Assembly (NCBI RefSeq): GCF_000027125.1
Contig: NC_017626.1
From: Escherichia coli 042
GTDB taxonomy: Bacteria > Pseudomonadota > Gammaproteobacteria > Enterobacterales > Enterobacteriaceae
Direction: 5' to 3' (one strand)
Length of the DNA stretch: 64,000 nucleotides
The position numbers were made by a program, and so were the translations under genes. How positions within the stretch are numbered: position 1 is the stretch's first letter; each line of letters starts with the position of its first letter. The notes under the pieces were generated by a model. That model was not told the origin of the DNA. It saw only the letters and a program-made list of their open reading frames with translations, and searched no databases. Below are positions 1 to 64,000 of this stretch, one piece after another.

Positions 1-183
1 AACTTGTTCATTACTCAAGAATTCTTCGGCATGCGGGTCGATACGGACAATTCGGTAAAACTCAATACTCAGATAATGGGCATGCGCAACGGCAATTTCC
101 GCGGCTTTAGCACGAATGAGCGGATCTGCTTGTTCGACAAGCCCGGTCCACTCATCTTTCATTCTTTTAAAATACATCTCCAT
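1..183 (-). CDS. dosC: Diguanylate cyclase DosC (globin-coupled sensor), N-terminal 61 codons only; gene runs off the left edge
   Basis: Reverse complement of 183..1 translates MEMYFKRMKDEWTGLVEQADPLIRAKAAEIAVAHAHYLSIEFYRIVRIDPHAEEFLSNEQV, matching the DosC N-terminus from memory; ATG is cat at 181..183 on the + strand. Confidence 0.85.
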   Translation of the reverse strand, partial: MEMYFKRMKDEWTGLVEQADPLIRAKAAEIAVAHAHYLSIEFYRIVRIDPHAEEFLSNEQV

Positions 184-558
184 AATTCACACCCTTATAA
201 GGCTGGGAAAGCAGACGGAATCAAAACGAAACGCAACGTGCGAGGTCGACTAACTGCACCATATTCTCCTGAAATATGAAGATATACTGAAAACAAATAA
301 GCGACTTAGGACAGTTTCAATCTACGCTACTGTTCTTCAGAAGAGTATAGCCCATCGTAATTATTTTTCGGTGACAGCGAATATCGTATGTTTTTTCATA
401 TTCATACATTTTTATTAGGGGATTTATGACTGTTTAACTAAGTGTGGTTAATTGCGTAGTTAATTTGACTTAAGTAAGCATGATTACTAGTGGGATATTT
501 CAAGAGGGTAACAAGCCGGGGGAAAAGCACCGGCTTGTTACAAAGTAAGAATGGGAGT

Positions 559-1878
559 TTAACTGCCCCAACGACTTTGCAGATAGCTGACCGCTTGTTG
601 AGTCTGTGGCTTATTCAGATAGTCCTCACGGAACAAGATTGTGCCGCTAATTTCTGGCACGGCATCGTTAAGATCGAGCTGCTTTTTCAGTTCCGGTACG
701 CCGCCGTTAATCATCCAGTCTGGCTCTATTTTTGAAGGTTCACCCACTTTATAGAAGGCGATACCGATATACAGGCGGGTCCTGGTCGGTTTAACGACAT
801 CCGCCCACCATTTTGCCAAAACGTCATAACGTGCGGCACTCCGTGAGAACGGCCAGTAAATTTGGGGAGCAATGTAATCCAGCAATCCTTGTTCCACCCA
901 TCGACGGGTGTCAGCGTAGGATTCGTCATAGGCTGCCGCGCCTCGGGTATCGGAACCGAGCGGATCGTGTGATCGGTTACGCCACACGCCTGCCGGGCTA
1001 ACGCCAAATTCGACTTCCGGCTTAATGCTTTTAATGGTGTGCGATACCTTCGCAATTAACTGCTGAGTATTGTTGCGCCGCCAGTCTGCTTTTGACGCAA
1101 ATGCGCCTCCGTATTTGCGGTACGTTTCGTTATCATTTAGCCGTGAACCCGGTGACTCAGTATAGAAATAGTCGTCAAACTGCACGCCATCTACCGGATA
1201 GCGGGAAACCACTTCCGCGACTATTGATGTGATCCAGTCCTGAACTTCAGGGATGCCCGGGTCGAGGACAAAGCGATCGCCGGACGTTCTGATCCAGTCG
1301 CGGTGTTGCACATAGACGCTCGCTGGTTGTTGAGCCAGAGTGCTATTCAGTTCCCTGATAGTACCGGGCTTCGTATTAACCGATACGCGATAGGGGTTAA
1401 ACCATGCGTGTACTTTCATCCCACGCTTGTGGGCTTCGTCGAGCATGAATTGCAGCGGATCGTAACCTGGATTTTCACCAATCTTTCCGGTCATAAGATC
1501 GGACCACGGCAAAATTTTTGATGGCCACAGGGCGGTACCGTCCGGCTTGACCTGGAAAAAGACCGTGTTTATGCCGAGACGTTGCAGATGATCCAGTTTG
1601 TCGATCATCGCCTGTTGTTGTACACGGGCCCGGCTGGTGGGGTTACTAATGTTAACCGAGGAAACCGGTGGCCAGTCGAGGCGAGACACCGTGGCCAGCC
1701 AGATGCCACGCATCGGTTGTGACGATTGTTGCGTCGTGGCTGGTGGCTTTGAACCCGCTGGTGGTGTCACCATGGACTCTGGAGGCGTGTTTTTACAACT
1801 ACACAGTAAAAGTGCCAGTGCAACCAGTATCGCTGGTCTTCTAATCGCTAATTTCTCGTTTCGGGAGCAGATATCCAT
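559..1878 (-). CDS. yddW: YddW/DigH lipoprotein, glycoside-hydrolase-like
   Basis: 439-aa ORF with lipoprotein-type signal (LLLCSC); position between dosC and gadC as in K-12. Confidence 0.85.
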   Translation of the reverse strand: MDICSRNEKLAIRRPAILVALALLLCSCKNTPPESMVTPPAGSKPPATTQQSSQPMRGIWLATVSRLDWPPVSSVNISNPTSRARVQQQAMIDKLDHLQRLGINTVFFQVKPDGTALWPSKILPWSDLMTGKIGENPGYDPLQFMLDEAHKRGMKVHAWFNPYRVSVNTKPGTIRELNSTLAQQPASVYVQHRDWIRTSGDRFVLDPGIPEVQDWITSIVAEVVSRYPVDGVQFDDYFYTESPGSRLNDNETYRKYGGAFASKADWRRNNTQQLIAKVSHTIKSIKPEVEFGVSPAGVWRNRSHDPLGSDTRGAAAYDESYADTRRWVEQGLLDYIAPQIYWPFSRSAARYDVLAKWWADVVKPTRTRLYIGIAFYKVGEPSKIEPDWMINGGVPELKKQLDLNDAVPEISGTILFREDYLNKPQTQQAVSYLQSRWGS

Positions 1879-1952
1879 ATGTGCTGGTTTCCGGTAAACA
1901 GATGTGCGCTCATTCTCGTACTTATCCCGGTTAAGTCAATACGACAGCAAGC

Positions 1953-1985
1953 ACGAAAAAGGGAGCGATGAATTATCGCTCCCTT
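1953..1985 (-). terminator. Intrinsic terminator downstream of gadC
   Basis: Perfect hairpin agggagcgat-gaatt-atcgctccct (1960..1984) followed on the minus strand by a T-run (A-run 1956..1960 on +); 25 to 50 nt after the gadC stop. Confidence 0.7.
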
Positions 1986-2008
1986 ATCTTATAACCATTC
2001 AGACATGG

Positions 2009-3544
2009 TTAGTGTTTCTTGTCATTCATCACAATATAGTGTGGTGAACGTGCACGCGGGTGCAGGAAGAAGTGACCTTTTGGTGCGTTCTGACTGTTGA
2101 TTGGCTCCAGAGTGACGCCGGTATTCCCTTTGCCTTTACGATCATGAACAGCATAGAGAATAAAGGGCAGGGCAAGTACCACCAGGAAACTAACGACCAG
2201 TAATTCAACATACATATCGGTAGAGTCACCCTGGATGTTATCCGGCGGCAGGAAGGAAACAATAAACGCCATAATTGAAGTCAGCAGACCGACAACAGCC
2301 ACGACCAGTTTCACCCCTTTACCACCAGGGATATTAAATGTGCGTTTTAAGTCAGGATGTTTAAGAACCAACACAATGTAGCCAATAAACAGCATGAAAT
2401 AAGCACACAGATAAATCACCACCGTCAGCGCCAGTGCGATCAGGAAGGACATGTTGTTACCGCCACCGGTATTGGTGAGGATGATCAACGCGATAGAAGT
2501 AATCACCAGCTGCGAAATGACCAGCGTTACCGGTACGCCATTTTTGTTCATTTTAGCGAATGCTGCTGGCAGCAGGTTTTTCTGCGCTGTGACATACATC
2601 CCGCGAGAAGGACCAACAATCCAGGAGGCGATTTCCGCCAGAACACCCAGCAACAGCAGTGCGGAGATCACGCGAACCGTCCACTCAATTTCCGGTGCCA
2701 CATGGGACATCAGAACGGTAAAGGTTTGCATTACACCTGCGGAGAGGTTGATTTCATTACCCGGAATGACCATCGCAATAGACAAACCGCCAACAGAGCT
2801 TAAGCAGATTGCCGCCACCATCAGCAGTAACATAGCCAGTGGATAGTCGCGCCCTGGATTGCTCATTTCATTGACGTGGGTTGCGGAAGCTTCAACGCCC
2901 ATATAACTCAAAATGAAGGCAACAAATACAACCAGGGTGCCCACTTTAGAGAAGTCAGGGAAGAAGGTCTTCGAATCCATTTCGATAGCAACGGGGGCAC
3001 CGGAGTGCAGATAAATAGCCGCTAATGCGATCAAAATAAATGCAGGTAACAGGATACCGGCGAAGAAGCCAACTTTAGCAATTCGCGCCGTGTATTTCGT
3101 GCCACCAAACTGCGTTAATGCCAGCGCCCAAAGAATGATGAGTGCTGCAATAGTTTTGGTAATGGGGTCTTCATTCAGCGCTGGCCATTTCAGGATGTAG
3201 GAGAGTGCCCCTAACACGAAATAGAGCATCGGAATAAAACCAATGGCGATTTGCAGATAGCCAAATGAGATCGCTGCAAATCCCCACCTCGGCCCCAGAG
3301 TATTTGATACCCAGGCGAAGACACCACCTTCTTCCCAGCCGTCGACGGTGGCCATTTCCGCAGCACAAAGTCCCACGGGAATAAACCATAAAATCCCGCC
3401 TAATAGCAGGAAGAAGACTAATGAAAAGCCCGATGTTGCGAAGGTAGGGTATTCATAAACAGCCATTACCATCGATGCCGTTATGGCAAAGAATCCGAGT
3501 AATGTGAGCTGCTTAGCTTTACCTGTCTGTACTGATGTAGCCAT
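2009..3544 (-). CDS. gadC: Glutamate:GABA antiporter GadC
   Basis: 511-aa polytopic membrane ORF directly downstream of gadB; length and sequence match GadC. Confidence 0.93.
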
Positions 3545-3653
3545 ATTATCCCCCTAAAACGGTATTCCTGTCGGAACCGCACCTGTTTTGTTCTGAAGCG
3601 TATTCAGAACAATATTTTCCGTTGCTAATGCCAGTGAACAGACTTTGGAAATT

Positions 3654-3679
3654 GTCCCGAAACGGGTTCGTTTCGGGAC
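3654..3679 (-). other. Intercistronic stem-loop between gadB and gadC
   Basis: Perfect 10-bp inverted repeat gtcccgaaac / gtttcgggac with a 6-nt loop; no U-run follows on the coding strand, so not a canonical terminator. Confidence 0.45.
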
Positions 3680-3699
3680 ACCGTTACCGTTAAACGTTA

Positions 3700-5100
3700 T
3701 CAGGTATGTTTAAAGCTGTTCTGCTGGGCAATACCCTGCAGTTTCGGGTGGTCGCTGAGATATTTCAGGGAGGCTTTGTAGTCTTCCAGCAACAGTTCAG
3801 CAAAGTCCATTTCGAAGCCGCGACGACACATAATGCGCATCACCACGATGTCGGTGGCTTCACCGCCAAGAGTGAAGGCCGGAACCTGCCAGCCGCGCAG
3901 ACGCAGACGTTCAGAGAGGTCGTACAGGGTGTATCCCGGATCTTCACCATCTTTCAGTTTGAAGCAAACCGCCGGGATGCCTTCGTCCGGGCGACCGGTA
4001 CAGATGAACTCATACGGCCCCAGTTTGGCGATTTCATCCGCCAGATAAGCGGCAACCTGGTAAGAGGCGTTCTGTACTTTGGTATAGCCTTCACGACCGA
4101 GGCGCAGGAATTCATAGTACTGTGCAATTACCTGACCCGCCGGGCGGGAGAAGTTGATGGCGAAAGTCCCAATCTGACCACCGAGGTAGTCAACGTTGAA
4201 CACCAGTTCCTGCGGCAGCGCTTCTTCATCACGCCAGATAACCCAGCCGCAGCCCAGCGGAGCCAGACCGAATTTATGGCCTGAAGCACTGATCGATTTC
4301 ACACGCGGCAGGCGGAAGTCCCAGACGATATCCGGGGCGACGAACGGTGCCAGGAAGCCACCGCTGGCGGCGTCGATGTGCATGTCGATGTCGATACCGG
4401 TGTCGGCCTGGAATTTATCCAGCGCATCGTGCAGCGGTTGCGGGAACTCATAGTTACCGGTGTAGGTCACGCCGAAAGTCGGCACCACGCCGATGGTGTT
4501 TTCGTCGCAGGCTTCAATCATGCGTTTCGGGTCCATAAACAACTGACCGGGGCGCATAGGGATCTCACGCAGCTCCACATCCCAGTAGCGGGCGAATTTA
4601 TGCCAGCAGATTTGCACCGGACCGCACACCAGGTTTGGTTTATCCGTTGGTTTGCCTGCAGCTTCCATACGCTTGCGCCAACGCCATTTCATCGCCATCC
4701 CGCCGAGCATACAGGCCTCGGAAGAACCAATGGTGTTGGTGCCAACGGCCTGACCATTTTTCGGCGCAGGCGCATGCCACAGATCGGCAACCATGTTTAC
4801 GCAACGCAGGTCGATGGCTGCAGATTGCGGATATTCTTCTTTGTCGATCCAGTTTTTGTTAATGGATAAATCCATCAACTTGTGGACATTTTCGTCGTCC
4901 CAGGTCTGGCAGAAAGTGGCCAGGTTCTGACGAGCGTTGCCATCAAGATATAATTCGTCATTGATAATCTGAAATGCGACATCGTCGCGCATTTCGTGCA
5001 GCGGAAAACGTTTTGATTCTGCGATAGTGGAAATAGACTTCGCACCAAAACGTGAATCGAGTAGTTCCGACCTTAAATCCGTTACTAGCTTCTTATCCAT
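3700..5100 (-). CDS. gadB: Glutamate decarboxylase beta (PLP-dependent)
   Basis: ORF translation from [24 protein letters not shown] onward matches GadB (466 aa). True ATG is at 5098..5100; the track ORF begins 23 codons upstream. Confidence 0.93.
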
Positions 5101-5179
5101 TTTAAACTCCTTAAAATGATTGGATCGCATTAAAAAAGTAGGATTTATCGATAAAGTAAGCAAGTGCAAAGGACTCGTG

Positions 5180-5199
5180 TTTAAATAACAAAATCCTAA
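5180..5199 (-). promoter_or_regulatory. gad box (GadE/GadX binding element) of the gadBC promoter
   Basis: + strand tttaaataacaaaatcctaa is the exact reverse complement of the 20-bp gad box consensus TTAGGATTTTGTTATTTAAA; it lies 80 to 99 bp upstream of the gadB ATG. Confidence 0.85.
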
Positions 5200-5461
5200 T
5201 GTTATTTATCGTGAGATATTATGCGAATAATGTTTTTTCATTGAAAATCAATACATTATTGAATTATTGGGTGGTAGCAAGGTGTTTTGTGTTGTTATTT
5301 TTATGCACTTTCTACGCCTCCTGAATTATCACGTAAAAATCAGACCTTAAAATATCACTATTAGTACTTGGTTATTATTTTGAACGCATTTATAAAATTA
5401 TTACATAAAAATAGCGAATATTGATAAAATCCCCGCCAACGATGTGTTGACGGGGCTGTTA

Positions 5462-8257
5462 TTATTTTGGCAATAATACTCCGGTATAGGTATTCACCGG
5501 ATGAGAAAGATATTGTTTAACGGCAGTGTTAACATTCTCTACCGTCATTTGTTTCAATAATTGCTCCTGCTCAGTCCATGCTGCAGGATCGTCATATTGA
5601 ATAAGACTATTTACAATGGTGTTCGCTAATTGTTGAACGCTACGCTGTTGGATATCGAGGCTGCGCTGAACGTTTTGCTGGTATTCGTTCAGTTCTTGCT
5701 CACTGATCCCTTTAGCCAGACGCTTAACCATCACTTCATTCGCTAACGTTAACAGTTCATCATGTCGTTCCGGTTGACAAGTAAAAGCCAGCAAATGACT
5801 GATATCTTTGGCCTGAGGATCAACCGAGAGGCGAGAAGAAACGCTGTATGCCCCAGAGGCCTGTTCACGAATATTAACGCGTAGATCTTTTGCCAGTGCG
5901 ACGTTAAAAGCATCGAGCGCCATACGCGTCTCCAGATTAACCGGTGTCCGGGAATCATAACGCTTCCACTGTGAAACCTGTGCCACAGGTTCATTTTGTT
6001 CTTTTACAGTAACCGATGCGTTGTCCGTCGCGCGAGTTAATGGTTTACCTGCGGCTAATGGCGAATCAGAGTGTTTGATTGATCCTAAGTAAAGCGTAAT
6101 TAACGGCAGGAGTTTGTCTTCTGCGACATTACCGACAATGACAAACGTGATATCCGCTGGAGATGAAAACAACTGGCGATCGGCAGCCAGCGCATCTGCG
6201 GCAGTAAACTGTGCAATCTGATTTTCTTGCAGTAATTTCGTGCGGTCATCAGCATAGCGCGTCTCATACATCTGCTGGGCGAATTTCTCCGCTGGACGCT
6301 GGTCGAGCGTTTTCAACGCCTGAATTTGAGCATTTTGTAGCGATGCCCAAATATTATCGTTAATCGTGCTGTGGGTGATTCGCTGGTTAATCAACTGGAA
6401 ACCAGGTTCAGGGTTATTAGTCCGCGCGCTAACAGAGAGCAATGTATTCATGCCACTGACTTTACTGCTCAAGGTTACCGAGTTTTCCGCACTCCAGCGT
6501 TTCAGGCTGGAAGAGGAGAGTTCACCAACGCCGCTTCCGCTTACTGCTTTATTTGCCAGCGCGATAAGTGATTTTTGCTGCGCAGGGAAACTTAAATCGC
6601 CTTTATAAGATACGGCAGTAATTTGTAGCTTTTGCTCTTCACCCGCGGATTTTGCCAGAATAACCCTGGCACCATTGGAAAGTGTTAATGATGTCAGATT
6701 CTCAGCCAGCGTTTCTTTGCTGCTAATTTCCGCCTGTGGGTCAGCGTCTACTGTTAACGATAAATTTCTGCCTGGGAAGATGTAAGCCGCCAGCTTTTTG
6801 TTGGCGTACTCTTTTTCCAGCGCCAGGATAGCCGCAGGAGACAATGCTTTTTTGGCAGCAACCTCATTGTTTACCATTTGCTCCCAAAATGCATCCTGGT
6901 TCTTTCTTAACTGCTGCCATTTTTCCGCCAGACTTTGCACGGTAATTTGCTGCCACAGACGTTTCGAAAGTTGATATGTCTCTTCCGGCGACAAGAACGG
7001 CGTATTATTTAATGAGCTGGATGCCAGGCGACTGGTCAGCATACGTAAATCACGTTCAGCTTGCTGATCAACCGCATTTTTCAGCCAGGTGAGGCGGGTA
7101 GATTTGACATCATCGAGTTCTTCAGCAGAAAAACCATGCTGATCAATAGTTGCCAACTCTGCCATTAATGCATTCGCAGCATCCTGCATATTATCGTCTC
7201 GTGCATTTACACGGAAAAACAGCGACTGATAATCGGGTGCAATTTTAACGCTGCGCGCAGTGCCGCCAGAAATAGTCTTCAACTCGCCCGACTGTATGCG
7301 TTCCTGCAGACGCTGATTGAACAGCTGAACCAACATGCTCCATTCAGCTTGTTCGATAAAGCTTTGCTCATCGCTCACTTGCACCATTGGCAGGCGATAA
7401 TAGAGTGCGATGCCGTTCACCCGGTTTTCTTTATCATTAATGATATTAAAGCGCAGGTGGTTTTCGGCTTTTGTCGGCCAGACGCGATTTTCAGCTGCTT
7501 TGTTAGCCGGAAGCTTACTTAAATTATCCTTAATCAGCGCCAGCGCTTCTTTACTGTCGATATCGCCGACCACGATAAAGGTCATATTATTTGGTTGATA
7601 CCAGCGTTGATAAAATTGGCGCAATTGTGCCGGTGTGACCGTAGCGACAGTATCCATCACGCCGATAGGTTCACGGTCTAAATTACGGGTATTTGCCAGC
7701 AGGAAAGGGCGGCGCGCCTGAGAGGTGCGCCATTTCGCATCCTGATGGGCACGCCATTCCTCAGTAATTACGCCGCGTTCAGCGTCTACTTCGAGTTTTT
7801 CAAAGCTTGCGGCATTACTCCATTCACTAAAGATTGCCATCACTTGTTGCAGATTTTGTTTCTGCGTAGTCGGCAAACTCACCTGATACACCGTTTCGTC
7901 ATAGCTGGTATAGGCATTAACATCGCGACCAAAACGCAGGCCCATTGACTCAAATGTTTCGATGACTTTATTACCCGGCCATGTTTTTGTGCCGTTAAAC
8001 ATCATATGTTCTACAAAATGAGCCACGCCGCGCTCATTGTCCTCTTCCTGCAATGAACCGGTATGAATTTGCAGCCATAAATTTACCTGATCCTTTGGTT
8101 GAGCATGCGGATAAATCATATATCGCAAGCCATTGTCCAGTTGCCCGGTAATTAACTTTTCATCCTGCGGTAAGGCGGCGGCAATCAGTCGCCCGGGGAG
8201 CAACAGAGTTGCCACTAACGTCAGTAAGAAACAGAGGTTTCTCATAATTATCTCCAT
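5462..8257 (-). CDS. pqqL: M16-family zinc metallopeptidase PqqL
   Basis: HxxEH zinc motif (HFVEH) near the N-terminus; ~931 aa; start chosen at MEIIMRNLCF (track ORF begins 5 codons earlier). Confidence 0.88.
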   Translation of the reverse strand: MEIIMRNLCFLLTLVATLLLPGRLIAAALPQDEKLITGQLDNGLRYMIYPHAQPKDQVNLWLQIHTGSLQEEDNERGVAHFVEHMMFNGTKTWPGNKVIETFESMGLRFGRDVNAYTSYDETVYQVSLPTTQKQNLQQVMAIFSEWSNAASFEKLEVDAERGVITEEWRAHQDAKWRTSQARRPFLLANTRNLDREPIGVMDTVATVTPAQLRQFYQRWYQPNNMTFIVVGDIDSKEALALIKDNLSKLPANKAAENRVWPTKAENHLRFNIINDKENRVNGIALYYRLPMVQVSDEQSFIEQAEWSMLVQLFNQRLQERIQSGELKTISGGTARSVKIAPDYQSLFFRVNARDDNMQDAANALMAELATIDQHGFSAEELDDVKSTRLTWLKNAVDQQAERDLRMLTSRLASSSLNNTPFLSPEETYQLSKRLWQQITVQSLAEKWQQLRKNQDAFWEQMVNNEVAAKKALSPAAILALEKEYANKKLAAYIFPGRNLSLTVDADPQAEISSKETLAENLTSLTLSNGARVILAKSAGEEQKLQITAVSYKGDLSFPAQQKSLIALANKAVSGSGVGELSSSSLKRWSAENSVTLSSKVSGMNTLLSVSARTNNPEPGFQLINQRITHSTINDNIWASLQNAQIQALKTLDQRPAEKFAQQMYETRYADDRTKLLQENQIAQFTAADALAADRQLFSSPADITFVIVGNVAEDKLLPLITLYLGSIKHSDSPLAAGKPLTRATDNASVTVKEQNEPVAQVSQWKRYDSRTPVNLETRMALDAFNVALAKDLRVNIREQASGAYSVSSRLSVDPQAKDISHLLAFTCQPERHDELLTLANEVMVKRLAKGISEQELNEYQQNVQRSLDIQQRSVQQLANTIVNSLIQYDDPAAWTEQEQLLKQMTVENVNTAVKQYLSHPVNTYTGVLLPK

Positions 8258-8301
8258 GCGAAAACCGGGCAAATTTACCCGGTTAAGTAAAATCCGAACT
8301 A

Positions 8302-10674
8302 TTAAAATTTCATGCTGACATCAAGCCAGAAAGTACGGCCACTGGCGTAGGTCGCCACACCGGTATTCGTTGTATCAACCGCGGTTTTGCTATCCAGTAC
8401 ATTGAGAATATCGGCACTGATCGTCAGGTTTTGTTGTTTCAGAAATTGTGGCGTCCAGGACAAGCGGGTGTCCCAGGTCAGGCTGCTATCCAGTTTTTCG
8501 TCAACATACTGCTTGTAATCTGAATATTCGCTGATGTATTGCGCATTCGTCTTACCCAGGATAATGCGAGCTTTACGCGCTTCTTGCCAGGTCAGCGTAT
8601 TCGCCCACACCAACCCGCTCGGTTGATGCGTGAAATCCATGTTTAAGGAGATCTTTAGTGGATTATTAAAATCCGCCACTGGAACGCTATCGTAAGAGAC
8701 CAGATTACCGTTATAAACCACCCGGTTATCACCGGTATTGCTCTCCTCATAACCATTGTTTAACGACAAGTTGCCCTTGCTCTTGATATAGCTAAAGACA
8801 ATTTGCGGGTTAATATCTACCTGGCTGATATGCAGGGGTTCGGCCAGTTCAAAACTGAGGTTGAACGAATGCGTTTTGGTTTTGCCGTCGTTGTTATATT
8901 CAGTAATGGTGGTTTTAGTCGCGCTGTCGGTACGACTGCTTTTGCTGATTTGATCATGCGCTTCACGGTAAACATAGTTTGCGCGCGCAATAACGTTCTT
9001 ACCGATTTTTTGCTGCAATCCCATTGCCAGTTCATCGTTATAAGGCGTTTTCAAATCCTGATAACGCGTCAGGGTTTTATTGCCTGATACCGATTCCGTC
9101 CAGCTATTGCGGATATCACGTAATCCCATATCAAGAATATTCCCGCCATAGTAACGGTTATAACCGGCGGTAATCATTGAGGTTTGATCAGCAAAAATAT
9201 CCCATTCCGTCATAAAGCGCGGGGAGATATTGTGGTTTGACAGATAGTTGTCATAGTCATACCGCACGCCGGGCATTAATGACACATTACGCCAGCTAAT
9301 ACGATCCGCCATATACAGCGTGTAGTTGTCAATTCCCAGGCTGCCTTTACCTTTATGGTAAATGGTATGGTTAGTTTTCTTTCCGGCAGCATTAATCACA
9401 TAGGATTCAGACTGGTTATGGCGTTCAGTCCATGCATCGGAATAGATGTATTCCGCGCCGAAGTAGGGTTGATGCGAAACATTACCCACGGTGAATTTTT
9501 GCCAGTCCAGGCGTGTTTTGAAGGTGTAATTATCTACAGCCTGGGAAATGTGTCCTAATCCGCCACGGGTGCAACGCCCTGTAATATCACCATATGTACA
9601 TGAAAGTTCGGTGTACCAGATGTCATGATCGTGACGGGTATAATCACTAATATGATCCCAACCAACGGTGGTACGTAGTTTGGCCCATGCGAGCTGCGTA
9701 TCCATATCCCATGCCAGACCGTAGGATTTATTACCCATTTCGCGATCAGACTGCGGGAAGGTGCTGGTATTATAATCACGACTGGAGCCGGTATATTTTA
9801 ATGTTAAATCGTGGGTAAAGCGGTCGCTGGCAAACCAGGTAAATTTGCTCACTGCGGTATCGATAACGTTTTTATACTGTGCCCGACCGGCGACAATGCC
9901 GTCATTCGAAACATAATCCGCGCGGGTGATATCAGACTGGCGGCGCGATAAACCGGCGGTAACGCCGAAGTTATCAGCGAGTTCCTGATTAAACGCCAAA
10001 GTATAAAAGTTCTTTTTAAAATCTGGAGAGTAATAAGTACTTCCTGAAGAACCTTGATTAAATGCGCTCTTGTTATTCTCATCGATATGCGATGTTAACC
10101 AGTCCGAACGCGTAGTGCGATAACCCAGTTCCACGCTGCTATCATCAGCATTGAAGCGTTTGATCTTTGCATCAATTACCCCGCCATTGAAGCGACCAAA
10201 TTCAACCGGCACAAAACTGTCATAAAGCGTCACATTGTCCAGTAAGCTGACATCTAGATAATACCCCTGTGACATCCCGCTAATATTGGTTGCACTACTG
10301 GCATCGGACTCATTCGCTGGGTTCAGGTTATTAGTTGCACTAATACCATCAATCAAATAGGCATTCTGGTAGGGCGACGCACCGTGAATAGAGATTTTCT
10401 CCGGGCGAATATCTCCCTGGTTCAACGAGGTACTTTGCGTTGAATCCATGCGCACAGCAGGGTTGGTTCTCAGCAGATCGCTGATATTGCCATTCCCGGT
10501 CGGTAAACGCTCGATGCTTTCACTGGTGTAATGCGTATTGCCGTTTACGGGTACAGGGACAGGAGCATAGACCGTCATCTCTTCAAAAACATGCATGTAC
10601 ATGTTTTTGTCATCGACGGCCTGCGCCACATCAGCGCCACATAAAATGACGCCAGGAATAAGAACTCGCTTCAT
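8302..10674 (-). CDS. yddB: TonB-dependent outer-membrane receptor YddB
   Basis: 790-aa ORF with signal peptide and C-terminal aromatic residue (…LDVSMKF); sits between pqqL and yddA. Confidence 0.88.
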   Translation of the reverse strand: MKRVLIPGVILCGADVAQAVDDKNMYMHVFEEMTVYAPVPVPVNGNTHYTSESIERLPTGNGNISDLLRTNPAVRMDSTQSTSLNQGDIRPEKISIHGASPYQNAYLIDGISATNNLNPANESDASSATNISGMSQGYYLDVSLLDNVTLYDSFVPVEFGRFNGGVIDAKIKRFNADDSSVELGYRTTRSDWLTSHIDENNKSAFNQGSSGSTYYSPDFKKNFYTLAFNQELADNFGVTAGLSRRQSDITRADYVSNDGIVAGRAQYKNVIDTAVSKFTWFASDRFTHDLTLKYTGSSRDYNTSTFPQSDREMGNKSYGLAWDMDTQLAWAKLRTTVGWDHISDYTRHDHDIWYTELSCTYGDITGRCTRGGLGHISQAVDNYTFKTRLDWQKFTVGNVSHQPYFGAEYIYSDAWTERHNQSESYVINAAGKKTNHTIYHKGKGSLGIDNYTLYMADRISWRNVSLMPGVRYDYDNYLSNHNISPRFMTEWDIFADQTSMITAGYNRYYGGNILDMGLRDIRNSWTESVSGNKTLTRYQDLKTPYNDELAMGLQQKIGKNVIARANYVYREAHDQISKSSRTDSATKTTITEYNNDGKTKTHSFNLSFELAEPLHISQVDINPQIVFSYIKSKGNLSLNNGYEESNTGDNRVVYNGNLVSYDSVPVADFNNPLKISLNMDFTHQPSGLVWANTLTWQEARKARIILGKTNAQYISEYSDYKQYVDEKLDSSLTWDTRLSWTPQFLKQQNLTISADILNVLDSKTAVDTTNTGVATYASGRTFWLDVSMKF

Positions 10675-10702
10675 TTATTTTTATCTCCGTACAGCAGGGC
10701 TT

Positions 10703-12397
10703 TTATTGTTTTTTTAAAACCGCGCTAATGTCACAAATATCATCGGCCAGGTTCCAGACACCGGGTTGATGTGTAACCATAATGACGCCGCTTGAGGGTA
10801 GTTTTTCACGCACTAAACGCAGTAAGCGGATAGCCTCTTGTTCCTCAAAATGAGAGGTAGTTTCGTCAAGAAATATCCATTTCGGACGTCGTAAAATTAA
10901 TCGTGCCAGCGCGATACGTTGTTTTTCGCCGCTGGAAAGAATATCGCCCCAGCGATCGTGGTCATGAATACGCGCAGCCAATTTCCCCAGACCAACCTGA
11001 TGCAGTACTTCGCTCAACGATTTATCGTCTACGGACAGGGGAAGTGCTTTACAAATTATCTCTTTCAGTAAGCCGGTTTTGATTAACGGTGTTTGTGACA
11101 CATACCAACTGTCAGCAGGAGAAGAAATATCACCTTTAAACCACGGCCAGCAGTGGGATAATGTTTTAAGCAGTGTGGTTTTTCCCGCACCTGAGTAACC
11201 TTTCAGTAATAGCCATTTGCCTGGCGAAACATGAAAGTTTAGGTTCTCTAATATGATCTTATTATCAGGAGTACGAATACTCGCGTCAGCCACTTGTACC
11301 GCATGTTGGCAATTTTTAGGCTTATTCGTAGGGCGCTGTTCGGTGAGTTGATGGAACTCATACAAGCGATCGATAACCGCAGCCAGTTCAGCAAGTTCAT
11401 CATATTTATAAATAAACCAGCTTAAATTGTTCGATACCAGCATAAATGCCTGGCGCGATTTCATCAGTCCGCCCAGATTGATCTGTCCGCTAATAAACTG
11501 CGGCAATAACAGAAAGTAGGGAAGAACGCTAAGCGAGCGCGAATAAATATTCTGCCAGTAATCAAGCCACCGCTGACGATTCATTAAACGATGCCAGTTA
11601 TCTTTAATGGTATGAAAATTGTCGCTCAACTCCTGGCGTTGTAGAGACTCAGCATTGCTTAGCGCAATCAGTTCAGCCTGCTTATTATGCTGCACAAGAT
11701 TAGTTCGAAATGTCGCTTCGCTACGTTGTTTTTCCACATTAAGCGGACGAATACGTTTACCAACCTTATGAGTAAATAAAGTTCCACCGATCACAATGAG
11801 CACGACGGTATAGACCATATACCCCTGGATATTCCATTCTGTTCCACCAACAGTGAATGAGAGCGTACCCGCGCTTTGCCAAAGAATAACGGTAAAGGTG
11901 ATCAACATGCTAAGTGACTGGATGAAGCCAAATGAAAGACTGAGCGTTTTGCTGATCAGTAAGAGAATGTCTTCAGCGATACGTTGGTCAGGGTTATCTG
12001 TATTTTTATGCTCACCGTAGATCTGCGTGAAGTAGTAGTTTTTATCTGCAAACCAGCGATTAAGGTAGTAATCTGTTAACCATTCGCGCCAGCGAATAGT
12101 CAGTAGTTTAATTAACCATGTTTTGTTTACGGATATTAATACAAAGATCCCCAGCAGGGCAGGGAACCAAAGGACAAGCTGCCAAAGCTTATCGGTTTCT
12201 TTCTGGCTTAGCGCATTGAAAAAATCATTATTCCAGTCGTTTAACCAGACCTGAATTTTAACCACGCCAAGGATCATGGCGAGGATAATAATGATTAACA
12301 GCACTGAAGTTTTATTATTCTTACGCAGCCAAAAGGGCTTCAGCAGACAGAGATACTTTGCTATCAACATACGAAACGTAATGGGAATGGTTATCAT
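10703..12397 (-). CDS. yddA: ABC transporter, fused permease and ATPase (SbmA/BacA-like), YddA
   Basis: N-terminal TM region plus Walker A GYSGAGKT and signature LSSGEKQR; the exact start codon is uncertain by a few codons. Confidence 0.85.
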   Translation of the reverse strand: MITIPITFRMLIAKYLCLLKPFWLRKNNKTSVLLIIIILAMILGVVKIQVWLNDWNNDFFNALSQKETDKLWQLVLWFPALLGIFVLISVNKTWLIKLLTIRWREWLTDYYLNRWFADKNYYFTQIYGEHKNTDNPDQRIAEDILLLISKTLSLSFGFIQSLSMLITFTVILWQSAGTLSFTVGGTEWNIQGYMVYTVVLIVIGGTLFTHKVGKRIRPLNVEKQRSEATFRTNLVQHNKQAELIALSNAESLQRQELSDNFHTIKDNWHRLMNRQRWLDYWQNIYSRSLSVLPYFLLLPQFISGQINLGGLMKSRQAFMLVSNNLSWFIYKYDELAELAAVIDRLYEFHQLTEQRPTNKPKNCQHAVQVADASIRTPDNKIILENLNFHVSPGKWLLLKGYSGAGKTTLLKTLSHCWPWFKGDISSPADSWYVSQTPLIKTGLLKEIICKALPLSVDDKSLSEVLHQVGLGKLAARIHDHDRWGDILSSGEKQRIALARLILRRPKWIFLDETTSHFEEQEAIRLLRLVREKLPSSGVIMVTHQPGVWNLADDICDISAVLKKQ

Positions 12398-12420
12398 TAG
12401 CGAAAATTGATTGTGCCATC

Positions 12421-12445
12421 CAATGATTATCTATGGCAATGATTT
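12421..12445. promoter_or_regulatory. Candidate Fur box in the yddA-yddB-pqqL promoter
   Basis: caATGATtATCtatggcAATGATtt, 24 to 48 bp upstream of the yddA start, resembles the Fur consensus GATAATGATAATCATTATC; the operon encodes a TonB-dependent receptor. Confidence 0.35.
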
Positions 12446-12687
12446 ACTGATGAAATTTATTTAAGTGTCATTTAACATTTTGAAATATAAAGAAATTTTT
12501 TATTTTCAATGGTTACGATTATGCTATTGATAATCAAGGGTATTGCTAATGCCCTGACGCATGCCACGTAAGCCAGAATTTTCGCAAGGGAAGATGATGA
12601 TGACGAAACACCCAACAGGAATTTATGTCGGGTGCTTTGTTAAGGTCATAAGACGGAGGCTAAGACTGGAGCAAAGAAGGAGCGTTA

Positions 12688-13845
12688 TTAATTATTCTCC
12701 ATTTGTTTTGCAACATCCATAATGTGGTAAAGCGGTACTCTGTTCTTGGCTAACTCCACCATGGCGTTCATATAAGGTACCATGGTTGAAAAAAGGATTT
12801 TATAACCTTCGCAAAAATAGGAAACAGTCTCATTGTTTACTTTAGTAATACGATGCTTAGGGCAACCGCCATTGCAGATAGGTTTATATGCACATTGCTG
12901 ACATTTCGCTGAAATCCGTTTTTTTTGCGCTGTCAGTTGTACACTGTTCATCGTTTTAAGTTCAGATTTATTAATGTTTCCAATTTTGTACTGTGGATAG
13001 ACAAAATGGTCGCATTCGTAAATGTCTCCATTACTTTCAACAACCAGATTATCCTTGCAGGACTCCTGGAAAATACAACTGGTATGCCCATTCCCCAAAA
13101 AACGGCTGACAAAACTTTCAAACTGACGGATGAAAATTTCACCCACATCGTTTTTAACCCATTGCATAAAAATGGTCGACATAAACTTGCCATAAGCCGT
13201 AGGAGGCACAGAAAAATCAATGATACGGAATGTGTTCTCACTATGACCACTGAAATCAATATTCGGCGTCCCGGTTTCGAGCAATTCGATAAATTGCATA
13301 TGTTTACTGCCGATAGATTTTAAAAAATGATAAACCTCAAGAGGGTAATGGACATTAACGTTATTAATGACGGTTAACGTATTAAACTCTACTTGATATG
13401 ATTTCAGACGCTCGATGGCTGCTATCACTTTTGCAAAAGTACCGTTACCAGAATTACTGCGTCTGTAACGGTCATGTAGCTCCTGGGGTCCATCGATCGA
13501 GATACCAACCAGAAACTCATGTTCTTTGAGAAAGGCACACCATTCATTATTCAATAAAATGCCATTCGTTTGTAATGCATTAAAAATACGTTTTTGGCCT
13601 GCATAGCGTTGTTGATAGTGAATAACTTTACGGAAAAAATCCAGACCAGCCAGAGTGGGTTCACCGCCTTGCCACGTAAAATAGACCTGATTGCCAGACG
13701 CTGCGATATATTGTTTGATGAACTCTTTCAGAGTGCTGTCATCCATCCATTTTTCATGAGTAAACTGCGACTCTTTTTCAAGGTAAAAACAGTAATCACA
13801 TTTGAGATTACATTGAAAACTGGAGGGCTTGGCTGTAACGTGCAT
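12688..13845 (-). CDS. ydeM: Radical-SAM anaerobic sulfatase-maturating enzyme homolog
   Basis: CNLKCDYC (CX3CX2C) radical-SAM motif at the N-terminus and a C-terminal Cys-rich SPASM-like region ([18 protein letters not shown]); start taken at MHVTAKP. Confidence 0.85.
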
Positions 13846-13896
13846 CGCTATCTCGCTCAATAAGGCGGCGGAAAAATCCGCCGCATGAAGGTTTAG

Positions 13897-15579
13897 TTAT
13901 TTCGCTTCGCTTAGTGCTTTCTTGATATTGTTAAACTTCTCCTGATTTACCTCGCTAAGCGGTGGCTGGCTGCTGTCGATAAACTCTCTTACCACGCCTT
14001 GCATCTCTTTAACGACCTGTGGATTGGCGGCGGCAAGGTTATCTTTTTGCTGTAGATCCGTCAGTTTGTATAGACCTAACTGATTGTTTTCTACTGTATA
14101 GACAAGCGAATAATCGTTATTTCTCACCGTATAAGAGAATTGGCTTAAGTCCTCGGTATTGGGGTTATGCGGGTAATCGTCTGACTGATGGCGGACAAAT
14201 TTGTGGTAATTATCCCAGAATGGAATATTTTCCTCGTCAAACCAGTGAGAATAAGAGGTTATCCAGGTCAGATTTTTATGTGGCTCGCCTTGTTTCTTAT
14301 CTTGCAACCACGGCAGCAAGGAAACGCCATCCAGCTTAAGGTCTTTTGGAATGCTGATATCGGCTGCATCAAGAGCTGTCGGGTAGAAATCCATTGCGGA
14401 AATCAGCTTGTCATAATTACCTGGTTGAAGTTTTCCTTTCCACCACATAAACATTGGGGTGTGAGTACCGCCAGGATAAGTCTGACTCTTATAGCCTTTT
14501 TGCGCCCCGTTCAGCGGCAGAGGACCATCGATAACCGCACCATTATCGGAGGTAAAGAGAATAATAGTATTGTCATACTGTCCGTTTTTCTTCAGTTGTT
14601 CGAGAATGCGTTTTACACCCTGATCAACAGAATAAACGGAAGCGTAGTAGTTATCTGCTGTTTGACTACCGGTATTAAATTGCTTCTGATATTGCTCCGG
14701 TGCAGGATTATCATTTGGCAGGTGCGGAGCATTATAAGCCAGGTAAAGCATAAAAGGCTGGTCAAGTGTTTTGGCACGATCAACAACGCCAATTGCCTCA
14801 TCGGTTAACTGATCGCTGATATAACCTTTTGCGGGGACGCGTTCACGATTTTTGAACAGTGAAGGGGAGTTGTAATATGCCGTTCCTGCAGCGTGGAATC
14901 CCATAAAGTAATCAAAGCCACGGTTTTGAGGTTGCCATTCTTCCGCAGAAAATGTGGTGAAGTTGTCATGATAGTCACGCGTTTGTTTATCTTCCGGTAC
15001 TGGCACATTACTGATTTTTGACAAGTGCCATTTACCTACTGCTGCAGTGTAATAACCATGATTCTGGAATAATTCAGGCAAGAAAGTTTCTGTTAGCGGA
15101 ATACCATCCTGAGCATCGGTATTGGAATAGACACCAAAGCGGGCGGGCGCTCGACCGGTCATTATTGCGGCGCGGGAGGGGCCGGAAACACCGTGCGCCA
15201 CATAGCCGTTAGTAAAACGTACGCCTTCATCCATTAATGAAAGGAGCGTCGGCGTTGATTTTTGCGCAGCTTCAATGGCTTTATCTATCCCTATTTTGTA
15301 GGTATCGACAACTTCACGATTTTCCATTGTTTTTGGGTCAAAAGATTCCTTATCAAAAGGAAGTTGTCCATAACCAAGATCATCCATGGTCAGTACGATA
15401 ATATTTGGCTTTCCTTTGGTACTGTATTCAGTCGGCGTAAAGTCTGAGAAAGCAACGTTTGTTTTGGTTGCTTTCAGCTTTACATCATCTGCCGCATGAG
15501 CAGCAAATGCAGCCATACCAGATGCCAGTATCAAAGATATCGAGGTACTTACGACACTTTTCTTTAATGCAGACTTCAT
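13897..15579 (-). CDS. ydeN: Ser-type sulfatase YdeN (secreted)
   Basis: Signal peptide then sulfatase signature S-G-P-S-R-AAIM-TG (Ser type, needs a maturase); start taken at MKSALKK. Confidence 0.85.
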   Translation of the reverse strand: MKSALKKSVVSTSISLILASGMAAFAAHAADDVKLKATKTNVAFSDFTPTEYSTKGKPNIIVLTMDDLGYGQLPFDKESFDPKTMENREVVDTYKIGIDKAIEAAQKSTPTLLSLMDEGVRFTNGYVAHGVSGPSRAAIMTGRAPARFGVYSNTDAQDGIPLTETFLPELFQNHGYYTAAVGKWHLSKISNVPVPEDKQTRDYHDNFTTFSAEEWQPQNRGFDYFMGFHAAGTAYYNSPSLFKNRERVPAKGYISDQLTDEAIGVVDRAKTLDQPFMLYLAYNAPHLPNDNPAPEQYQKQFNTGSQTADNYYASVYSVDQGVKRILEQLKKNGQYDNTIILFTSDNGAVIDGPLPLNGAQKGYKSQTYPGGTHTPMFMWWKGKLQPGNYDKLISAMDFYPTALDAADISIPKDLKLDGVSLLPWLQDKKQGEPHKNLTWITSYSHWFDEENIPFWDNYHKFVRHQSDDYPHNPNTEDLSQFSYTVRNNDYSLVYTVENNQLGLYKLTDLQQKDNLAAANPQVVKEMQGVVREFIDSSQPPLSEVNQEKFNNIKKALSEAK

Positions 15580-15981
15580 AAATGTTCCTCTTCTTATTGT
15601 ACTTAATTCCAAAGTAATTTTACGAAGAGAAATAAGTGAATGTAAGTGAAGTTAGTCACATAAAGAGATAGCAGATTTAGCTAAAAAAAGGGAAATAACA
15701 GTCCATGAAGCGTTGACATTACTTTCTATTCTACTAAGTAATTTCTCGACGATAAACAACTAATCTATTGATATTTAATAAATTATTGTATTTTACTGAC
15801 AAAATGCCGAATTGAGATCATAAATAATCATGCAACAGGTTATGCAAATGCATAAATATGTGATGAATGTCACTTATTTATTTCAATAAATATATCGCCT
15901 AAAAACAACGCGGGGCAGGGAATGGCTGCCCCATTTTAATTTTTACGTAGGGTGCGTGGTTGACTACTCGTTAGCAAATAA

Positions 15982-16743
15982 TCAAATAGCTAAAGCATTC
16001 ATCGTGTTGCCCTTATTCATACCCGTGTGCCTTTGACAACGGTACTCCTTAGAAACTCTCTTTGGACTGTTGCCAAAATGTTTGCGGAACGCATAAATAA
16101 AATAAGATGTACTCGCATAACCACATTGTTCGGCAATTTTATTGACTGAACCTTCTACGCGTATCAAATTTTTTGCGTGCTGCATTCTGGCATCTAAAAG
16201 AATCTGTGAGAATGTCGTTTGCTCTTGCTTTAGTTTTTTCTTCAACAGGCTTTCACTAATGTACAGGCAGTCACAAATATCTTTCAGCTTCCATGGGTGC
16301 GCCAGCTTCATGTTGACAATATTTCTAACTTTCCCAGAAACGGATAGCACACCGTTAGTTAATAGTGTAATGAAACCTTTGCATGCGGCAAAAATAGACA
16401 GGCAAGAAAAAAGCAAAAGTTCTGAAAAATTATGATGATTGCGTTCTTCCGAGTTGAGATAAGCAATCATTTCATTAAGCAATCCAGTCGGTACATTTGA
16501 AGCACGTAAAAACTTCGCAGGAACAGGCACCGTCACTGTCTGGATGTTAGTGCATTGTAGATATTTTTTAATGGTATTTTCATTAAATCCGATTTCTTTG
16601 AAATGCCGCTCATAAGGTTCAAAATGCGTACGAACAGCGTTATCTACCATCAGGATCTCGCCGTCAGAGAAGGCGTAATCTTTATCTAAAATGTTAGCGT
16701 TGAAGGCATGATGAATAAATATAACAGAACAAACGAGCGACAT
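15982..16743 (-). CDS. ydeO: AraC-family acid-resistance regulator YdeO
   Basis: 253-aa ORF with C-terminal AraC-type HTH; immediately downstream of safA. Confidence 0.88.
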   Translation of the reverse strand: MSLVCSVIFIHHAFNANILDKDYAFSDGEILMVDNAVRTHFEPYERHFKEIGFNENTIKKYLQCTNIQTVTVPVPAKFLRASNVPTGLLNEMIAYLNSEERNHHNFSELLLFSCLSIFAACKGFITLLTNGVLSVSGKVRNIVNMKLAHPWKLKDICDCLYISESLLKKKLKQEQTTFSQILLDARMQHAKNLIRVEGSVNKIAEQCGYASTSYFIYAFRKHFGNSPKRVSKEYRCQRHTGMNKGNTMNALAI

Positions 16744-16817
16744 TTTATCTCCTTAAAACAATAAAGTTTTTATCGATACTTTTTTAACATTTCACATTTA
16801 TAATTTGCTGTTTATTT

Positions 16818-17015
16818 TCAGTCTTGCAAACTATTGATAATGAAATGTGTAAGATCCCTTGCAATGCGACCCATTTCTGAAATACCCAGCTGATCAATTG
16901 CCGAAAACATGGCTATCAACGTAAGTGTCAGTAATAAGACAACCACAATTACAGACATGATTTCTTTATAGTTGTCTCTTTGCGTGATTTTGTTTTTCAC
17001 TGTGGTCGCATGCAT
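16818..17015 (-). CDS. safA: Two-component connector SafA (B1500), small membrane protein
   Basis: 65-aa ORF MHATTVKNKITQRDNYKEIMSVIVVVLLLTLTLIAMF… with one TM helix; position upstream of ydeO. Confidence 0.8.
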   Translation of the reverse strand: MHATTVKNKITQRDNYKEIMSVIVVVLLLTLTLIAMFSAIDQLGISEMGRIARDLTHFIINSLQD

Positions 17016-17126
17016 TTCAAATATGTTTATTTAGCGGATAACGTTAAAAATCGTTAATCAGTATGCTTAATATAACAGGCTGGAGAATAGAGGAAATAGG
17101 ACTGGCGCTTCAGTACTGAGCGGAGT

Positions 17127-17144
17127 TTCTTACAGCTGTAGGCG
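17127..17144. promoter_or_regulatory. EvgA box upstream of safA-ydeO
   Basis: TTCTTACAGCTGTAGGCG matches the EvgA inverted-repeat consensus TTCYTACA-N2-TGTARGAA (first half perfect); about 112 bp upstream of the safA ATG. Confidence 0.7.
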
Positions 17145-17262
17145 GAGGTATATATCTTATAACGAGCAGTTTAATTTAGCACATGTGAGTAAATTGCGCG
17201 ACAATGGTCAATGAGGAATTCTTCTGCTGTGCGGATGACAGCAGAAGAAATGAGGAGGCGAA

Positions 17263-19542
17263 TTAATTTGATGGTTCTAATTCAACCGGAATACTTTTAT
17301 AGCCAGGAATGCCACTTAATGGATCGTGGTTATCAAGTGTTAGCATGTGATTCGATTCTGGAAAATAGGTCACCAGTGAGCGGTCAGCCATAGGGTAAAT
17401 GACCACTTTTAATCTATCCATGCGGCGTGAGCTTCGCTTACCGTCTGGCGTAAGCGCAATAAGATTAACTCTTTCGCCGTTTTTTACACGGCAAATTTTA
17501 GCTTGTTTAGCACTCATAAAGACCACATCTCGTTGACCGAATACCCCTCGATAGCGATCATCCATACCATAAATCGTCGTGTTGTACTGATCGTGACTGC
17601 GTACTGTCGCCATGACTAGCTTACTGTTAAACGCTGAAGAGGGATCTTCTAACAGCCCTTTACTGGTAATGAAATTAGCCTTACCTGACGGCGTCATCCA
17701 GCGCCTTTCAGCAGCTGCATTTATCAGGTGAAAACCACCGGGATGACGGATGCGCTGGTTATAGTCGGCGAACTCTGGCAGCACAGCTTCAATGTCATTG
17801 CGAATGCGATCATAATCTTCCACCAGATACTCCCAGGCTACCACGCTCTGGGGTAGTGCAGCCTGCGCGATTCCCGCGACCACTGCACACTCTGATTTCA
17901 GCATTACACCGGCGGGTTTTAACACGCCACGCGAGGCATGAATCATCGACATTGAATCCTCAACGGTTACCGCCTGCGCACCACTTTTTTGCATGTCAAT
18001 CTCGCTACGTCCCAGAACCGGCAGAATATAGCTATGCTGTGCGGTCAGCAGATGAGAGCGGTTAAGCTTAGTGGCTACGTGTACCGCCAAATCTAATTGC
18101 GTTAACGGTACAGCGCTCGCTTCCCGATCTGGCATTGCCAGTGCAAAGTTGCCCCCCATGCAGATCAATGCTCGAGCCTGCCCCGTACATATTGCTTGCA
18201 TGCTGGCAATTGCAGCATGTCCAGGTGCATGAGGTGGGGTGAAACCATAGCGCTCACCCAGGCGAGCCAGAAACTCTGCAGACGGTTTCTCGGTGATACC
18301 GACGGTTCGGTCGCCCTGTACATTAGAGTGACCACGTAGTGGGCAGATACCTGCACCAGGCTTGCCAATGTTACCTTTCATCAACAGCAGATTGACCAGT
18401 TGCTGTACGTTTTGGGTACCATGTTCGTGCTGAGTGATCCCCATTCCGTAACAGATAATGGTGCGTTCGGCAGCGGCATATGCATCAGCCAGTTCGGCGA
18501 TTTGGGTCTGACTTAGTCCAGAAATACGTTCGATATCTTTCCACTCGGAATTGAGAACGTCACGGCGTAGCTCGTCAAAGCCGACGGTATGCGTTTGAAT
18601 AAATTCGTCATCCAGCAATGAGGGCCGACCTGCGGCGCTTGCAGCATCATCGCGCTCAATTAACAGGCGCATCATCCCCTTGAGCAACGCCATATCGCCA
18701 CCAATGCGCACGTTATAGTAGGCACTGGCCAACTGAGTCTCAGAGTTCGTCAGCATTTCAAACGGATTTTGCGGTGCGGTAAATCGCTCCAGGCCACGTT
18801 CCTGTAGAGGGTTGATGGCGATCATTTTCGCTCCCCGTTTCACTAAAGCGCGCAACGAAGTCAGCATGCGAGGGTGGTTTGTACCAGGGTTATGCCCAAT
18901 GCAAATGACTAAATCGCATTTCTCAAAGTCTTCCAGCAACACGGTGCCTTTACCCACACCGATACTCGCTGCCAAACCCACGCTGGTCGGTTCATGGCAC
19001 ATGTTGGAACAGTCGGGAAAGTTATTGCTCCCGTATTCACGGGCAAAAAGCTGATAAAGAAAGGCAGCTTCATTGGAAGTGCGCCCCGAAGTATAGAATT
19101 CAACCTGATTGGGATCACTATAGCTTTGAAGGCGTGCGCCTATTTCGTCGAAAGCTTGTTGCCAGCTTAATGGCTTGTAACAGTCGCTGACGGCATCATA
19201 TTTCAAAGGCTGAGTGAGACGCCCCGCAGCTTCAAGCTCGTGATCTCCCCAGGTAAGTAATGATTGAACCGTATTCTCAGCAAAGAAAGAGGCATTTACC
19301 TGCTTATCCGTGACTTCCCAGGCGATTGCTTTTGCGCCGTTTTCACAAATGTCGAATGACGCACTGTGCTTAGGATCTGGCCATGCACATCCAGGACAGT
19401 CAAAGCCCTCTGGCTTATTCATGTCAAACATGGCAATAACATCCTGGCGTATATCCATCTGCTTACGTACTGCATTCGCTACGGATTTAACAGCACCCCA
19501 ACCACCGGCAGCACCCTGGTAGGATTCAATTTTTTTCTTCAT
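17263..19542 (-). CDS. ydeP: Molybdopterin-family oxidoreductase YdeP (acid resistance)
   Basis: 759-aa ORF with N-terminal Cys cluster (CPGC…C) typical of formate-dehydrogenase-like molybdoenzymes. Confidence 0.88.
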
Positions 19543-19790
19543 CTGCTTATCCTGTGTGGAAATGAATTATTAGGATTTGTAATAGCGATGATGCACAGTA
19601 TATACAAAGGGATTATCGTCAATATGGATATATAAGAGTAGGGGACTACTCTCTATCTATTTTTAACCTATTATCGTTAAATAATAGAATGGTATAAATA
19701 CGATAAGTTAAGCATCATCTCTCATAGTGTTTAAATTAACATATTTTTCAATATAAAAAATAAGACTCTGGCTTCAATTGTGCGCGGATT

Positions 19791-19808
19791 TTCTTACAGG
19801 TGTAGGAT
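19791..19808. promoter_or_regulatory. EvgA box upstream of ydeP
   Basis: TTCTTACAGGTGTAGGAT matches the EvgA consensus at 15 of 16 defined positions; about 250 bp upstream of the ydeP ATG. Confidence 0.7.
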
Positions 19809-19880
19809 AATAGCCTTCACAAAATAATTATCCGCGCAATTTCCGTGAATGGAGCGCATAGACTAAGATCAAAATCACAA

Positions 19881-20795
19881 TTATTCATAGATAAAAGTGA
19901 CACCAATGACTGACTGGACGGTTCCGGCTGAAACCTTGTTTCCTGTTTGTCCATAGGTTGCGCTTAAACCCAGAGGTACTTTGCTTTTATTTACTGTCCC
20001 CAGGGAGACATTTTCTCCCGTAGCCAGTATTTTTCCATTACGCATCAGAGAGACACCCACTCCCGATGCTTTTGTCGCATCAGGTGCTGTGTTAGCAAAC
20101 ACTTGTCGGGCACTGTCAGTGGTGGCACCCGAAAGATAAAATGAGAGCTTTTGTTCGCTTGAGCAATATACGCCAAGGGGTATTTCTGCGCTTCCAGGAA
20201 AGTCCGGGAGATTCACGGTGACATTACGACTATCAACAGTGCAGCCGCCTGTTGGCATAACAACACTGTTATTTGAAATAATATTCCACGTAAAATTACG
20301 CGGATTTCCGCTTCCTAACGTGGCAATTTTATACATATGAATACGGGCAATGACTTCCCCCGCTTTTATGACAACTCCACCGGCTGCACCAACTGGGGTA
20401 ATATAGAGTTTTAACGGTAATGGCATCGGTGTCTTATCACCAATATCCAATACGTTGGTATTTGTCGTCAACGGGAAGGGGTAGGTTACATTATTCCAGT
20501 ACAGCGATCCTTTATATGACTGTAGGGAGCCTGCGAAAGCTGAGCCTTGTACCAGGTTTATATGATCGGTGTCGTACCAGCCGCCGTAATCATTCCAGCA
20601 ACTTATATGCTGAGACAAGTCTACAACCAGATTCTGGCCCGGTTGTATTACAGGGTCGAGATTAACATAAACAGAGGTTGTACCTGCTCCAATACTTGAC
20701 CCGCCATCGACATTACAACTGAAGGCAAAAACTTTGCCTGCCATTAATAGAAGATAAATACCGAACAGGACCTTTATACTGAATGTTTTACCCAT
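19881..20795 (-). CDS. ydeQ: F9/Fml-type fimbrial tip adhesin (FimH-like two-domain protein)
   Basis: 304-aa secreted ORF, last gene of the chaperone-usher operon; its C-terminal half resembles a pilin domain. Confidence 0.8.
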
Positions 20796-20854
20796 GATAT
20801 ATCCTAAGGTTAAGAAATTGATTTAAAAAGGAGGCTAAGAAAATCGAATCGACG

Positions 20855-21358
20855 TTATTGCCAGGTGTAGATCACATTGATTAGCGCCTCGATCGTTCCC
20901 TGGCTTGCATTTCCATTCACCGTGATAGCTCTTGCCTTAAGTGGAAACTGTGCATTACGAGTGATCTCATCAACAATAACCGTTTTGCTATCGCCATTTT
21001 TTAACGTCGCATCCTGGTCATCCCTCAGCTCTATCTGAATATTTTCGGCACTACCTTCATTTTTGTAATAACCCGTATTGTCAGTTGAACCTGTCACGAT
21101 TGCCGTCACTGCACTTGTTTCAACCGGACAATCGGTTAATGACAAAGTAATATTGTGCCAGCCAGATGCAGAGCCAGGTTGTTGCAGATTGCGTGTATAA
21201 AGATCCCCGAGATTAACGTTAGCTTCTTTGGTTTGAATAGTGCAGGGTTTAGCGACTACCCGACCATTAACAGTGATAGTGACATCGGCGGCCTGGAGAG
21301 TTGCTGTGAATAACGCGCAAAACGTAGCTAACAGGAACCTCTTGTGAAGTCTTTTCAT
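20855..21358 (-). CDS. ydeR: Fimbrial minor subunit (FimG-like)
   Basis: 167 aa, signal peptide, conserved Cys pair, C-terminal …VIYTWQ donor-strand-acceptor pilin fold. Confidence 0.8.
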   Translation of the reverse strand: MKRLHKRFLLATFCALFTATLQAADVTITVNGRVVAKPCTIQTKEANVNLGDLYTRNLQQPGSASGWHNITLSLTDCPVETSAVTAIVTGSTDNTGYYKNEGSAENIQIELRDDQDATLKNGDSKTVIVDEITRNAQFPLKARAITVNGNASQGTIEALINVIYTWQ

Positions 21359-21370
21359 ATCTGACTCTGA

Positions 21371-21901
21371 TTATTGAAATTCAAGGGTAAAGGTTGCCGA
21401 AGCCCTCACCAGTCCCGGATTGACGGACTTCTGAGTTGACTTCAGACGAGCGGAGTAAGGCAAAATATTGTTCTGTTCTGGTACCAGTGGGATCCACTGC
21501 ATCCCGGCATGAAGGTCATTCAATTTCACCGGACGCATATTTCCGTCCAGTATTTCTATACCCAAACCGGAGGCCGTATTGCTTCCTTCATCCAGTTTCA
21601 ACAGAGTATTATTTTCTGCATCCTCAATACCGTTAAATGCAACTCGAACCCCCGTTGTCCCTTTGCTGCATTCACTTAACGTAATCTGAAAAGGGACGGC
21701 TGGACTTGTGCTACCGGTCGTTGGAAATTGTCTGGCACTGTTTTTTTGGAGATCTACGGTAAAATTAAGCGAATCCGATGAGACTGTGCAGCCATAATCG
21801 AGGACGCGCCCGCTAATTTTAATAACGCTATCTGCGGATAAAGCAGAATAGGTGGTTAACCCCAGACATAAACCGAGGAAAATAATGTTATTGTATTTCA
21901 T
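21371..21901 (-). CDS. ydeS: Fimbrial minor subunit (FimF-like)
   Basis: 176 aa, signal peptide, C-terminal …ATFTLEFQ pilin motif. Confidence 0.8.
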   Translation of the reverse strand: MKYNNIIFLGLCLGLTTYSALSADSVIKISGRVLDYGCTVSSDSLNFTVDLQKNSARQFPTTGSTSPAVPFQITLSECSKGTTGVRVAFNGIEDAENNTLLKLDEGSNTASGLGIEILDGNMRPVKLNDLHAGMQWIPLVPEQNNILPYSARLKSTQKSVNPGLVRASATFTLEFQ

Positions 21902-21914
21902 AATCTCTTGTTCC

Positions 21915-33417: not shown

Positions 33418-33938
33418 ATAAACGCTCCATATACAAACAATACAGCCACGAAAGAGATGAGTCGTCAGACATTAAAAATGAAACTTATTAAATTGTCAGA
33501 GGTCTGTATTGAGTGTTGGTTGGAGGTGGGAAGGTGTCAATTTGGCTAATTTGCTAATACTTTCGAAGCGATAGATTAAAAATTGCATAGTTCTTATTTT
33601 ATTTAAAAATGAACCATGAGTTATTGTTGCTTAATAAGAAAAATGTTTCTTTCAATAAGAAAATTACCATCATCATATTTAACAAAGAATAGCACTAATT
33701 GCTAAAAAAAGAAGTTTATTAAACCCCTTTTTCATCCATTAATGCCTTTAGGAATATTCGATATAAAATAAGGGTTATGCTTAATGCTTTAAGAAAAATA
33801 GCAATTTCCCCTTGAATATATTACGGGCGATGGAACGATGAATCTGCAAGCTGGCATTTAACAAACCAGCTCTAAAAGAAGGGAAATAAGAATACTCAAA
33901 AAACAGCCACGGTCATCATGATGTGGCTGTCAATGAAA

Positions 33939-35531
33939 CTATAACCCAGGCGCTTTCCATAACGACGTCGTCAGTCCATGATCAACCAGCCCCAGCTGCT
34001 CCTGATAAACTGCCTGCCACTTATCCCGTGAATCCTGATAAAGTTCATGCTTTTCCGGGTCTGGTGTGTGCGTCCGTTCCCAGCGAACCAGGCGTTCTCC
34101 GGTTTCTGCCATTGATGAAAAAATTCCGGCACCGACGCCAGCTGCAATGGCACATCCTAATGCGGTGGCTTCTTTGACCACCGGAATATTGACGGGTAAT
34201 CCCGAGACATCAGCGAGAATTTGACTCCATAATTTCCCTTTTGAACCTCCGCCTGCAAAGACTAACGATGAAGGATGAATATTCGAGAAATCAGCGATTT
34301 GTTGCAAATTACACGCTGATACAATCGCCGCATTTTCTTCCAGCGCACGGAACAACGTCGCTTTGTTACATTTATCCGGATCAATAGACAAATTAATAAA
34401 GGAAGGCGCAGCGTGATACCAGGTTTTAAAGCGCATTCTGTCGGAGAATATCGGCATTACGCCCCACGACCCAGGCGGCACCCGACTTGCCATCTCTTCC
34501 AGCAGCGTATAGGTGTCGATGCCTAAACGTTCGGCAATCAGTTTTTCTTCGGCACAGAAAGCATCGCGGAACCAGCGCATGGTGAGTCCGGTAAAAAAGC
34601 TTATAGATTCAGCTTGTACCATGCCAGGAATAACATGAGGATTAACGCGCACGTTCATTTCTGGGTCTGTCACCGGCGCGGCTAAGTTTACAACTTGCTG
34701 CCAGAATGTGCCGCCAAGAACAGCGGTTTGTGCCGGACGCACAACGCCTAACCCCAGGCAACCAAGTTGCACGTCGCCTCCTCCAACGACCACCGGAGTG
34801 CCCGCCTTCAGACCGCAGAGTTCCGCCGCTTGTGAACTTACCACGCCCAGCAATGTGCCGGTTTCTTTGACAGGAGAAAGAATATCGGCCCGCAGTCCGG
34901 CCATATCCAGCAATGCAGGTTTCCAGTCACGGGTGGTTAGGTCAAGAAGTCCCGTGGTGCCAGCGTTAGAGGGATCCACCGCCAGTTCGCCGCTGAGCAT
35001 ATAGGCCAGCCAGTCGCTGATCATGGTGATGGTCGACGCCTGTCGGTAGATATCAGAACGATGGTGCGCCAGCCAAAGTAATCTGGGAATAGCGCTTAAA
35101 GCCAGCGTTTGTCCGGTGGCGCGATAAACTTCGTTTTCAAAGGTATTGTTGTGCAGTTCTTTAAGTTCGCTAACTTCGCGCGCCGCTCTGGCATCCACAT
35201 TGGCGCAGGCCCAGATCGGTGTTCCTTCATTGTTATATAAAACAATGCCTTCGCGCATCGAACATGCCGAAACGGCAGCGATATACTCCGGGGCTATGCC
35301 GGCGTTGTGCAGCGCCTGGCGCATACACTCACACGCCAGTTGCCAGTTTTTGTTGAGATCAAATTCCATAGAACCAGGAACGTCCGGTACTGCCAGATGC
35401 CGCCACTCCGCCTGTCCCACTGCTATTTGATTGCCTTCCAGGTCGAATATCACAGCCCGAATACTTCCGGTGCCTGCATCCAGCGCCATCAGGTAGTACT
35501 TTGATTCTGAAGGGGTAAAGAGTCGAGCCAT
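33939..35531 (-). CDS. lsrK: Autoinducer-2 kinase LsrK
   Basis: 530-aa FGGY-family sugar kinase; adjacent to lsrR, divergent from lsrACDBFG. Confidence 0.92.
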
Positions 35532-35609
35532 TAGATTATCCTCGGCTTATGCGTTCTGTCTGTTCCTCTATACGTTCTCCATCATTCCCGGTAATAAGGT
35601 CATGCAAAT

Positions 35610-36563
35610 TTAAATACGTAAAATCGCCGCTGCTGTGTCCTGATCGGTAACCAGTGCGTTGATATAGCCGCCTTTCATTGCAGCGGCAATGGCTTCGGCT
35701 TTATTTTCTCCCCCTGCCACACCAACCCGGACGGGAATGGTCTTCAGCGCGCTTAAAGGTAAGCCAATCAGTTCGTTATGTATTTTAATATCCGTGACAA
35801 CGTCACCTTTTGCATCAAAAAAGTAGCCTAAAATGTCGCCAACCGCCCCTTTTCGACCAATCATTAACTGTTCGCCCTGGCTGATATAGCCGGAGCGAAT
35901 GATTGTTGCGTCGTCTTGTTGACTCACAGCCCCAATGCCGACAATCGCCACATCCGCTGCTTGCGCGGCTAGCAGAACGTCTTTGACGCAATTTTCATTT
36001 TTTAGCGTACGGGCAATGTCAGCGGAGGATGCCCGCAACGGAGCCGGAATAATATTCACACTGCACGCCGCGTTAAGCTGCCCGATACCCGTCATATAAG
36101 AACCGACGCCACCGGAGAGCGTGACCAGGCGAATTTGCTGTGACGAAATAAAACCACTTAAGCGTTGCAGCGTATTCATGGTTGCCTCGCCAAAACCAAT
36201 CGCCAGCATCTGTTGTGGTTGAAGTAAACTCATCAACATATGCGCCGCGCCTATCCCCAGTCGCCCGCCGACATCAGCATCCGCAAGCCCAGGGATCACC
36301 CGGACATGTTGTAGCGAAAACTGACGACGTAATTGTGTTTCATATTCCAGACAGCCTTCAAAGCGAGAATTAATCTGCACGCGAATAATGCCGGACTGAT
36401 GCCCTTTCTCCAGTAATCGCGACACTTTCAAACGGGTCAGCCCGAGACGATCGCTGATCTCGCTCTGGGTCAGCCCGTCGTGGTAGTAAAACCACGCGAT
36501 CCGCGCGACCTGTTCTTCTTCACACATTCCCTGTTCTGAAATTGCCGAATCGTTGATTGTCAT
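35610..36563 (-). CDS. lsrR: lsr operon repressor LsrR (SorC family)
   Basis: 317-aa ORF with N-terminal HTH and SorC-like sugar-phosphate-binding domain. Confidence 0.92.
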
Positions 36564-36628
36564 AATTCATTCTTCACTTTGAACATATTTAAATCTTTAA
36601 TGCAATTGTTCAGTTCTTGCGCATTTAT

Positions 36629-36650
36629 ATCTGTGATAGCAACCACAGTT
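36629..36650. promoter_or_regulatory. Candidate CRP site in the lsrR-lsrA divergent promoter region
   Basis: TGTGA-tagcaa-CCACA (36632..36647) matches the CRP consensus TGTGA-N6-TCACA at 9 of 10 positions. Confidence 0.4.
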
Positions 36651-36811
36651 TGACTCTACGAGCATGAACAAACGCAACCGTGAAAATCAAAATAGCATAA
36701 ATTGTGATCTATTCGTCGGAAATATATGCAATGCCCGCCTAAGGTTATGAACAAATTAAAAGCAAAAATACATTTGTTCAAAACTCACCTGCAAAACTGA
36801 ACGGGGGAAAT

Positions 36812-38347
36812 ATGCAAACGAGTGATACCCGCGCGTTACCGCTACTTTGCGCCCGCTCGGTTTATAAACAGTATTCAGGGGTTAATGTCCTGAAAGGCAT
36901 CGATTTTACGTTGCACCAGGGGGAGGTCCACGCCCTGCTCGGCGGCAATGGTGCCGGTATATCGACGTTAATGAAGATTATTGCCGGTATTACCCCTGCT
37001 GATAGCGGTACGCTTGAGATTGGGGGCAACAACTACACCAGATTAACGCCAGTTCATGCTCATCAGCTGGGCATTTATCTCGTTCCCCAGGAACCGCTGC
37101 TTTTTCCAAGCCTGTCGATAAAAGAAAACATCCTGTTTGGTCTGGCAAAAAAACAACTCTCCATACAGAAAATGAATAACTTGCTGGTGGCGCTGGGCTG
37201 CCAGTTTGATCTGCATAGTCTGGCAGGATCGCTGGATGTCGCCGATCGCCAAATGGTGGAAATCCTCCGTGGGCTGATGCGCGACTCGCAGATTCTGATC
37301 CTCGATGAACCTACCGCCTCGCTTACCCCTGCGGAAACCGAACGCTTGTTTAGTCGCTTGCGGGAGCTGCTTGCTACTGGCGTGGGTATTGTTTTTATCT
37401 CGCATAAGCTGCCGGAAATTCGCCAGATTGCCGATCGGATTAGCGTGATGCGCGACGGAACTATCGCCTTAAGCGGCAAAACCATCGAACTGTCTACCGA
37501 CGACATTATTCAGGCCATCACGCCAGCGCTACGGGAAAAATCGCTCTCTGCCAGCCAAAAATTATGGCTGGAGTTACCTGGCAACCGCCCACAACATGCC
37601 GCCGGAACGCCGGTGCTGACACTGGAAAACCTGACCGGCGAAGGTTTTATGAATGTCAGCCTGACGCTTAATGCCGGAGAAATTCTGGGGCTGGCTGGGC
37701 TGGTGGGGGCCGGACGCACAGAACTGGCCGAGACGCTCTATGGTCTGCGTACTTTGCGTGGCGGACGCATTATGCTGAATGGTAAAGAGATCAATAAATT
37801 ATCCACTGGAGAACGTTTACTGCGCGGTCTGGTTTATCTGCCGGAAGATCGCCAGTCATCCGGACTGAATCTCGATGCTTCGCTGGCCTGGAATGTCTGC
37901 GCCCTTACTCATAACCTTCGTGGATTCTGGGCGAAAACCGCGAAAGATAACGCCACACTGGAACGTTATCGTCGGGCGCTGAATATTAAATTTAACCAAC
38001 CGGAACAAGCTGCGCGGACCTTATCCGGCGGCAACCAGCAAAAAATCCTGATTGCCAAATGTCTGGAAGCCTCGCCGCAAGTATTGATTGTCGATGAGCC
38101 GACGCGCGGCGTGGATGTCTCAGCCCGTAATGATATCTACCAGCTGTTGCGCAGCATCGCCGCACAGAATGTGGCAGTGCTGCTTATCTCCTCTGATCTG
38201 GAAGAGATCGAACTGATGGCAGATCGCGTATATGTGATGCATCAGGGCGAAATTGCCCACTCTGCACTGACCGGACGCGATATTAATGTCGAGACCATTA
38301 TGCGCGTTGCCTTCGGCGATAGTCAGCGTCAGGAGGCGTCATGCTGA
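36812..38347 (+). CDS. lsrA: AI-2 ABC transporter ATP-binding protein LsrA
   Basis: 511 aa with two ABC domains (Walker [10 protein letters not shown], signature LSGGNQQK). Confidence 0.92.
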
Positions 38348-39369
38348 AATTTATTCAGAACAACCGTGAAATCACGGCACTGCTGGCGGTGGTGCTGCTG
38401 TTTGTATTACCCGGTTTTCTCGACCGCCAGTATTTAAGTGTGCAAACGCTGACCATGGTTTATAGCAGCGCGCAAATCCTGATCCTGCTGGCAATGGGCG
38501 CGACGCTGGTAATGCTTACGCGCAATATTGATGTATCAGTGGGTTCGATTACCGGAATGTGCGCGGTGCTGTTGGGGATGTTACTGAACGCAGGATATTC
38601 ACTACCTGTTGCCTGTGTCGCGACTTTACTGCTTGGTTTGCTCGCGGGATTTTTCAACGGTGTCCTGGTCGCGTGGCTAAAGATCCCTGCCATTGTTGCC
38701 ACCCTTGGCACGTTAGGGTTGTACAGAGGCATCATGTTGCTGTGGACTGGCGGCAAATGGATTGAAGGGTTACCCGCCGAACTGAAACAGCTCTCCGCAC
38801 CGCTGCTGTTTGGCGTTTCCGCGATTGGTTGGTTGACGATAATTCTGGTGGCATTTATGGCCTGGCTGCTGGCAAAGACGGCGTTTGGACGCAGTTTTTA
38901 TGTCACGGGCGATAATTTACAGGGCGCTCGTCAACTGGGCGTTCGTACGGAAGCCATTCGCATTGTGGCATTTTCGTTGAACGGCTGCATGGCGGCACTG
39001 GCGGGAATTGTGTTTGCTTCGCAGATTGGTTTTATCCCCAACCAGACCGGTACCGGGCTGGAGATGAAAGCAATTGCAGCCTGCGTGCTGGGCGGCATTA
39101 GTTTGCTCGGCGGTTCCGGCGCGATCATCGGTGCGGTATTAGGCGCATGGTTCCTGACGCAGATCGATAGCGTACTGGTGCTGTTGCGCATTCCGGCATG
39201 GTGGAACGATTTTATCGCGGGCCTCGTGCTGCTGGCGGTGCTGGTGTTTGATGGACGCCTGCGTTGTGCGCTGGAACGTAATCTGCGGCGGCAAAAATAT
39301 GCCCGCTTTATGATGCCACCGCCATCCGTTAAACCCGCTTCGTTAGGTAAAAAACGGGAGGCCGCATAA
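38341..39369 (+). CDS. lsrC: AI-2 ABC transporter permease LsrC
   Basis: 342-aa polytopic permease; 7-nt overlap with lsrA. Confidence 0.92.
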
Positions 39370-40361
39370 TGCGTATTCGCTACGGTTGGGAACTGGCTCT
39401 TGCCGCACTGCTCGTTATTGAGATTGTCGCATTTGGTGCAATTAACCCGCGGATGTTAGATCTCAATATGTTGCTGTTCAGCACCAGTGACTTTATCTGC
39501 ATTGGCATTGTCGCCCTACCGCTGACGATGGTGATTGTCAGTGGCGGGATCGATATTTCGTTTGGTTCGACCATCGGCCTCTGCGCCATTGCATTGGGCG
39601 TACTGTTTCAAAGTGGTGTGCCGATGCCGCTGGCGATTCTCCTGACCTTACTGCTCGGCGCATTGTGCGGGCTGATCAACGCCGGATTAATTATCTATAC
39701 CAAAGTTAACCCGCTGGTGATTACGCTTGGCACGCTGTATCTGTTTGCCGGAAGCGCCCTGCTGCTTTCCGGGATGGCCGGAGCGACGGGGTACGAAGGT
39801 ATTGGTGGATTCCCGATGGCGTTTACAGATTTCGCTAACCTGGATGTGCTGGGACTCCCTGTTCCGCTGATTATCTTCCTGATATGTCTCCTCGTTTTCT
39901 GGCTCTGGCTGCATAAAACCCATGCCGGACGTAACGTGTTTTTAATTGGGCAAAGCCCGCGTGTGGCGGTTTATAGCGCGATTCCAGTTAACCGCACCTT
40001 GTGTGCGCTCTATGCCATGACGGGGCTGGCGTCTGCGGTCGCCGCTGTGCTGCTGGTATCGTATTTTGGTTCAGCACGTTCCGATCTCGGTGCGTCGTTT
40101 CTGATGCCCGCCATCACCGCCGTAGTGCTCGGCGGTGCCAATATTTATGGTGGTTCTGGTTCCATTATCGGCACCGCCATTGCGGTTTTATTAGTGGGAT
40201 ATTTGCAACAAGGTTTGCAAATGGCAGGAGTGCCAAATCAGGTGTCCAGCGCCCTTTCCGGTGCGCTACTTATCGTCGTTGTCGTAGGTCGTTCCGTTAG
40301 CCTGCATCGCCAGCAAATTAAAGAGTGGCTGGCGCGTCGGGCCAATAACCCATTGCCATAA
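39369..40361 (+). CDS. lsrD: AI-2 ABC transporter permease LsrD
   Basis: 330-aa polytopic permease; start overlaps the lsrC stop. Confidence 0.92.
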
Positions 40362-40372
40362 AGGATATCTTC

Positions 40373-41395
40373 ATGACACTTCATCGCTTTAAGAAAATCG
40401 CCTTACTTAGCGCGCTTGGCATTGCCGTAATCTCTATGAATGTGCAGGCGGCAGAGCGTATTGCATTTATTCCCAAACTGGTTGGCGTAGGATTTTTTAC
40501 CAGCGGTGGCAACGGCGCACAACAAGCGGGTAAAGAGCTGGGCGTTGATGTGACCTACGACGGGCCGACAGAACCCAGTGTTTCTGGTCAGGTACAGTTG
40601 ATTAATAACTTCGTCAATCAGGGGTATAACGCCATTATCGTTTCTGCGGTTTCGCCTGATGGCTTGTGTCCGGCACTGAAACGCGCCATGCAACGTGGTG
40701 TGAGAGTGCTGACCTGGGACTCTGATACCAAACCGGAGTGCCGCTCTTACTACATTAATCAGGGAACGCCCGCCCAGTTGGGAGGTATGTTGGTGGATAT
40801 GGCGGCGCGTCAGGTGAATAAAGACAAAGCCAAAGTCGCGTTTTTCTACTCAAGCCCCACCGTTACGGACCAAAACCAGTGGGTGAAAGAAGCGAAAGCG
40901 AAAATCGCCAAAGAGCATCCTGGCTGGGAAATTGTCACTACGCAGTTTGGCTATAACGATGCCACTAAATCGTTACAAACCGCAGAAGGAATATTAAAAG
41001 CGTATAGCGATCTCGACGCCATTATCGCCCCCGATGCCAACGCCCTGCCCGCTGCCGCACAAGCCGCAGAAAACCTGAAAAATGACAAAGTTGCGATTGT
41101 CGGATTCAGTACGCCAAATGTGATGCGCCCGTATGTAGAGCGCGGCACGGTGAAAGAATTTGGCCTGTGGGATGTGGTTCAGCAAGGCAAAATTTCAGTT
41201 TATGTCGCGGATGCATTATTGAAAAAAGGATCAATGAAAACGGGCGACAAGCTGGATATTCAGGGCGTAGGTCAGGTGGAAGTCTCGCCAAACAGCGTTC
41301 AGGGCTATGACTACGAAGCGGATGGTAATGGCATCGTACTGTTACCGGAGCGCGTGATATTCAACAAAGAGAATATCGGCAAATACGATTTCTGA
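40373..41395 (+). CDS. lsrB: AI-2 periplasmic binding protein LsrB
   Basis: 340 aa with signal peptide, periplasmic sugar-binding fold. Confidence 0.92.
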
Positions 41396-41421
41396 TGTGC
41401 ATTACTTAACCGGAGTACGTT

Positions 41422-42297
41422 ATGGCAGATTTAGACGATATTAAAGATGGTAAAGATTTTCGTACCGATCAACCGCAACAAAATATCCCTTTTACCCTGA
41501 AAGGTTGCGGTGCACTGGATTGGGGAATGCAGTCACGCTTATCGCGGATATTTAATCCGAAAACGGGTAAAACCGTGATGCTGGCCTTTGATCATGGTTA
41601 TTTTCAGGGGCCGACTACCGGACTTGAACGCATTGATATAAATATCGCCCCGCTGTTTGAACATGCCGATGTATTAATGTGTACGCGCGGCATTTTGCGC
41701 AGCGTAGTCCCCCCGGCGACCAATAAGCCGGTGGTACTACGGGCGTCAGGTGCAAACTCTATTCTGGCGGAATTAAGTAATGAAGCCGTGGCGTTATCGA
41801 TGGATGATGCCGTGCGCCTGAACAGTTGCGCGGTGGCGGCGCAGGTTTATATCGGCAGCGAATATGAACATCAGTCGATCAAAAATATTATTCAGCTGGT
41901 CGATGCCGGAATGAAAGTGGGAATGCCGACCATGGCCGTGACAGGCGTGGGCAAAGATATGGTGCGCGATCAGCGCTATTTCTCGCTCGCGACTCGAATC
42001 GCCGCTGAAATGGGGGCGCAAATTATCAAAACCTATTATGTCGATAAAGGTTTTGAACGGATTGTTGCCGGATGTCCGGTACCCATTGTTATTGCTGGCG
42101 GTAAAAAGTTACCGGAGCGCGAAGCGCTGGAAATGTGCTGGCAGGCTATCGATCAGGGCGCTTCTGGTGTGGATATGGGGCGTAATATTTTCCAGTCTGA
42201 ACATCCGGTGGCGATGATGAAAGCCGTACAGGCGGTGGTACACCATAACGAAACGGCTGATCGGGCATATGAACTCTATCTGAGTGAAAAACAGTAA
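41422..42297 (+). CDS. lsrF: 3-hydroxy-5-phosphonooxypentane-2,4-dione thiolase LsrF (aldolase fold)
   Basis: 291-aa ORF in the lsr operon. Confidence 0.9.
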
Positions 42298-42320
42298 CTG
42301 CGGATTTAAGGAGAAGAATT

Positions 42321-42611
42321 ATGCACGTCACACTGGTTGAAATTAACGTTCATGAAGACAAAGTTGACGAGTTTATCGAGGTCTTTCGCCAGAACCACCT
42401 GGGCTCGGTACAGGAAGAAGGCAATTTGCGCTTCGATGTCTTACAGGACCCTGAAGTGAATTCGCGCTTTTATATCTACGAAGCCTATAAAGATGAAGAC
42501 GCAGTGGCATTCCATAAAACCACGCCCCATTACAAAACCTGTGTCGCGAAACTGGAATCTTTAATGACCGGGCCGCGTAAAAAACGTCTGTTCAATGGGT
42601 TGATGCCGTGA
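42321..42611 (+). CDS. lsrG: Phospho-AI-2 isomerase LsrG
   Basis: 96-aa ORF, last gene of the lsr operon. Confidence 0.9.
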
Positions 42612-42667
42612 GGCGAATTTATCAGTTTTATCTACACTAGGGGTAACGCGCTGACGGGAGTAAATAA

Positions 42668-43426
42668 ATGTCTGACTGGAACCCCTCTTTATATCTGCAC
42701 TTTGCCGCTGAACGATCGCGTCCGGCGGTGGAGCTGCTTGCCAGAGTGCCGCTGGAGAATATCAAATACGTTGCCGATCTTGGCTGTGGCCCAGGTATCA
42801 GCACCGCCCTGCTGCATCAACGTTGGCCTGCGGCCAGGATAACAGGCATCGACTCGTCTCCGGCGATGATTGCCGAAGCGCGCAGTGCTTTGCCAGACTG
42901 CCAGTTTGTGGAAGCAGATATCCGCAACTGGCAACCGGAACAGACACTGGATCTGATTTTCGCTAATGCCTCACTGCAATGGCTGCCCGACCACTACGAA
43001 TTGTTCCCTCATCTGGTTTCTTTACTTAATTCGCATGGTGTGTTGGCAGTACAGATGCCAGATAACTGGCTAGAGCCAACCCATGTGCTCATGCGCGAAG
43101 TCGCCTGGGAACAAAATTATCCGGATCGCGGGCGTGAGCCGCTGGCTGGCGTTCATGCTTACTACGATATTTTGAGCGAAGCCGGATGTGAGGTCGATAT
43201 CTGGCGAACCACCTACTATCACCAGATGCCGTCGCACCAGGCGATTATCGATTGGGTGACCGCCACTGGATTACGTCCGTGGTTACAGGATCTGACCGAG
43301 AGCGAACAGCAGCATTTTCTTACGCGCTACCATCAGATGCTGGAAGAGCAGTATCCACTGCAAGAGAACGGACAGATACTGCTGGCATTTCCGCGTCTGT
43401 TTATTGTTGCCCGGCGTACGGAGTAA
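42668..43426 (+). CDS. tam: Trans-aconitate 2-methyltransferase
   Basis: 252 aa with SAM-binding motif (VADLGCGPG). Confidence 0.9.
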
Positions 43427-43429
43427 ATA

Positions 43430-44344
43430 TTACCTCAGCTGGTAATGACGATCGGGAAGAATTTTTGCCGGAATTTCTGCTTCATCGTTCATCTGTAACA
43501 GGTCAATTTCAATAGCGTTGCAGATAGCATCCAGCGGTAAATCATTGTTTTCAGTACCGAAGGGATCTTCCAGTTCTTCCGCCAGACAATCCAGCGAAAT
43601 AAAAGTGTAGGAAATCAGCACAGAGATAAAAGGCGTCATGTAATGCAGATCCACGACCAGCGCGAACGGCAGCATGATACAAAACAGATAAACGGTACGA
43701 TGCAAAATCAGGGTGTAGGCAAAGGGAATTGGCGTATAGGCAATGCGCTCGCAGCCTGCCAGAACCGCTGAAATATCATTAAGCCGATCGTTGAGGCTAA
43801 TAAACAGGATATCTGAAAGCTGTCCATTGCGTCGCTGAACCGCCAACCACTCCCCCATTATCAACAAAATACGGTTAGCTGGAGTGTTTGAAGCCAGTAC
43901 ACGCTGAAGATCTTCAGTCTTGAGATAATGTGCCAGCACTTCCGCCTGTGGTTGTTTGCGTAATGTCATGCGTAAACAGTGGGCGAAGGCGATTTGCAGC
44001 CGGGCAAACTCCCTTACACTTGCCGAATCCGGCAATGTCGTTTTTACCTCGCGCAGTAACGACCGTGAGGCAATCATCAACTGCCCCCAAAGTTTTCGCG
44101 CTTCAACGTAACGGGCGTACCCGGCATTATTACGAAAACCAAGAAAAATGGCGATGGCGACACCGAGAATGCTGAAAGGTGCGAGGGTGAATTTAATGCC
44201 CAAATGCGTGTACCAGGGCAGCATGAAAATAACAGCGATAGAAAAGAGAAAATTGAGTAGTAAGCGCGAGGATATCTTGGATAATACTGAACCGTGCCAG
44301 ACAAAAATACGGCGCAGCCAGTGTTGTTGTGGACGAACAATCAT
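43430..44344 (-). CDS. yneE: Bestrophin-family membrane protein YneE
   Basis: Start taken at MIVRPQQHW (304 aa); convergent with tam. Confidence 0.82.
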   Translation of the reverse strand: MIVRPQQHWLRRIFVWHGSVLSKISSRLLLNFLFSIAVIFMLPWYTHLGIKFTLAPFSILGVAIAIFLGFRNNAGYARYVEARKLWGQLMIASRSLLREVKTTLPDSASVREFARLQIAFAHCLRMTLRKQPQAEVLAHYLKTEDLQRVLASNTPANRILLIMGEWLAVQRRNGQLSDILFISLNDRLNDISAVLAGCERIAYTPIPFAYTLILHRTVYLFCIMLPFALVVDLHYMTPFISVLISYTFISLDCLAEELEDPFGTENNDLPLDAICNAIEIDLLQMNDEAEIPAKILPDRHYQLR

Positions 44345-44504
44345 GGTTATCTTCAGGCGTGGAAAAGTCGCCCTATTAAACGTGATTACGATCACATTCT
44401 CAAGACGCTACGTACAAATTACCTACAAGCTTACAACATTTACAGGTGTGGCATATGGCACCCGTTAATGATAAAGGCACATAGGATGTTGTAACTAATA
44501 TAGT

Positions 44505-44532
44505 GAAATAAGAAACCCGGTCGAAACCGGGT
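44505..44532 (-). terminator. Intrinsic terminator downstream of uxaB
   Basis: Hairpin aacccgg-tcgaa-accgggtt (44513..44532) followed on the minus strand by a T-rich tract; 9 to 30 nt past the uxaB stop. Confidence 0.6.
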
Positions 44533-44540
44533 TCAGAGTA

Positions 44541-45992
44541 TTAGCACAACGGACGTACAGCTTCGCGCATTCCTTTTTCGAGAATCACATCCAGGTCATT
44601 AGCCACCTGCTCGACCAGACCAGGCACTTGCGTCAGGTCCTGCTCCCAGTGGTCTTTTTCTGCCAACACAATCGCTACCAGTTCCTGGGTACCGATAACA
44701 CGGTCACGATGCTGGCTCCAGAGTTGCTGATAACGTTCCAGCCAGTGTGCATCGTCCTGTACCGGATATGTTTCTCCATTACGCTCACCGCGATAAAACG
44801 CAATCAATGCCGCTAATGCGAAAGTCAGGCGCGCCGGAAGTGTGCCGTTTGCCTTCTGCCCTGCCAGCAGCTGCGGCAGGATACGGGTGCGGAACTTGGT
44901 CATACCGTTAAGCGCGATAGACAGCAGCTGATGCTTGATGTACGGATTACGGAAACGTCCGGTGACTGCACTGGCGAAAGATTCCAGTTCATCACGAGGC
45001 AAATCCAGTACCGGAATAATCTCTTCGTAGATGGCTTTTTCAACGAATGCACAAATTTCAGCATCGTTCATCGCTTCACCTACAGTATCCAGCCCTGCCT
45101 GGAACGCCACCGGCACCAGCGCCGTGTGTGCACCGTTGAGGATTGCCACTTTGCGCTCTTTATACGGTTTAATATCGTCAACAATCAGCACGTTGAGCGG
45201 ATATTTGTCCAGACGCAGCTCAGTCGCTAAGGATTTCGGCCCCTGAATCACAAACAGGTAAAAGTGTTCAGCGGTGTCGAGGAAACCATCGTGATAACCC
45301 AGTTCTTCTTCCAGTTTAGCCACTTCATCACGCGGATAGCCGGTAACGATACGGTCCACCAGCGTAGAACAGAAGCTGTTAGCCTGATCCAGCCATTGAA
45401 TAAATGCTTCTGGTAGTGCCCACTCTTGCGCGTAGCGCAGCACCAGTTCACGCAGTGCATCGCCGTTATAGTCGATCAGTTCACATGGGATGATGATCCA
45501 ACCTTTATCCTGCGCTCCGTTGAAATGGCTAAAACGTTCGAACAGCAGACGGGTCAGTTTTGCCGGATAACTTACCGCTGGCGCGTCATCGAATTTATCG
45601 CCCGCATGGTAGCTGATACCCGCTTCGGTGGTGTTAGAGAAAACAAAGCGCATTTCCGGGTTGTGCGCCAGTTTCAGGAATTCATCGTATTCACTGTAGA
45701 CGCTGATTTCACGATTAACAGAGCGAATCAGACGCGCGTCGCTGACCGCTTCCCCCTTCTCGTTCAGACCACGGATAATGGTGGTGTACAGACCATCCTG
45801 CGTGCTCAGTGACGGCGGGAATGAAGTTTCAATCGGACGAACAACGACCACGCCAGAATTCAGATCGGTGTGCTCATTCAGGAGATCGATTTGCCAGTCA
45901 ACAAAGGCGCGCAGGAAGTTACCTTCACCAAACTGAATGATACGTTCTGGATACTTTGCACCGGGAAAATCGCGACGATTTAGTGTTTTCAC
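44541..45992 (-). CDS. uxaB: Altronate oxidoreductase (tagaturonate reductase)
   Basis: 483-aa ORF, mannitol-dehydrogenase family. Confidence 0.9.
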
Positions 45993-46218
45993 AATGGGTT
46001 CCCTTCTGATTAGTCATACAACCTGTTTGAATTGGTACGACAGGTTAGCAAACTTTAATACGCCGAACCCCTTTTTTGATCAACTCCTGATGATTAATGA
46101 GCAGTTTTATGAGAAAAGTGTGGCGCGGATCATGGTTTAATCGAGGAAACAGGCCTTTTCTTGGATCATAAAGTGGTAGAACACATTGCATTTAAATCGC
46201 TCTGAGTAAATAAAGATG

Positions 46219-47637
46219 TCAGACAACTTCCTCACCGTAACGCATAGTGCTGGTACGGTTGCGCCCATCTTTCTTCGAGCGATACAGACACGTATCGGCT
46301 TCGACCATCAATTTATTAAAGTCATCGGTCAGCGTTCGGTACGATGCGCATCCACTACCGACGCCAATACTTACCGTGAGATAAAGCGTTTTTTGTTGCC
46401 AGGTGAACGGTTGCAATTCAACGCCTTTACGGATTTTTTCCGCCATTAGCAAACCATCGACAGGATTCACCGACGGCACTGCAACAGCAAATTCTTCGCC
46501 GCCCATTCGCGCCACCAGCCCCTTATCACCGACAATCTTCTGAATATGCTGGGCAAACACGCTTAACACTTTATCGCCACATTCATGTCCATAGTTATCG
46601 TTAATGCTTTTGAAATAGTCGATATCAAGCAGCATGACAGTCAGATGTTGTGTCTGTTTCAGCGATGGACTTTTCAGCGCCTCATAAAGACCGGACCGTG
46701 AGTAAACCTGAGTCAGAAAATCAAAGTCGGCTCGCAGCGCAACTTGCTTCATTAGCGAATTGATCGCTGCCACGCTAAAAGAAACCATAATTGGGCATAT
46801 CGCCATCGTGGCAATACCGAGACGTGCGGAGAACATTTGCGGAATGGAGAACGGCGAACCGACCGAGATATCAATCACTGAATTTGCCACCAGTACGATT
46901 TCCACCGCACCGGTGACAAAGGTCAACAGACATGTTACCTGCGGCGTATAGCGCACTGCACACCAGATTAATGCAGGCAGCGGGAACGCCAGACTCCCCG
47001 CTCCGCCAATGACTACCGAGGCAATAACCGACACAATAAGCGCGATAGCGGGCATCATCTGTTCTGCTTTAAAGCGCGGCAGCACTCCAGGAATTGCCAA
47101 CGTCAGCATACAAGGCACGATCAACACGCCCGTTGAGAATTGCTCACTGAACCAGTCGGCAAGCAAAGGCCAGAAATCCAGACTATCAATACTGACCGAA
47201 CCAATCGCCCCGACAATAGCGCATAATAATGCGGCAATCAGACAGTAATTAAATAGCCGTAAGGCACTTACTGGCTCATACTTATTTTTCCCCAGACGCT
47301 TATCCCGCGCGACCAGTAAGGCGACGGTAACAATAAACATCATATTGGAGAAATTGATAGCCAGTGAAACCAGCCCCCATTCGGTGGTTATGGCATCATA
47401 AACCAGCATTGCCACATAACTGATCGCATAGTAATGCAGTCGATTAAGCCAGACATAGCGGGCAAACACCCCCGCCATTACGCCATTCAGCGGCCAGAAA
47501 AGAGAAAGTTCGTGAACCAGCCGTAACTCTGCACCAATAAAATAGAACAGCGTGGTTAGCGCAAAAATAGCGATGCTATTACGTAGCAGATGACCTTCCT
47601 GGAACAAACGGAAAGTTGAAATGGGCTGTACATGCAT
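46219..47637 (-). CDS. dgcF: Membrane-anchored diguanylate cyclase DgcF (YneF)
   Basis: Multi-TM N-terminal region followed by a GGDEF domain with GGEEF active site (…RMGGEEFAV…); the start codon is not verified. Confidence 0.8.
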   Translation of the reverse strand: MHVQPISTFRLFQEGHLLRNSIAIFALTTLFYFIGAELRLVHELSLFWPLNGVMAGVFARYVWLNRLHYYAISYVAMLVYDAITTEWGLVSLAINFSNMMFIVTVALLVARDKRLGKNKYEPVSALRLFNYCLIAALLCAIVGAIGSVSIDSLDFWPLLADWFSEQFSTGVLIVPCMLTLAIPGVLPRFKAEQMMPAIALIVSVIASVVIGGAGSLAFPLPALIWCAVRYTPQVTCLLTFVTGAVEIVLVANSVIDISVGSPFSIPQMFSARLGIATMAICPIMVSFSVAAINSLMKQVALRADFDFLTQVYSRSGLYEALKSPSLKQTQHLTVMLLDIDYFKSINDNYGHECGDKVLSVFAQHIQKIVGDKGLVARMGGEEFAVAVPSVNPVDGLLMAEKIRKGVELQPFTWQQKTLYLTVSIGVGSGCASYRTLTDDFNKLMVEADTCLYRSKKDGRNRTSTMRYGEEVV

Positions 47638-47775
47638 TAATTATCTGTCCATACAATTGCGGGTGGCAATTATCTCAACGTAATAAGTAAATTCTTATAA
47701 AGGATAGCATGTTCGCTGACAGCGGCGGCAAATAAAGATATCCTGGGAATGCTATTTTATCGTTTTCCGCGATTA

Positions 47776-48135
47776 TCATGGCTGATTCATCTGTATAACC
47801 AACCAGTGATAGATTACCGCCACGATATAACGTTGTTGTTCCTCGCTTAACGAAACACCCTGCGGAATGTTATGCCACTTAGCCAGACAACCGCGACAAC
47901 AGGTTGCAGTGGCGTGCTGAGCGATAAACACCGGATGCCCGCGCATGGGGGTTTGCTTACCGTCGTTAGCCGGTAATGCCGGAGCAAGACGTTTAGCGAC
48001 AAAATCCGCCGCATGTTGTTCGATGACTGGCGCGCCTTTCTCCAGACAATACTGACGCTCTTTCACACCCAAACGAAAGCGAGAGCGAAATTTTGAACGG
48101 GATAAACGCGCGAAGAGTGGATCGAGAGACTGCAT
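47776..48135 (-). CDS. yneG: DUF4186-family protein YneG
   Basis: 119-aa ORF; its start overlaps the glsB stop. Confidence 0.8.
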   Translation of the reverse strand: MQSLDPLFARLSRSKFRSRFRLGVKERQYCLEKGAPVIEQHAADFVAKRLAPALPANDGKQTPMRGHPVFIAQHATATCCRGCLAKWHNIPQGVSLSEEQQRYIVAVIYHWLVIQMNQP

Positions 48136-49061
48136 TAATAAACCGAACGCCCTAATTGTTTCGTCAATTGTTCAAGGACAGCAATGCCCGCAAGCGAGTT
48201 ACCGGCATCATCCAGTTCCGGGCTCCAGACTGCGATGGCCATTTCATGCGGAACAATCGCCACAATACCGCCACCAACGCCAGATTTTGCCGGTAGTCCC
48301 ACCCGCCAGGCAAACTCCCCCGCGTTCTGGTACATACCACTGGTCGCCATCAGCGCATTAATTTGCCGCGCCTGCATCGGCGTCACCACGGGTTCATCAA
48401 TATGAATAGCTTTCCCCTGATTAGCCAGAAAGACAAACGTCCGGGCCAGCTCTACACAGCTCATTTTCAGAGCGCAGTAATGAAAGTAGTTTTGCAGAAC
48501 GGTTGTCACATCATGATGGAAATTGCCAAACGACTTCATCAGCCAGGCGATAGCCGCATTTCGCGCGGAATGTTCAAATTCGGAACGCGCTACCACCGTA
48601 TCGTATGAAATATCAGACACACCGCTTAAGCCGCGCACGACTTCCAGCATACGTTGCCGAGGAGCGCTTAATCGCCCTTGCAACATATCGCAGACCACCA
48701 GCGCACCGGCATTAATAAACGGATTACGCGGAATACCCTGCTCCATTTCCAGTTGCACTAAAGAATTGAACGGTGATCCAGACGGATCTTTGCCGACGCG
48801 TTGCCAGATTTCCTCTTCGGAGTAATGACGCATGGCGACAACGAGACTCAGCACTTTGGAAATAGACTGAATGGAAAAACGTTCTTGTGCATCTCCGGCC
48901 TGAAAAAGCTGTCCGTCAACTGTACAGATAGCAATGCCCAGCCGGGAACCGTCTACCGTAGCCAGCGCCGGAATATAATCCGCGACTTTACCCTGACCAA
49001 TGAGCGGCCGCACTTGCCGCAAGATGTTTTCTAAAATTGCATTATCCATGGCGACTGCCAC
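48135..49061 (-). CDS. glsB: Glutaminase 2
   Basis: 308-aa ORF of the serine-dependent glutaminase family. Confidence 0.9.
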
Positions 49062-49124
49062 TTTCTACTCCTGGACCGCAGGTCTGAAAAGACCTGCGAG
49101 TATATCAGAGCTGAATATGTAGCG

Positions 49125-50513
49125 TCAGATCCGGTCTTTCCACACCGTCTGGATATTACAGAATTCGTGTAAGCCGAAATGGGAAAGCTCACGACCAAAG
49201 CCACTCTTCTTCACGCCACCAAAGGCCACTCGCGCGTCGCTGGCACAATAACCATTGATAAACACCCCACCGCATTCCAGACGTGCCGCCATCTGTCTGG
49301 CCTGTGTTTCGTCGGTGGTGAAAATGGTCGCTGAAAGGCCGAACTCACTATCATTAGCCAGTTCCAGCGCATGTTCTGCATCTTTCGCAATGGTGATTGC
49401 AGCAACGGGGCCAAACATTTCTTCCCGAAACGCGGTCATTTCTGGGGTAACATTCGCCAGAACCGTTGGCGGATAGTAGTTACCTGCCCCAGCCATCTTT
49501 TCCCCGCCCAGTAACAAACGCGCACCCTGCGCCAGGGTTTTCTCCACCTGATGATGCAGCTCATCACGTAAATCAAAACGAGCCATTGGTCCGAGAGTGT
49601 TCTCTTCGTCACGGGGATCGCCCATTTTCAAGGCTGCCGCAGCTGCCACAAAACGTTCGGTAAATGCCGAAGCAATTCCCTCTTCGATAATAAAGCGTTT
49701 TGCAGCTGCACAAACCTGTCCGGTATTCTGATAACGTCCGGCTACCGCCGCTTTAACCGCCAGTTCCAGATCGGCATCGTTAAGCACAATAAATGGATCC
49801 GAACCGCCCAGTTCCAGTACGCATTTTTTCAGTGCCGCTCCAGCCTGTGCGCCAATAGCCGCTCCCGCACGAACACTTCCGGTCACCGTGACAGCAGCAA
49901 TGCGCGAGTCTTTAATCATCTGACTGACGCCGTCGTTGTCGGCATTCAGCCAGCCATATACGCCTTGTGGGATACCCGCATCTTTAAACACCTGGGCAAT
50001 GAGCTGTGCACAGCCCATCACATTCGGCGCATGTTTAAGTAAGTAGCCGTTACCTGCAAGAATGATGGGAACCGCGCCACGCATCACCTGCCATAACGGA
50101 AAATTCCACGGCATAATCGCCAGAATTGTCCCCAACGGTCGATACTCAATAACTGCCTGCTGATTTTCCACCAGCGTAGGTTCCGCCTTCAGCATTGCCG
50201 GACCATGTTCTGCATACCAGTCACACAAATTCGCCGATTTCGCCACTTCAGCGCGCGCCTGGTTGATTGGTTTGCCCATTTCACGGGTGATCATTTGCGC
50301 CATTTCTTCGCTACGGACACGCAGAGCCTTACCGATATCACGCAGTTTTTCAGCACGATAATCTATATTTGTCTCGCGCCAGTCGCGAAAGCCTGCTGCC
50401 GCCAGCTGAAGTGCGTTTTCGATATCATCAGCGCCAGCCCACGGCAGCACAGAAAGTTGTTCACCGGTGGCAGGATTTATCGAAATTGCATGAGTTTCCG
50501 GAGTAATGGTCAT
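49125..50513 (-). CDS. sad: NAD(P)-dependent succinate-semialdehyde dehydrogenase Sad (YneI)
   Basis: Aldehyde dehydrogenase family; start taken at [14 protein letters not shown] (462 aa). Confidence 0.9.
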
Positions 50514-50613
50514 CGGGGTATCTCCTTTATGAGTCATTGTATGAAGATACGCAGATTTACTCTTGCTTTAAAATGAATAATATTAAGCCACTTATTCACG
50601 AATCGAGAATATT

Positions 50614-51489
50614 ATGGATCTGACCCAACTGGAGATGTTCAACGCGGTTGCCGAAGCTGGCAGCATAACCCAGGCTGCAGCAAAAGTGCATCGCGTGCCG
50701 TCGAATCTCACTACCCGTCTACGCCAGCTGGAAACAGAACTGGGGGTTGATCTGTTTATTCGCGAGAATCAGCGTTTACGTCTCTCTCCTGCCGGGCATA
50801 ACTTTTTACGCTATAGCCAACAAATTCTCGCGTTAGTGGATGAAGCGCGGAGCGTTGTCGCTGGCGATGAGCCGCAAGGTTTATTTTCTCTTGGTTCGCT
50901 GGAAAGCACCGCTGCAGTGCGCATTCCGGCCACGCTGGCGGAATTTAAGCGTCGTTATCCCAAAATTCAGTTTTCACTTTCCACCGGCCCTTCCGGCACT
51001 ATGCTGGAAGGTGTGCTGGAGGGAAAACTGAATGCAGCGTTTATTGATGGGCCCATTAACCATACTGCCATTGACGGGATACCGGTGTACCGCGAGGAGC
51101 TGATGATCGTCACGCCACAAGGACATGCGCCAGTAACCCGCGCCAGTCAGGTTAATGGCAGTAACATTTATGCCTTCCGCGCCAATTGTTCGTATCGTCG
51201 CCACTTCGAGAGCTGGTTTCATGCTGACGGTGCCGCTCCGGGAACTATCCATGAGATGGAGTCTTATCACGGAATGTTGGCCTGTGTGGTCGCAGGAGCA
51301 GGTATTGCGCTTATTCCGCGCTCTATGCTGGAAAGTATGCCGGGGCATCACCAGGTTGAAGCGTGGCCGTTAGCTGAGCAATGGCGTTGGTTAACAACCT
51401 GGCTGGTCTGGCGTCGCGGTGCGAAAACGCGTCCGCTTGAGGCATTTATTCAACTACTGGATGTGTCTGACTCGGCAAAACAGAGTTAG
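50614..51489 (+). CDS. yneJ: LysR-family transcriptional regulator YneJ
   Basis: N-terminal LysR HTH, divergent from sad. Confidence 0.88.
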
Positions 51490-51572
51490 CAATGAGCTAT
51501 TTTTGATAGTTCTTGCGGCTAATATGCTCTATATAGTGATGCTCCGATGACTTATGACTATATGGGGCAAAT

Positions 51573-52688
51573 ATGGTTACGCCAGTAAGCATCAGCAATT
51601 ACATATCTCTTCCTTATGATTTTCCCGTTCGTAATATTGCACCTCAGGTAAAAGAAGTTTTAAAGGATTTTATTGATGCGCTAAGTACAATAATATGTGA
51701 TGAAGAGTGGCGTACGTCTTTAAACATCAGCTCAGCCACAAAAAAGATATTTAATAACCTTGATAACTTATCATATATTCAGAGAACCTCTTTCCGGGGT
51801 AACGACACGCTATACAATGAAAAAGTTCAATTTAAACTCACTTATCCTGCCAGGAATGGAAGACACAAAGAAAATATTGAATTTCAGGTAGTAATAAATT
51901 TAAGCCCTATTTATTTAGATAATTTCCGCCATGATGGGGAAATTAATATTTTTTGCGCTCCCAACCCAAAGCCTGTCACTATGGGGCGCGTATTTCAGAC
52001 TGGCGTCGAGCGTGTGCTCTTTCTGTTTCTGAATGACTTTATAGAACAATTTCCAATGATCAACCCTGGCGTTCCTATCAAAAGAGCGCATACGCCACAT
52101 ATTGAACCCCTGCATCCGGATCACCATACCGCTGCAGATTACTTACGCCAGTTTGATTTGCTTGTCCTGAATTTTATCTCTCGCGGTAATTTTGTCATAC
52201 TCCCCCGATTATGGAATAACTCTGAGGTTCACAGATGGTTCGGGAATAAAGAACCTAACTTGCTCACCGCTATTCTCGACATAACGGACAGCGAATTAAA
52301 AGAGGATTTATTGCAAAGCCTGATGGATTCACTAGGTTCTAACAAACATGTACTACCCGAAGCCTGCATCTGCTTTTTATCCCTTTTAACAGAACAAGAT
52401 TTTCCACATTTTCAGGACTTGTTTTTATTTTTCGCCAATATGTTATTGCACTATCACCAATTTATGAATCCCAATGAAAGTGATTTGATTGACGTGTTGA
52501 TGCCAGCATCATTAAGTGATGATAAAATTATCAAACATATGGCGCGCAGGACCCTCAAACTTTTTGTAAAAAATGAAACGCCGCCAAAAGTTACTCACGA
52601 AGACCTGGTGAAAAACAGGCCTCGCTCCCCTGTCAGATCACCTATACCCGCAACCGCCAAAACGCCAGACCTCCCTGAACGTCATTAA
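51573..52688 (+). CDS. yneK: Uncharacterised protein YneK
   Basis: 371-aa ORF with no motif I recognise; position matches K-12 yneK. Confidence 0.75.
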   Translation: MVTPVSISNYISLPYDFPVRNIAPQVKEVLKDFIDALSTIICDEEWRTSLNISSATKKIFNNLDNLSYIQRTSFRGNDTLYNEKVQFKLTYPARNGRHKENIEFQVVINLSPIYLDNFRHDGEINIFCAPNPKPVTMGRVFQTGVERVLFLFLNDFIEQFPMINPGVPIKRAHTPHIEPLHPDHHTAADYLRQFDLLVLNFISRGNFVILPRLWNNSEVHRWFGNKEPNLLTAILDITDSELKEDLLQSLMDSLGSNKHVLPEACICFLSLLTEQDFPHFQDLFLFFANMLLHYHQFMNPNESDLIDVLMPASLSDDKIIKHMARRTLKLFVKNETPPKVTHEDLVKNRPRSPVRSPIPATAKTPDLPERH

Positions 52689-52837
52689 ACCGTGATGTTA
52701 CCGACTCTCTGACGCGGAACAGAATCAGCGTCAGAGAAACGGAAAACGCGATCCAGATCACAAATGCATTGTATTCACATCATTAACCGTTTTAAGATCA
52801 TTTCATCACTTTTTCGCAACTCACCCGATAATCTGTT

Positions 52838-54028
52838 ATGACAACAAACACTGTTTCCCGCAAAGTGGCGTGGCTACGGGTCGTTACGCTGGCAGTCGCC
52901 GCCTTCATCTTCAACACCACCGAATTTGTCCCTGTTGGCCTGCTCTCTGACATTGCGCAAAGTTTTCACATGCAAACCGCTCAGGTCGGCATCATGTTGA
53001 CGATTTATGCATGGGTAGTGGCGCTAATGTCATTGCCTTTTATGTTAATGACCAGTCAGGTTGAACGGCGCAAATTACTGATCTGCCTGTTTGTGGTGTT
53101 TATTGCCAGCCACGTACTGTCGTTTTTGTCGTGGAGCTTTACCGTTCTGGTGATCAGTCGCATTGGTGTGGCTTTTGCACATGCGATTTTCTGGTCGATT
53201 ACGGCGTCTCTGGCGATCCGTATGGCTCCGGCCGGGAAGCGAGCGCAGGCATTGAGTTTAATTGCCACCGGTACAGCACTGGCAATGGTATTAGGTTTAC
53301 CTCTCGGGCGCATTGTGGGGCAGTATTTTGGCTGGCGAATGACCTTCTTCGCGATTGGTATCGGGGCGTTTATTACCCTTTTGTGCCTGATTAAGTTACT
53401 TCCCTTACTGCCCAGTGAGCATTCCGGTTCGCTGAAAAGCCTACCGCTATTATTCCGCCGCCCGGCATTGATGAGCATTTATTTGTTAACTGTGGTGGTT
53501 GTCACCGCCCATTACACGGCATACAGCTATATCGAGCCTTTTGTGCAAAACATTGCGGGATTCAGCGCCAACTTTGCCACGGCATTACTGTTATTACTCG
53601 GTGGTGCGGGCATTATTGGCAGCGTGATTTTCGGTAAACTGGGTAATCAGTATGCGTCTGCGTTGGTAAGTACGGCGATTGCGCTGTTGCTGGTGTGCCT
53701 GGCACTGCTGCTACCTGCGGCGAACAGTGAAATACACCTCGGGGTGCTGAGTATTTTCTGGGGGATAGCGATGATGATCATCGGGCTTGGTATGCAGGTT
53801 AAAGTGCTGGCGCTGGCACCAGATGCTACCGACGTCGCGATGGCGCTATTCTCTGGGATATTTAATATTGGAATCGGCGCGGGTGCGTTGGTAGGTAATC
53901 AGGTCAGTCTGCACTGGTCAATGTCGATGATTGGTTATGTGGGCGCGGTGCCTGCTTTTGCCGCGTTAATATGGTCAATCATCATTTTCCGCCGCTGGCC
54001 AGTGACACTCGAAGAACAGACGCAATAG
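52838..54028 (+). CDS. ydeA: MFS sugar (arabinose) efflux transporter YdeA
   Basis: 396 aa, 12-TM MFS. Confidence 0.9.
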
Positions 54029-54030
54029 TT

Positions 54031-54055
54031 GAAAGGCCCATTCGGGCCTTTTTTA
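54031..54055. terminator. Bidirectional intrinsic terminator between convergent ydeA and marC
   Basis: aaaggccc-attc-gggccttt hairpin followed by tttt; sits between the two stop codons. Confidence 0.75.
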
Positions 54056-54718
54056 GTGGTACGTTTTAATGATTTCCAGGATGCCGTTAATAATAAACTG
54101 CACCCCCATACATACCAGCAGGAATCCCATCAGACGGGAGATCGCTTCAATGCCCCCCTTACCCACCAGCCGCATAATTGCGCCAGAGCTGCGTAGACTT
54201 CCCCACAAAATAACCGCCACCAGGAAAAAGATCAGCGGCGGCGCAACCATCAGTACCCAATCAGCAAAGGTTGAACTCTGACGCACTGTGGACGCCGAGC
54301 TAATAATCATCGCTATGGTTCCCGGACCGGCGGTACTTGGCATTGCCAGTGGTACAAAAGCAATATTGGCGCTGGGTTCATCTTCCAGCTCTTCCGACTT
54401 GCTTTTCGCTTCCGGTGAATCAATTGCTTTCTGTTGCGGAAAGAGCATTCGAAAACCGATAAACGCGACGATTAAGCCGCCTGCAATTCGCAGACCGGGA
54501 ATCGAAATGCCAAATGTATCCATCACCAGTTGCCCGGCGTAATACGCCACCATCATGATGGCAAAGACGTACACCGAGGCCATCAACGACTGACGATTAC
54601 GTTCGGCACTGTTCATGTTGCCTGCCAGGCCAAGAAATAACGCGACAGTTGTTAATGGGTTAGCTAACGGTAGTAACACCACCAGCCCCAGGCCAATTGC
54701 TTTAAATAAATCTAACAT
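54053..54718 (-). CDS. marC: Inner-membrane protein MarC (UPF0056)
   Basis: 221-aa polytopic ORF, divergent from marRAB. Confidence 0.9.
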
Positions 54719-54830
54719 TGGTGGTTGTTATCCTGTGTATCTGGGTTATCAGCGAAAAGTATAAGGGGTAAACAACGATAAAGTGTCACTCTTTAGCTAG
54801 CCTTGCATCGCACTGACCAAAACTTGAACC

Positions 54831-54850
54831 GATTTAGCAAAACGTGGCAT
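54831..54850. promoter_or_regulatory. marbox (MarA/SoxS/Rob activator site) of the marRAB promoter
   Basis: GATTTAGCAAAACGTGGCAT upstream of the -35, recalled as the marbox of marO. Confidence 0.6.
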
Positions 54851-54866
54851 CGGTCAATTCATTCAT

Positions 54867-54924
54867 TTGACTTATACTTGCCTGGGCAATATTATCCCCT
54901 GCAACTAATTACTTGCCAGGGCAA
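54867..54924 (+). promoter_or_regulatory. marRAB promoter and MarR operator sites I and II (marO)
   Basis: -35 TTGACT (54867..54872), 17-bp spacer, -10 TATTAT (54890..54895); two palindromes TTGCC-N2-GGCAA at 54878..54889 and 54913..54924. Confidence 0.8.
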
Positions 54925-54929
54925 CTAAT

Positions 54930-55364
54930 GTGAAAAGTACCAGCGATCTGTTCAATGAAATTATTCCATTGGGTCGCTTAATCCATATGGTTAATCAGAA
55001 GAAAGATCGCCTGCTTAACGAGTATCTGTCTCCGCTGGATATTACCGCGGCACAGTTTAAGGTGCTCTGCTCTATCCGCTGCGCGGCGTGTATTACTCCG
55101 GTTGAACTGAAAAAAGTGTTATCGGTCGACCTGGGGGCGCTGACCCGTATGCTGGATCGCCTGGTCTGTAAAGGCTGGGTGGAAAGGTTGCCGAACCCGA
55201 ATGACAAGCGCGGCGTACTGGTAAAACTTACCACCAGCGGCGCGGCAATATGTGAACAATGCCATCAATTAGTTGGCCAGGACCTGCACCAAGAATTAAC
55301 AAAAAACCTGACGGCGGACGAAGTGGCAACACTTGAGCATTTGCTTAAGAAAGTCCTGCCGTAA
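54930..55364 (+). CDS. marR: Multiple antibiotic resistance repressor MarR
   Basis: 144 aa, GTG start at 54930, winged-helix MarR family. Confidence 0.92.
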
Positions 55365-55383
55365 ACAAAAAAGAGGTATGACG

Positions 55384-55767
55384 ATGTCCAGACGCAATAC
55401 TGACGCTATTACCATTCATAGCATTTTGGACTGGATCGAGGACAACCTGGAATCGCCACTGTCACTGGAGAAAGTGTCAGAGCGTTCGGGTTACTCTAAA
55501 TGGCACCTGCAACGGATGTTTAAAAAAGAAACCGGTCATTCATTAGGCCAATACATCCGCAGCCGTAAGATGACGGAAATCGCGCAAAAGCTGAAGGAAA
55601 GTAACGAGCCGATACTCTATCTGGCAGAACGATATGGCTTCGAGTCGCAACAAACTCTGACCCGAACCTTCAAAAATTACTTTGATGTTCCGCCGCATAA
55701 ATACCGGATGACCAATATGCAGGGCGAATCGCGCTTTTTACATCCATTAAATCATTACAACAGCTAG
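55384..55767 (+). CDS. marA: AraC/XylS-family activator MarA
   Basis: Start taken at [13 protein letters not shown] with AGAGG 7 nt upstream; an ATG two codons earlier (55378) is an alternative. Confidence 0.9.
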
Positions 55768-55798
55768 TTGATAACGTGACAACGTCACTGAGGCAATC

Positions 55799-56017
55799 AT
55801 GAAACCACTTTTATCCGCAATTGCAGCTGCGCTTATTCTCTTTTCCGCGCAGGGCGTTGCGGAACAAACCACGCAGCAGGTTGTTACTTCCTGTGCCAAT
55901 GTCGTGGTTGTTCCCCCATCGCATGAACAACCACCGTTTGATTTAAATCACATGGGTACTGGCAGTGATAAGTCGGATGCGCTCGGCGTGCCCTATTATA
56001 ATCAACACGCTATGTAG
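55799..56017 (+). CDS. marB: MarB periplasmic protein
   Basis: 72 aa with signal peptide. Confidence 0.88.
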   Translation: MKPLLSAIAAALILFSAQGVAEQTTQQVVTSCANVVVVPPSHEQPPFDLNHMGTGSDKSDALGVPYYNQHAM

Positions 56018-56026
56018 TTTGTTCTG

Positions 56027-56050
56027 GCCCCGACATATCGGGGCTTATTA
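56027..56050 (+). terminator. Intrinsic terminator of marRAB
   Basis: gccccga-cata-tcggggc hairpin followed by ttatta; overlaps the convergent eamA stop. Confidence 0.65.
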
Positions 56051-56947
56051 ACTTCCCACTTTTACCGCTTTACGCCACCGCAAGCCAAATACATTGATAT
56101 ACAGCCCGGTCATAATGAGCACCGCACCGAAAAATTGCAGACCCGTTAAGCGTTCATCCAGCAATAGTGCCGCACTTGCCAGTCCTACTACGGGCACCAG
56201 TAACGATAACGGTGCAACCCGCCAGGTTTCATAGCGTCCCAGTAACGTCCCCCAGATCCCATAACCAACAATTGTCGCCACAAACGCCAGATACATCAGA
56301 GACAAGATGGTGGTCATATCGATAGTGACCAGACTGTGAATCATGGTTGCGGAACCATCGAGAATCAGCGAGGCAACAAAGAAGGGAATGATTGGGATTA
56401 ATGCGCTCCAGATTACCAGCGACATCACCGCCGGACGCGTTGAGTGCGACATGATCTTTTTATTGAAGATGTTGCCACACGCCCAACTAAATGCTGCCGC
56501 CAGGGTCAACATAAAGCCGAGCATCGCCACATGCTGACCGTTCAGACTATCTTCGATTAACACCAGTACGCCAAAAATCGCTAAGGCGATCCCCGCCAAT
56601 TGTTTGCCATGCAGTCGCTCACCGAAAGTAAACGCGCCAAGCACGATAGTAAAAAACGCCTGTGCCTGTAACACCAACGAAGCCAGACCAGCAGGCATAC
56701 CGAAGTTAATGGCACAAAAAAGAAAAGCAAACTGCGCAAAACTGATGGTTAATCCATACCCCAGCAGCAAATTCAGTGGTACTTTCGGTCGTGCGACAAA
56801 AAAGATAGCCGGAAAAGCAACCAGCATAAAGCGCAAACCGGCCAGCATCAGCGGTGGCATGTTATGAAGCCCCACTTTGATGACCACAAAATTTAGCCCC
56901 CATACGACCACTACCAGTAGCGCCAACACCCCATCTTTTCGCGACAT
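56048..56947 (-). CDS. eamA: Cysteine/O-acetylserine exporter EamA (YdeD)
   Basis: DMT-family 10-TM protein; start taken at MSRKDGVLALL (299 aa). Confidence 0.88.
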   Translation of the reverse strand: MSRKDGVLALLVVVVWGLNFVVIKVGLHNMPPLMLAGLRFMLVAFPAIFFVARPKVPLNLLLGYGLTISFAQFAFLFCAINFGMPAGLASLVLQAQAFFTIVLGAFTFGERLHGKQLAGIALAIFGVLVLIEDSLNGQHVAMLGFMLTLAAAFSWACGNIFNKKIMSHSTRPAVMSLVIWSALIPIIPFFVASLILDGSATMIHSLVTIDMTTILSLMYLAFVATIVGYGIWGTLLGRYETWRVAPLSLLVPVVGLASAALLLDERLTGLQFFGAVLIMTGLYINVFGLRWRKAVKVGS

Positions 56948-57141
56948 TCTACCGCCTCTGAATTTCATCTTTTGTAAGCAATCAACTTAGCTGAATTTAC
57001 TTTTCTTTAACAGTTGATTCGTTAGTCACCCTTTACGACGGCATTAATGCGCAAATAAGTCGCTATACTTCGGATTTTTGCCATGCTATTTCTTTACATC
57101 TCTAAAACAAAACATAACGAAACGCACTGCCGGACAGACAA

Positions 57142-58329
57142 ATGAACTTATCCCTACGACGCTCTACCAGCGCCCTTCTTGCCTCGTCGTTGTTATTAAC
57201 CATCGGACGCGGCGCTACGCTGCCGTTTATGACCATTTACTTGAGTCGCCAGTACAGCCTGAGTGTCGATCTAATCGGTTATGCGATGACAATTGCGCTC
57301 ACTATTGGCGTCGTTTTTAGCCTCGGTTTTGGTATCCTGGCGGATAAGTTCGACAAGAAACGCTATATGTTACTGGCAATTACCGCCTTCGCCTGCGGTT
57401 TTATTGCCATTCCTTTAGTGAATAACGTGACGCTGGTGGTGCTCTTTTTTGCCCTCATTAACTGCGCCTATTCCGTTTTTGCTACTGTGTTGAAAGCCTG
57501 GTTTGCCGACAATCTTTCGTCCACCAGCAAAACGAAAATCTTCTCAATCAACTACACCATGCTCAACATTGGCTGGACCATCGGTCCGCCGCTCGGCACG
57601 CTGTTGGTGATGCAGAGCATCAATCTGCCCTTTTGGCTGGCAGCTATCTGTTCCGCGTTTCCCATGCTTTTCATTCAAATTTGGGTAAAGCGCAGCGAGA
57701 AAATCATCGCCACGGAAACAGCCAGTGCCTGGTCGCCGAAAGTTTTATTACAAGATAAAGCACTGTTGTGGTTTACCTGCTCTGGCTTTCTGGCTTCTTT
57801 TGTTAGCGGCGCATTTGCTTCATGCATTTCACAATATGTGATGGTGATTGCTGATGGGGATTTTGCCGAAAAGGTGGTCGCGGTTGTTCTTCCAGTGAAT
57901 GCTGCCATGGTAGTTACGTTGCAATATTCCGTGGGCCGGCGACTTAACCCGGCTAACATCCGCACGCTGATGACAGCAGGCACCCTCTGTTTCGTCATCG
58001 GTCTGGTCGGTTTTATTTTTTCCGGCAACAGCCTGCTATTGTGGGGTATGTCAGCTGCGGTATTTACTGTCGGTGAAATCATTTATGCGCCGGGCGAGTA
58101 TATGTTGATTGACCATATTGCGCCGCCAGGAATGAAAGCCAGCTATTTTTCCGCTCAGTCTTTAGGCTGGCTTGGTGCGGCGATTAACCCATTAGTGAGT
58201 GGCATAGTGCTAACCAACCTGCCGCCTTCCTCGCTGTTTATCATCTTAGCGTTGGTGATCATTGCTGCGTGGGTGCTGATGTTAAAAGGAATTCGTGCAA
58301 GACCGTGGGGGCAGCCCGCGCTTTGTTGA
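57142..58329 (+). CDS. ydeE: MFS dipeptide exporter YdeE
   Basis: 395 aa MFS. Confidence 0.88.
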   Translation: MNLSLRRSTSALLASSLLLTIGRGATLPFMTIYLSRQYSLSVDLIGYAMTIALTIGVVFSLGFGILADKFDKKRYMLLAITAFACGFIAIPLVNNVTLVVLFFALINCAYSVFATVLKAWFADNLSSTSKTKIFSINYTMLNIGWTIGPPLGTLLVMQSINLPFWLAAICSAFPMLFIQIWVKRSEKIIATETASAWSPKVLLQDKALLWFTCSGFLASFVSGAFASCISQYVMVIADGDFAEKVVAVVLPVNAAMVVTLQYSVGRRLNPANIRTLMTAGTLCFVIGLVGFIFSGNSLLLWGMSAAVFTVGEIIYAPGEYMLIDHIAPPGMKASYFSAQSLGWLGAAINPLVSGIVLTNLPPSSLFIILALVIIAAWVLMLKGIRARPWGQPALC

Positions 58330-58455
58330 TTTAAGTCGAACACAATAAAAATTTAATTCAGCCTTCGTTTAGGTTACCTCTGCTAATATCTTTCTCATTG
58401 AGATGAAAATTAAGGTAAGCGAGGAAACACACCACACCATAAACGGAGGCAAATA

Positions 58456-64000: not shown

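Follow-up and report, generated by a model that had tools for sequence, protein, structure and literature searches.

The hairpins of the puf operon of Rhodobacter capsulatus are intercistronic stabilisers that set differential expression, and REP elements located between malE and malF are said, after work by Newbury et al. in 1987, to be intercistronic stabilisers underlying differential expression within their operon. In E. coli, stable stem-loops without U-tracts are found at steady-state 3′ ends, where they shield transcripts from PNPase and RNase II; a gain or loss of U can move such elements between an intrinsic and a non-intrinsic mode (Dar & Sorek 2018, NAR; PMC6061677). Processing of the gadX–gadW mRNA directed by GadY requires an antisense small RNA and the action of RNase III on the intermolecular duplex (PMC3937726).

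The hairpin described here, located between gadB and gadC, resembles the Dar and Sorek class in that it is stable, has a U-poor tail and has a precise in vivo 3′ end immediately downstream; it differs from that class in that it does not end a transcription unit but has a translated cistron on either side, and the mild enrichment of C over G downstream of their elements is absent. As with the malE–malF REP and puf elements, it is positioned just after a highly expressed upstream cistron which, by analogy, it would shield from 3′ exonucleases whilst the downstream segment decays, although, unlike the malE–malF REP elements, it is single-copy and lacks the REP consensus. Like canonical or leaky intrinsic terminators it contains G-C pairs and has a 3′ end a few nucleotides downstream, but it is without the 7–8 nt U-tract of canonical intrinsic terminators, and its U residues are not conserved. 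The gadB hairpin would also uncouple two co-transcribed gad genes post-transcriptionally, as does GadY for gadX–gadW, which belong to the same acid-resistance regulon; however, gadBC has an intramolecular 12-bp hairpin only, and no antisense RNA is known there. A literature search for a described gadB–gadC hairpin, Northern sizes, mRNA half-lives, protein ratios or small-RNA links returned nothing usable, and the gadB hairpin is a previously undiscussed member of a well-known kind of operon-tuning element. E. coli and Shigella have GadB and GadC as their main system of resistance to extreme acid, and the pair is widely engineered for the production of GABA.

Architecture of the gadB–gadC spacer

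The features of the gadBC operon and its spacer, in window coordinates (the window being the whole 64-kb stretch of DNA analysed) and in the order in which they are transcribed, are as follows.

3700–5100, minus strand: gadB coding sequence, 466 aa, with a UGA stop followed by an in-frame UAA (3697–3699)
3653–3680, minus strand: intercistronic hairpin, with 5′ arm 3680–3669, loop 3668–3665 (AACC) and 3′ arm 3664–3653
3647–3652, minus strand: tail 3′ of the stem, AUUUCC, with three U only, not conserved among Escherichia lineages
3649 (MG1655 1570594), minus strand: mapped RNA 3′ end, ...GGGACAAUUU-3′ (Term-seq, Adams et al. 2021)
3613–3646, minus strand: near-invariant spacer block downstream of the hairpin, with 31 of 34 columns invariant in seven Escherichia lineages
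3588–3612, minus strand: second hairpin, AU-rich, perfect 10 bp, UUGUUCUGAA-UACGC-UUCAGAACAA, 43 nt upstream of the gadC start
2009–3544, minus strand: gadC coding sequence, 511 aa; 105 nt separate the mapped 3′ end from its own, downstream Shine-Dalgarno, UAGGGGGAUAAUAUG
1961–1983, minus strand: canonical gadC intrinsic terminator at the operon end, GGGAGCG...CGCUCCC followed by UUUUU, used as an internal comparison

The two genes were identified through 100% megablast matches to annotated E. coli genomes together with the annotation of MG1655 (NC_000913.3), whose coordinates are offset from those of the window by +1566945. Across window positions 1055–6555, which surround gadBC, 104 of 5,501 positions differ from MG1655, with no indels, so that the window derives from an E. 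coli other than K-12. The spacer separating gadB from gadC (155 nt; 3545–3699) is identical in sequence to that of K-12-like genomes.

A perfect 10-bp stem-loop had been noted at 3654–3679 in a preliminary description; it is real, and is a subset (with a 6-nt loop) of a 12-bp stem with a 4-nt loop at 3653–3680. The underlying inverted repeat has two 12-nt arms (3653–3664 and 3669–3680), which are 100% complementary and separated by a 4-nt gap. Read on the minus strand, as in the mRNA, its sequence is UGUCCCGAAACG-AACC-CGUUUCGGGACA, with AAUUUCCAAAG after it; the repeat begins 19 nt past the UGA-UAA stops of gadB, seven of its 12 pairs are G-C, and its folding energy is −19.9 kcal/mol. Among perfect stems with loops of 3–8 nt, the window holds only six distinct ones of 10 bp or more, compared with expectations from first-order Markov random sequences of 0.43 for stems of at least 10 bp and 0.02 for those of at least 12 bp; the gadB–gadC stem is beyond chance. 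The spacer as a whole is also unusually structured (fold z = −4.05 versus dinucleotide shuffles).

At an identity of at least 95%, 5,407 of 5,426 complete E. coli genomes contain the spacer, in a single copy each (median 1). No copy was found downstream of the paralogue gadA, and no repeat or RNA is annotated at the spacer in MG1655 (NC_000913.3). A REP/BIME or mobile element is ruled out, since the hairpin is single-copy and without REP consensus. Of the spacer copies in the E. coli collection, five are on records of plasmid type. A scan of positions 1500–6500 with the Rfam 15 covariance models, at E-values of up to 10, gave no match in the spacer; weak matches near the gadC terminator (DapZ and psbA 3′ UTR) fall far under the gathering scores and look like noise. 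A terminator for the opposite strand was considered and rejected: there is no T-run after the plus-strand stem, and the plus-strand scan called the second, AU-rich hairpin only.

Conservation of the hairpin within Escherichia

Scanning species-representative genomes with GadC identified 80 loci, in 63 of which gadB lies directly upstream of gadC. The comparison within Escherichia used seven lineages, comprising E. coli, E. albertii, E. whittamii and four cryptic clades. No other part of the spacer varies as much in sequence as the hairpin, in which only 13 of 30 columns are invariant across these lineages; nonetheless its pairing is kept, with standard pairs in 92.8% of cells, a value which falls to 29–51% in a control where the 3′ partners were slid by 1–3 columns. 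Both sides have changed in four of the 12 pairs, including U-A to C-G, and A-U to G-C twice in E. albertii, the hairpin of which is GCCCCGGGCCGACAUCUUGUCCCGGGGC. The same helix is predicted independently by RNAalifold. Stability across the seven lineages ranges from −13 to −20 kcal/mol, the lower limit being that of a lineage (L003) with a weakened stem. The observed count of covarying pairs, which comes from seven related sequences, was reached by 17 of 500 column shuffles. Wobble pairs in the hairpin are G·U in the sense orientation, which fits a role as RNA on the gadBC strand, and not as DNA or as an antisense RNA. As judged from these seven sequences, which are few and related, selection on the hairpin is on its structure and not on its sequence.

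Within E. coli, 1,814 of 5,406 genomes carry one or two changes in the 56-nt hairpin region. In each of seven variants sampled (7/7), the changes are confined to the loop (AACC to AAGC or CACC) or to the loop-closing pair.

Hairpins downstream of gadB in other genera

For genera other than Escherichia, the first 90 nt of each gadB–gadC spacer of at least 40 nt was examined with a fast stem scorer. A hairpin that beats at least 95% of 300 dinucleotide shuffles is present in 42 of these 59 spacers, and in 40 of them it beats at least 99%. The hairpins have a median start 18 nt past the gadB stop, with 12 pairs as the median stem length, but their sequences are unrelated to that of E. coli and fall into many families. 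One such family, shared by Providencia, Proteus hauseri and two Enterobacteriaceae, has compensatory changes at six or more stem positions (pairs tabulated with anchors). The preliminary description had proposed conservation across gadBC operons as a check, and the outcome is positive: whilst the seven Escherichia lineages keep the hairpin by way of compensatory changes, most other gadBC operons carry non-homologous hairpins at the same position.

The tails of these hairpins were compared by counting from the last G-C pair, since A-U pairs absorb U-tracts. At least five U occur in the 8 nt past the last G-C pair in 14% of gadB-proximal hairpins versus 57% of post-gadC hairpins (Mann–Whitney p = 5e-4). 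In a separate count, the tails in other genera are no richer in U than the spacer background (2.5 U observed versus 2.3 expected in 8 nt). A true run of 5–8 U follows the equivalent hairpin at three loci, those of Yersinia rohdei (L009), Serratia sp. H1w (L014) and Citrobacter sp. FP75 (L038). Depending on the lineage, therefore, the gadB–gadC junction appears to use either a canonical intrinsic terminator or a hairpin that has no U-tract, and the three U-tracts are consistent with the mode shifts noted by Dar and Sorek (PMC6061677). The gadB hairpins thereby illustrate how such elements gain or lose a U-tract as they drift. Taken together, the genera compared suggest that a hairpin forming a 3′ end after gadB is a common feature of gadBC design.

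A mapped RNA 3′ end adjacent to the hairpin

An RNA 3′ end on the minus strand at MG1655 position 1570594 is listed with 33,816.8 reads in the Term-seq data of Adams et al. 2021 (eLife, PMC7815308; Supplementary file 1, sheet M63 0.4), the sample being MG1655 in M63 glucose. The sequence flanking this end is ...GTCCCGAAACGAACCCGTTTCGGGACAATT[T]CCAAAGTCTG (PMC7815308). In window coordinates the end falls at 3649, which is the third U after the stem, 4 nt beyond the 12-bp helix and 51 nt past the gadB stop. In the same sample the end at the gadC terminator (MG1655 1568900; window 1955) has 70,553 reads (PMC7815308), Term-seq read counts being semi-quantitative only. The 3′-end mapping suggested as a check in the preliminary description thus returned a strong end beside the stem, contrary to its refuting condition of no transcript ends nearby.

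The label 'orphan' given to 1570594 in PMC7815308 arises because the 'primary' class of Adams et al. stops at 50 nt, and the end is missing from their 5′-UTR table since a stop codon is the feature nearest to it upstream. It was called in one of three conditions; both gadBC ends are absent in the two LB conditions, LB being also the medium of the bicyclomycin data of Adams et al. (PMC7815308). Since the end at the gadC terminator is likewise absent in LB, the absence concerns the whole operon and not the hairpin, and it probably reflects the level of expression. No gadB entry was found in the SMRT-Cappable-seq and TERMITe supplements.

Alternative explanations for the hairpin and the 3′ end

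The mapped end could arise through release of some RNA polymerases after gadB at a leaky intrinsic (Rho-independent) terminator made up of the hairpin and the short AUUU, in which case transcription of gadC would be attenuated directly. The stability of the hairpin and the position of the in vivo end, at the last U of AAUUU and 4–5 nt from the stem, would fit such a terminator, and a sizeable share of the 3′ ends of the operon lies here (33,817 reads versus 70,553 at the gadC terminator). The U-tracts following the equivalent hairpins in Yersinia rohdei, Serratia sp. and Citrobacter sp. further imply that termination at the gadB–gadC junction is used somewhere. The tail, however, is a poor match: AUUUCCAA has only three U in the 8 nt past the stem and no 7–8 nt U-tract, so that the absence of a U-run claimed in the preliminary description is correct in substance. 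The T-tail score is 1.50 (0.12–1.5 across lineages) versus 4.01 for the gadC terminator, which has a symmetric arrangement of A-tract, hairpin and U-tract (1959–1985, minus strand; AAGGGAGCG...CGCUCCCUU), and a rough discriminant of the d'Aubenton-Carafa type is −21 versus +19. A consensus terminator scan of the minus strand did not call the hairpin. Moreover, U has been lost whilst the stem has been kept, with AAACUCC in E. albertii and GCAUUCC, AAAUUCC or AAUUCC in other lineages, and the tails in other genera do not exceed background in their U content. The earlier argument that the hairpin is unlikely to be a terminator is therefore favoured, because the three U are not conserved and equivalent hairpins elsewhere are U-poor relative to post-gadC hairpins; we regard leaky termination as possible, but doubtful.

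It is improbable, in our view, that the 3′ end is a by-product and that the hairpin serves instead as a structural insulator or regulatory element for the translation or decay of gadC, for example by making the folding of the gadC ribosome-binding region independent of whether gadB is translated, or as a recognition site for a nuclease or protein. The strong folding of the spacer, its three further predicted helices, the near-invariant 34-nt block and the presence of two hairpins in the spacers of many other genera are in keeping with such a role. On the other hand, the freely varying loop argues against sequence-specific recognition of the hairpin, the 12-bp stem is shorter than typical RNase III substrates, and the hairpin lies 105 nt from the gadC start codon, with no pairing to the Shine-Dalgarno in any predicted fold. 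Least probable of all, and very unlikely, is that the repeat is a DNA-level palindrome (for example, the binding site of a dimeric protein) or a neutral leftover without a role in expression. Although it is a perfect inverted repeat in double-stranded DNA and matches no RNA family, its compensatory changes and sense-strand G·U pairs fit pairing in RNA rather than a fixed protein recognition sequence, an RNA 3′ end is mapped beside it, and in other genera its position is occupied by hairpins of unrelated sequence; a mobile or repeat origin is contradicted by its single copy.

Proposed role of the hairpin

On balance, and with modest confidence, we favour the reading that the hairpin acts within the gadBC mRNA, as an RNA element which defines and protects the 3′ end of a gadB-only transcript; blocking of exonucleases is preferred over leaky intrinsic termination, although the two mechanisms could act together. 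An mRNA processing or stability element was also the role put forward in the preliminary description, and it is supported by the conserved pairing and by the transcript end mapped beside the hairpin. The data show the structure itself, its evolutionary maintenance, the adjacent in vivo 3′ end, and the recurrence of hairpins without U-tracts at the corresponding position in other gadBC operons.

In the outlined mechanism, RNA polymerase would mostly pass through the hairpin. Some molecules would then lose their downstream part, either by endonucleolytic cleavage in the single-stranded, conserved part of the spacer or through Rho acting before translation of gadC is established, and the shortened RNAs would likely be trimmed in the 3′-to-5′ direction, with PNPase or RNase II as the candidate nucleases. 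Trimming would halt at the stable 12-bp stem, leaving ...GGGACAAUUU-3′. The gadB mRNA with its hairpin cap would outlive the gadC segment, which would decay or not be made, and the soluble decarboxylase would thereby be in excess over the membrane antiporter despite their one shared promoter. An effect of the hairpin on the GadB:GadC ratio is thus a predicted, downstream consequence of the proposed protection.

With regard to how the downstream part might be lost, the 108 nt following the hairpin contain 20 C and 25 G, and are neither C-rich nor G-poor; a Rho loading site is therefore not evident. RNase E has a preference for RN↓WUU. Direct cleavage by RNase E at the mapped end was rejected, as the junction UUU↓CCA does not fit this preference, which makes a trimmed or a terminated end more likely.

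If the hairpin does set the amount of decarboxylase per antiporter, it would explain how unequal amounts are made from one promoter, and would offer a simple handle on the GadB:GadC ratio, via the stability of the stem or the gain or removal of a U-tract. These findings do not overturn current understanding; added interest lies in the way a hairpin lacking a U-tract recurs after gadB in the majority of proteobacterial gadBC operons, and in the near-invariant block that adjoins the one described here.

The conserved block and other structured elements

The sequence of the 34-nt block (3613–3646) is AAGUCUGUUCACUGGCAUUAGCAAYGRAAAAUAUUG. Third-codon-position identity in gadB and gadC between E. 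coli and E. albertii is only 0.67–0.75, and the primary sequence of the block is therefore under strong constraint. The block may be a single-stranded region of nuclease entry or cleavage, in which its AU-rich motifs are possible RNase E sites; other candidate roles are as a binding site for a small RNA or protein, or as a weak promoter-like sequence (TTCACT-18-TATTGT). On the minus strand, RNAalifold also pairs the tail of the hairpin (UUCCR; 3646–3650) with a downstream YGGAA (3617–3621), and one of these pairs covaries from G-C to A-U, such that the region of the mapped 3′ end may itself be base-paired within the full-length gadBC mRNA.

The hairpin and the block could together form a regulated decoupling switch, in which a signal, for example pH or growth phase, would modulate cleavage, Rho loading or small-RNA pairing within the block; we give this extension a low probability. 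Were it correct, the balance of hairpin-capped gadB to full-length gadBC mRNA, and hence of decarboxylase to antiporter, would be tuned by condition, and a general need for such control would lie behind the hairpins without U-tracts that recur after gadB in most gadBC operons of proteobacteria.

The second hairpin of the spacer (3588–3612) has one compensatory change (U-A to C-G), with C·A mismatches or a deletion in four lineages. Escherichia GadB is 56–60% identical to the GadB proteins of loci L008–L073, the adjoining GadC proteins of which are 70–80% identical to E. coli GadC; GadB is thus the more diverged of the two, which hints at different histories for the two genes. Elsewhere in the window, perfect stems of 12, 11 and 10 bp with loops of 6–8 nt are located at 17219–17249, 60630–60659 and 10584–10609, respectively, and stand out because the random expectation is approximately 0.4 per window.

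What the first reader, a model, noticed from the sequence alone, without database searches (positions are those of the whole stretch)
5180..5199. Exact 20-bp gad box upstream of gadB
The reverse complement is identical to TTAGGATTTTGTTATTTAAA, the GadE/GadX element centred near -63 of the gadA and gadB promoters, so the acid-resistance promoter appears intact. The surrounding 5101..5461 region is very AT-rich, consistent with H-NS silencing.
Basis: partly seen in the sequence, partly recalled or inferred. Interest (0 to 1): 0.2.

Follow-up and report, generated by a model that had tools for sequence, protein, structure and literature searches.

The report
Canonical GAD box of gadBC promoter
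This is the well-known 20-bp activator site (GAD box) in front of the Escherichia coli acid-resistance operon gadBC, present and correctly placed in this strain, so it is an ordinary, already explained feature.

Summary
The minus strand of window 5180..5199 reads TTAGGATTTTGTTATTTAAA. It is the only match in the 64 kb window even with 3 mismatches allowed, against about 2e-7 exact matches expected by chance.

The box lies 99 nt upstream of the ATG (5100) of an intact gadB, followed by an intact gadC and preceded by pqqL, as in K-12. From -94 relative to the start site through the gadB ATG, the window is base-for-base identical to K-12. With K-12's 27-nt leader the box spans -72..-53, centre -62.5.

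This matches published data: a site centred at -63, 16 bp upstream of the -35 element, and a GadE ChIP-exo peak at -62.5 at gadBC.

The box is invariant in 13 diverse E. coli promoters. It also occurs at the same distance upstream of gadA/gadB-type genes in other Escherichia species, although the flanks diverge.

- The box binds a GadE/RcsB heterodimer. GadX is mapped further upstream (-184 to -268) and at +66.
- H-NS silencing is plausible (29.9% GC, two 9/10 H-NS motif matches) but was not shown here.

Verdict: already known, low interest. One side observation: a hypervariable spacer at -190..-95.

The parts
5180..5199 (-). GAD box TTAGGATTTTGTTATTTAAA, at -72..-53 (centre -62.5) relative to the inferred start site. 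Activator site for the GadE/RcsB heterodimer.
   Evidence: Exact and unique in the window. Identical to the K-12 gadB and gadA boxes. Invariant in 13 E. coli promoters. Conserved across Escherichia species. Function taken from PMC2887963 and ChIP-exo data in PMC4918353.
5158..5163 (-). -35 element TTGCTT, which begins 16 bp downstream of the box.
   Evidence: Read from the sequence. The 16-bp spacing agrees with PMC2887963. Identical to K-12.
5139..5155 (-). Spacer element in the -35/-10 gap. It contains the RcsB-box homologue (CGATAAATCCTA; limits approximate), the 12-bp palindrome TTTATCGATAAA (5144..5155), and two overlapping 9/10 matches to the H-NS motif tCGATAAATT.
   Evidence: Sequence. 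Motif matches at 5142..5151 (-) and 5148..5157 (+). The RcsB box just upstream of -10, conserved in gadB apart from a C for G at its left end, is described. The H-NS motif, including the homologous gadA site CGGATAAATC, is described.
5135..5140 (-). -10 element TACTTT, 17-bp spacer from the -35 element.
   Evidence: Sequence; identical to K-12. The hexamers, at 3/6 each by my reading, are too weak for the sigma-70 consensus scan, which did not report this promoter. That fits dependence on an activator.
5127..5127 (-). Inferred transcription start (within about 1 nt), 27 nt upstream of the ATG.
   Evidence: Inferred, not mapped in this strain. The box centre is 89.5 nt upstream of the ATG. The K-12 ChIP-exo table gives -62.5 from the start site for the GadE peak, which implies a 27-nt leader. 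The sequence here is identical to K-12.
5107..5112 (-). Shine-Dalgarno sequence AAGGAG of gadB.
   Evidence: Sequence.
3700..5100 (-). gadB coding sequence, 466 aa, intact. One change against K-12 (Q5L).
2009..3544 (-). gadC coding sequence, 511 aa, intact (I417V and A473G against K-12). Second gene of the operon the box controls.
5291..5415 (-). Upstream zone homologous to the K-12 GadX ChIP-exo peaks at -184, -225 and -268. A separate element from the GAD box.
   Evidence: Peak positions from PMC4918353 Table S3, transferred by alignment to K-12. Within this zone the window differs from K-12 at 6 positions: -297, -244 and four at its promoter-proximal edge, -190 to -182.
5222..5317 (-). Hypervariable spacer (-190..-95) between the GadX zone and the GAD box.
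   Evidence: 16 of 96 differences against K-12, compared with 2 of 265 in the rest of the intergenic region (Fisher p = 2e-8), and 4-5% at four-fold degenerate sites of gadC, gadB and pqqL. 33% of columns vary in -198..-73 among 13 strains.
5431..5455 (-). Terminator-like hairpin of pqqL followed by a T-run. Marks the upstream limit of the gadB regulatory region.
   Evidence: pqqL stop at 5462.

Best explanation
Window 5180..5199 (minus strand) is the canonical GAD box of the gadBC promoter in an Escherichia coli-type chromosome.

Shown here: the exact 20-bp sequence; its fixed position 99 nt upstream of the gadB ATG and 16 bp upstream of a TTGCTT -35 element; base-for-base identity with K-12 from -94 to the ATG; intact gadB and gadC; and invariance of the box within E. 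coli and across Escherichia species, although the flanks diverge.

Inferred from published K-12 work: when GadE is produced (acid, stationary phase, the EvgA-YdeO-GadE cascade), a GadE/RcsB heterodimer binds the box at about -63 and activates RNA polymerase at a weak core promoter. This drives synthesis of glutamate decarboxylase B and the glutamate/GABA antiporter GadC. [quoted passage not shown] GadX/GadW act from sites further upstream. H-NS probably adds to repression of this AT-rich region in exponential growth.
For: - Exact, unique match; chance expectation about 2e-7.
- Synteny digH-gadC-gadB-pqqL as in K-12.
- K-12 carries the same box at the same distance from the ATG. Window and K-12 are identical from -94 to the ATG.
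- gadA carries the identical 20-mer, although the 16 bp between the box and -35 differ.
- Literature (PMC2887963): the box is centred 63 bp upstream of the start site and 16 bp upstream of -35; RcsB plus GadE protect -50..-76; GadE alone does not bind; a G-to-C change in the box abolishes activation.
- GadE ChIP-exo peak at gadBC at -62.5, scored as an activator site. gadB falls about 87-fold in a gadE deletion (log2 = -6.44).
- 0 of 20 box columns vary among 13 diverse E. coli, against 33% in the adjacent spacer, giving P about 3e-4 for such a run.
- Of 11 exact occurrences across 100,044 species genomes, 8 are in Escherichia, each 99-100 nt upstream of a gadA/gadB-type ATG.
- GadB and GadC are intact.
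Against: - No protein binding, transcription start or expression was measured in this strain.
- The trans-acting genes gadE and rcsB lie outside the window, so their presence could not be checked.
- The RcsB/GadE footprint was done on the gadA promoter, not gadB. The authors state only that the boxes are conserved in gadB.
- The S/N ratio of the GadE ChIP-exo peak at gadBC is modest (2.78).
- Gene conversion between gadA and gadB (chimeric allele in strain SCU-308) could account for part of the box's conservation.
Confidence: 0.93

Rival explanations
1. The 20-mer is mainly a GadX/GadW (AraC-type) site, as the first reader's label 'GadE/GadX element' implies.
For: GadX shifts a gadB promoter fragment spanning -173..+77 in vitro, which includes the box (PMC3050690). 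GadX activates gadBC weakly in vivo (less than 2-fold).
Against: GadX ChIP-exo peaks at gadBC are at +66, -184, -225 and -268, none over -72..-53, whereas the GadE peak is exactly there. From my own memory of Tramonti et al. 2006 (J Bacteriol 188:8118), which is not held in the library, the shared GadX/GadW 44-bp site at gadBC is centred at -220.5. Loss of gadX lowers gadB only about 1.5-fold, against about 87-fold for gadE.
Confidence: 0.04
2. The box is conserved mainly as a by-product of gene conversion between gadA and gadB, not by selection for factor binding.
For: gadA and gadB are near-identical paralogues, and the box lies at the upstream edge of their shared sequence. In E. coli SCU-308 the gadB locus is gadB-type upstream of the box and gadA-type downstream of it, so a conversion junction lies at the box.
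Against: The 16 bp between the box and -35 differ strongly between gadA and gadB, yet the box is identical, so conversion does not homogenise the neighbourhood as a block. The box is exact in E. coli, E. albertii, E. whittamii and Escherichia sp. E1V33, while both flanks diverge. Published mutagenesis shows the box is needed for activation.
Confidence: 0.02
3. It is a chance match in AT-rich intergenic DNA with no regulatory role.
For: The region is 29.9% GC. Three exact copies occur by chance inside unrelated coding DNA of Lentisphaeria and Bacteroidales MAGs.
Against: About 2e-7 matches are expected in this window. Position, orientation and neighbouring genes are the same as in K-12. The box is invariant across strains and species at a fixed distance from the ATG.
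Confidence: 0.005

Closest known systems
GAD box of the E. coli K-12 gadBC promoter (Castanie-Cornet & Foster 2001; Ma et al. 2003; Castanie-Cornet et al. 2010)
   Same: Identical 20 bp, identical distance to the ATG (99 nt), identical sequence from -94 to the ATG, and the same flanking genes.
   Different: Only the upstream spacer (-190..-95) differs, by 16 substitutions and no indels. GadB carries Q5L.
GAD box of the gadA promoter (the site actually footprinted with RcsB plus GadE)
   Same: Same 20-mer, same -35/-10 geometry, and a similar RcsB box and leader.
   Different: The 16 bp between the box and -35, and everything upstream of the box, are unrelated. From memory, the GadX/GadW site lies at about -110 in gadA and about -220 in gadBC. 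The window locus is gadB, not gadA: it is linked to gadC and pqqL and starts MDKK.
RcsB / RcsAB boxes (NarL/FixJ-type response-regulator sites)
   Same: The authors note that the left half of the GAD box resembles an RcsB half-site, and RcsB is an obligate partner at the box.
   Different: The GAD box needs GadE as the second subunit. The true RcsB box of this promoter is a separate, low-affinity, repressive site next to the -10 element.
GadX/GadW 42-44 bp sites of the acid fitness island (Tramonti et al. 2006, 2008)
   Same: Same regulon and same promoter region.
   Different: A different, longer motif bound by AraC-type proteins. At gadBC it maps upstream, with ChIP-exo peaks at -184 to -268, not at the box.

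Membership tests
GAD box (GadE/RcsB activator site of gadA/gadBC) | 20-bp sequence TTAGGATTTTGTTATTTAAA, including the conserved G needed for binding | tested here: met
   20/20 match at 5180..5199 on the minus strand. Identical to the K-12 gadB and gadA boxes.
GAD box (GadE/RcsB activator site of gadA/gadBC) | Centred about 63 bp upstream of the transcription start and 16 bp upstream of the -35 element | tested here: met
   There are 16 bp between the box and TTGCTT. The box spans -72..-53 with a 27-nt leader, matching PMC2887963 and the ChIP-exo position of -62.5. The start site is transferred from K-12 and was not mapped in this strain.
GAD box (GadE/RcsB activator site of gadA/gadBC) | Located upstream of a glutamate decarboxylase gene (gadA or gadBC), in the same orientation | tested here: met
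   Intact gadB (3700..5100) and gadC (2009..3544) lie downstream on the same strand.
GAD box (GadE/RcsB activator site of gadA/gadBC) | Bound by the GadE/RcsB heterodimer and required for activation | not testable with these tools
   Known for K-12 gadA in vitro and in vivo and for gadBC by GadE ChIP-exo. No binding data exist for this strain.
GAD box (GadE/RcsB activator site of gadA/gadBC) | The genome encodes the trans-factors gadE and rcsB | not testable with these tools
   Neither gene is in the part of the window annotated by transfer from strain 2012C-4502 (window about 1..53900). The last ~10 kb was not annotated. In K-12 both genes lie elsewhere on the chromosome (my own knowledge).
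H-NS-silenced promoter region | AT-rich relative to the surrounding genome | tested here: met
   29.9% GC against 47.2% for the window; lowest 0.43% of 361-bp windows.
H-NS-silenced promoter region | Contains high-affinity H-NS motif(s) tCGATAAATT | tested here: met
   Two overlapping 9/10 matches at 5142..5157. The homologous gadA site CGGATAAATC was one of the footprinted sequences used to derive the motif. The evidence is weak: the window holds 14 such matches against 7 expected.
H-NS-silenced promoter region | H-NS occupancy and derepression in an hns mutant through direct binding | not testable with these tools
   The paper read here routes H-NS control of the glutamate pathway through the RcsB-P/GadE complex, with gadA standing in for gadBC. 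gadB/gadC are absent from the H-NS target list in Table S5 of PMC4918353. H-NS ChIP supplements were not available.
GadX/GadW binding site | Overlaps mapped GadX/GadW occupancy at gadBC | tested here: not met
   GadX ChIP-exo peaks are at +66, -184, -225 and -268, and GadW was not detected at gadBC. The box is at -72..-53.

The most novel reading that the evidence does not exclude
The box itself is textbook. The most novel reading not excluded concerns the 96-bp spacer just upstream of it (window 5222..5317, -190..-95). This spacer diverges 16.7% from K-12, against 4-5% at four-fold sites of the flanking genes, and 33% of its columns vary across E. coli, yet its length is kept. It might be a strain-specific tuning element under diversifying selection or recombination. 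For example, it could change intrinsic bending, looping between the upstream GadX/GadW site and the promoter, or H-NS occupancy. That would set strain-specific levels or cell-to-cell noise of gadBC expression.
Probability: 0.12. Interest if true: 0.3.

Novelty: already known. Interest (0 to 1): 0.05.

Why it matters
It matters little beyond annotation. The result confirms that this strain keeps the cis-element, core promoter and coding sequences of the main glutamate-dependent acid-resistance operon, so it is expected to be GadE-inducible like K-12. The useful outcomes are three: the corrected factor assignment (GadE/RcsB rather than GadE/GadX), a clear conservation footprint for the box within E. 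coli and across the genus, and a pointer to an unusually variable spacer upstream.

Tried and rejected
- **Primary papers on GadX/GadW and H-NS at gadBC.** I tried to read Tramonti 2006 (PMC1698215), Tramonti 2002 (PMC135039) and Waterman & Small 2003 (PMC165754). None is held. A full-text search for '220.5' together with gadBC, GadX and GadW found nothing. The -220.5 GadX/GadW site and the -121 bend therefore rest on my memory only.
- **Direct H-NS ChIP evidence at gadB.** No supplements are held for PMC3064808 or PMC3686432, and the main text of PMC3064808 does not mention the gad genes.
- **Sigma-70 consensus scan.** It did not report the real gadB promoter. Its hexamers TTGCTT and TACTTT match only 3/6 each by my reading, which I take as a weak, activator-dependent promoter rather than evidence against a promoter. 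The hits the scan did report in the region are at chance level (5 found against 3.1 expected).
- **Small ORFs in the intergenic region, and the 489-aa TTG-extended gadB ORF.** I rejected these as chance reading frames in AT-rich DNA. The annotated start is the ATG at 5100.
- **Rfam scan of the window.** No RNA family was found near the box.
- **gadA rather than gadB.** Rejected on synteny and the N-terminus.
- **Chance match.** Rejected on the expected count and conservation.

Full report
**1. The observation**

Reading the minus strand of the window gives ...AACA TTAGGATTTTGTTATTTAAA CACGAG... with the 20-mer at 5199..5180. A pattern search finds this as the only match in 64 kb even with 3 mismatches allowed. 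From base composition, about 2.4e-7 exact matches are expected.

The stretch 5101..5461 is 29.9% GC against 47.2% for the window. That places it in the lowest 0.43% of 361-bp windows. The stretch also includes the GC-rich terminator-like hairpin of pqqL at 5431..5455.

**2. The locus**

All of the following genes are on the minus strand.
- A 466-aa ORF starts at the ATG at 5100 ([21 protein letters not shown]...).
- It is followed by a 511-aa ORF at 2009..3544 ([11 protein letters not shown]...).
- It is preceded by a pqqL-type gene ending at 5462.
- K-12 MG1655 has the same order, digH-gadC-gadB-pqqL, as does the annotated E. coli strain 2012C-4502, whose gene coordinates coincide with the window ORFs.
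- GadB differs from K-12 only by Q5L, and GadC by I417V and A473G. Neither has an internal stop.

The locus is therefore gadBC, not gadA.

The window is E. coli-like but matches no complete RefSeq E. coli genome closely. The best hit is 99.2% identical over 24 kb. Only 33 of 5,408 records are at least 99% identical over the 451-bp promoter query.

**3.

The 361-bp intergenic region aligns to K-12 without gaps. K-12 has the box at the homologous place. Every base from -94 (relative to the start site) to the gadB ATG is identical.

The promoter reads as follows in window coordinates, minus strand:

| Element | Coordinates | Note |
|---|---|---|
| GAD box | 5199..5180 | |
| Gap | 16 bp | |
| -35, TTGCTT | 5163..5158 | |
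| Spacer | 17 bp | contains ATCGATAAATCC |
| -10, TACTTT | 5140..5135 | |
| Inferred start site | about 5127 | |
| Shine-Dalgarno, AAGGAG | 5112..5107 | |
| ATG | 5100 | |

The box runs from 99 to 80 nt upstream of the ATG. With the 27-nt leader this is -72..-53, centre -62.5.

**4. Published evidence on function**

Castanie-Cornet et al. 2010 (PMC2887963) report the following.
- The GAD box is a 20-bp consensus centred 63 bp upstream of the gadA and gadBC start sites, 16 bp upstream of the -35 element.
- RcsB and GadE together protect -50..-76.
- GadE alone does not bind. Earlier reports that it did are attributed to contaminating RcsB.
- The heterodimer binds with an apparent constant of about 10 nM.
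- A G-to-C change in the box abolishes binding and GadE-dependent activation.
[quoted passage not shown] It is conserved in gadB except for C in place of G at its left end. This matches CGATAAATCC in the window.

Seo et al. 2015 (PMC4918353, Tables S1-S4) report the following.
- The GadE ChIP-exo peak at gadBC is at 1570144-1570175, listed as -62.5 from the start site and scored as an activator site.
- This value equals the box centre computed here from the 27-nt leader.
- By my own conversion (+1,975 bp between the two K-12 genome versions, from memory), the peak is centred on the 20-mer, extending 6 bp on each side.
- gadB expression falls from 2,532 to 29 FPKM in a gadE deletion (log2 = -6.44), but only to 1,670 in the file-4 deletion strain, which I take to be gadX (log2 = -0.60).
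- GadX peaks at gadBC lie at +66, -184, -225 and -268, and GadW was not detected there.

The label 'GadE/GadX element' should therefore read 'GadE/RcsB element'. GadX acts from further upstream. From my memory of Tramonti et al. 2006, which I could not read, the shared GadX/GadW 44-bp site at gadBC is centred at -220.5. GadX does shift a -173..+77 gadB fragment in vitro, so weaker proximal contacts are not excluded.

**5. Comparative evidence gathered here**

I aligned 13 gadB promoters: the window, K-12 and 11 strains drawn from across the identity range. A twelfth fetched strain, SCU-308, carries a chimeric allele and is treated separately in section 7. The box is exact in all 13 and always 99 nt from the ATG.

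| Region (relative to start site) | Variable columns |
|---|---|
| GAD box | 0 of 20 |
| -36..+26 | 0 of 63 |
| Box to -35 | 2 of 16 |
| Spacer -198..-73 | 42 of 126 (33%) |
| Putative GadX/W site | 7 of 44 |

At the spacer's rate, a run of 20 invariant columns has P of about 3e-4.

A scan of one genome for each of 100,044 species found 11 exact copies.
- Eight are in Escherichia: E. coli, a second E. coli-labelled species representative (strain E69), E. albertii, E. whittamii and Escherichia sp. E1V33.
- Each of the eight lies 99-100 nt upstream of a gadA-type (MDQK.../MEQK...) or gadB-type (MDKK...) start codon, although both flanks diverge.
- The other three lie inside unrelated coding DNA of Lentisphaeria and Bacteroidales MAGs with no gad gene. 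I take these as chance matches.

This is the pattern expected of a functional protein-binding site.

**6. H-NS**

The composition claim is correct. The -35/-10 spacer also holds a perfect 12-bp palindrome, TTTATCGATAAA (5155..5144). It gives two overlapping 9/10 matches to the H-NS motif tCGATAAATT. The homologous gadA sequence CGGATAAATC was one of the footprinted sites used to derive that motif (Lang et al. 2007, PMC2094087). An 8/10 match, ACGATAAATA, sits at 5212..5203 just upstream of the box.

This makes H-NS contact plausible but does not prove it.
- The window holds 14 matches with at most 1 mismatch, against 7 expected.
- Krin et al. 2010 route H-NS control of the glutamate pathway through the RcsB-P/GadE complex and its regulators, with gadA standing in for gadBC.
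- gadB/gadC are not among the H-NS targets in Table S5 of Seo et al..
- I could not obtain H-NS ChIP tables.

**7. Rivals**

- A chance match is excluded by the expected count and by conserved synteny and spacing.
- A GadX site is contradicted by the ChIP-exo positions.
- Conservation purely through gadA/gadB gene conversion has some support. In strain SCU-308 the gadB locus is gadB-type upstream of the box and gadA-type downstream of it, including the MDQKLLTDFR N-terminus. But the 16 bp between the box and -35 differ strongly between the paralogues while the box does not. The box is also kept across species with diverged flanks.
- Natural loss does occur. In strain 4/4 an IS1 next to hipA replaces the whole promoter. 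'Intact' is therefore a real, checkable statement, and it holds here.

**8. Side observation**

Of the 18 differences from K-12 in the intergenic region, 16 fall within -190..-95 (window 5222..5317). That is 16.7% divergence, against 2 of 265 elsewhere in the region (Fisher p = 2e-8). Four-fold degenerate sites show 4.1-5.1% divergence in gadC, gadB and pqqL. There are no indels against K-12. Among the 13 strains the few 1-bp indels largely offset each other, so overall length stays within 1 bp. The cause is open: relaxed constraint in AT-rich DNA, recombination of old haplotypes, or selection on bending, looping or H-NS occupancy.

**9. Verdict**

The feature is already known and fully explained by K-12 work. 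Interest is low.

Noticed in passing
window 5222..5317 (-190..-95 relative to the gadB start site): A hypervariable patch between the upstream GadX zone and the GAD box. It has 16 of 96 differences against K-12, compared with 2 of 265 in the rest of the intergenic region (Fisher p = 2e-8) and 4-5% at four-fold sites of the flanking genes. 33% of columns in -198..-73 vary among 13 E. coli strains, with length essentially preserved.
   Followed up: partly
window 5144..5155 (palindrome); motif matches 5142..5157: A perfect 12-bp palindrome, TTTATCGATAAA, lies in the -35/-10 spacer of the gadB promoter. It gives two overlapping 9/10 matches to the H-NS motif tCGATAAATT and coincides with the RcsB-box homologue.
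   Followed up: partly
L014 about 1516..1640 (E. coli SCU-308, gadB locus): A chimeric promoter. It is gadB-type upstream of the GAD box and gadA-type downstream of it, including a GadA-type N-terminus (MDQKLLTDFR). This indicates gadA-to-gadB gene conversion with a junction at the box.
   Followed up: partly
L015 1288..2011 (E. coli strain 4/4): An IS1 next to hipA directly abuts gadB. The whole gadB promoter, including the GAD box, and pqqL are missing, so this is a natural promoter-loss allele.
   Followed up: no
L024, L025, L027 (Lentisphaeria and Bacteroidales MAGs): Exact copies of the 20-mer lie inside unrelated coding DNA with no gad gene nearby. I take them as chance matches in a 298-Gb collection.
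   Followed up: yes
window 58545..58757 (-): A full-length match to Rfam RF01407 (STnc560, an Hfq-binding sRNA) at 276 bits. It is the only Rfam family at gathering score in the window.
   Followed up: no
window about 15980..19540 (-): By collinearity with the annotated strain 2012C-4502, the window also carries ydeO, safA and ydeP, genes of the EvgA-YdeO-GadE acid-resistance cascade. Their intergenic regions are among the lowest-GC segments of the window: 15468..15999, 16673..17079 and 19517..19920.
   Followed up: no
window 1..224 and 28479..33797: These stretches are not collinear with strain 2012C-4502, which best matches the promoter itself. The window has about 2.7 kb extra near the autotransporter pseudogene and lsrK area. 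Overall identity to that strain is only about 98%, and the best complete E. coli genome is 99.2% over 24 kb, so the source strain is not in the complete-genome set.
   Followed up: no
window 5086..5088 (gadB codon 5); gadC codons 417 and 473: GadB carries Q5L (CAA to CTA), shared with strain 2012C-4502. GadC carries I417V and A473G relative to K-12.
   Followed up: no

Follow-up and report, generated by a model that had tools for sequence, protein, structure and literature searches.

Results and discussion

The yddA-yddB-pqqL operon and its Fur-dependent expression

The DNA analysed here is a stretch of 64 kb from Escherichia coli 042 (hereafter the window), in which open reading frames, Pfam domains and annotation define the following genes:

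5462..12397, minus strand: yddA-yddB-pqqL operon
10703..12397, minus strand: yddA, with the Pfam domains ABC_membrane_2/SbmA_BacA and ABC_tran
12395..12397, minus strand: yddA start codon, the same start being annotated in CFT073 and MG1655
8302..10674, minus strand: yddB, with the Pfam domain Plug (TonB-dependent receptor)
5462..8272, minus strand: pqqL, with the Pfam domain Peptidase_M16
12597-12722, plus strand: yneP, a small open reading frame, divergent from yddA, in the interval between yddA and ydeM, whose 3' end it overlaps; it is annotated in K-12 and in many further strains

Among 5,426 complete genomes, 5,349 carry the region, and its sequence in the window is 100% identical to that of E. 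coli strain 118UI. The Pfam assignments bear out the ABC transporter, the TonB-dependent receptor and the M16 peptidase that an initial annotation of this DNA had listed as the operon products. It described YddA as an exporter, but import is at least as likely, since the SbmA_BacA and ABC_membrane_2 families include importers of peptides and cofactors and since the protein corresponding to YddA in Pectobacterium is part of an uptake system.

That Fur controls yddAB-pqqL has been on record since 2003; a prediction of the operator followed in 2007, and its mapping by ChIP-exo and ChIP-seq between 2014 and 2023. The operon was listed as Fur-regulated in the macroarray study of McHugh 2003, as cited in PMC3855560. 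In CFT073, deletion of fur raises how strongly yddA, yddB and pqqL are expressed (PMC3855560), and the derepression measured without Fur in this strain is about 52-fold (PMC7157518, Tables S1/S5). Log2 fold changes of 1.9-6.9 were reported in eight strains by Gao 2023 (PMC10164565), and the PqqL protein is induced by the iron chelator bipyridine (Grinter 2019, PMC6793856). Taken together, fur-mutant derepression, Fur binding and chelator induction are in agreement with the iron-responsive control that had been suggested for the operon from its gene content: Fur control is real, with an 8- to 120-fold derepression in fur mutants. These expression data concern the operon as a whole and cannot distinguish the promoter element flagged by the initial annotation from the main Fur box described below. 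The small RNA RyhB is also reported to raise the yddA mRNA level (PMC4676285).

The flagged element is part of the yddA promoter

The initial annotation had pointed to a Fur-box-like element upstream of yddA. The 25-mer caatgattatctatggcaatgattt is found at 12421-12445 exactly as quoted, as a minus-strand element, and it was correctly placed, at 24 to 48 bp upstream of the start codon, since the yddA reading frame (minus strand) begins at 12397. The features of the promoter are the following:

12434..12439, minus strand: TTGCCA, the -35 hexamer of the sigma-70 promoter of yddA, identical in the six Escherichia sequences compared
12410..12418, minus strand: extended -10 (TGn-CACAAT), with an 18-bp spacer between its hexamer and the -35, and invariant in the same six sequences
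12403 (±1 nt), minus strand: yddA transcription start site, with the -10 hexamer 7 nt upstream and the ATG 6 nt downstream
12421..12445, minus strand: flagged element, taking in the -35 hexamer and the greater part of the spacer of the yddA promoter (-42 to -18)

The transcription start was taken from SMRT-Cappable-seq, where Supplementary Data 2 places a reverse-strand start of b1496 at 1579348 (PMC6131387), and was transferred to the window through the MG1655 yddA start at 1579342 and an alignment free of indels; this position comes from one high-throughput data set, has T as its start base and is possibly off by 1 nt. The mapped start fixes the promoter, and the flagged element therefore corresponds to positions -42 to -18. 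The arrangement TTGCCA-18 bp-TGn-CACAAT matches 9 of the 12 hexamer bases in addition to the TG, has a spacing within the 16-18 bp of sigma-70 promoters, and was both the sole hit of a promoter scan and the top hit of a second scan of our own. Two other candidates, TTCATC-17 bp-GATAAT, which uses the hexamer of the flagged element as a -10, and TTAGCA-17 bp-TAGCAT, were rejected, as both scored lower and were mismatched with the mapped start.

With this start the yddA mRNA leader is only 6 nt long (UUCGCU) and carries no Shine-Dalgarno sequence, and the start codon lies under the Fur operator. An Rfam scan of 12100-12900 returned a single hit at chance level (E=0.38), far under the gathering score.

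Apart from the promoter hexamer, the flagged element contains a single perfect GATAAT (12431..12426), whose in-frame neighbours GCCATA and CATTGG each agree with the Fur hexamer at 2 of 6 positions. It is this hexamer, together with the AT-richness of the interval, that makes the element slightly Fur-box-like. The octamer CAATGATT occurs twice in the element, at 12421-12428 and 12437-12444, as an 8-bp direct repeat with copies 16 bp apart; repetition at this level is not significant in the element (5 repeated 6-mers observed for 1.8 expected, P=0.085).

Scoring with a Fur matrix

A symmetric Fur matrix in the 19-bp 9-1-9 register was built on 20 MG1655 Fur sites that have experimental support, yddA being left out, with the MG1655 sequence at the coordinates of Tables 3 and 4 of Chen 2007 (PMC2189734) as training DNA. 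Its consensus is AATGATAATCATTATCATT, and its scores track those of Chen, with 28.4 vs 27.4 bits for gpmA, 18.8 vs 17.6 for fecA and 13.1 vs 12.3 for fur. The training sites score 11-28 bits in their own matrix. Applied to the 63,982 positions of the window, the matrix gave the following sites around the yddA start:

12380..12404, no strand assigned: Fur operator, two overlapping 19-bp sites 6 bp apart, covering -1 to +24 of the transcript
12380-12398 (centre 12389): main Fur site, 19.3 bits, the best of the 63,982 positions in 64 kb
12386-12404 (centre 12395): partner Fur site, 8.0 bits, 6 bp from the main site
12422-12440 (centre 12431): best site within the flagged element, 3.8 bits, rank 46 of 63,982 positions

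The flagged element falls below the scores of validated sites, which begin at about 11 bits, and this holds at every pseudocount tried (3.8-8.5 bits vs a training minimum of 11.1-11.7 bits). It combines one good half-site (ATAATCATT) with a poor partner (ATTGCCATA), and shows neither three or more adjacent NAT(A/T)AT hexamers nor a good 7-1-7 inverted repeat. When two dimers are scored together, the element obtains -1.1 vs 29.0 for the main box. The match to the classical consensus GATAATGATAATCATTATC had been called partial, and the top match at the element is 12/19 (12419-12437); matches of at least 12/19 occur at 122 positions of the 64-kb window. In dinucleotide-shuffled versions of the intergenic region, sites of at least 3.8 bits arise at 0.14 per 60 bp, and 47% of the shuffles hold at least one. 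The resemblance of the flagged element to a Fur box is no better than chance, and a low matrix score is the result that the initial annotation had itself named as speaking against its proposal.

The operator at 12380-12404 does not overlap the flagged interval, which lies 17 bp upstream of the operator edge, and it overlies both the transcription start and the ATG of yddA. The classical 19-bp Fur box within it (12383-12401) agrees with the consensus at 15 of 19 positions. This site is already published: Table 4 of Chen 2007 lists a predicted yddA Fur site of 19.6 bits with its centre at +8 of the gene, with 2 sites over 25 bp (PMC2189734), and Subashchandrabose 2013 describes GGGAATGGTTATCATTAG as a putative Fur box that lies over the start codon of yddA (PMC3855560). 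The operator at 12380-12404 is the real yddA Fur site; the initial annotation was right in its regulatory idea and wrong in its site, having overlooked the box 17 bp downstream of the interval that it flagged.

In vivo occupancy by Fur

To compare these predictions with Fur occupancy, published ChIP-exo peak coordinates were mapped onto the window. From -60 to +30 of yddA the window and MG1655 are identical and free of indels, so that the published MG1655 coordinates are directly transferable. The peaks use the old MG1655 numbering, which puts the yddA ATG at 1577366 and whose offset of 1976 was verified on sufA, yoeA and yddA. The MG1655 peaks of Dataset 2 of PMC10164565 were assigned by their coordinates with a correction for a shift of labels, the gene and transcription-unit labels of the MG1655 sheet being one row off relative to the coordinates from about P37 onward. 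In this sheet the row labelled yddA holds the adhP coordinates, the acnA label stands on coordinates of the tonB region, and the true yddA peaks are P46 and P47; reuse of the sheet by gene name would yield wrong coordinates.

The MG1655 footprint at 1577347-1577374, from Seo 2014 as re-listed in that Dataset 2, maps to 12378-12405 of the window; it nearly exactly covers the cluster of two sites and ends 16 bp short of the flagged element. The 13-bp ChIP-exo peaks that Gao 2023 (PMC10164565) lists for four further strains lie within the main box with 13 (W3110), 11 (BL21(DE3)), 12 (ATCC 8739) and 12 (CFT073) of their 13 bp, at 29-52 bp from the flagged element. The Fur ChIP comparison that the initial annotation had proposed therefore places the signal of five strains on 12380-12404, at 16-52 bp from the flagged element, and no published ChIP-exo peak of these mapped strains (MG1655, W3110, BL21(DE3), ATCC 8739 and CFT073) lies over 12421-12445. 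With the score of 3.8 bits and the ChIP-exo signal on the neighbouring site instead, the proposal of a Fur box in the flagged element is not upheld.

Other data sets are in agreement with this location. The CFT073 Fur ChIP-seq of Banerjee 2020 has a summit at 1765013 with a peak height of 657 (PMC7157518, Tables S1/S5), one base from the yddA ATG of that genome at 1765014, and Beauchene 2015 found the region upstream of the yddA operon bound by Fur in MG1655 (PMC4676285). The listed Sakai ChIP-exo peak falls 136 bp from the box in NC_002695.2, probably owing to a difference of genome versions.

Conservation of the promoter and of the operator

Conservation was followed in six closely related Escherichia sequences, two divergent clades included. 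A contig scan for relatives recovered four close Escherichia loci, one homologue of 52% identity and distant ABC proteins, and the phylogenetic footprint across genera is therefore shallow. The promoter hexamers are conserved, TTGCCA and TGGCACAAT being invariant in the six sequences. The main box is kept at 18.8-19.3 bits in the divergent clades, with 18.8 bits even where two codons differ. The Fur-like bases of the flagged element are not conserved: Escherichia sp. MOD1-EC7003 has GACAAT and Escherichia sp. E1V33 has GTCAAT in place of GATAAT, and in these two of the six sequences the site of the element drops below 3 bits.

The homologue of 52% identity, from an Enterobacteriaceae metagenome bin, has a Fur box of 24.4 bits, 52 bp ahead of its reading frame, and this box indicates that Fur control of the gene family is kept despite a shifted site. 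The contig JARKOR010000108.1, filed under a bin of 'Candidatus Nanosynbacter sp.', carries a yddA of 99% identity with a promoter identical to that of E. coli, and is almost certainly misbinned E. coli DNA.

Other Fur-like sites in the window

Two further groups of weaker sites were found around the yddA start:

12284..12302, no strand assigned: secondary Fur-like site within yddA, at +104 from the ATG, 2.1 bits in the window
12508..12544, no strand assigned: weak Fur-like run upstream, with centres at 12517, 12523, 12529 and 12535 scoring 2.2, 1.6, 6.2 and 3.4 bits

The strength of the +104 site varies by lineage, from 2.1 bits here to 5.1 bits in the MG1655 type and 9.4-12.1 bits in other lineages of E. 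coli and Escherichia, and this variation arises through synonymous-type changes. The site overlaps the second MG1655 ChIP-exo peak of the locus (1577233-1577267, corresponding to 12264-12298 of the window). The four sites of the upstream run, which surround an 11-bp palindrome (TTGATAATCAA), are spaced by exactly 6 bp; they precede the transcription start of yddA by about 105-141 bp and the divergent yneP by about 55-90 bp. None of 1000 shuffles contained four phased positive sites, and P=0.03 was obtained for the summed bits. Among the reported MG1655 peaks there is no ChIP-exo peak at 12508-12544; Escherichia sp. E1V33 has an 11.3-bit site in the same zone.

Elsewhere in the window, the second-best site of the matrix (14.9 bits, AACAAGAATCATTCTTGAT) is found at 26317-26335, which is 27-45 bp upstream of a fimbrial major-subunit reading frame (25679..26290, minus strand, Pfam Fimbrial), after which come chaperone and usher genes. 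The distance of this site from the yddA site, +13,938 bp, matches the ChIP-exo peaks of E. coli W and Sakai described as 'fimA, intergenic, iron-replete', and because of this match the chaperone-usher fimbrial operon looks directly bound by Fur.

Proposed mechanism and alternative explanations

Most probably, the flagged bases constitute the upstream half of the sigma-70 core promoter of yddA and not a Fur operator, the iron control of the operon being exerted through 12380-12404. When iron is available, Fur-Fe2+ dimers occupy the operator from -1 to +24, a position overlapping the region required by RNA polymerase. From the geometry of the scored sites, the occupied region, the mapped start and the Fur-dependent expression we infer repression by occlusion, operator-bound Fur most likely blocking promoter escape or the formation of the open complex. 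Loss of either iron or Fur derepresses the operon by 8- to 120-fold.

Other readings of the flagged bases have to be weighed against this one. That the element is itself the Fur box through which iron controls yddA-yddB-pqqL would agree with the Fur repression of the operon and with an overlap with the -35 region, a frequent location of repressor sites; this reading is now extremely unlikely, having been largely refuted by the matrix, in which the element scores under all 20 validated sites, and the 19.3-bit site 17 bp downstream is the one that bears the ChIP signal in five strains. The element could also be a low-affinity auxiliary site, on which extra Fur dimers would spread in a 6-bp register over the -10 and -35 regions and tighten repression. 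Its score is positive at 3.8-8.5 bits depending on the pseudocount, its perfect GATAAT is in the frame of the main box, and its site lies at distances of 36 and 42 bp from those of the operator, in agreement with the 6-bp steps at which Fur sites cluster (Chen 2007, PMC2189734). A low score is moreover compatible with binding, as the weak +104 site, with 5.1 bits in the MG1655 type, coincides with a ChIP-exo peak. These points count against the core-promoter interpretation. On the other side, the hexamers in the gap, ATGGCA and CAATCA, are unlike Fur hexamers and no positive site bridges the element to the operator, the MG1655 footprint stops short of the element, its score is at chance level, and its Fur-like bases are the variable ones across Escherichia clades. 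We therefore regard an auxiliary role as rather unlikely.

A wider version of the same idea joins the flagged element, the operator, the +104 site and the cluster at 12508-12544 into a graded array of Fur sites over about 260 bp, in which the element, as a weak in-register site, would let Fur spread over the -35 region at high occupancy. Such an array seems distinctly improbable to us; if it existed, the iron threshold of yddAB-pqqL would differ from that of the classical siderophore genes, and it might help to explain the Fur dependence with little response to dipyridyl seen in CFT073. Finally, the repeat of CAATGATT might be the site of another regulator, acting on yddA or on the divergent small gene yneP. 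The 8-bp direct repeat is indeed present, but the repeat count is not significant and the second copy overlaps the -35 hexamer, which accounts for its conservation; we know of no regulator motif that fits it. The expression of the operon in CFT073 grown in urine, which goes beyond iron alone (PMC3855560), and the oxygen-dependent differences in strains lacking Fur (PMC4676285) could be read in favour of a second regulator, but one acting through this repeat is very improbable.

The anatomy of the promoter is thereby corrected, with an operator placed over both the start of transcription and the start codon, a -35 region and spacer in the flagged bases, and a leader of 6 nt. AT-rich core promoters can mimic Fur boxes, and matrix scoring of partial consensus matches should precede their interpretation.

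Comparison with known systems

The yddA promoter shares its layout, an extended -10 (TGn) with a weak -10 hexamer and a transcription start 7 nt downstream, with other sigma-70 promoters of this type, and no difference from them was found; its 6-nt leader lacking a Shine-Dalgarno sequence is unusual and irrelevant to the promoter call. As regards the gene products, YddB, PqqL and YddA are homologous to the FusA/FusC/FusD proteins of ferredoxin uptake in Pectobacterium (PMC6793856, PMC5095587), and in both systems a TonB-dependent receptor is combined with an M16 protease and an ABC protein under iron regulation. This likeness bears on the function of the operon and not on the flagged DNA element.

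The classical Fur operators (those of entC, fepA-fes, fhuA, cirA, fecA, sodA, ryhB and others), which constitute the training set, resemble the flagged element in being AT-rich, in holding a GATAAT-type hexamer and in lying at or beside a core promoter. They differ from it in strength and symmetry, with 11-28 bits and at least one good 7-1-7 inverted repeat, whereas the flagged element has 3.8 bits and one good half-site. The published yddA Fur site is reproduced by our matrix at 12380-12404, with the same gene, the same regulator and the same conclusion, namely that Fur represses yddAB-pqqL.

Follow-up and report, generated by a model that had tools for sequence, protein, structure and literature searches.

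The adjacent genes ydeN and ydeM of Escherichia coli raise a two-part question: do they encode a working pair, that is, a sulfatase and the radical-SAM enzyme that activates it, and, if so, what might such a sulfatase act on? In the 64,000-nt stretch of E. coli 042 DNA analyzed here (contig NC_017626.1; "the window"), the pair is intact, ordinary and already annotated: RefSeq names YdeN a "sulfatase-like hydrolase/transferase" and YdeM an "anaerobic sulfatase maturase." The original prediction of a complete pair of open reading frames was exact, as both frames are found on the minus strand at the coordinates it gave (Table 1). An alternative TTG start for ydeM at 13860 (five codons upstream, giving 390 aa) was rejected in favor of the ATG; the TTG start is unsupported because every orthologue begins with MH[VIF]T.KP at the ATG. 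The locus is AT-rich (GC 0.39–0.45), and in the window the pair has as its neighbors yddA, yddB and pqqL as well as ydeO, safA and ydeP. The genes are named in E. coli genomes and have been under discussion as a putative pair of a sulfatase and an anaerobic sulfatase-maturating enzyme (anSME) since 2007; new here are the constant gene order (19/19 loci), the hairpin between the two genes (15/15 loci) and the recognition of PB_3285 as the nearest characterized relative of YdeN.

Table 1. Features of the ydeN-ydeM locus (positions are those of the window).
Feature	Position	Strand	Description	Basis
ydeN	13897-15579	minus	560 aa; Ser-type S1 (formylglycine-dependent) sulfatase precursor, putative	profile, conserved residues, model, RefSeq name
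ydeM	12688-13845	minus	385 aa from ATG; putative radical-SAM/SPASM anSME, cytoplasmic	TIGR03942, 4K36 alignment, RefSeq name
Sec-type signal peptide	15493..15579	minus	ydeN codons 1-29; MKSALKKSVVSTSISLILASGMAAFAAHA, then ADD; no twin-arginine motif	by eye
Formylglycine signature	15154..15186	minus	ydeN codons 132-142; S-G-P-S-R-A-A-I-M-T-G; Ser132 is the residue predicted to be oxidized	
YdeN-derived peptide			YVAHGVSGPSRAAIMTGR; example of a peptide for conversion to the formylglycine form	
CX3CX2C motif	13789..13812	minus	ydeM codons 12-19; radical-SAM [4Fe-4S] cluster	
SPASM region	12811..13077	minus	ydeM codons 257-345; eight Cys and D279	
Intercistronic stem-loop	13865..13884	minus	GCGGCGGA-UUUU-UCCGCCGC; between ydeN stop (13897-13899) and ydeM start (13845)	
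Weak terminator candidate	12602..12634	minus	downstream of ydeM; CACCCGACA, 8-nt loop, UGUUGGGUG, then UUUCGUC; tentative	by eye
ydeN upstream region	15580..15910	minus	AT-rich, GC 0.33; bounded by terminator-like hairpin of ydeO (15911-15933)	

Is YdeN a sulfatase? The signature S-x-P-x-R-xxxx-TG with serine at the formylglycine position, which had been claimed for it, can be read directly from residue S132 (with R136 as its arginine), and since the protein contains no cysteine at all in its 560 residues, Ser132 is the sole candidate for conversion to formylglycine. Ser132 is invariant among 15 aligned orthologues of the YdeN clade; across 70 aligned members of the wider sulfatase family the same position is cysteine in 53, while R136 is kept in 70/70 and P134 in 69/70. 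The rest of the catalytic set is equally constant: D66, D67, R136, K183, H185, H286, D345, N346 and K364 are, like Ser132, identical in all 15 orthologues, and, in the 70 family members, D66, D67, D345, H185 and K364 are invariant and N346, K183 and H286 are each kept in 69. By homology with the arylsulfatases of P. aeruginosa and human, we take these residues (the DD and DN pairs, the K/H pair, the second histidine and the last lysine) to serve as metal ligands and sulfate-binding groups.

Profile and fold agree with the signature. The sulfatase HMM that had been proposed as a check matches over its entire length (PF00884, E 2.1e-70, 238 bits, profile positions 1–301 of 301), and the structure prediction, also suggested at the outset, gives a sulfatase fold of high confidence (AlphaFold2, mean pLDDT 92.7; residues 1–43 have a low confidence of about 45), with sulfatases making up all of the top 50 PDB matches in Foldseek. 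The alkaline-phosphatase-like two-domain fold together with PF00884 places YdeN among the S1 sulfatases. At its N-terminus are a hydrophobic stretch and an A-H-A motif but no RR motif; we judged the signal peptide by eye and placed its probable cleavage site by the A-H-A motif. YdeN is thus supported, by sequence and model, as a Ser-type S1 sulfatase whose catalytic residues are all present, and its Ser132 and apparent Sec-type signal peptide are those of the periplasmic, anSME-dependent Ser-type subclass, to which it would belong.

The maturase can be placed with similar assurance. The CX3CX2C motif and C-terminal cysteine clusters of the original prediction are present as C12-N-L-K-C16-D-Y-C19 and as eight cysteines at 257, 263, 278, 315, 318, 324, 328 and 345, and all of these, along with D279, are invariant among four orthologues. 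The best solved relative of YdeM is anSMEcpe of Clostridium perfringens (4K36; E 4.9e-63 over residues 4–359): C12, C16 and C19 align with its C15, C19 and C22, as do all eight auxiliary-cluster cysteines, the SAM-binding GGE motif (which in YdeM lies within a conserved QGGEPTL) and the aspartate following the third auxiliary cysteine. On the pattern of anSMEcpe, cysteines 257, 263, 278 and 328 presumably hold the Aux I cluster and 315, 318, 324 and 345 Aux II, and D279 aligns with the proposed catalytic base of that enzyme.

In a six-frame translation of the window, CX3CX2C occurs 11 further times and a loose form of the sulfatase pattern once more; such short motifs arise by chance, and the weight of the identification therefore rests on the profile matches. 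YdeM matches both the radical SAM profile (PF04055, E 1.8e-22) and the SPASM profile (PF13186, 27.6 bits; cut-off 21.5). Placement outside the anSME family had been named as the outcome that would overturn the prediction; YdeM falls well inside it, with 505 bits against the TIGR03942 equivalog model (cut-off 349.45) in a match that spans residues 2–364 and profile positions 1–362 of 363. It scores below the cut-offs of two narrower anSME models (NF010308, 361 vs 484 bits; NF010321, 256 vs 441). By family, then, YdeM is supported as an anaerobic sulfatase-maturating enzyme, with this activity as its putative one; for neither YdeM nor YdeN did we find a published enzymatic activity in the searchable literature.

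We think it highly likely that the two genes form an intact cassette in which YdeM oxidizes Ser132 of YdeN to formylglycine and the mature YdeN acts as a periplasmic hydrolase of sulfate esters. What the data show is family membership, full sets of catalytic residues, the conserved adjacency of the genes and purifying selection; the chemistry is inferred by analogy with AtsB and anSMEcpe, and Sec-dependent export and the hairpin's role are inferred as well. The YdeN precursor would be made in the cytoplasm with its Sec signal peptide, and cytoplasmic YdeM would oxidize Ser132 of S-G-P-S-R to C-alpha-formylglycine before or during export. To do so, YdeM would cleave S-adenosylmethionine at the C12/C16/C19 cluster, a hydrogen atom would be taken from C-beta of Ser132, and the electron would leave through the two auxiliary [4Fe-4S] clusters. 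In the periplasm, mature YdeN would then hydrolyze its sulfate ester with formylglycine in its hydrated form and with a metal bound by D66, D67, D345 and N346.

The same arrangement is known elsewhere. In Klebsiella pneumoniae, AtsA is a Ser-type arylsulfatase and AtsB the radical-SAM enzyme that matures it, and E. coli itself has other pairs of a sulfatase and a maturase-like protein that follow the same logic, AslA/AslB and YidJ/YidF. As at ydeN-ydeM, in the AtsA/AtsB system and that of anSMEcpe (PDB 4K36-4K39) a sulfatase gene with the S/C-x-P-x-R motif adjoins a radical-SAM/SPASM gene. AslA and YidJ belong to sulfatase subfamilies other than that of YdeN, and YidJ-type structures reach only about 100 bits against it. 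AslB and YdeM have been put side by side in the literature as the species' two putative anSMEs (PMC8379841).

Two other assignments of function, one for each protein, deserve consideration. YdeM might be a SPASM enzyme that matures not YdeN but a peptide, along the lines of the darobactin/dynobactin or cyclophane maturases, and its scores against such families are indeed sizeable (DynA 219 bits, DarW 165, DarE 156, YhhB 154); these, however, lie far under the curated cut-offs of 445–650 (450 for DynA, 650 for DarW and for DarE), so that TIGR03942 is the only one passed, and the sole conserved neighbor in 19/19 loci is the sulfatase, with no conserved small gene for a precursor peptide beside ydeM. 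We regard a peptide maturase as exceedingly improbable. YdeN, for its part, could, instead of being a sulfatase, belong to the phosphodiesterases or phosphonate-monoester hydrolases within the alkaline-phosphatase superfamily, since it has a secondary match to PF01663 (Phosphodiest, E 1.3e-7) and phosphonate-monoesterase activity is known among S1-like enzymes. Yet that match amounts to 32 bits against the 238 of the sulfatase profile, the top-ranked solved relatives by both sequence and fold are sulfatases and so is the closest characterized one, all of which makes this assignment very hard to credit.

If the pair is a sulfatase and its maturase, how closely do the two genes belong together? 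In all 19 loci in which a YdeN-clade sulfatase (at least 54% identity) was accompanied by enough downstream sequence, from Escherichia to Fusobacterium, the sulfatase gene is directly followed by the maturase gene on the same strand. The genes around the pair are different in every genus and, where we looked at them, unrelated between loci; insertion sequences lie near it in Aeromonas and Yersinia, and among the flanks compared across genera there was no conserved transporter, regulator or catabolic neighbor. The pair behaves, in other words, as a self-contained two-gene cassette. A dedicated porin was considered as a further conserved partner and rejected: a porin gene lies upstream only in Aeromonas and at an E. 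coli paralogue of 565 aa, and no homologue was found in any other locus compared or in the window.

The cassette also has a constant internal feature. A hairpin (centroid structure, −17 kcal/mol) separates ydeN from ydeM, and one of differing sequence occupies the same place in 15/15 proteobacterial loci; of 11 short spacers, 10 have a hairpin more stable than any of 100 shuffled versions. A consensus terminator scan did not report it, the T-run in E. coli being too weak, and it may act as a leaky terminator or as a stabilizer of the mRNA. The Shine-Dalgarno sequence of ydeM, which follows this stable hairpin, is weak in E. coli, and the two elements together probably keep YdeM much rarer than YdeN. 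The terminator candidate downstream of ydeM is of low confidence, as the same scan gave no report at that position (its T-run is too short). On the other side of the pair, the upstream region of ydeN must contain both its promoter and the stretch to which AraC has been reported to bind; within 15580–15980 the AraC half-site TAGCN7TCCATA had no match at up to 2 mismatches, nor was there a tandem pair at 21-bp spacing, and half-site matches over the whole window were no more frequent than chance would give, 45 against an expected 50.

The literature portrays a pair that is under control. The genes are reported as co-transcribed, as de-repressed when araC is deleted and as reacting to diet in the gut of mice (PMC10878103), and AraC was bound upstream of ydeN only when arabinose was present (PMC3738151). 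An active Ser-type sulfatase has been obtained from E. coli cells in which no maturase was co-expressed (PMC8379841). Transcript levels vary with conditions, and YdeN peptides (a single spectral count) have been detected in anaerobic rumen-fluid culture. Deletion mutants in aslB and in ydeM were reportedly the subject of Benjdia et al. in 2007. Klebsiella AtsA is said to depend in E. coli on co-expression of AtsB, in which case the chromosomal YdeM would either be expressed poorly or act on YdeN specifically.

Such low expression is at the heart of a further explanation, namely that in E. coli we have a "cryptic" pair: intact frames that are silenced, or expressed too weakly to contribute anything, and a YdeM that matures no sulfatases in vivo. 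The weak Shine-Dalgarno sequence, the stable hairpin and the AT-richness of the region suggest that expression in the laboratory may be very low; AraC repression with arabinose, the reported need of a heterologous Ser-type sulfatase for AtsB and the lack of any reported phenotype (deletion of ydeN had no effect on azo-dye reduction) point the same way. Several observations speak against this. Between E. coli and E. albertii, dN/dS is 0.013 for ydeN and 0.036 for ydeM, with synonymous sites nearly saturated, YdeN retains 70–84% identity over distant genera, and the pair, annotated ydeN/ydeM, is kept in 99% of complete E. coli genomes (5390/5426); judged by these substitution rates, the pair is under strong purifying selection. 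Transcription is regulated and the YdeN protein has been detected, and ydeM was a fitness gene in a transposon screen of uropathogenic E. coli in cystitis, a kind of screen that is noisy. We therefore consider a cryptic pair unlikely and prefer the functional cassette.

What, then, would the sulfatase act on? The closest characterized relative that we found is PB_3285 of Photobacterium sp. QA16 (GenBank MZ358909), an exosulfatase that removes the 6-O-sulfate of reducing-end GalNAc from chondroitin sulfate oligosaccharides (PMC8819143). It is colinear with YdeN (40% identity over 504 residues with 4 gaps, E 1e-135), and the two share export, an insertion of about 26 residues after the DD motif and motifs such as RDYHDN and YNSP; the PB_3285 clade was also the top non-YdeN match in a library clustered at 50% identity, and its member in Plesiomonas likewise adjoins an anSME gene, whose product is 44% identical to YdeM. 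PB_3285 is Cys-type (C109) where YdeN is Ser-type, and the locus of its clade is one of chondroitin/GalNAc utilization (agaS, kbaZ, a 4-O-endosulfatase, a KdgM porin, DUF2264 and KdgK), neighbors that ydeN-ydeM in E. coli lacks. The PB_3285 clade has an internal identity of 63–82%, YdeN falls in a separate cluster, and the 50%-identity library held no sequences of intermediate identity between the two clusters, so that by sequence they are sister clades and not one clade. Both have members in Salmonella enterica, which suggests that the two activities are not redundant. PB_3285 is for these purposes a lead and not a result, 40% identity being too low for transfer of a substrate; the best lead that it offers is a 6-O-sulfated sugar of the GalNAc type at the reducing end of host-glycan fragments.

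The best solved relatives of YdeN lie further away. These are the carrageenan galactose-4-sulfate sulfatases of SulfAtlas family S1_19 (PDB 9HH2, 6B0J, 6PSM), which match it well (sequence E 3.7e-52; Foldseek E 3.5e-35, target-normalized TM-score 0.8), but at an identity of 26–28% only, and whose wild-type forms are Cys-type. In YdeN about 31 residues separate the matched stretches between the DD motif and P110, and in 9HH2 about 5; with this identity, and with S1_19 structures lacking the insertion, we do not assign YdeN to S1_19. Neither YdeN nor PB_3285 is named in either of the two SulfAtlas papers.

Taken together, these features allow a wider reading, possible but on balance doubtful: YdeN would be a Ser-type member of a structurally unsolved subfamily, marked by the insertion after DD, whose sole characterized member removes the 6-O-sulfate of reducing-end GalNAc, and it would desulfate small fragments of host glycans as part of a mobile, self-sufficient cassette carried by Proteobacteria of the gut or of water, E. 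coli among them. If this were true, GalNAc-6S-type sugars derived from chondroitin or mucin and freed by other microbes would be desulfated in the periplasm and could then pass into the pathways for GalNAc or for sugars in general; when the plant sugar is available, AraC with arabinose would turn the cassette off, and the hairpin, conserved in position, would keep the sulfatase in high excess over the maturase. YdeN is among the few enzymes of the E. coli core genome whose catalytic class is clear but which still lack a known substrate, and the link to PB_3285 reduces the sulfated sugars worth assaying to a few, all of them sold commercially. Should the lead hold, it would explain how a commensal that does not itself degrade glycans could profit from the sulfated host-glycan fragments released by Bacteroides, and it would fit the response of ydeM and ydeN to diet in the mouse gut (PMC10878103).

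The ydeN-ydeM pair lies on the Escherichia coli chromosome in the RefSeq gene order pqqL, yddB, yddA, ydeM, ydeN, ydeO, safA, ydeP, all encoded on the window's minus strand, and the boundaries of both genes are exactly those originally predicted. Many complete genomes match the region 12400-16000 at 100% identity, and the region was found in 5390 of 5426 complete E. coli genomes; this is a named, annotated and already known gene pair. RefSeq also lists a 40-aa "hypothetical protein" that overlaps the 3' end of ydeM and shows no sign of being real, and a GC-rich hairpin just past ydeO has T-runs on each strand and forms a bidirectional terminator-like site between ydeO and the ydeN promoter region.

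Coordinates of the gene pair, its intercistronic stem-loop and the related loci discussed in the text
Feature	Sequence	Position	Strand	Remark
ydeN	window	13897-15579	minus	560 aa
ydeM	window	12688-13845	minus	385 aa
Stem-loop	window	13865-13884	minus	perfect 8-bp GC-rich stem, inside 51-nt ydeN-ydeM spacer
40-aa "hypothetical protein"	window	12600-12722	plus
Hairpin past ydeO	window	15911-15933
Pair compared with E. albertii	window	12688-15579
Pair in E. albertii	L012	5001-7891
Cassette next to thiI, Cedecea	L016	3314-4789
Cassette next to thiI, Psychromonas	L020	8593-10047
Cassette neighborhood, Citrobacter werkmanii	L015	7968-10730
P0122 locus, Plesiomonas shigelloides	L007	1-13348		compact; also carries PTS components
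565-aa YdeN paralogue, E. coli contig	L004	3847-5544
565-aa YdeN paralogue, E. coli contig	L005	2729-4426

The original prediction was of a Ser-type sulfatase encoded beside its radical-SAM maturase; the observation holds, and profile matches support its interpretation. YdeN, which has no cysteine at all, carries S132-G-P-S-R-A-A-I-M-T-G, with Ser at the formylglycine position as claimed, and matches the whole Pfam Sulfatase profile (E 2.1e-70). Residues D66, D67, S132, R136, K183, H185, H286, D345, N346 and K364 are invariant in 15 YdeN orthologues; in a wider alignment of 70 sequences the formylglycine position is Cys in 53 and Ser in 17, and the other catalytic residues vary little or not at all. 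An AlphaFold2 model derived from the wider alignment (mean pLDDT 92.7) is disordered only in the N-terminal 43 residues; judged by eye, the N-terminus looks like a Sec signal peptide that ends in A-H-A. The closest solved folds to the model are the S1_19 carrageenan sulfatases (target-normalised TM-score ~0.8, 26-28% identity), and a sequence search against solved structures agrees with the fold search. By sequence and model, YdeN is thus a predicted Ser-type S1 sulfatase.

YdeM has the expected C12-X3-C16-X2-C19 motif and eight more cysteines (residues 257-345) forming the predicted C-terminal clusters. Short motifs of this kind are not significant alone (translated in six frames, the window has 11 further occurrences of CX3CX2C), so the family assignment rests on profiles. 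In Pfam, YdeM matches SPASM at 27.6 bits (cut-off 21.5) as well as Radical_SAM (E 1.8e-22). It exceeds the cut-off of NCBIfam TIGR03942 "anaerobic sulfatase maturase" (505 bits vs 349.45) and is far under every cut-off of the SPASM peptide maturase models (e.g., DynA, 219 vs 450; DarE, 156 vs 650). Its best solved relative is the Clostridium perfringens anaerobic sulfatase-maturating enzyme (anSME), anSMEcpe (4K36; E 4.9e-63, residues 4-359): the three radical-SAM and eight auxiliary-cluster cysteines align, as do the GGE motif and an Asp that follows auxiliary cysteine three. None of these residues varies in the Yersinia, Aeromonas and Anaerobiospirillum orthologues (53-66% identical overall). 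Taken together, these comparisons place YdeM within the anSME family, where a profile search falling outside it had been named as the way to overturn the claim, and mark YdeM as a predicted anaerobic sulfatase maturase.

Loci were gathered by looking up gene positions and by scanning species-representative genomes once; of those carrying a YdeN-clade sulfatase of at least 54% identity with enough downstream DNA, all 19 had a ydeM homologue directly downstream on the same strand. They span Escherichia, Leminorella, Citrobacter, Cedecea, Mixta, Yersinia, Grimontia, Psychromonas, Aeromonas, Iodobacter, Anaerobiospirillum and Fusobacterium. Flanking genes, where examined, are unrelated between genera and include no dedicated transporter or regulator beside the pair; the Aeromonas and Yersinia copies have IS elements close by, and in E. 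coli the pair is AT-rich (GC 0.39-0.45). Given this constant pairing in changing surroundings, ydeN-ydeM behaves as a horizontally mobile cassette, complete in itself, that lacks a transporter or regulator of its own. Neither gene is decaying: comparing E. coli with E. albertii gives a dN/dS of 0.013 in ydeN and 0.036 in ydeM, and YdeN identity across distant genera is 70-84%.

Several smaller observations concern this distribution. The E. coli and E. albertii copies encode proteins 96% and 88% identical at a dS of 1.5-1.9, which is near saturation and looks well above the usual divergence of these two species, hinting at either separate acquisition or an old allelic split. In Cedecea and Psychromonas the cassette adjoins thiI, on opposite sides, and in Citrobacter werkmanii genes for a flavin reductase and then an alkyl sulfatase come after it; such sites may be hot-spots for insertion or form a loose neighborhood of sulfur scavenging. 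A contig labelled as a Candidatus Nanosynbacter (Saccharibacteria) MAG (JARKOR010000108.1) carries a pair whose proteins are ~99.5% identical to those of E. coli; almost certainly, the contig is E. coli contamination of the metagenome bin. Many database entries (P0002, P0003, P0008, P0013 and others) fuse YdeN to bits of YdeO, YdeP or fimbrial proteins; they look like gene-calling artefacts on sequencing-run assemblies, which inflate the apparent diversity of architectures.

A small new feature is a GC-rich hairpin between the sulfatase and maturase genes that is conserved in position and divergent in sequence: stems of 8-15 bp occur at the same place in 15/15 proteobacterial loci (the window plus L002, L003, L006, L010, L012, L014-L021 and L025), and in 10 of 11 short spacers the hairpin is stabler than all 100 shuffles. 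A U-run follows it in several genera; the E. coli run is poor (CUUAUUG), and the E. coli ydeM ribosome-binding site is weak. Fusobacterium has no hairpin, the spacer there being just 25-31 nt with a Shine-Dalgarno sequence. The hairpin could act as a leaky terminator/attenuator or as a 3' mRNA stabiliser; either would keep the sulfatase much more abundant than the catalytic, iron-sulfur-rich maturase.

Published data describe regulation of the pair. Co-transcription of ydeN and ydeM has been reported, with ydeN a direct AraC target, over-expression of both genes upon araC deletion, and no YdeN substrates reported (PMC10878103); AraC bound upstream of ydeN solely with arabinose (PMC3738151). 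The sulfonated dye FD&C Red 40 induced only ydeN, which was dispensable for dye reduction. Expression of ydeN fell in the Psp and Cpx responses and strongly at pH 4.4, together with sugar-uptake genes; YdeN was weakly detected in anaerobic rumen-fluid culture, and ydeM was among the genes scored in a cystitis transposon screen. None of these data defines the YdeN substrate.

The relatives of YdeN offer a lead. Its clade is isolated: in a search of 1.84 billion representatives the next-best protein, P0122 of Plesiomonas shigelloides, was just 43% identical. YdeN and its nearest relatives, most of which outside its own clade are Cys-type, share a ~26-residue insertion after the DD motif that is lacking in S1_19 and other solved sulfatases. 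The P0122 locus contains agaS, kbaZ, a DeoR regulator, a sulfatase nearly identical to 6J66, a solved chondroitin/dermatan sulfate 4-O-endosulfatase (964 bits), a KdgM-family porin, an anSME that is 44% identical to YdeM and scores 507 bits on TIGR03942, a DUF2264 protein, a tagatose-bisphosphate aldolase, and a KdgK-like kinase under its equivalog cut-off; from this gene content it looks like a utilisation locus for chondroitin sulfate fragments and GalNAc in an enteric bacterium. In the same clade is P0392 (535 aa, 28-residue signal peptide, C109/P111/R113), which fits PB_3285 of Photobacterium sp. QA16, an enzyme that experimentally removes 6-O-sulfate from the reducing-end GalNAc of chondroitin sulfate oligosaccharides (PMC8819143). 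PB_3285 is the closest characterised relative of YdeN that we found (40% identity over 504 residues, four gaps), nearer than BT4656 (33% similarity, cited by a 2024 paper) or the S1_19 structures. Its activity is only a lead to the YdeN substrate, since YdeN and PB_3285 share modest identity and have different nucleophiles, and no glycan-utilisation genes lie beside ydeN-ydeM at the E. coli locus. Salmonella enterica has members of both clades, which argues against redundancy between them.

In some E. coli strains there is a second, Ser-type YdeN of 565 aa, 77% identical to YdeN (a cluster of 303 sequences), its gene directly after a porin gene and close to an IS110 transposase. E. coli has two putative anSMEs, ydeM and aslB (PMC8379841; likewise the title of Benjdia et al., 2007). 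As no ydeM homologue lies within 8 kb of the paralogue gene in either contig, its maturation would have to come in trans, from chromosomal YdeM or AslB.

Follow-up and report, generated by a model that had tools for sequence, protein, structure and literature searches.

An 18-bp inverted repeat lies upstream of safA in the 64-kb stretch of Escherichia coli DNA analyzed here (the window), and it raises the question of whether this repeat is the operator through which EvgA activates the safA-ydeO promoter. On the plus strand the repeat, which is EvgA-like in sequence, reads TTCTTACAGCTGTAGGCG (17127-17144). The surrounding genes are all on the minus strand. They are safA (16818-17015, ATG at 17015; 65 aa), ydeO (15982-16743; 253 aa, an AraC-family tier-2 regulator), ydeN (13897-15612), ydeP (17263-19542) and ydeQ (19881-20795), identified from open reading frame calls together with the names that RefSeq gives at near-identical E. 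coli loci. SafA, a small membrane protein, links EvgS/EvgA with PhoQ/PhoP. The repeat is located within the 247-bp spacer between safA and ydeP, and 112 bp separate its promoter-proximal edge from the safA ATG.

Comparison of the repeat with the EvgA consensus TTCYTACA-N2-TGTARGAA revealed agreement at 14 of the 16 specified positions. On the plus strand the left half, TTCTTACA, matches at 8/8 positions and the right half, TGTAGGCG, at 6/8 relative to TGTARGAA. Read on the sense strand, which is the minus strand, the box is CGCCTACA-GC-TGTAAGAA, with a perfect promoter-proximal half and a distal half that is degenerate at its two outer bases. The preliminary description had placed an EvgA box at this position, about 112 bp upstream of safA; the box is there as written, with an imperfect match that carries two mismatches. 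When up to three mismatches to the consensus are allowed, only two sites occur in the 64 kb, the safA box and a site at 19791-19808 upstream of ydeP, where 0.65-0.9 sites would be expected per window. At two mismatches or fewer the expectation drops to 0.07 sites per 64 kb and, calculated analytically, to 2.6e-4 to 4.5e-4 per 247-bp spacer.

The preliminary description had also proposed a matrix scan of the window for further sites. A symmetric matrix made from five K-12 EvgA sites, with safA left out, put the ydeP box (25.2 bits) and the safA box (18.8 bits) in the first two ranks, far above the next 18-mer at 9.05 bits. With a promoter-oriented matrix, likewise built without safA, the safA box scored 21.5 bits (training sites, 20.0-24.3 bits) in the orientation facing safA versus 14.2 bits in the opposite orientation. 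Both matrices make for a partly circular test, in that the comparison sites were picked by consensus matching at operons known to be EvgA-regulated. Across both matrices, the next best unrelated sites in the window reached 9-11 bits.

The second box, which had been posited at ydeP, is present at 19791-19808 on the minus strand (plus strand, TTCTTACAGGTGTAGGAT; sense strand, ATCCTACA-CC-TGTAAGAA), 249 bp upstream of the ydeP ATG, and is the sole other site within three mismatches. In K-12, the 20 kb around evgAS contain four sites within three mismatches versus 0.27 expected, all of them upstream of emrK/evgA, frc and yfdX (two sites), and yegR has a site with one mismatch. The boxes at ydeP, emrK/evgA, frc, yfdX and yegR share the 8-2-8 repeat of the safA box and, like it, combine a near-perfect promoter-proximal half with a looser distal half. 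It has been reported that an EvgA binding site is present at all genes known as direct EvgA targets (PMC4283999). No EvgA site within four mismatches was found in the K-12 gadE upstream region. An EvgA-like box with two mismatches, TTCTTACGCATGAAAGAA, is located inside the mdtE coding sequence of K-12 (L011:5887-5904). Small differences between the window and K-12 were also observed at the boxes and their leaders: the ydeP box of the window (…GGAT) is one base nearer the consensus than that of K-12 (…GGCT; L001:5797-5814), the safA box of the window is one base farther from it than its K-12 counterpart, and the ydeP leader is 5 nt longer in the window.

The box upstream of K-12 safA (b1500)-ydeO, TTCTTACAGCTGTAGGCA (NC_000913.3, 1,584,071-1,584,088), is the positional orthologue of the window box. 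The two are identical at 17/18 bases, with an equal spacer and an equal distance to the safA ATG; the single difference, G in the window and A in K-12 (K-12 half, TGTAGGCA), is at 17144, on the outer end of the promoter-distal half. Alignment of the spacer without gaps (301 bp) with K-12 and other strains yielded 11 distinct E. coli haplotypes. None of the 11 alters the sense-strand core CCTACA..TGTAAGAA; the only variable columns in the box are the N2 spacer (GC, GA or GT) and the outermost distal base. Variable columns account for 8/84 positions (9.5%) from the box to the predicted transcription start and for 22/74 (30%) from the ydeP hairpin to the box (Fisher p = 0.002), so that across the 11 haplotypes constraint sets in just where the safA box begins on its distal side. 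Among 5426 complete E. coli genomes, counts of exact 30-mers gave 517 (~9.5%) for the window G allele, a common minor allele, and 3832 (~71%) for the K-12 allele; the rest are probably N2 variants. The window is E. coli but not K-12: identity to the closest complete genome is 99.0% over 3.8 kb, whereas K-12 derivatives are only 92.7% identical across the spacer.

The G at 17144 is probably tolerated, because functional EvgA sites are least conserved at their two outermost distal bases. The symmetric matrix suggests a 5.8-bit penalty for the window allele. We read this penalty as an artefact of symmetrisation and set it aside, as the oriented matrix leaves the site in the functional range. A residual 3.8-bit drop is seen with the oriented matrix, because C at that position is absent from every training site.

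To place the box relative to a transcription start, we calibrated the geometry on the ydeP 5' leader, given as -178 to +10 in PMC11210196. Other leaders in the same list start at known transcription starts (PMC11210196), and the gadE -21 start used there is confirmed by PMC3708157. Measured against this published start, the K-12 ydeP box is centred at -74.5, and the predicted ydeP start falls at 19725 of the window. Transfer of this geometry puts the predicted safA-ydeO start at 17061-17064 on the minus strand, and we infer that the safA box is centred at about -73.5 to -74.5. A predicted extended -10 element, TGtTATATT (17069-17077, minus strand), was assigned from the box offset; it is invariant in the haplotypes, and the offset from the box centre to the first base of its hexamer is 62 nt. 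Much the same offset, 61-63 nt, separates the box centre from -10-like hexamers at ydeP, emrK, yegR, frc and the proximal yfdX box. A simple sigma-70 scan of the spacer found no promoter, because the -35 of safA is poor, a result consistent with an activator-dependent promoter. The start-site supplement of Kim 2012 has no entry for safA, ydeO or ydeP. At 17088, between the -41 element described below and the -10, a window-specific T-to-A change relative to K-12 (sense TATTCT versus TTTTCT) creates a -10-like hexamer with a 4/6 match at an offset of 47 nt from the centre of the box; this hexamer is absent in K-12.

Anchoring an alignment on the boxes of six K-12 EvgA promoters (safA, ydeP, emrK, yegR, frc and yfdX) revealed positional conservation downstream of the box and none upstream. 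The shared positions concern 17016-17126 and 19725-19790 of the window (minus strand) and the K-12 loci L001, L009 and L012. Over 80 nt, the mean information content of the six promoters was 0.556 versus 0.379 at shifted anchors (P < 2e-4), and downstream positional conservation was also found among the four non-paralogous promoters (P = 8e-4). The conserved columns are a CA at about -57/-56, a G at about -47 and TCYTATT at about -41 to -34 (as TCnTATT, about -40 to -34). In the window this last element is TCCTATTT (17094-17101, minus strand), at about -41 to -34 from the predicted start and with fixed spacing; it is invariant in the 11 haplotypes. TCYTATT is offset by 42 bp, or four helical turns, relative to where the distal half-site starts, on the same helical face (P = 0.004 versus shifted anchors). 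Its scores as an EvgA half-site are weak, at no more than 2 bits per site and negative at 3/6 promoters, which leaves a third EvgA half-site as a reading of low probability.

Within this set, safA and ydeP are the most alike: 27-28/40 bases after the box are shared between them, versus 15-21/40 for the other EvgA promoters. This similarity suggests that the safA and ydeP promoters are a duplicated module of common ancestry. The other EvgA promoters share with safA the offset of the -10-like hexamer and the conserved positions between box and -35; the safA promoter differs from them in its extended -10, and the downstream genes differ. Conservation downstream of the boxes could reflect extra contacts or simply common ancestry. 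If contacts are involved, the -41 element could be bound by an additional EvgA protomer or dimer, or it could be a contact for the alpha or sigma subunit of the polymerase. That the architecture common to EvgA-dependent promoters is fixed and extends past the 18-bp box is a tentative proposal that we consider rather unlikely.

The Bordetella BvgA promoters, such as fhaB, offer a comparison. BvgA is a related regulator that uses a TTCCTA-like inverted repeat far upstream of the -35, and at its promoters further low-affinity dimers reach to the -35. The safA promoter has positional conservation and a weakly half-site-like element at about -41, but occupancy by multiple dimers is unsupported. A single search of genome contigs with YdeO returned E. 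coli-type loci only, which precludes cross-species footprinting. This outcome is explained by the near-restriction of evgAS to E. coli, related systems being present in Bordetella and Klebsiella (PMC8174306). The diverged YdeO matches were deletion variants without safA and ydeP (L016-L019) or, in the case of L020, carried the window haplotype. In the deletion variants (GCA_011763255.1, GCA_014991665.1 and others) fimbrial genes are fused to an N-terminally extended ydeO, and ydeP, safA and both EvgA boxes are removed; these loci fit the natural safA-ydeO deletions that have been reported (PMC5706723). Two contigs labeled 'uncultured bacterium UMGS1713' and 'Candidatus Nanosynbacter MAG' (L013 and L014) carry 99%-identical E. 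coli ydeO, safA and ydeP together with the EvgA boxes, and probably represent E. coli contamination or mis-binning.

Beyond the ydeP stop codon is a terminator-like hairpin (17219-17249, minus strand) with a 12-bp stem and a weak U tract, which sets the ydeP unit apart from the safA promoter. Its predicted folding energy is -19.6 kcal/mol (z = -4.63), and 0/31 of its columns are variable in the 11 haplotypes. The hairpin probably terminates most ydeP transcription, and some read-through into safA may occur. When the pH falls, EvgA activates the safA-ydeO promoter, which YdeO and PhoP repress (PMC5619816). A search for the PhoP box (TGTTTA-N5-TGTTTA) near safA returned matches with three mismatches only, and the window as a whole held 80 such matches versus 74 expected; a candidate PhoP repressor site near the safA start was dropped, as these matches are at chance level. 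Elsewhere in the window, an exact copy of the PhoP-box consensus, TGTTTAGTCGCTGTTTA, lies at 26517-26533 on the minus strand, in an intergenic region of the yde fimbrial cluster and about 227 bp upstream of a 203-aa open reading frame (25679-26290); the expectation for perfect matches is about 0.008 per window. A copy with one mismatch is found about 1 kb away at 25513-25529 on the plus strand. The window also contains a full-length match to the Rfam family STnc560, an Hfq-binding sRNA, at 58545-58757 on the minus strand (276 bits).

Three other explanations of the repeat were weighed. Given the 27-28/40 bases that safA and ydeP have in common beyond the box, the repeat might be a non-functional relic left by duplication of the ydeP promoter module, with safA-ydeO induced mainly by read-through from ydeP; the weak U tract of the ydeP hairpin makes some read-through plausible, and PMC11052181 refers to a 'ydeP-safA-ydeO operon'. 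A relic would not be expected to show the constraint seen in the box core and in the block from box to start, next to upstream DNA that is 30% polymorphic. Moreover, a response to EvgS/EvgA activation is seen with PsafA reporters in isolation (PMC5619816; bioRxiv 10.64898/2026.05.06.723403), and direct EvgA binding is stated in a passage of PMC9496106. We consider a relic with read-through very improbable. We give the same low probability to the possibility that the repeat chiefly serves another LuxR/NarL-family regulator, such as RcsB or GadE, with a preference for related TTCCTA/TAAGAA hexamers. The half-site hexamers do resemble those of relatives such as BvgA and RcsB, but the 8-2-8 layout is exactly that of the other EvgA targets, and the GAD box differs in sequence and occurs only at gadB in the window. 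In addition, the kinetics of PsafA are unaltered by deletion of GadE, GadX or GadW (PMC5619816).

Least probable of all is that the repeat is a chance palindrome, or an RNA hairpin without a role in DNA binding. Short palindromes do arise randomly, and with three mismatches allowed 0.65-0.9 sites are expected per window; at the two mismatches observed, however, only ~3e-4 are expected in the spacer. The predicted RNA fold of the box region is no better than that of shuffled sequence (z = +1.15), and no Rfam family matched in the safA-ydeP spacer. The statistics and the conservation pattern effectively refute this explanation. We place the probability that the 18-bp repeat is the EvgA operator activating the safA-ydeO promoter at about 0.93, a reading on which sequence, position, orientation, within-species constraint and the literature converge. 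We take the repeat to be the EvgA element reportedly footprinted at safA by Masuda & Church 2003 and Itou 2009.

Assuming the repeat is this operator, activation of the locus would proceed as follows. At mildly acidic pH, EvgS phosphorylates EvgA, and a dimer of EvgA~P would then occupy the 18-bp repeat, with one HTH for each of the 8-bp half-sites, set 2 bp apart. From about -74, EvgA would recruit or stabilise sigma-70 RNA polymerase at a promoter predicted to have the extended -10 TGtTATATT and no usable -35. The resulting transcript supplies SafA, which activates PhoQ, and YdeO, which activates gadE; GadE in turn acts at the GAD box of gadBC. EvgA is a NarL-family protein (PMC9496106), and the same source, with reference to Itou 2009, describes direct binding of EvgA to the safA-ydeO promoter.

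The preliminary description had further claimed that the window carries three tiers of the EvgA to YdeO to GadE cascade, including a GAD box at gadB. The GadE-type GAD box upstream of gadB, TTAGGATTTTGTTATTTAAA, is an exact 20/20 match at 5180-5199 on the minus strand and is the only one found in the 64-kb window, where even at three mismatches or fewer 0.02 would be expected. The claim of three tiers holds loosely, for the elements themselves, with two EvgA-box promoters as tier-1 outputs, the ydeO gene as tier-2 regulator and the GAD box of gadB as tier-3 output. It does not extend to the cascade as a whole, as evgAS, gadE and a demonstrated YdeO-box target are all absent from the window.

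EvgA control of safA-ydeO is already known, textbook regulation, and its operator is nothing new for biology. Established directly by the comparisons presented here are the match of the box, its non-randomness, its orientation, its orthology to the K-12 site, the pattern of polymorphism and the common promoter geometry. The added value lies in the spectrum of operator alleles, every one of which spares the core, and in the better conservation of the proximal half-site relative to the distal one. EvgA promoters also seem to have in common a fixed geometry at about -74, with extra conserved positions that could guide mutagenesis. Correct annotation of the safA box matters for reading this locus, as both the EvgA to YdeO to GadE cascade and SafA, the connector from EvgS to PhoQ, are entered through it.

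Follow-up and report, generated by a model that had tools for sequence, protein, structure and literature searches.

Is the 18-bp inverted repeat in front of ydeP in Escherichia coli 042 a binding site for EvgA, and if so, through which promoter would it act? EvgA, a member of the NarL/FixJ family, serves as the response regulator in the acid-sensing EvgS/EvgA phosphorelay. An earlier note had called the repeat a second EvgA box, about 250 bp upstream of the ydeP ATG, that shares its first 16 positions with the box of safA apart from one spacer base. We analyzed it within its window, the whole 64-kb stretch of DNA in which it lies. What we find is the EvgA box already described for ydeP; it is real and conserved.

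The box is one of two entry points in this region for the EvgS/EvgA acid signal into the acid-resistance network, one leading directly to ydeP and the other to safA-ydeO and onward to GadE and PhoQ/PhoP. The regulon gains nothing new from this confirmation, which validates the motif call of the earlier note. Possibly new are only the constant geometry of EvgA promoters and the extended homology between the ydeP and safA promoters. The constant spacing between box and -10 element, the restriction of natural variation to the spacer bases, and a ydeP/safA homology that reaches well beyond the box could be of modest use for modeling EvgA promoters and for the prediction of further EvgA targets in other strains.

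The box, its relative at safA, and the motif

The region from 15982 to 20795 consists of four minus-strand genes, ydeO-safA-ydeP-ydeQ, in an order and with lengths that agree with the K-12 annotation. This 4.8-kb locus reaches no more than 98.7% identity with any of 5426 complete E. coli genomes. The genes and boxes are as follows.

15982-16743, minus strand: ydeO (NCBIfam equivalog for YdeO, 604 bits)
16818-17015, minus strand: safA (order and length as in the K-12 annotation)
17127-17144, minus strand: EvgA box of safA-ydeO (second-best matrix score in the window)
17263-19542, minus strand: ydeP coding sequence, 759 aa (NCBIfam equivalog NF007406, 1833.9 bits; K-12 annotation)
19791-19808, minus strand: EvgA box of ydeP, an 18-bp imperfect inverted repeat (consensus match, top matrix score, invariant half-site cores)
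19881-20795, minus strand: ydeQ, a fimbrial gene (order and length as in the K-12 annotation)

The plus strand at 19791-19808 reads exactly TTCTTACAGGTGTAGGAT. In gene orientation the box is ATCCTACA-CC-TGTAAGAA; its distal half-site is the weaker one, and the half nearer the promoter is perfect. It is noncoding, lies in the ydeQ-ydeP spacer upstream of and on the same side as an EvgA-activated gene, and its near edge is 249 bp from the ydeP ATG (19542), as the note had estimated. The safA box, 112 bp upstream of safA, is CGCCTACA-GC-TGTAAGAA in gene orientation; as TTCTTACAGCTGTAGGCG at 17127-17144 it is the sole relative of the ydeP box within three mismatches in the 64-kb window. The two boxes are the same at positions 1 to 9 and 11 to 16; what sets them apart is one central spacer base (position 10) and the last two positions, 17 and 18. 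The claimed sharing of the first 16 positions therefore holds, with 15/16 matching. The evgAS genes are outside the window, and the presence of EvgS/EvgA in this strain is an assumption.

The note had also pointed to the shared motif as directly visible in the form of a repeated 16-mer. The repeat is present, but alone it is not significant: the window contains 70 distinct pairs of 16-mers with at most one mismatch, compared with 31 to 37 in mononucleotide shuffles, and the ydeP/safA pair is not among the 20 largest repeat families of the window. A bare 16-mer repeat with one mismatch is by itself no more than chance in 64 kb. Hence, the case for an EvgA box has to come from other evidence, and its significance derives from the match to an independent motif, from the palindromic symmetry, and from the location of the two sites, which lie upstream of neighboring genes on one strand and equally far from an extended -10 element.

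The EvgA boxes of the K-12 regulon (emrK/evgA, yfdX, frc, safA[b1500]-ydeO, yegR, and ydeP) were reportedly described by Masuda and Church in 2003 and by Itou et al. in 2009 (as cited in PMC3720670, PMC8174306, and PMC8147483). The consensus from the work of Masuda and Church in 2003 reportedly reads TTCYTACA-N2-TGTARGAA, and the ydeP box has one mismatch to it. We tested this string on EvgA-target loci of K-12; a full-text literature search found neither the string nor the term "EvgA box." Within a 26-kb stretch of K-12 containing emrKY-evgAS-yfdEVU-frc-yfdX, the consensus with up to three mismatches occurs 4 times, against 0.36 expected. All four copies are intergenic, upstream of emrK/evgA, frc, and yfdX (two copies), and the frc copy is a perfect palindrome. 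The positions upstream of frc and yfdX agree with the inverted repeats bound by EvgA that are marked upstream of yfdX and yfdWUVE (PMC3720670). In the window, a sequence with at most one mismatch to TTCYTACANNTGTARGAA occurs once, at the ydeP site, and in 0/100 shuffles.

A weight matrix made only from the four K-12 emrK, frc, and yfdX sites ranked the ydeP site first among the approximately 128,000 window positions scored (22.6 bits) and the safA site second (17.6 bits), with the next score at 10.05 bits. When the same matrix was applied to an 18-kb stretch of K-12, the top score was located 107 bp upstream of yegR (L064 10277-10294), which is another reported EvgA target (PMC8147483). The motif is thus also present upstream of other known K-12 EvgA targets, namely in the emrK/evgA intergenic region and at frc, yfdX (two sites), and yegR, and in every EvgA promoter examined the promoter-facing half-site is the better one (TGTAAGAA).

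The literature places ydeP under direct regulation by EvgA (PMC8174306, PMC8147483) and reports its EvgA dependence (PMC8174306, PMC4283999, PMC11210196), the strong induction of its promoter by activated EvgA (PMC4283999), and an EvgA site at all directly regulated genes (PMC4283999); EvgA binds the ydeP promoter, according to this literature. For physical binding to exactly these 18 bp, our basis is secondary citation of the primary footprint papers. The naming of the sequence as an EvgA box upstream of ydeP is supported by these reports of direct control together with the matrix, the conservation, and the taxonomic restriction described below.

Conservation and distribution of the site

We aligned the region upstream of ydeP from 13 E. 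coli sequences, comprising the window, K-12, ten genomes sampled evenly down the similarity ranking, and contig L003, and added as a 14th sequence the divergent Escherichia L004, which was deposited as E. coli SCPM-O-B-8794 and has a YdeP with 96% identity. Within E. coli (13 sequences), variation in the box is limited to outer position 2 (T or G) and the central spacer pair (CC, CT, or TC), and the cores CCTACA and TGTAAGAA are unchanged throughout. Position 2 is T in the window and most of the sampled strains and G in K-12. By this one base (ATCC... here, AGCC... in K-12), the distal half-site of the window variant is closer to the consensus than that of K-12, and it is also the commoner form among the sampled strains. 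L004 has the box ATCCTACGCCTGTAAGAA, 245 bp from the ATG, with a G substitution that is also found in the K-12 emrK site. The conservation across Escherichia for which the earlier note had asked is thus seen in half-site cores that are invariant in 13 E. coli sequences and in a site that is kept in L004.

The 96-bp segment from the box to the putative start is present in 5323/5426 complete E. coli genomes, essentially as a single copy; 904 of these 5323 genomes have it at ≥99% identity, and in some it is identical. We rejected a dispersed repeat or mobile element, since the 96-bp module occurs at a median of 1 place per genome.

Outside Escherichia, no site scoring above about 11 bits lies in the 8 to 10 kb around the ydeP homologues of Edwardsiella (85% amino acid identity for its YdeP homologue), Yersinia rohdei, Raoultella, Tatumella, and many Burkholderiaceae. 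This absence fits the restriction of EvgS/EvgA to E. coli/Shigella, with BvgAS and KvgAS as the only homologues (PMC8174306). By this published distribution, the half-sites are kept where EvgS/EvgA exists, and the site is absent elsewhere. EvgS is unresponsive to acid in some E. coli lineages (PMC5706723), and use of the site may therefore differ between strains.

Several aligned loci have peculiarities of their own. L003 (JARKOR010000108.1) is a 13-kb contig in a metagenome-assembled genome labeled 'Candidatus Nanosynbacter sp.'; it carries a K-12-type ydeP-safA locus, its YdeP is about 100% identical to that of the window, and it is almost certainly an E. coli contig that was mis-binned into the Nanosynbacter genome. 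In L004 (3640-4000), the similarity upstream of ydeP stops within the last few ydeQ codons, with other open reading frames beyond; the ydeQRST fimbrial operon is apparently absent there or replaced, with the EvgA box and promoter retained. The most similar ydeP-ydeQ spacer (97.9%) is that of E. coli N3 (L054, NZ_CP031609.1), in which ydeP is annotated as a frameshifted pseudogene. In the window, the usher gene ydeT (21915-24566) is an intact 883-aa open reading frame, and in K-12 it is an N-terminally truncated pseudogene.

The probable promoter below the box and its counterpart at safA

Downstream of the box, toward ydeP, we distinguish the following elements, together with one counterpart at safA.

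19720-19808, minus strand: ydeP promoter module, from the box through the -10 element to the start (in-register paralogue of the safA module, 17056-17144)
19759-19765, minus strand: TCTTATT element in the -35 region, -40 to -34 (from box-aligned sequences)
19750-19777, minus strand: alternative sigma-70 promoter-like sequence, TTGAAG-16-TATATT (from a consensus scan)
19733-19741, minus strand: extended -10 element TGtTAATTT, the probable EvgA-dependent ydeP promoter (invariance; safA counterpart)
19725, minus strand: putative ydeP transcription start, an A (leader end from PMC11210196, mapped by alignment)
17069-17077, minus strand: extended -10 element TGTTATATT of the safA promoter (same offset from the safA box as in ydeP)

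The TG and TAATTT of the ydeP element are invariant in 14/14 Escherichia sequences, and the intervening base is T, or C in L004. From the start of the -10 hexamer to the center of the box there are 61.5 bp in both the ydeP and the safA promoters. This geometry is common to ydeP and other EvgA-activated promoters: a TAnnnT hexamer begins 53 to 54 nt after the box in 5/5 (ydeP, safA, frc, emrK, and yfdX), and no second TAnnnT offset occurs in all five. The yegR promoter is ambiguous, since its region is very AT-rich and offers hexamers at both 54 and 57 nt from the box.

Where would transcription begin? The RNA used as the "ydeP 5' leader" covers positions -178 to +10, counted from the start codon in K-12 (PMC11210196). 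By alignment, its -178 end corresponds to position 19725 of the window, 8 nt after the -10 hexamer. The same paper does not call -178 a mapped start, and 19725 is the start that we infer from this correspondence. The leader would then be 183 nt long here and 178 nt in K-12; the ydeP leader is not bound by CsrA (PMC11210196). A start at 19725 would place the center of the box at about -74.5, and the TATATT promoter would place it near -57. With either promoter, the box lies farther upstream than the -35 region, where an activator would be expected to bind.

The -35 region itself holds a recurring element. The sequence TC(C/T)TATT is located 26 to 32 nt after the box in ydeP, safA (17095-17101), and yegR (TCCTATT) and partly in emrK (TCCTCTG), and frc and yfdX share CTCTCTGATT at the same offset. 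TCTTATT resembles the EvgA half-site core TCYTA, and the TCYTA-like element is 42 bp, or four helical turns, from the distal half-site. Because of this resemblance and this distance, a secondary EvgA contact near -35 is possible, by analogy with BvgA promoters.

The ydeP and safA promoters resemble each other well beyond the box. In an ungapped comparison starting from the box, 44/70 nt downstream are identical (63%); shuffles gave 18.3 ± 3.6 (z = 7.2), and 0/5000 reached 44. Identity is 39/60 at shift 0, compared with 10 to 23 at the other shifts from -10 to +10, and upstream of the box it is only 9/40. The in-register identity is also found in K-12 (43/70) and L004 (39/70). A strict local alignment gives an ungapped block of 57 nt with 77% identity that begins in the box. 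With the box masked, a free local alignment of the two promoters is not significant (z = 1.7); the evidence for homology is therefore the in-register test, in which the register is fixed independently by the box. Among the common elements are TCCGC.CA beside the box, (T/C)TGAAG, and AGTC(T/C)TATT. The last is located 24 to 32 nt after the box (-42 to -34); at this offset yegR also has it (TCCTATT), and emrK has part of it (AGTCCTCTG). In addition, one 12-mer, ATTTAAACACTA, with GAGAG after it, is common to ydeP and yegR in the region of the -10 element and the start, offset by 5 nt relative to the boxes.

Judged from these alignments, the neighboring ydeP and safA promoters look like copies of one module, or like sequences under the same extended constraint. 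We further hypothesize that the ydeP, safA, and partly the yegR promoters are copies of one EvgA module of approximately 75 to 100 bp with a fixed -74.5 geometry, and that the regulon grew partly by cassette duplication; we hold this tentative reading to be a little less probable than its opposite. The proposed parts of the module are the box, TCYTATT at the position of the -35 element, the extended -10 element TGnTA..TT, and the start region.

Activation of ydeP: a proposed mechanism and its alternatives

As the best explanation of these data, and with high confidence, we propose that the ydeP box is a high-affinity site for a dimer of phosphorylated EvgA (EvgA~P), which would activate a weak promoter with an extended -10 element. 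According to this model, mild acid would activate EvgS, an EvgA~P dimer would occupy the box, and ydeP would be transcribed from a weak sigma-70 promoter below the box, TGtTAATTT, that lacks a good -35 element. EvgA~P would probably act from upstream of the -35 region, with the center of its box at about -74.5. This is rather far upstream for a single dimer acting alone, and activation may occur either by direct contact with RNA polymerase or through extra, weakly bound EvgA that reaches TCTTATT at -40 to -34. EvgA may also have to overcome H-NS on the AT-rich spacer. The exact start site, the mechanism of activation, and any secondary EvgA contacts in this model are inferred.

How much of the activation could be due to H-NS? 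Relief of H-NS silencing is possible because the G+C content of the spacer is 28 to 33%, compared with about 50% in ydeP, and because the ydeP-ydeQ spacer carries an H-NS flag in a published genomic-SELEX table (PMC3946193). EvgA at ydeP could even work mainly in this way rather than by recruiting RNA polymerase, a view that would also suit a site at -74.5, far upstream for direct contact. However, the spacing from the box to the -10 element is fixed in five promoters. This suggests that the transcription machinery is contacted in a stereospecific manner, and it counts against counter-silencing alone, which would not need a fixed spacing. We consider this explanation unlikely, although it is the strongest of the alternatives.

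Somewhat less likely still is that the box is real and drives the other promoter-like sequence, TTGAAG-16-TATATT (19777-19750, start near 19743), by class I-type activation from about -57. This sequence scored 9/12 in the consensus scan, and the genomic-SELEX table for RpoD holoenzyme (PMC3946193, Shimada et al.) gives identical hexamers for a peak in the ydeP-ydeQ spacer, although its hexamers are sequence-based assignments within a peak and not mapped starts. The first hexamer is also conserved between the ydeP and safA modules (TTGAAG/CTGAAG). The -10 hexamer is less conserved: its key A is lost in L004 (TTTATT), and the safA counterpart is TCTATT. The K-12 leader used experimentally starts at -178 and not at about -195. 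We favor the extended -10 element TGtTAATTT as the EvgA-dependent ydeP promoter on account of its invariance, its identical offset in safA, the TAnnnT spacing in 5/5 promoters, and the -178 end of the leader.

Might the palindrome belong to a different regulator or to none? Other FixJ/NarL-family regulators recognize similar short inverted repeats, and one-mismatch 16-mer repeats are common in the window (the 70 pairs mentioned above), so that another LuxR/NarL-type or other regulator, or a chance palindrome or repeat, had to be weighed. We rejected these candidates as very improbable: a matrix from other EvgA-target promoters matches the site with a gap of 12 bits to the background, the pattern of conservation respects the half-sites, and the literature assigns direct control to EvgA (PMC8174306, PMC8147483).

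The box is bracketed by a perfect 9-bp inverted repeat, TGCGCGGAT/ATCCGCGCA (19781-19789 and 19830-19838), with 40 bp between the arms, of which the promoter-side arm is within the module shared with safA and the distal arm is outside it. An RNA element at the 3' end of ydeQ, such as a terminator or structured RNA, is equally improbable as an explanation: the predicted fold pairs both arms, and two natural arm variants (L054/L057 and L004) would leave G-U pairing on the gene strand, but two such wobble-compatible transitions have a chance of about 25%, the fold energy is ordinary (z = -1.0; 31/200 shuffles fold as well), no T-run follows the stem, there is no Rfam match in 16600-20100 at E ≤ 1, and in L004 an extra 12 bp separate the distal (left) arm from the box.

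Sites of related regulators can be compared with the ydeP box. NarL/RcsB/UhpA-type sites are short inverted repeats with a 2-bp spacer bound by a dimer with LuxR-type helix-turn-helix domains, like the ydeP box, but their consensus differs (e.g., NarL heptamers TACYYMT), and we know of no report that such a regulator controls ydeP. BvgA, a FixJ/NarL-family regulator of Bordetella virulence promoters, e.g., that of fhaB, binds as a phosphorylated dimer to an inverted repeat well upstream of -35, and extra binding of low affinity extends toward the promoter. The half-site sequence of BvgA sites differs from that of the ydeP box, and we hypothesize a possible BvgA-like spread of EvgA to a secondary site (TCTTATT, -40 to -34) at ydeP. 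BvgA/BvgS is the closest homologue of EvgA/EvgS (PMC8174306). The site agrees with the EvgA boxes of K-12 in its 18-bp inverted repeat (TTCYTACA-N2-TGTARGAA), in having the perfect half, TGTAAGAA, face the promoter, and in the distance to the TAnnnT hexamer; it is the ydeP member of this set in another strain.

Expression of dicC leads to strong induction of ydeP, and binding of DicC upstream of ydeP is not mentioned, both according to the accessible part of the DicC ChIP paper (PMC11430063). At the other end of ydeP, 14 nt past its stop codon and before the safA box is reached, a perfect 12-bp stem encloses a loop of 7 nt (TTCTTCTGCTGT/ACAGCAGAAGAA; 17219-17249), and no clear T-run follows it. 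This hairpin may separate ydeP from safA-ydeO, either as a partial terminator or as an element of RNA stability.

Follow-up and report, generated by a model that had tools for sequence, protein, structure and literature searches.

At class II CRP promoters, galP1 among them, the activator site is centred at -41.5 and lies over a weak -35 element. The class III tandem-CRP promoter acsP2 carries its two sites at -69.5 and -122.5, and at CytR-regulated promoters the CRP sites stand some 52–53 bp apart. For the lsr locus of Escherichia coli, the CRP box naming of PMC5137460 (Bentley laboratory) reportedly builds on Wang et al. 2005, which is said to be the gel-shift paper on lsr, and on Xavier & Bassler 2005.

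The legend to Fig. 2 of PMC5137460 (2016) gives the order of boxes in the lsr control region as p-lsrR-box, CRPII, CRPI, p-lsrA-box, and the paper describes CRPI as "very close" to an octamer, TGTGCAAT, in which promoter up-mutations (TGTACAAT and TGTGTAAT) were obtained and for which a CytR site was proposed. Deletion of crp removes both Plsr-gfp expression and its repression by sugars, an effect also seen in an lsrR deletion strain, where sugar repression via CRP is fully intact (bioRxiv 10.64898/2026.06.09.730415). The same study, which scanned about 15,000 lsr loci with FIMO, describes CRP as an activator of lsrR as well as of lsrACDBFG, and detects a CRP site in no more than about half of the genomes that carry lsr. 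Genomic SELEX recovered lsrA among known CRP targets, without site resolution (PMC3105977), and the lsr genes have been classed as CRP incoherent feed-forward loops of type InCoh1 (PMC6121374). That a CRP site joins AI-2 quorum-sensing uptake to carbon status is textbook knowledge for lsr.

Here we consider a candidate CRP site at positions 36629–36650 of a 64,000-nucleotide stretch of E. coli 042 (the window; all positions refer to it). We are highly confident that it is a real and already known CRP site. It is an ordinary, correctly read feature and not a discovery; the added value of the analysis lies only in a comparative argument for assigning it to the lsrR-side module.

Results

The site falls in the 248-bp gap (36564–36811; 34% G+C) between the divergent start codons of lsrR, which encodes the repressor (35610–36563, minus strand; NCBIfam NF011947, E = 1e-186), and lsrA, which encodes the ATPase of the AI-2 ABC transporter (36812–38347, plus strand; NCBIfam NF011967, E = 9e-286). 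Both genes are so annotated in RefSeq. Upstream lies lsrK (33939–35531, minus strand), and lsrC, lsrD and lsrB follow downstream of lsrA, all assigned by NCBIfam equivalog models. Read from lsrR to lsrA, the gap contains LsrR operator 1, the 36629–36650 site, a degenerate LsrR-like box, a second CRP site, the hexamer TAAGGT and LsrR operator 2. The operators share the form TGAACA-N21-TGTTCA and are conserved in 20 of 20 aligned sequences. Operator 1 (p-lsrR-box; 36580–36612) holds AAGATTTAA and, on the minus strand, AACAAT; operator 2 (p-lsrA-box) spans 36748–36780, the order being that of the PMC5137460 Fig. 2 legend. The TAATGCA that PMC5137460 places at -214 to -208 from the lsrA ATG fits exactly at window positions 36598–36604.

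This map also allows the published box names to be assigned. Since CRPI is near TGTGCAAT (36725–36732), it should correspond to TGTGATCTATTCGTCG (36703–36718). Nothing else that resembles a CRP site lies between operator 1 and CRPI than the 36629–36650 site, and from this and the order of the boxes we infer that it is CRPII. Searching full-text literature with the letters of the sites gave nothing of relevance.

A 501-bp stretch across the gap finds matches in 4,182 of 5,426 complete E. coli genomes, and lsrR and lsrA are the annotated neighbors in all listed matches; about 23% of the complete genomes are without this control region (window 36400–36900). The window carries a minority lsr allele: only 76 genomes reach 99% identity or more across the 501 bp, and an exact copy of the 40-mer containing the site is present in 132 of 4,171 E. 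coli genomes. K-12 MG1655 differs from the window by eight substitutions over 301 bp.

The letters at 36629–36650 are ATCTGTGATAGCAACCACAGTT, in which TGTGA (36632–36636) and CCACA (36643–36647) enclose the spacer TAGCAA (36637–36642). They coincide exactly with the canonical CRP frame of 22 bp, whose centre is at 36639.5; the corresponding K-12 coordinates are 1,601,307–1,601,328. The left, lsrR-proximal half-site is perfect, and the right one agrees with TCACA at four of five positions, so the core matches TGTGA-N6-TCACA at 9 of 10 positions with a single mismatch, C for T at 36643. We scored the site with an approximate, symmetrised CRP weight matrix built from 16 classic CRP sites. The result, 12.5 bits, is within the 10–17 bit span of the training sites, ranks fourth among the 63,979 positions of the window and is the highest of the lsrR–lsrA gap by far. 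The identical allele, spacer included, was scored by FIMO with a CollecTF-derived CRP matrix at 16.68 (p = 1.02e-6, q = 0.0076; bioRxiv 10.64898/2026.06.09.730415, Table S4), the top match in that table. The sequence-only reading had reported a 9 of 10 match of the form TGTGA-N6-CCACA between the divergent lsrR and lsrA promoters and had proposed weight-matrix scoring as a check. The letters bear out the match, lsrR (minus) and lsrA (plus) do flank it, and both matrices favor it. Two-fold symmetry over 22 bp, the TGTGA-N6-TCACA core and a score in the range of known sites are what is expected of a cAMP-CRP site, and all are found here. We discarded a reading as an FNR-type or other palindrome, as the half-sites are those of CRP.

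Several other positions of the window resemble CRP sites. The best match (52744–52765, AAACGCGATCCAGATCACAAAT, 17.9 bits) lies between yneK and ydeA, about 70–95 bp upstream of the start codon of ydeA, the L-arabinose exporter gene. Of a pair at 44378–44399 and 46116–46137, one (AAACGTGATTACGATCACATTC, 15.7 bits) is found a short way upstream of yneE and also downstream of uxaB, and the other, weaker at 10.8 bits, is found upstream of uxaB. Two further matches (15642–15663, 10.7 bits; 15856–15877, 15.7 bits) are 214 bp apart, in a part of the window beyond the stretch whose annotation was consulted.

A match of this quality could in principle be a functionless accident of AT-rich intergenic DNA. 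Across the whole 64-kb window, five sequences match the core pattern with at most one mismatch, compared with 1.89 expected. When the 248-bp gap was shuffled with dinucleotides preserved (n = 20,000), a 9/10 match arose in 1.3% of shuffles and an equal weight-matrix score in 1.9%, so that about 1–2% of shuffled gaps do as well. We also did not find an lsr entry in the CRP ChIP-exo supplement of Latif 2018; lsr may have been uninduced in the conditions used, and the missing entry is weak negative evidence with respect to CRP binding. Against an accident stand the requirement of lsr expression for CRP and the conservation described below, in which half-sites are 97.5% identical around a free spacer at a fixed position, in nine genera and in Salmonella. 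We consider a chance origin barely credible.

Conservation was assessed from a scan, with a single LsrR protein, of one genome per species, which yielded 26 loci and missed Salmonella, Klebsiella, Enterobacter and Yersinia. Nineteen of the 26 loci (Escherichia, Citrobacter, Kluyvera, Superficieibacter, Izhakiella, Mangrovibacter, Edwardsiella, one Serratia and one Enterobacteriaceae genome) align with the window across the full lsrR–lsrA gap, giving 20 sequences from nine genera when the window is included; the Buttiauxella regions were too diverged and were left out. The left half-site together with the preceding C36631 (CTGTGA) shows no change in any of the 20 sequences. On the right, 17 of them read CCACA, the exceptions being CCACG in one Citrobacter amalonaticus, CTGCA in Kluyvera and CCTCA in Serratia sp. 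H1w. The spacer between them takes at least 12 different forms across the aligned genomes. Over 12 representative lineages, identity to the window is 97.5% in the half-sites, 35% in the spacer and 64% in the gap as a whole. This pattern indicates purifying selection on the half-sites and not on the spacer, as expected for a factor that binds as a dimer and recognises both half-sites. At the matching place in Salmonella the sequence is CGTGA-TTAACG-CCACA (table of bioRxiv 10.64898/2026.06.09.730415).

The non-consensus C at 36643, which turns the right half-site into CCACA, is present in all 12 representative lineages, and CCACA is also found in Salmonella, which suggests that this imperfect base is under selection and no accident. 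Among the sampled E. coli genomes the spacer occurs as TAGCAA, TGGCAA and TGGCAG. The most divergent of the 4,171 E. coli matches, that of the clinical genome GN4741 (locus L028, 131–170), has TATGA in place of TGTGA in the left half, a natural mutation that would be expected to weaken CRP binding. For one sampled K. pneumoniae genome the listed CRP match is weak (score 8.9) and apparently lies within an LsrR box (bioRxiv 10.64898/2026.06.09.730415).

The alignment further fixes the distances between elements. From the end of operator 1 to the centre of the 36629–36650 site there are 27.5 bp in 20 of 20 sequences, and the second CRP site is centred 37.5 bp from the start of operator 2, again in 20 of 20, whereas the two CRP centres are 69, 70 or 71 bp apart according to genus. 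With the operator distances constant and the distance between CRP sites varying, only the stretch that separates the two CRP sites has accepted insertions and deletions, and each of these sites is locked to the operator and predicted core promoter of its own side. This comparative spacing ties the 36629–36650 site to the lsrR side, and its most direct effect is probably on lsrRK, the genes for the repressor and the kinase.

A simple consensus scan of the region for promoters and terminators found nothing, and hence the promoter elements proposed here rest on conservation and spacing only. On the lsrR side (minus strand), the predicted -10 element is AACAAT (36605–36610), which lies inside operator 1; from the CRP site to the lsrR ATG, no other -10-like hexamer (A at position 2, T at position 6) is invariant. 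It would be preceded, across a 17-bp spacer, by a weak -35 element, CAGATA (36628–36633, minus strand; 3/6), which the CRP site overlaps. Two letters of this predicted element agree with TTGACA, C36631 with its G and T36628 with its last A, and both stay unchanged across genera without being needed by CRP. Transcription would start near 36598, which centres the 36629–36650 site at -41.5 and lets operator 1 cover -14 to +19. On the lsrA side (plus strand), the prediction is CGGAAA-17-TAAGGT, with the -10 element at 36740–36745 and a start near 36752. The TAnnnT of this -10 is present in all 20 sequences, as TAAGGT, TACCGT, TACTGT or TATGTT. A start near 36752 would put the second CRP site at -41.5, operator 2 at -4 to +29 and the 36629–36650 site at -112.5.

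Three other hexamers were tried as -10 elements and rejected. TATAAA (36629–36624, minus strand) lacks conservation and would leave CRP at -22.5 from the lsrR start; TATGTT (36587–36582, minus strand) would put it at about -64.5; and AACAAA, inside operator 2, would as the lsrA -10 put CRPI at -50.5.

Published start sites were also consulted. The portion of the Kim 2012 start-site supplement examined lists an lsrR 5' end at window position 36570 (K-12 NC_000913.2 1599272, minus strand; 3 reads, 7-nt leader) and, as far as that portion goes, no lsrA start. A start at 36570 would put the 36629–36650 site at -69.5, not -41.5. This 5' end may be a processed one, as it lacks a plausible -10 element and is too close to the ATG to accommodate a ribosome-binding site. 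Near the lsr locus, the Cappable-seq supplement lists nothing. On the predicted start, we judge it an evenly balanced matter whether the 36629–36650 site acts as a class II site for lsrR.

The same distances bear on a second reading, in which the site is a real CRP site that chiefly serves lsrACDBFG, as a far-upstream second activator (about -112.5) working with the proximal site in a class III tandem. In the literature CRP figures mostly as the activator of the transporter operon; both sites are included in the 217-bp Plsr-gfp reporter, which requires crp; and 36629–36650 is the stronger of the two, the proximal one alone matching poorly. However, the 69–71 bp between the CRP centres correspond to 6.6–6.8 helical turns, which is out of phase and varies by genus; the distance that is held constant is the one to the lsrR-side operator; and -112.5 exceeds the usual reach of the alpha-CTD. 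A class III tandem at lsrA would place both sites on the same DNA face at a conserved spacing, and the 69–71 bp seen here do neither. This reading is possible, though clearly less probable than one centred on lsrR. The sequence-only reading had seen in the site catabolite control of AI-2 uptake. CRP control of lsr is documented, and to that extent the claim stands; the most direct effect of this particular site is probably on lsrRK, and the transporter would be affected only indirectly or from -112.5.

The second CRP site, CRPI (AATTGTGATCTATTCGTCGGAA, 36700–36721; centre 36710.5), is weaker, with 3.65 bits by our matrix and a FIMO score of 10.5 (p = 3.8e-5; bioRxiv 10.64898/2026.06.09.730415). 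The GTGATC within it is invariant across genera. Its left half is a perfect TGTGA (CGTGA in other genera) and its right half, CGTCG, is unrecognisable in E. coli. Scores are well above the E. coli value of 3.7 bits in Superficieibacter (10.7), one Enterobacteriaceae genome (8.4) and Edwardsiella (6.7). The 36700–36721 site ends 7 bp ahead of the TGTGCAAT octamer, which in the window reads TATGCAAT (G36726A relative to K-12, TGTGCAAT).

The octamer is the basis of a third reading, loosely proposed in PMC5137460, in which both CRP sites form a repression complex with CytR. Up-mutations in TGTGCAAT near CRPI led that paper to suggest CytR, and a further octamer, AACGCAAC (36671–36678), a 7/8 match to AATGCAAC, lies between the CRP sites. 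The 69–71 bp spacing is nevertheless unlike that of CytR-regulated promoters (about 52–53 bp), and neither octamer, including the 36725–36732 region, is conserved beyond Escherichia. The up-mutations TGTACAAT and TGTGTAAT may have a simpler explanation in an improved -10 match, from TGCAAT to TACAAT or TGTAAT (consensus TATAAT). We rejected a CytR–CRP co-regulated promoter on these grounds of spacing and octamer conservation, and consider such a complex very improbable.

Between the two CRP sites, at 36665–36697, lies a third LsrR-type box, TGAACA-N21-ATAGCA. With an LsrR box matrix built from 40 true boxes, the third-best match in each of the 20 genomes lies at the corresponding place of the alignment. 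The box is strong in Serratia sp. H1w (18.3 bits), Mangrovibacter yixingensis (15.7), Kluyvera (14.5) and Edwardsiella (14.2) and is eroded in E. coli, where it scores -6.3 bits and keeps the TGAACA half alone. The three LsrR-type boxes start at intervals of 85 and 83 bp, and each gap between them contains one CRP site. We found no mention of the third box in the lsr literature examined.

Such a layout invites the view that the role of CRP here is mainly architectural, its bend between LsrR boxes helping or hindering the bridging of boxes by the LsrR tetramer and so setting the sharpness of the AI-2 switch without contact to RNA polymerase. The box spacing itself, the tetrameric nature of LsrR (SorC/DeoR type) and a speculation on CRP–LsrR interplay in PMC3182856 all favor it. 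Set against these are the eroded middle box of E. coli (-6.3 bits) and the observation that CRP acts without LsrR, sugar repression being fully kept in an lsrR deletion strain; we regard a mainly architectural role as improbable. A broader proposal is that three LsrR-type boxes, spaced about 84 bp from one another and with a CRP site in each gap, make the lsr control region a phased array, that the 36629–36650 site is a class II activator of lsrRK and not of the transporter, and that the conserved non-consensus C and the eroded middle box tune the joint catabolite/AI-2 setting of the switch. No description of such a phased array was found in the literature examined, and taken as a whole we offer the proposal as speculative and rather unlikely.

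Discussion

A CRP role at the TGTGA/CCACA pair is supported by the sequence match, by conservation and by the CRP dependence of lsr expression. Sequence, our matrix, published FIMO scores and conservation in 20 sequences from nine genera agree in marking 36629–36650 as a cAMP-CRP site, by inference CRPII. Our preferred reading, which we consider likely, is that it is a functional cAMP-CRP dimer site in the control region shared by the divergent lsrRK and lsrACDBFG operons, equivalent to CRPII and a predicted class II activator of lsrRK, and that the second site does likewise for lsrA. When glucose and other sugars are scarce, cAMP rises, and CRP would bind TGTGA/CCACA and bend the DNA. From -41.5 it would stand in for the poor -35 element and bring RNA polymerase to the lsrRK promoter. 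LsrR on operator 1 (-14 to +19) would keep the lsrR promoter closed until phospho-AI-2 frees the operator. The weaker site at 36700–36721 would do the same job at -41.5 for lsrA. Each arm of lsr would in this way have its own module of CRP and LsrR, and LsrR would repress both arms until phospho-AI-2 builds up.

The result confirms that a true regulatory site can be found from sequence alone. If true, the lsrR-side role would also clarify the wiring of the CRP/LsrR feed-forward loop in the lsr promoters used in synthetic biology.

Compared with the CRPII box of the E. coli lsr locus, nothing of substance differs: locus, element order and sequence are the same except for one spacer base (TGGCAA in K-12, TAGCAA here), the window having a minority spacer allele. 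The predicted lsrR promoter resembles class II promoters of the galP1 kind in the -41.5 centre of the CRP site, a 3/6 -35 element inside that site, a 17-bp spacer and a moderate -10 element. It differs from them in that the lsrR start is a predicted one and in that the lsrR -10 element lies inside the operator of the repressor. Divergent sugar-type regulons with a CRP site for each arm offer a wider parallel, as in these, too, a global activator and a local repressor act on both a structural operon and the repressor gene; in lsr, however, the inducer is a phosphorylated quorum signal and not a nutrient.
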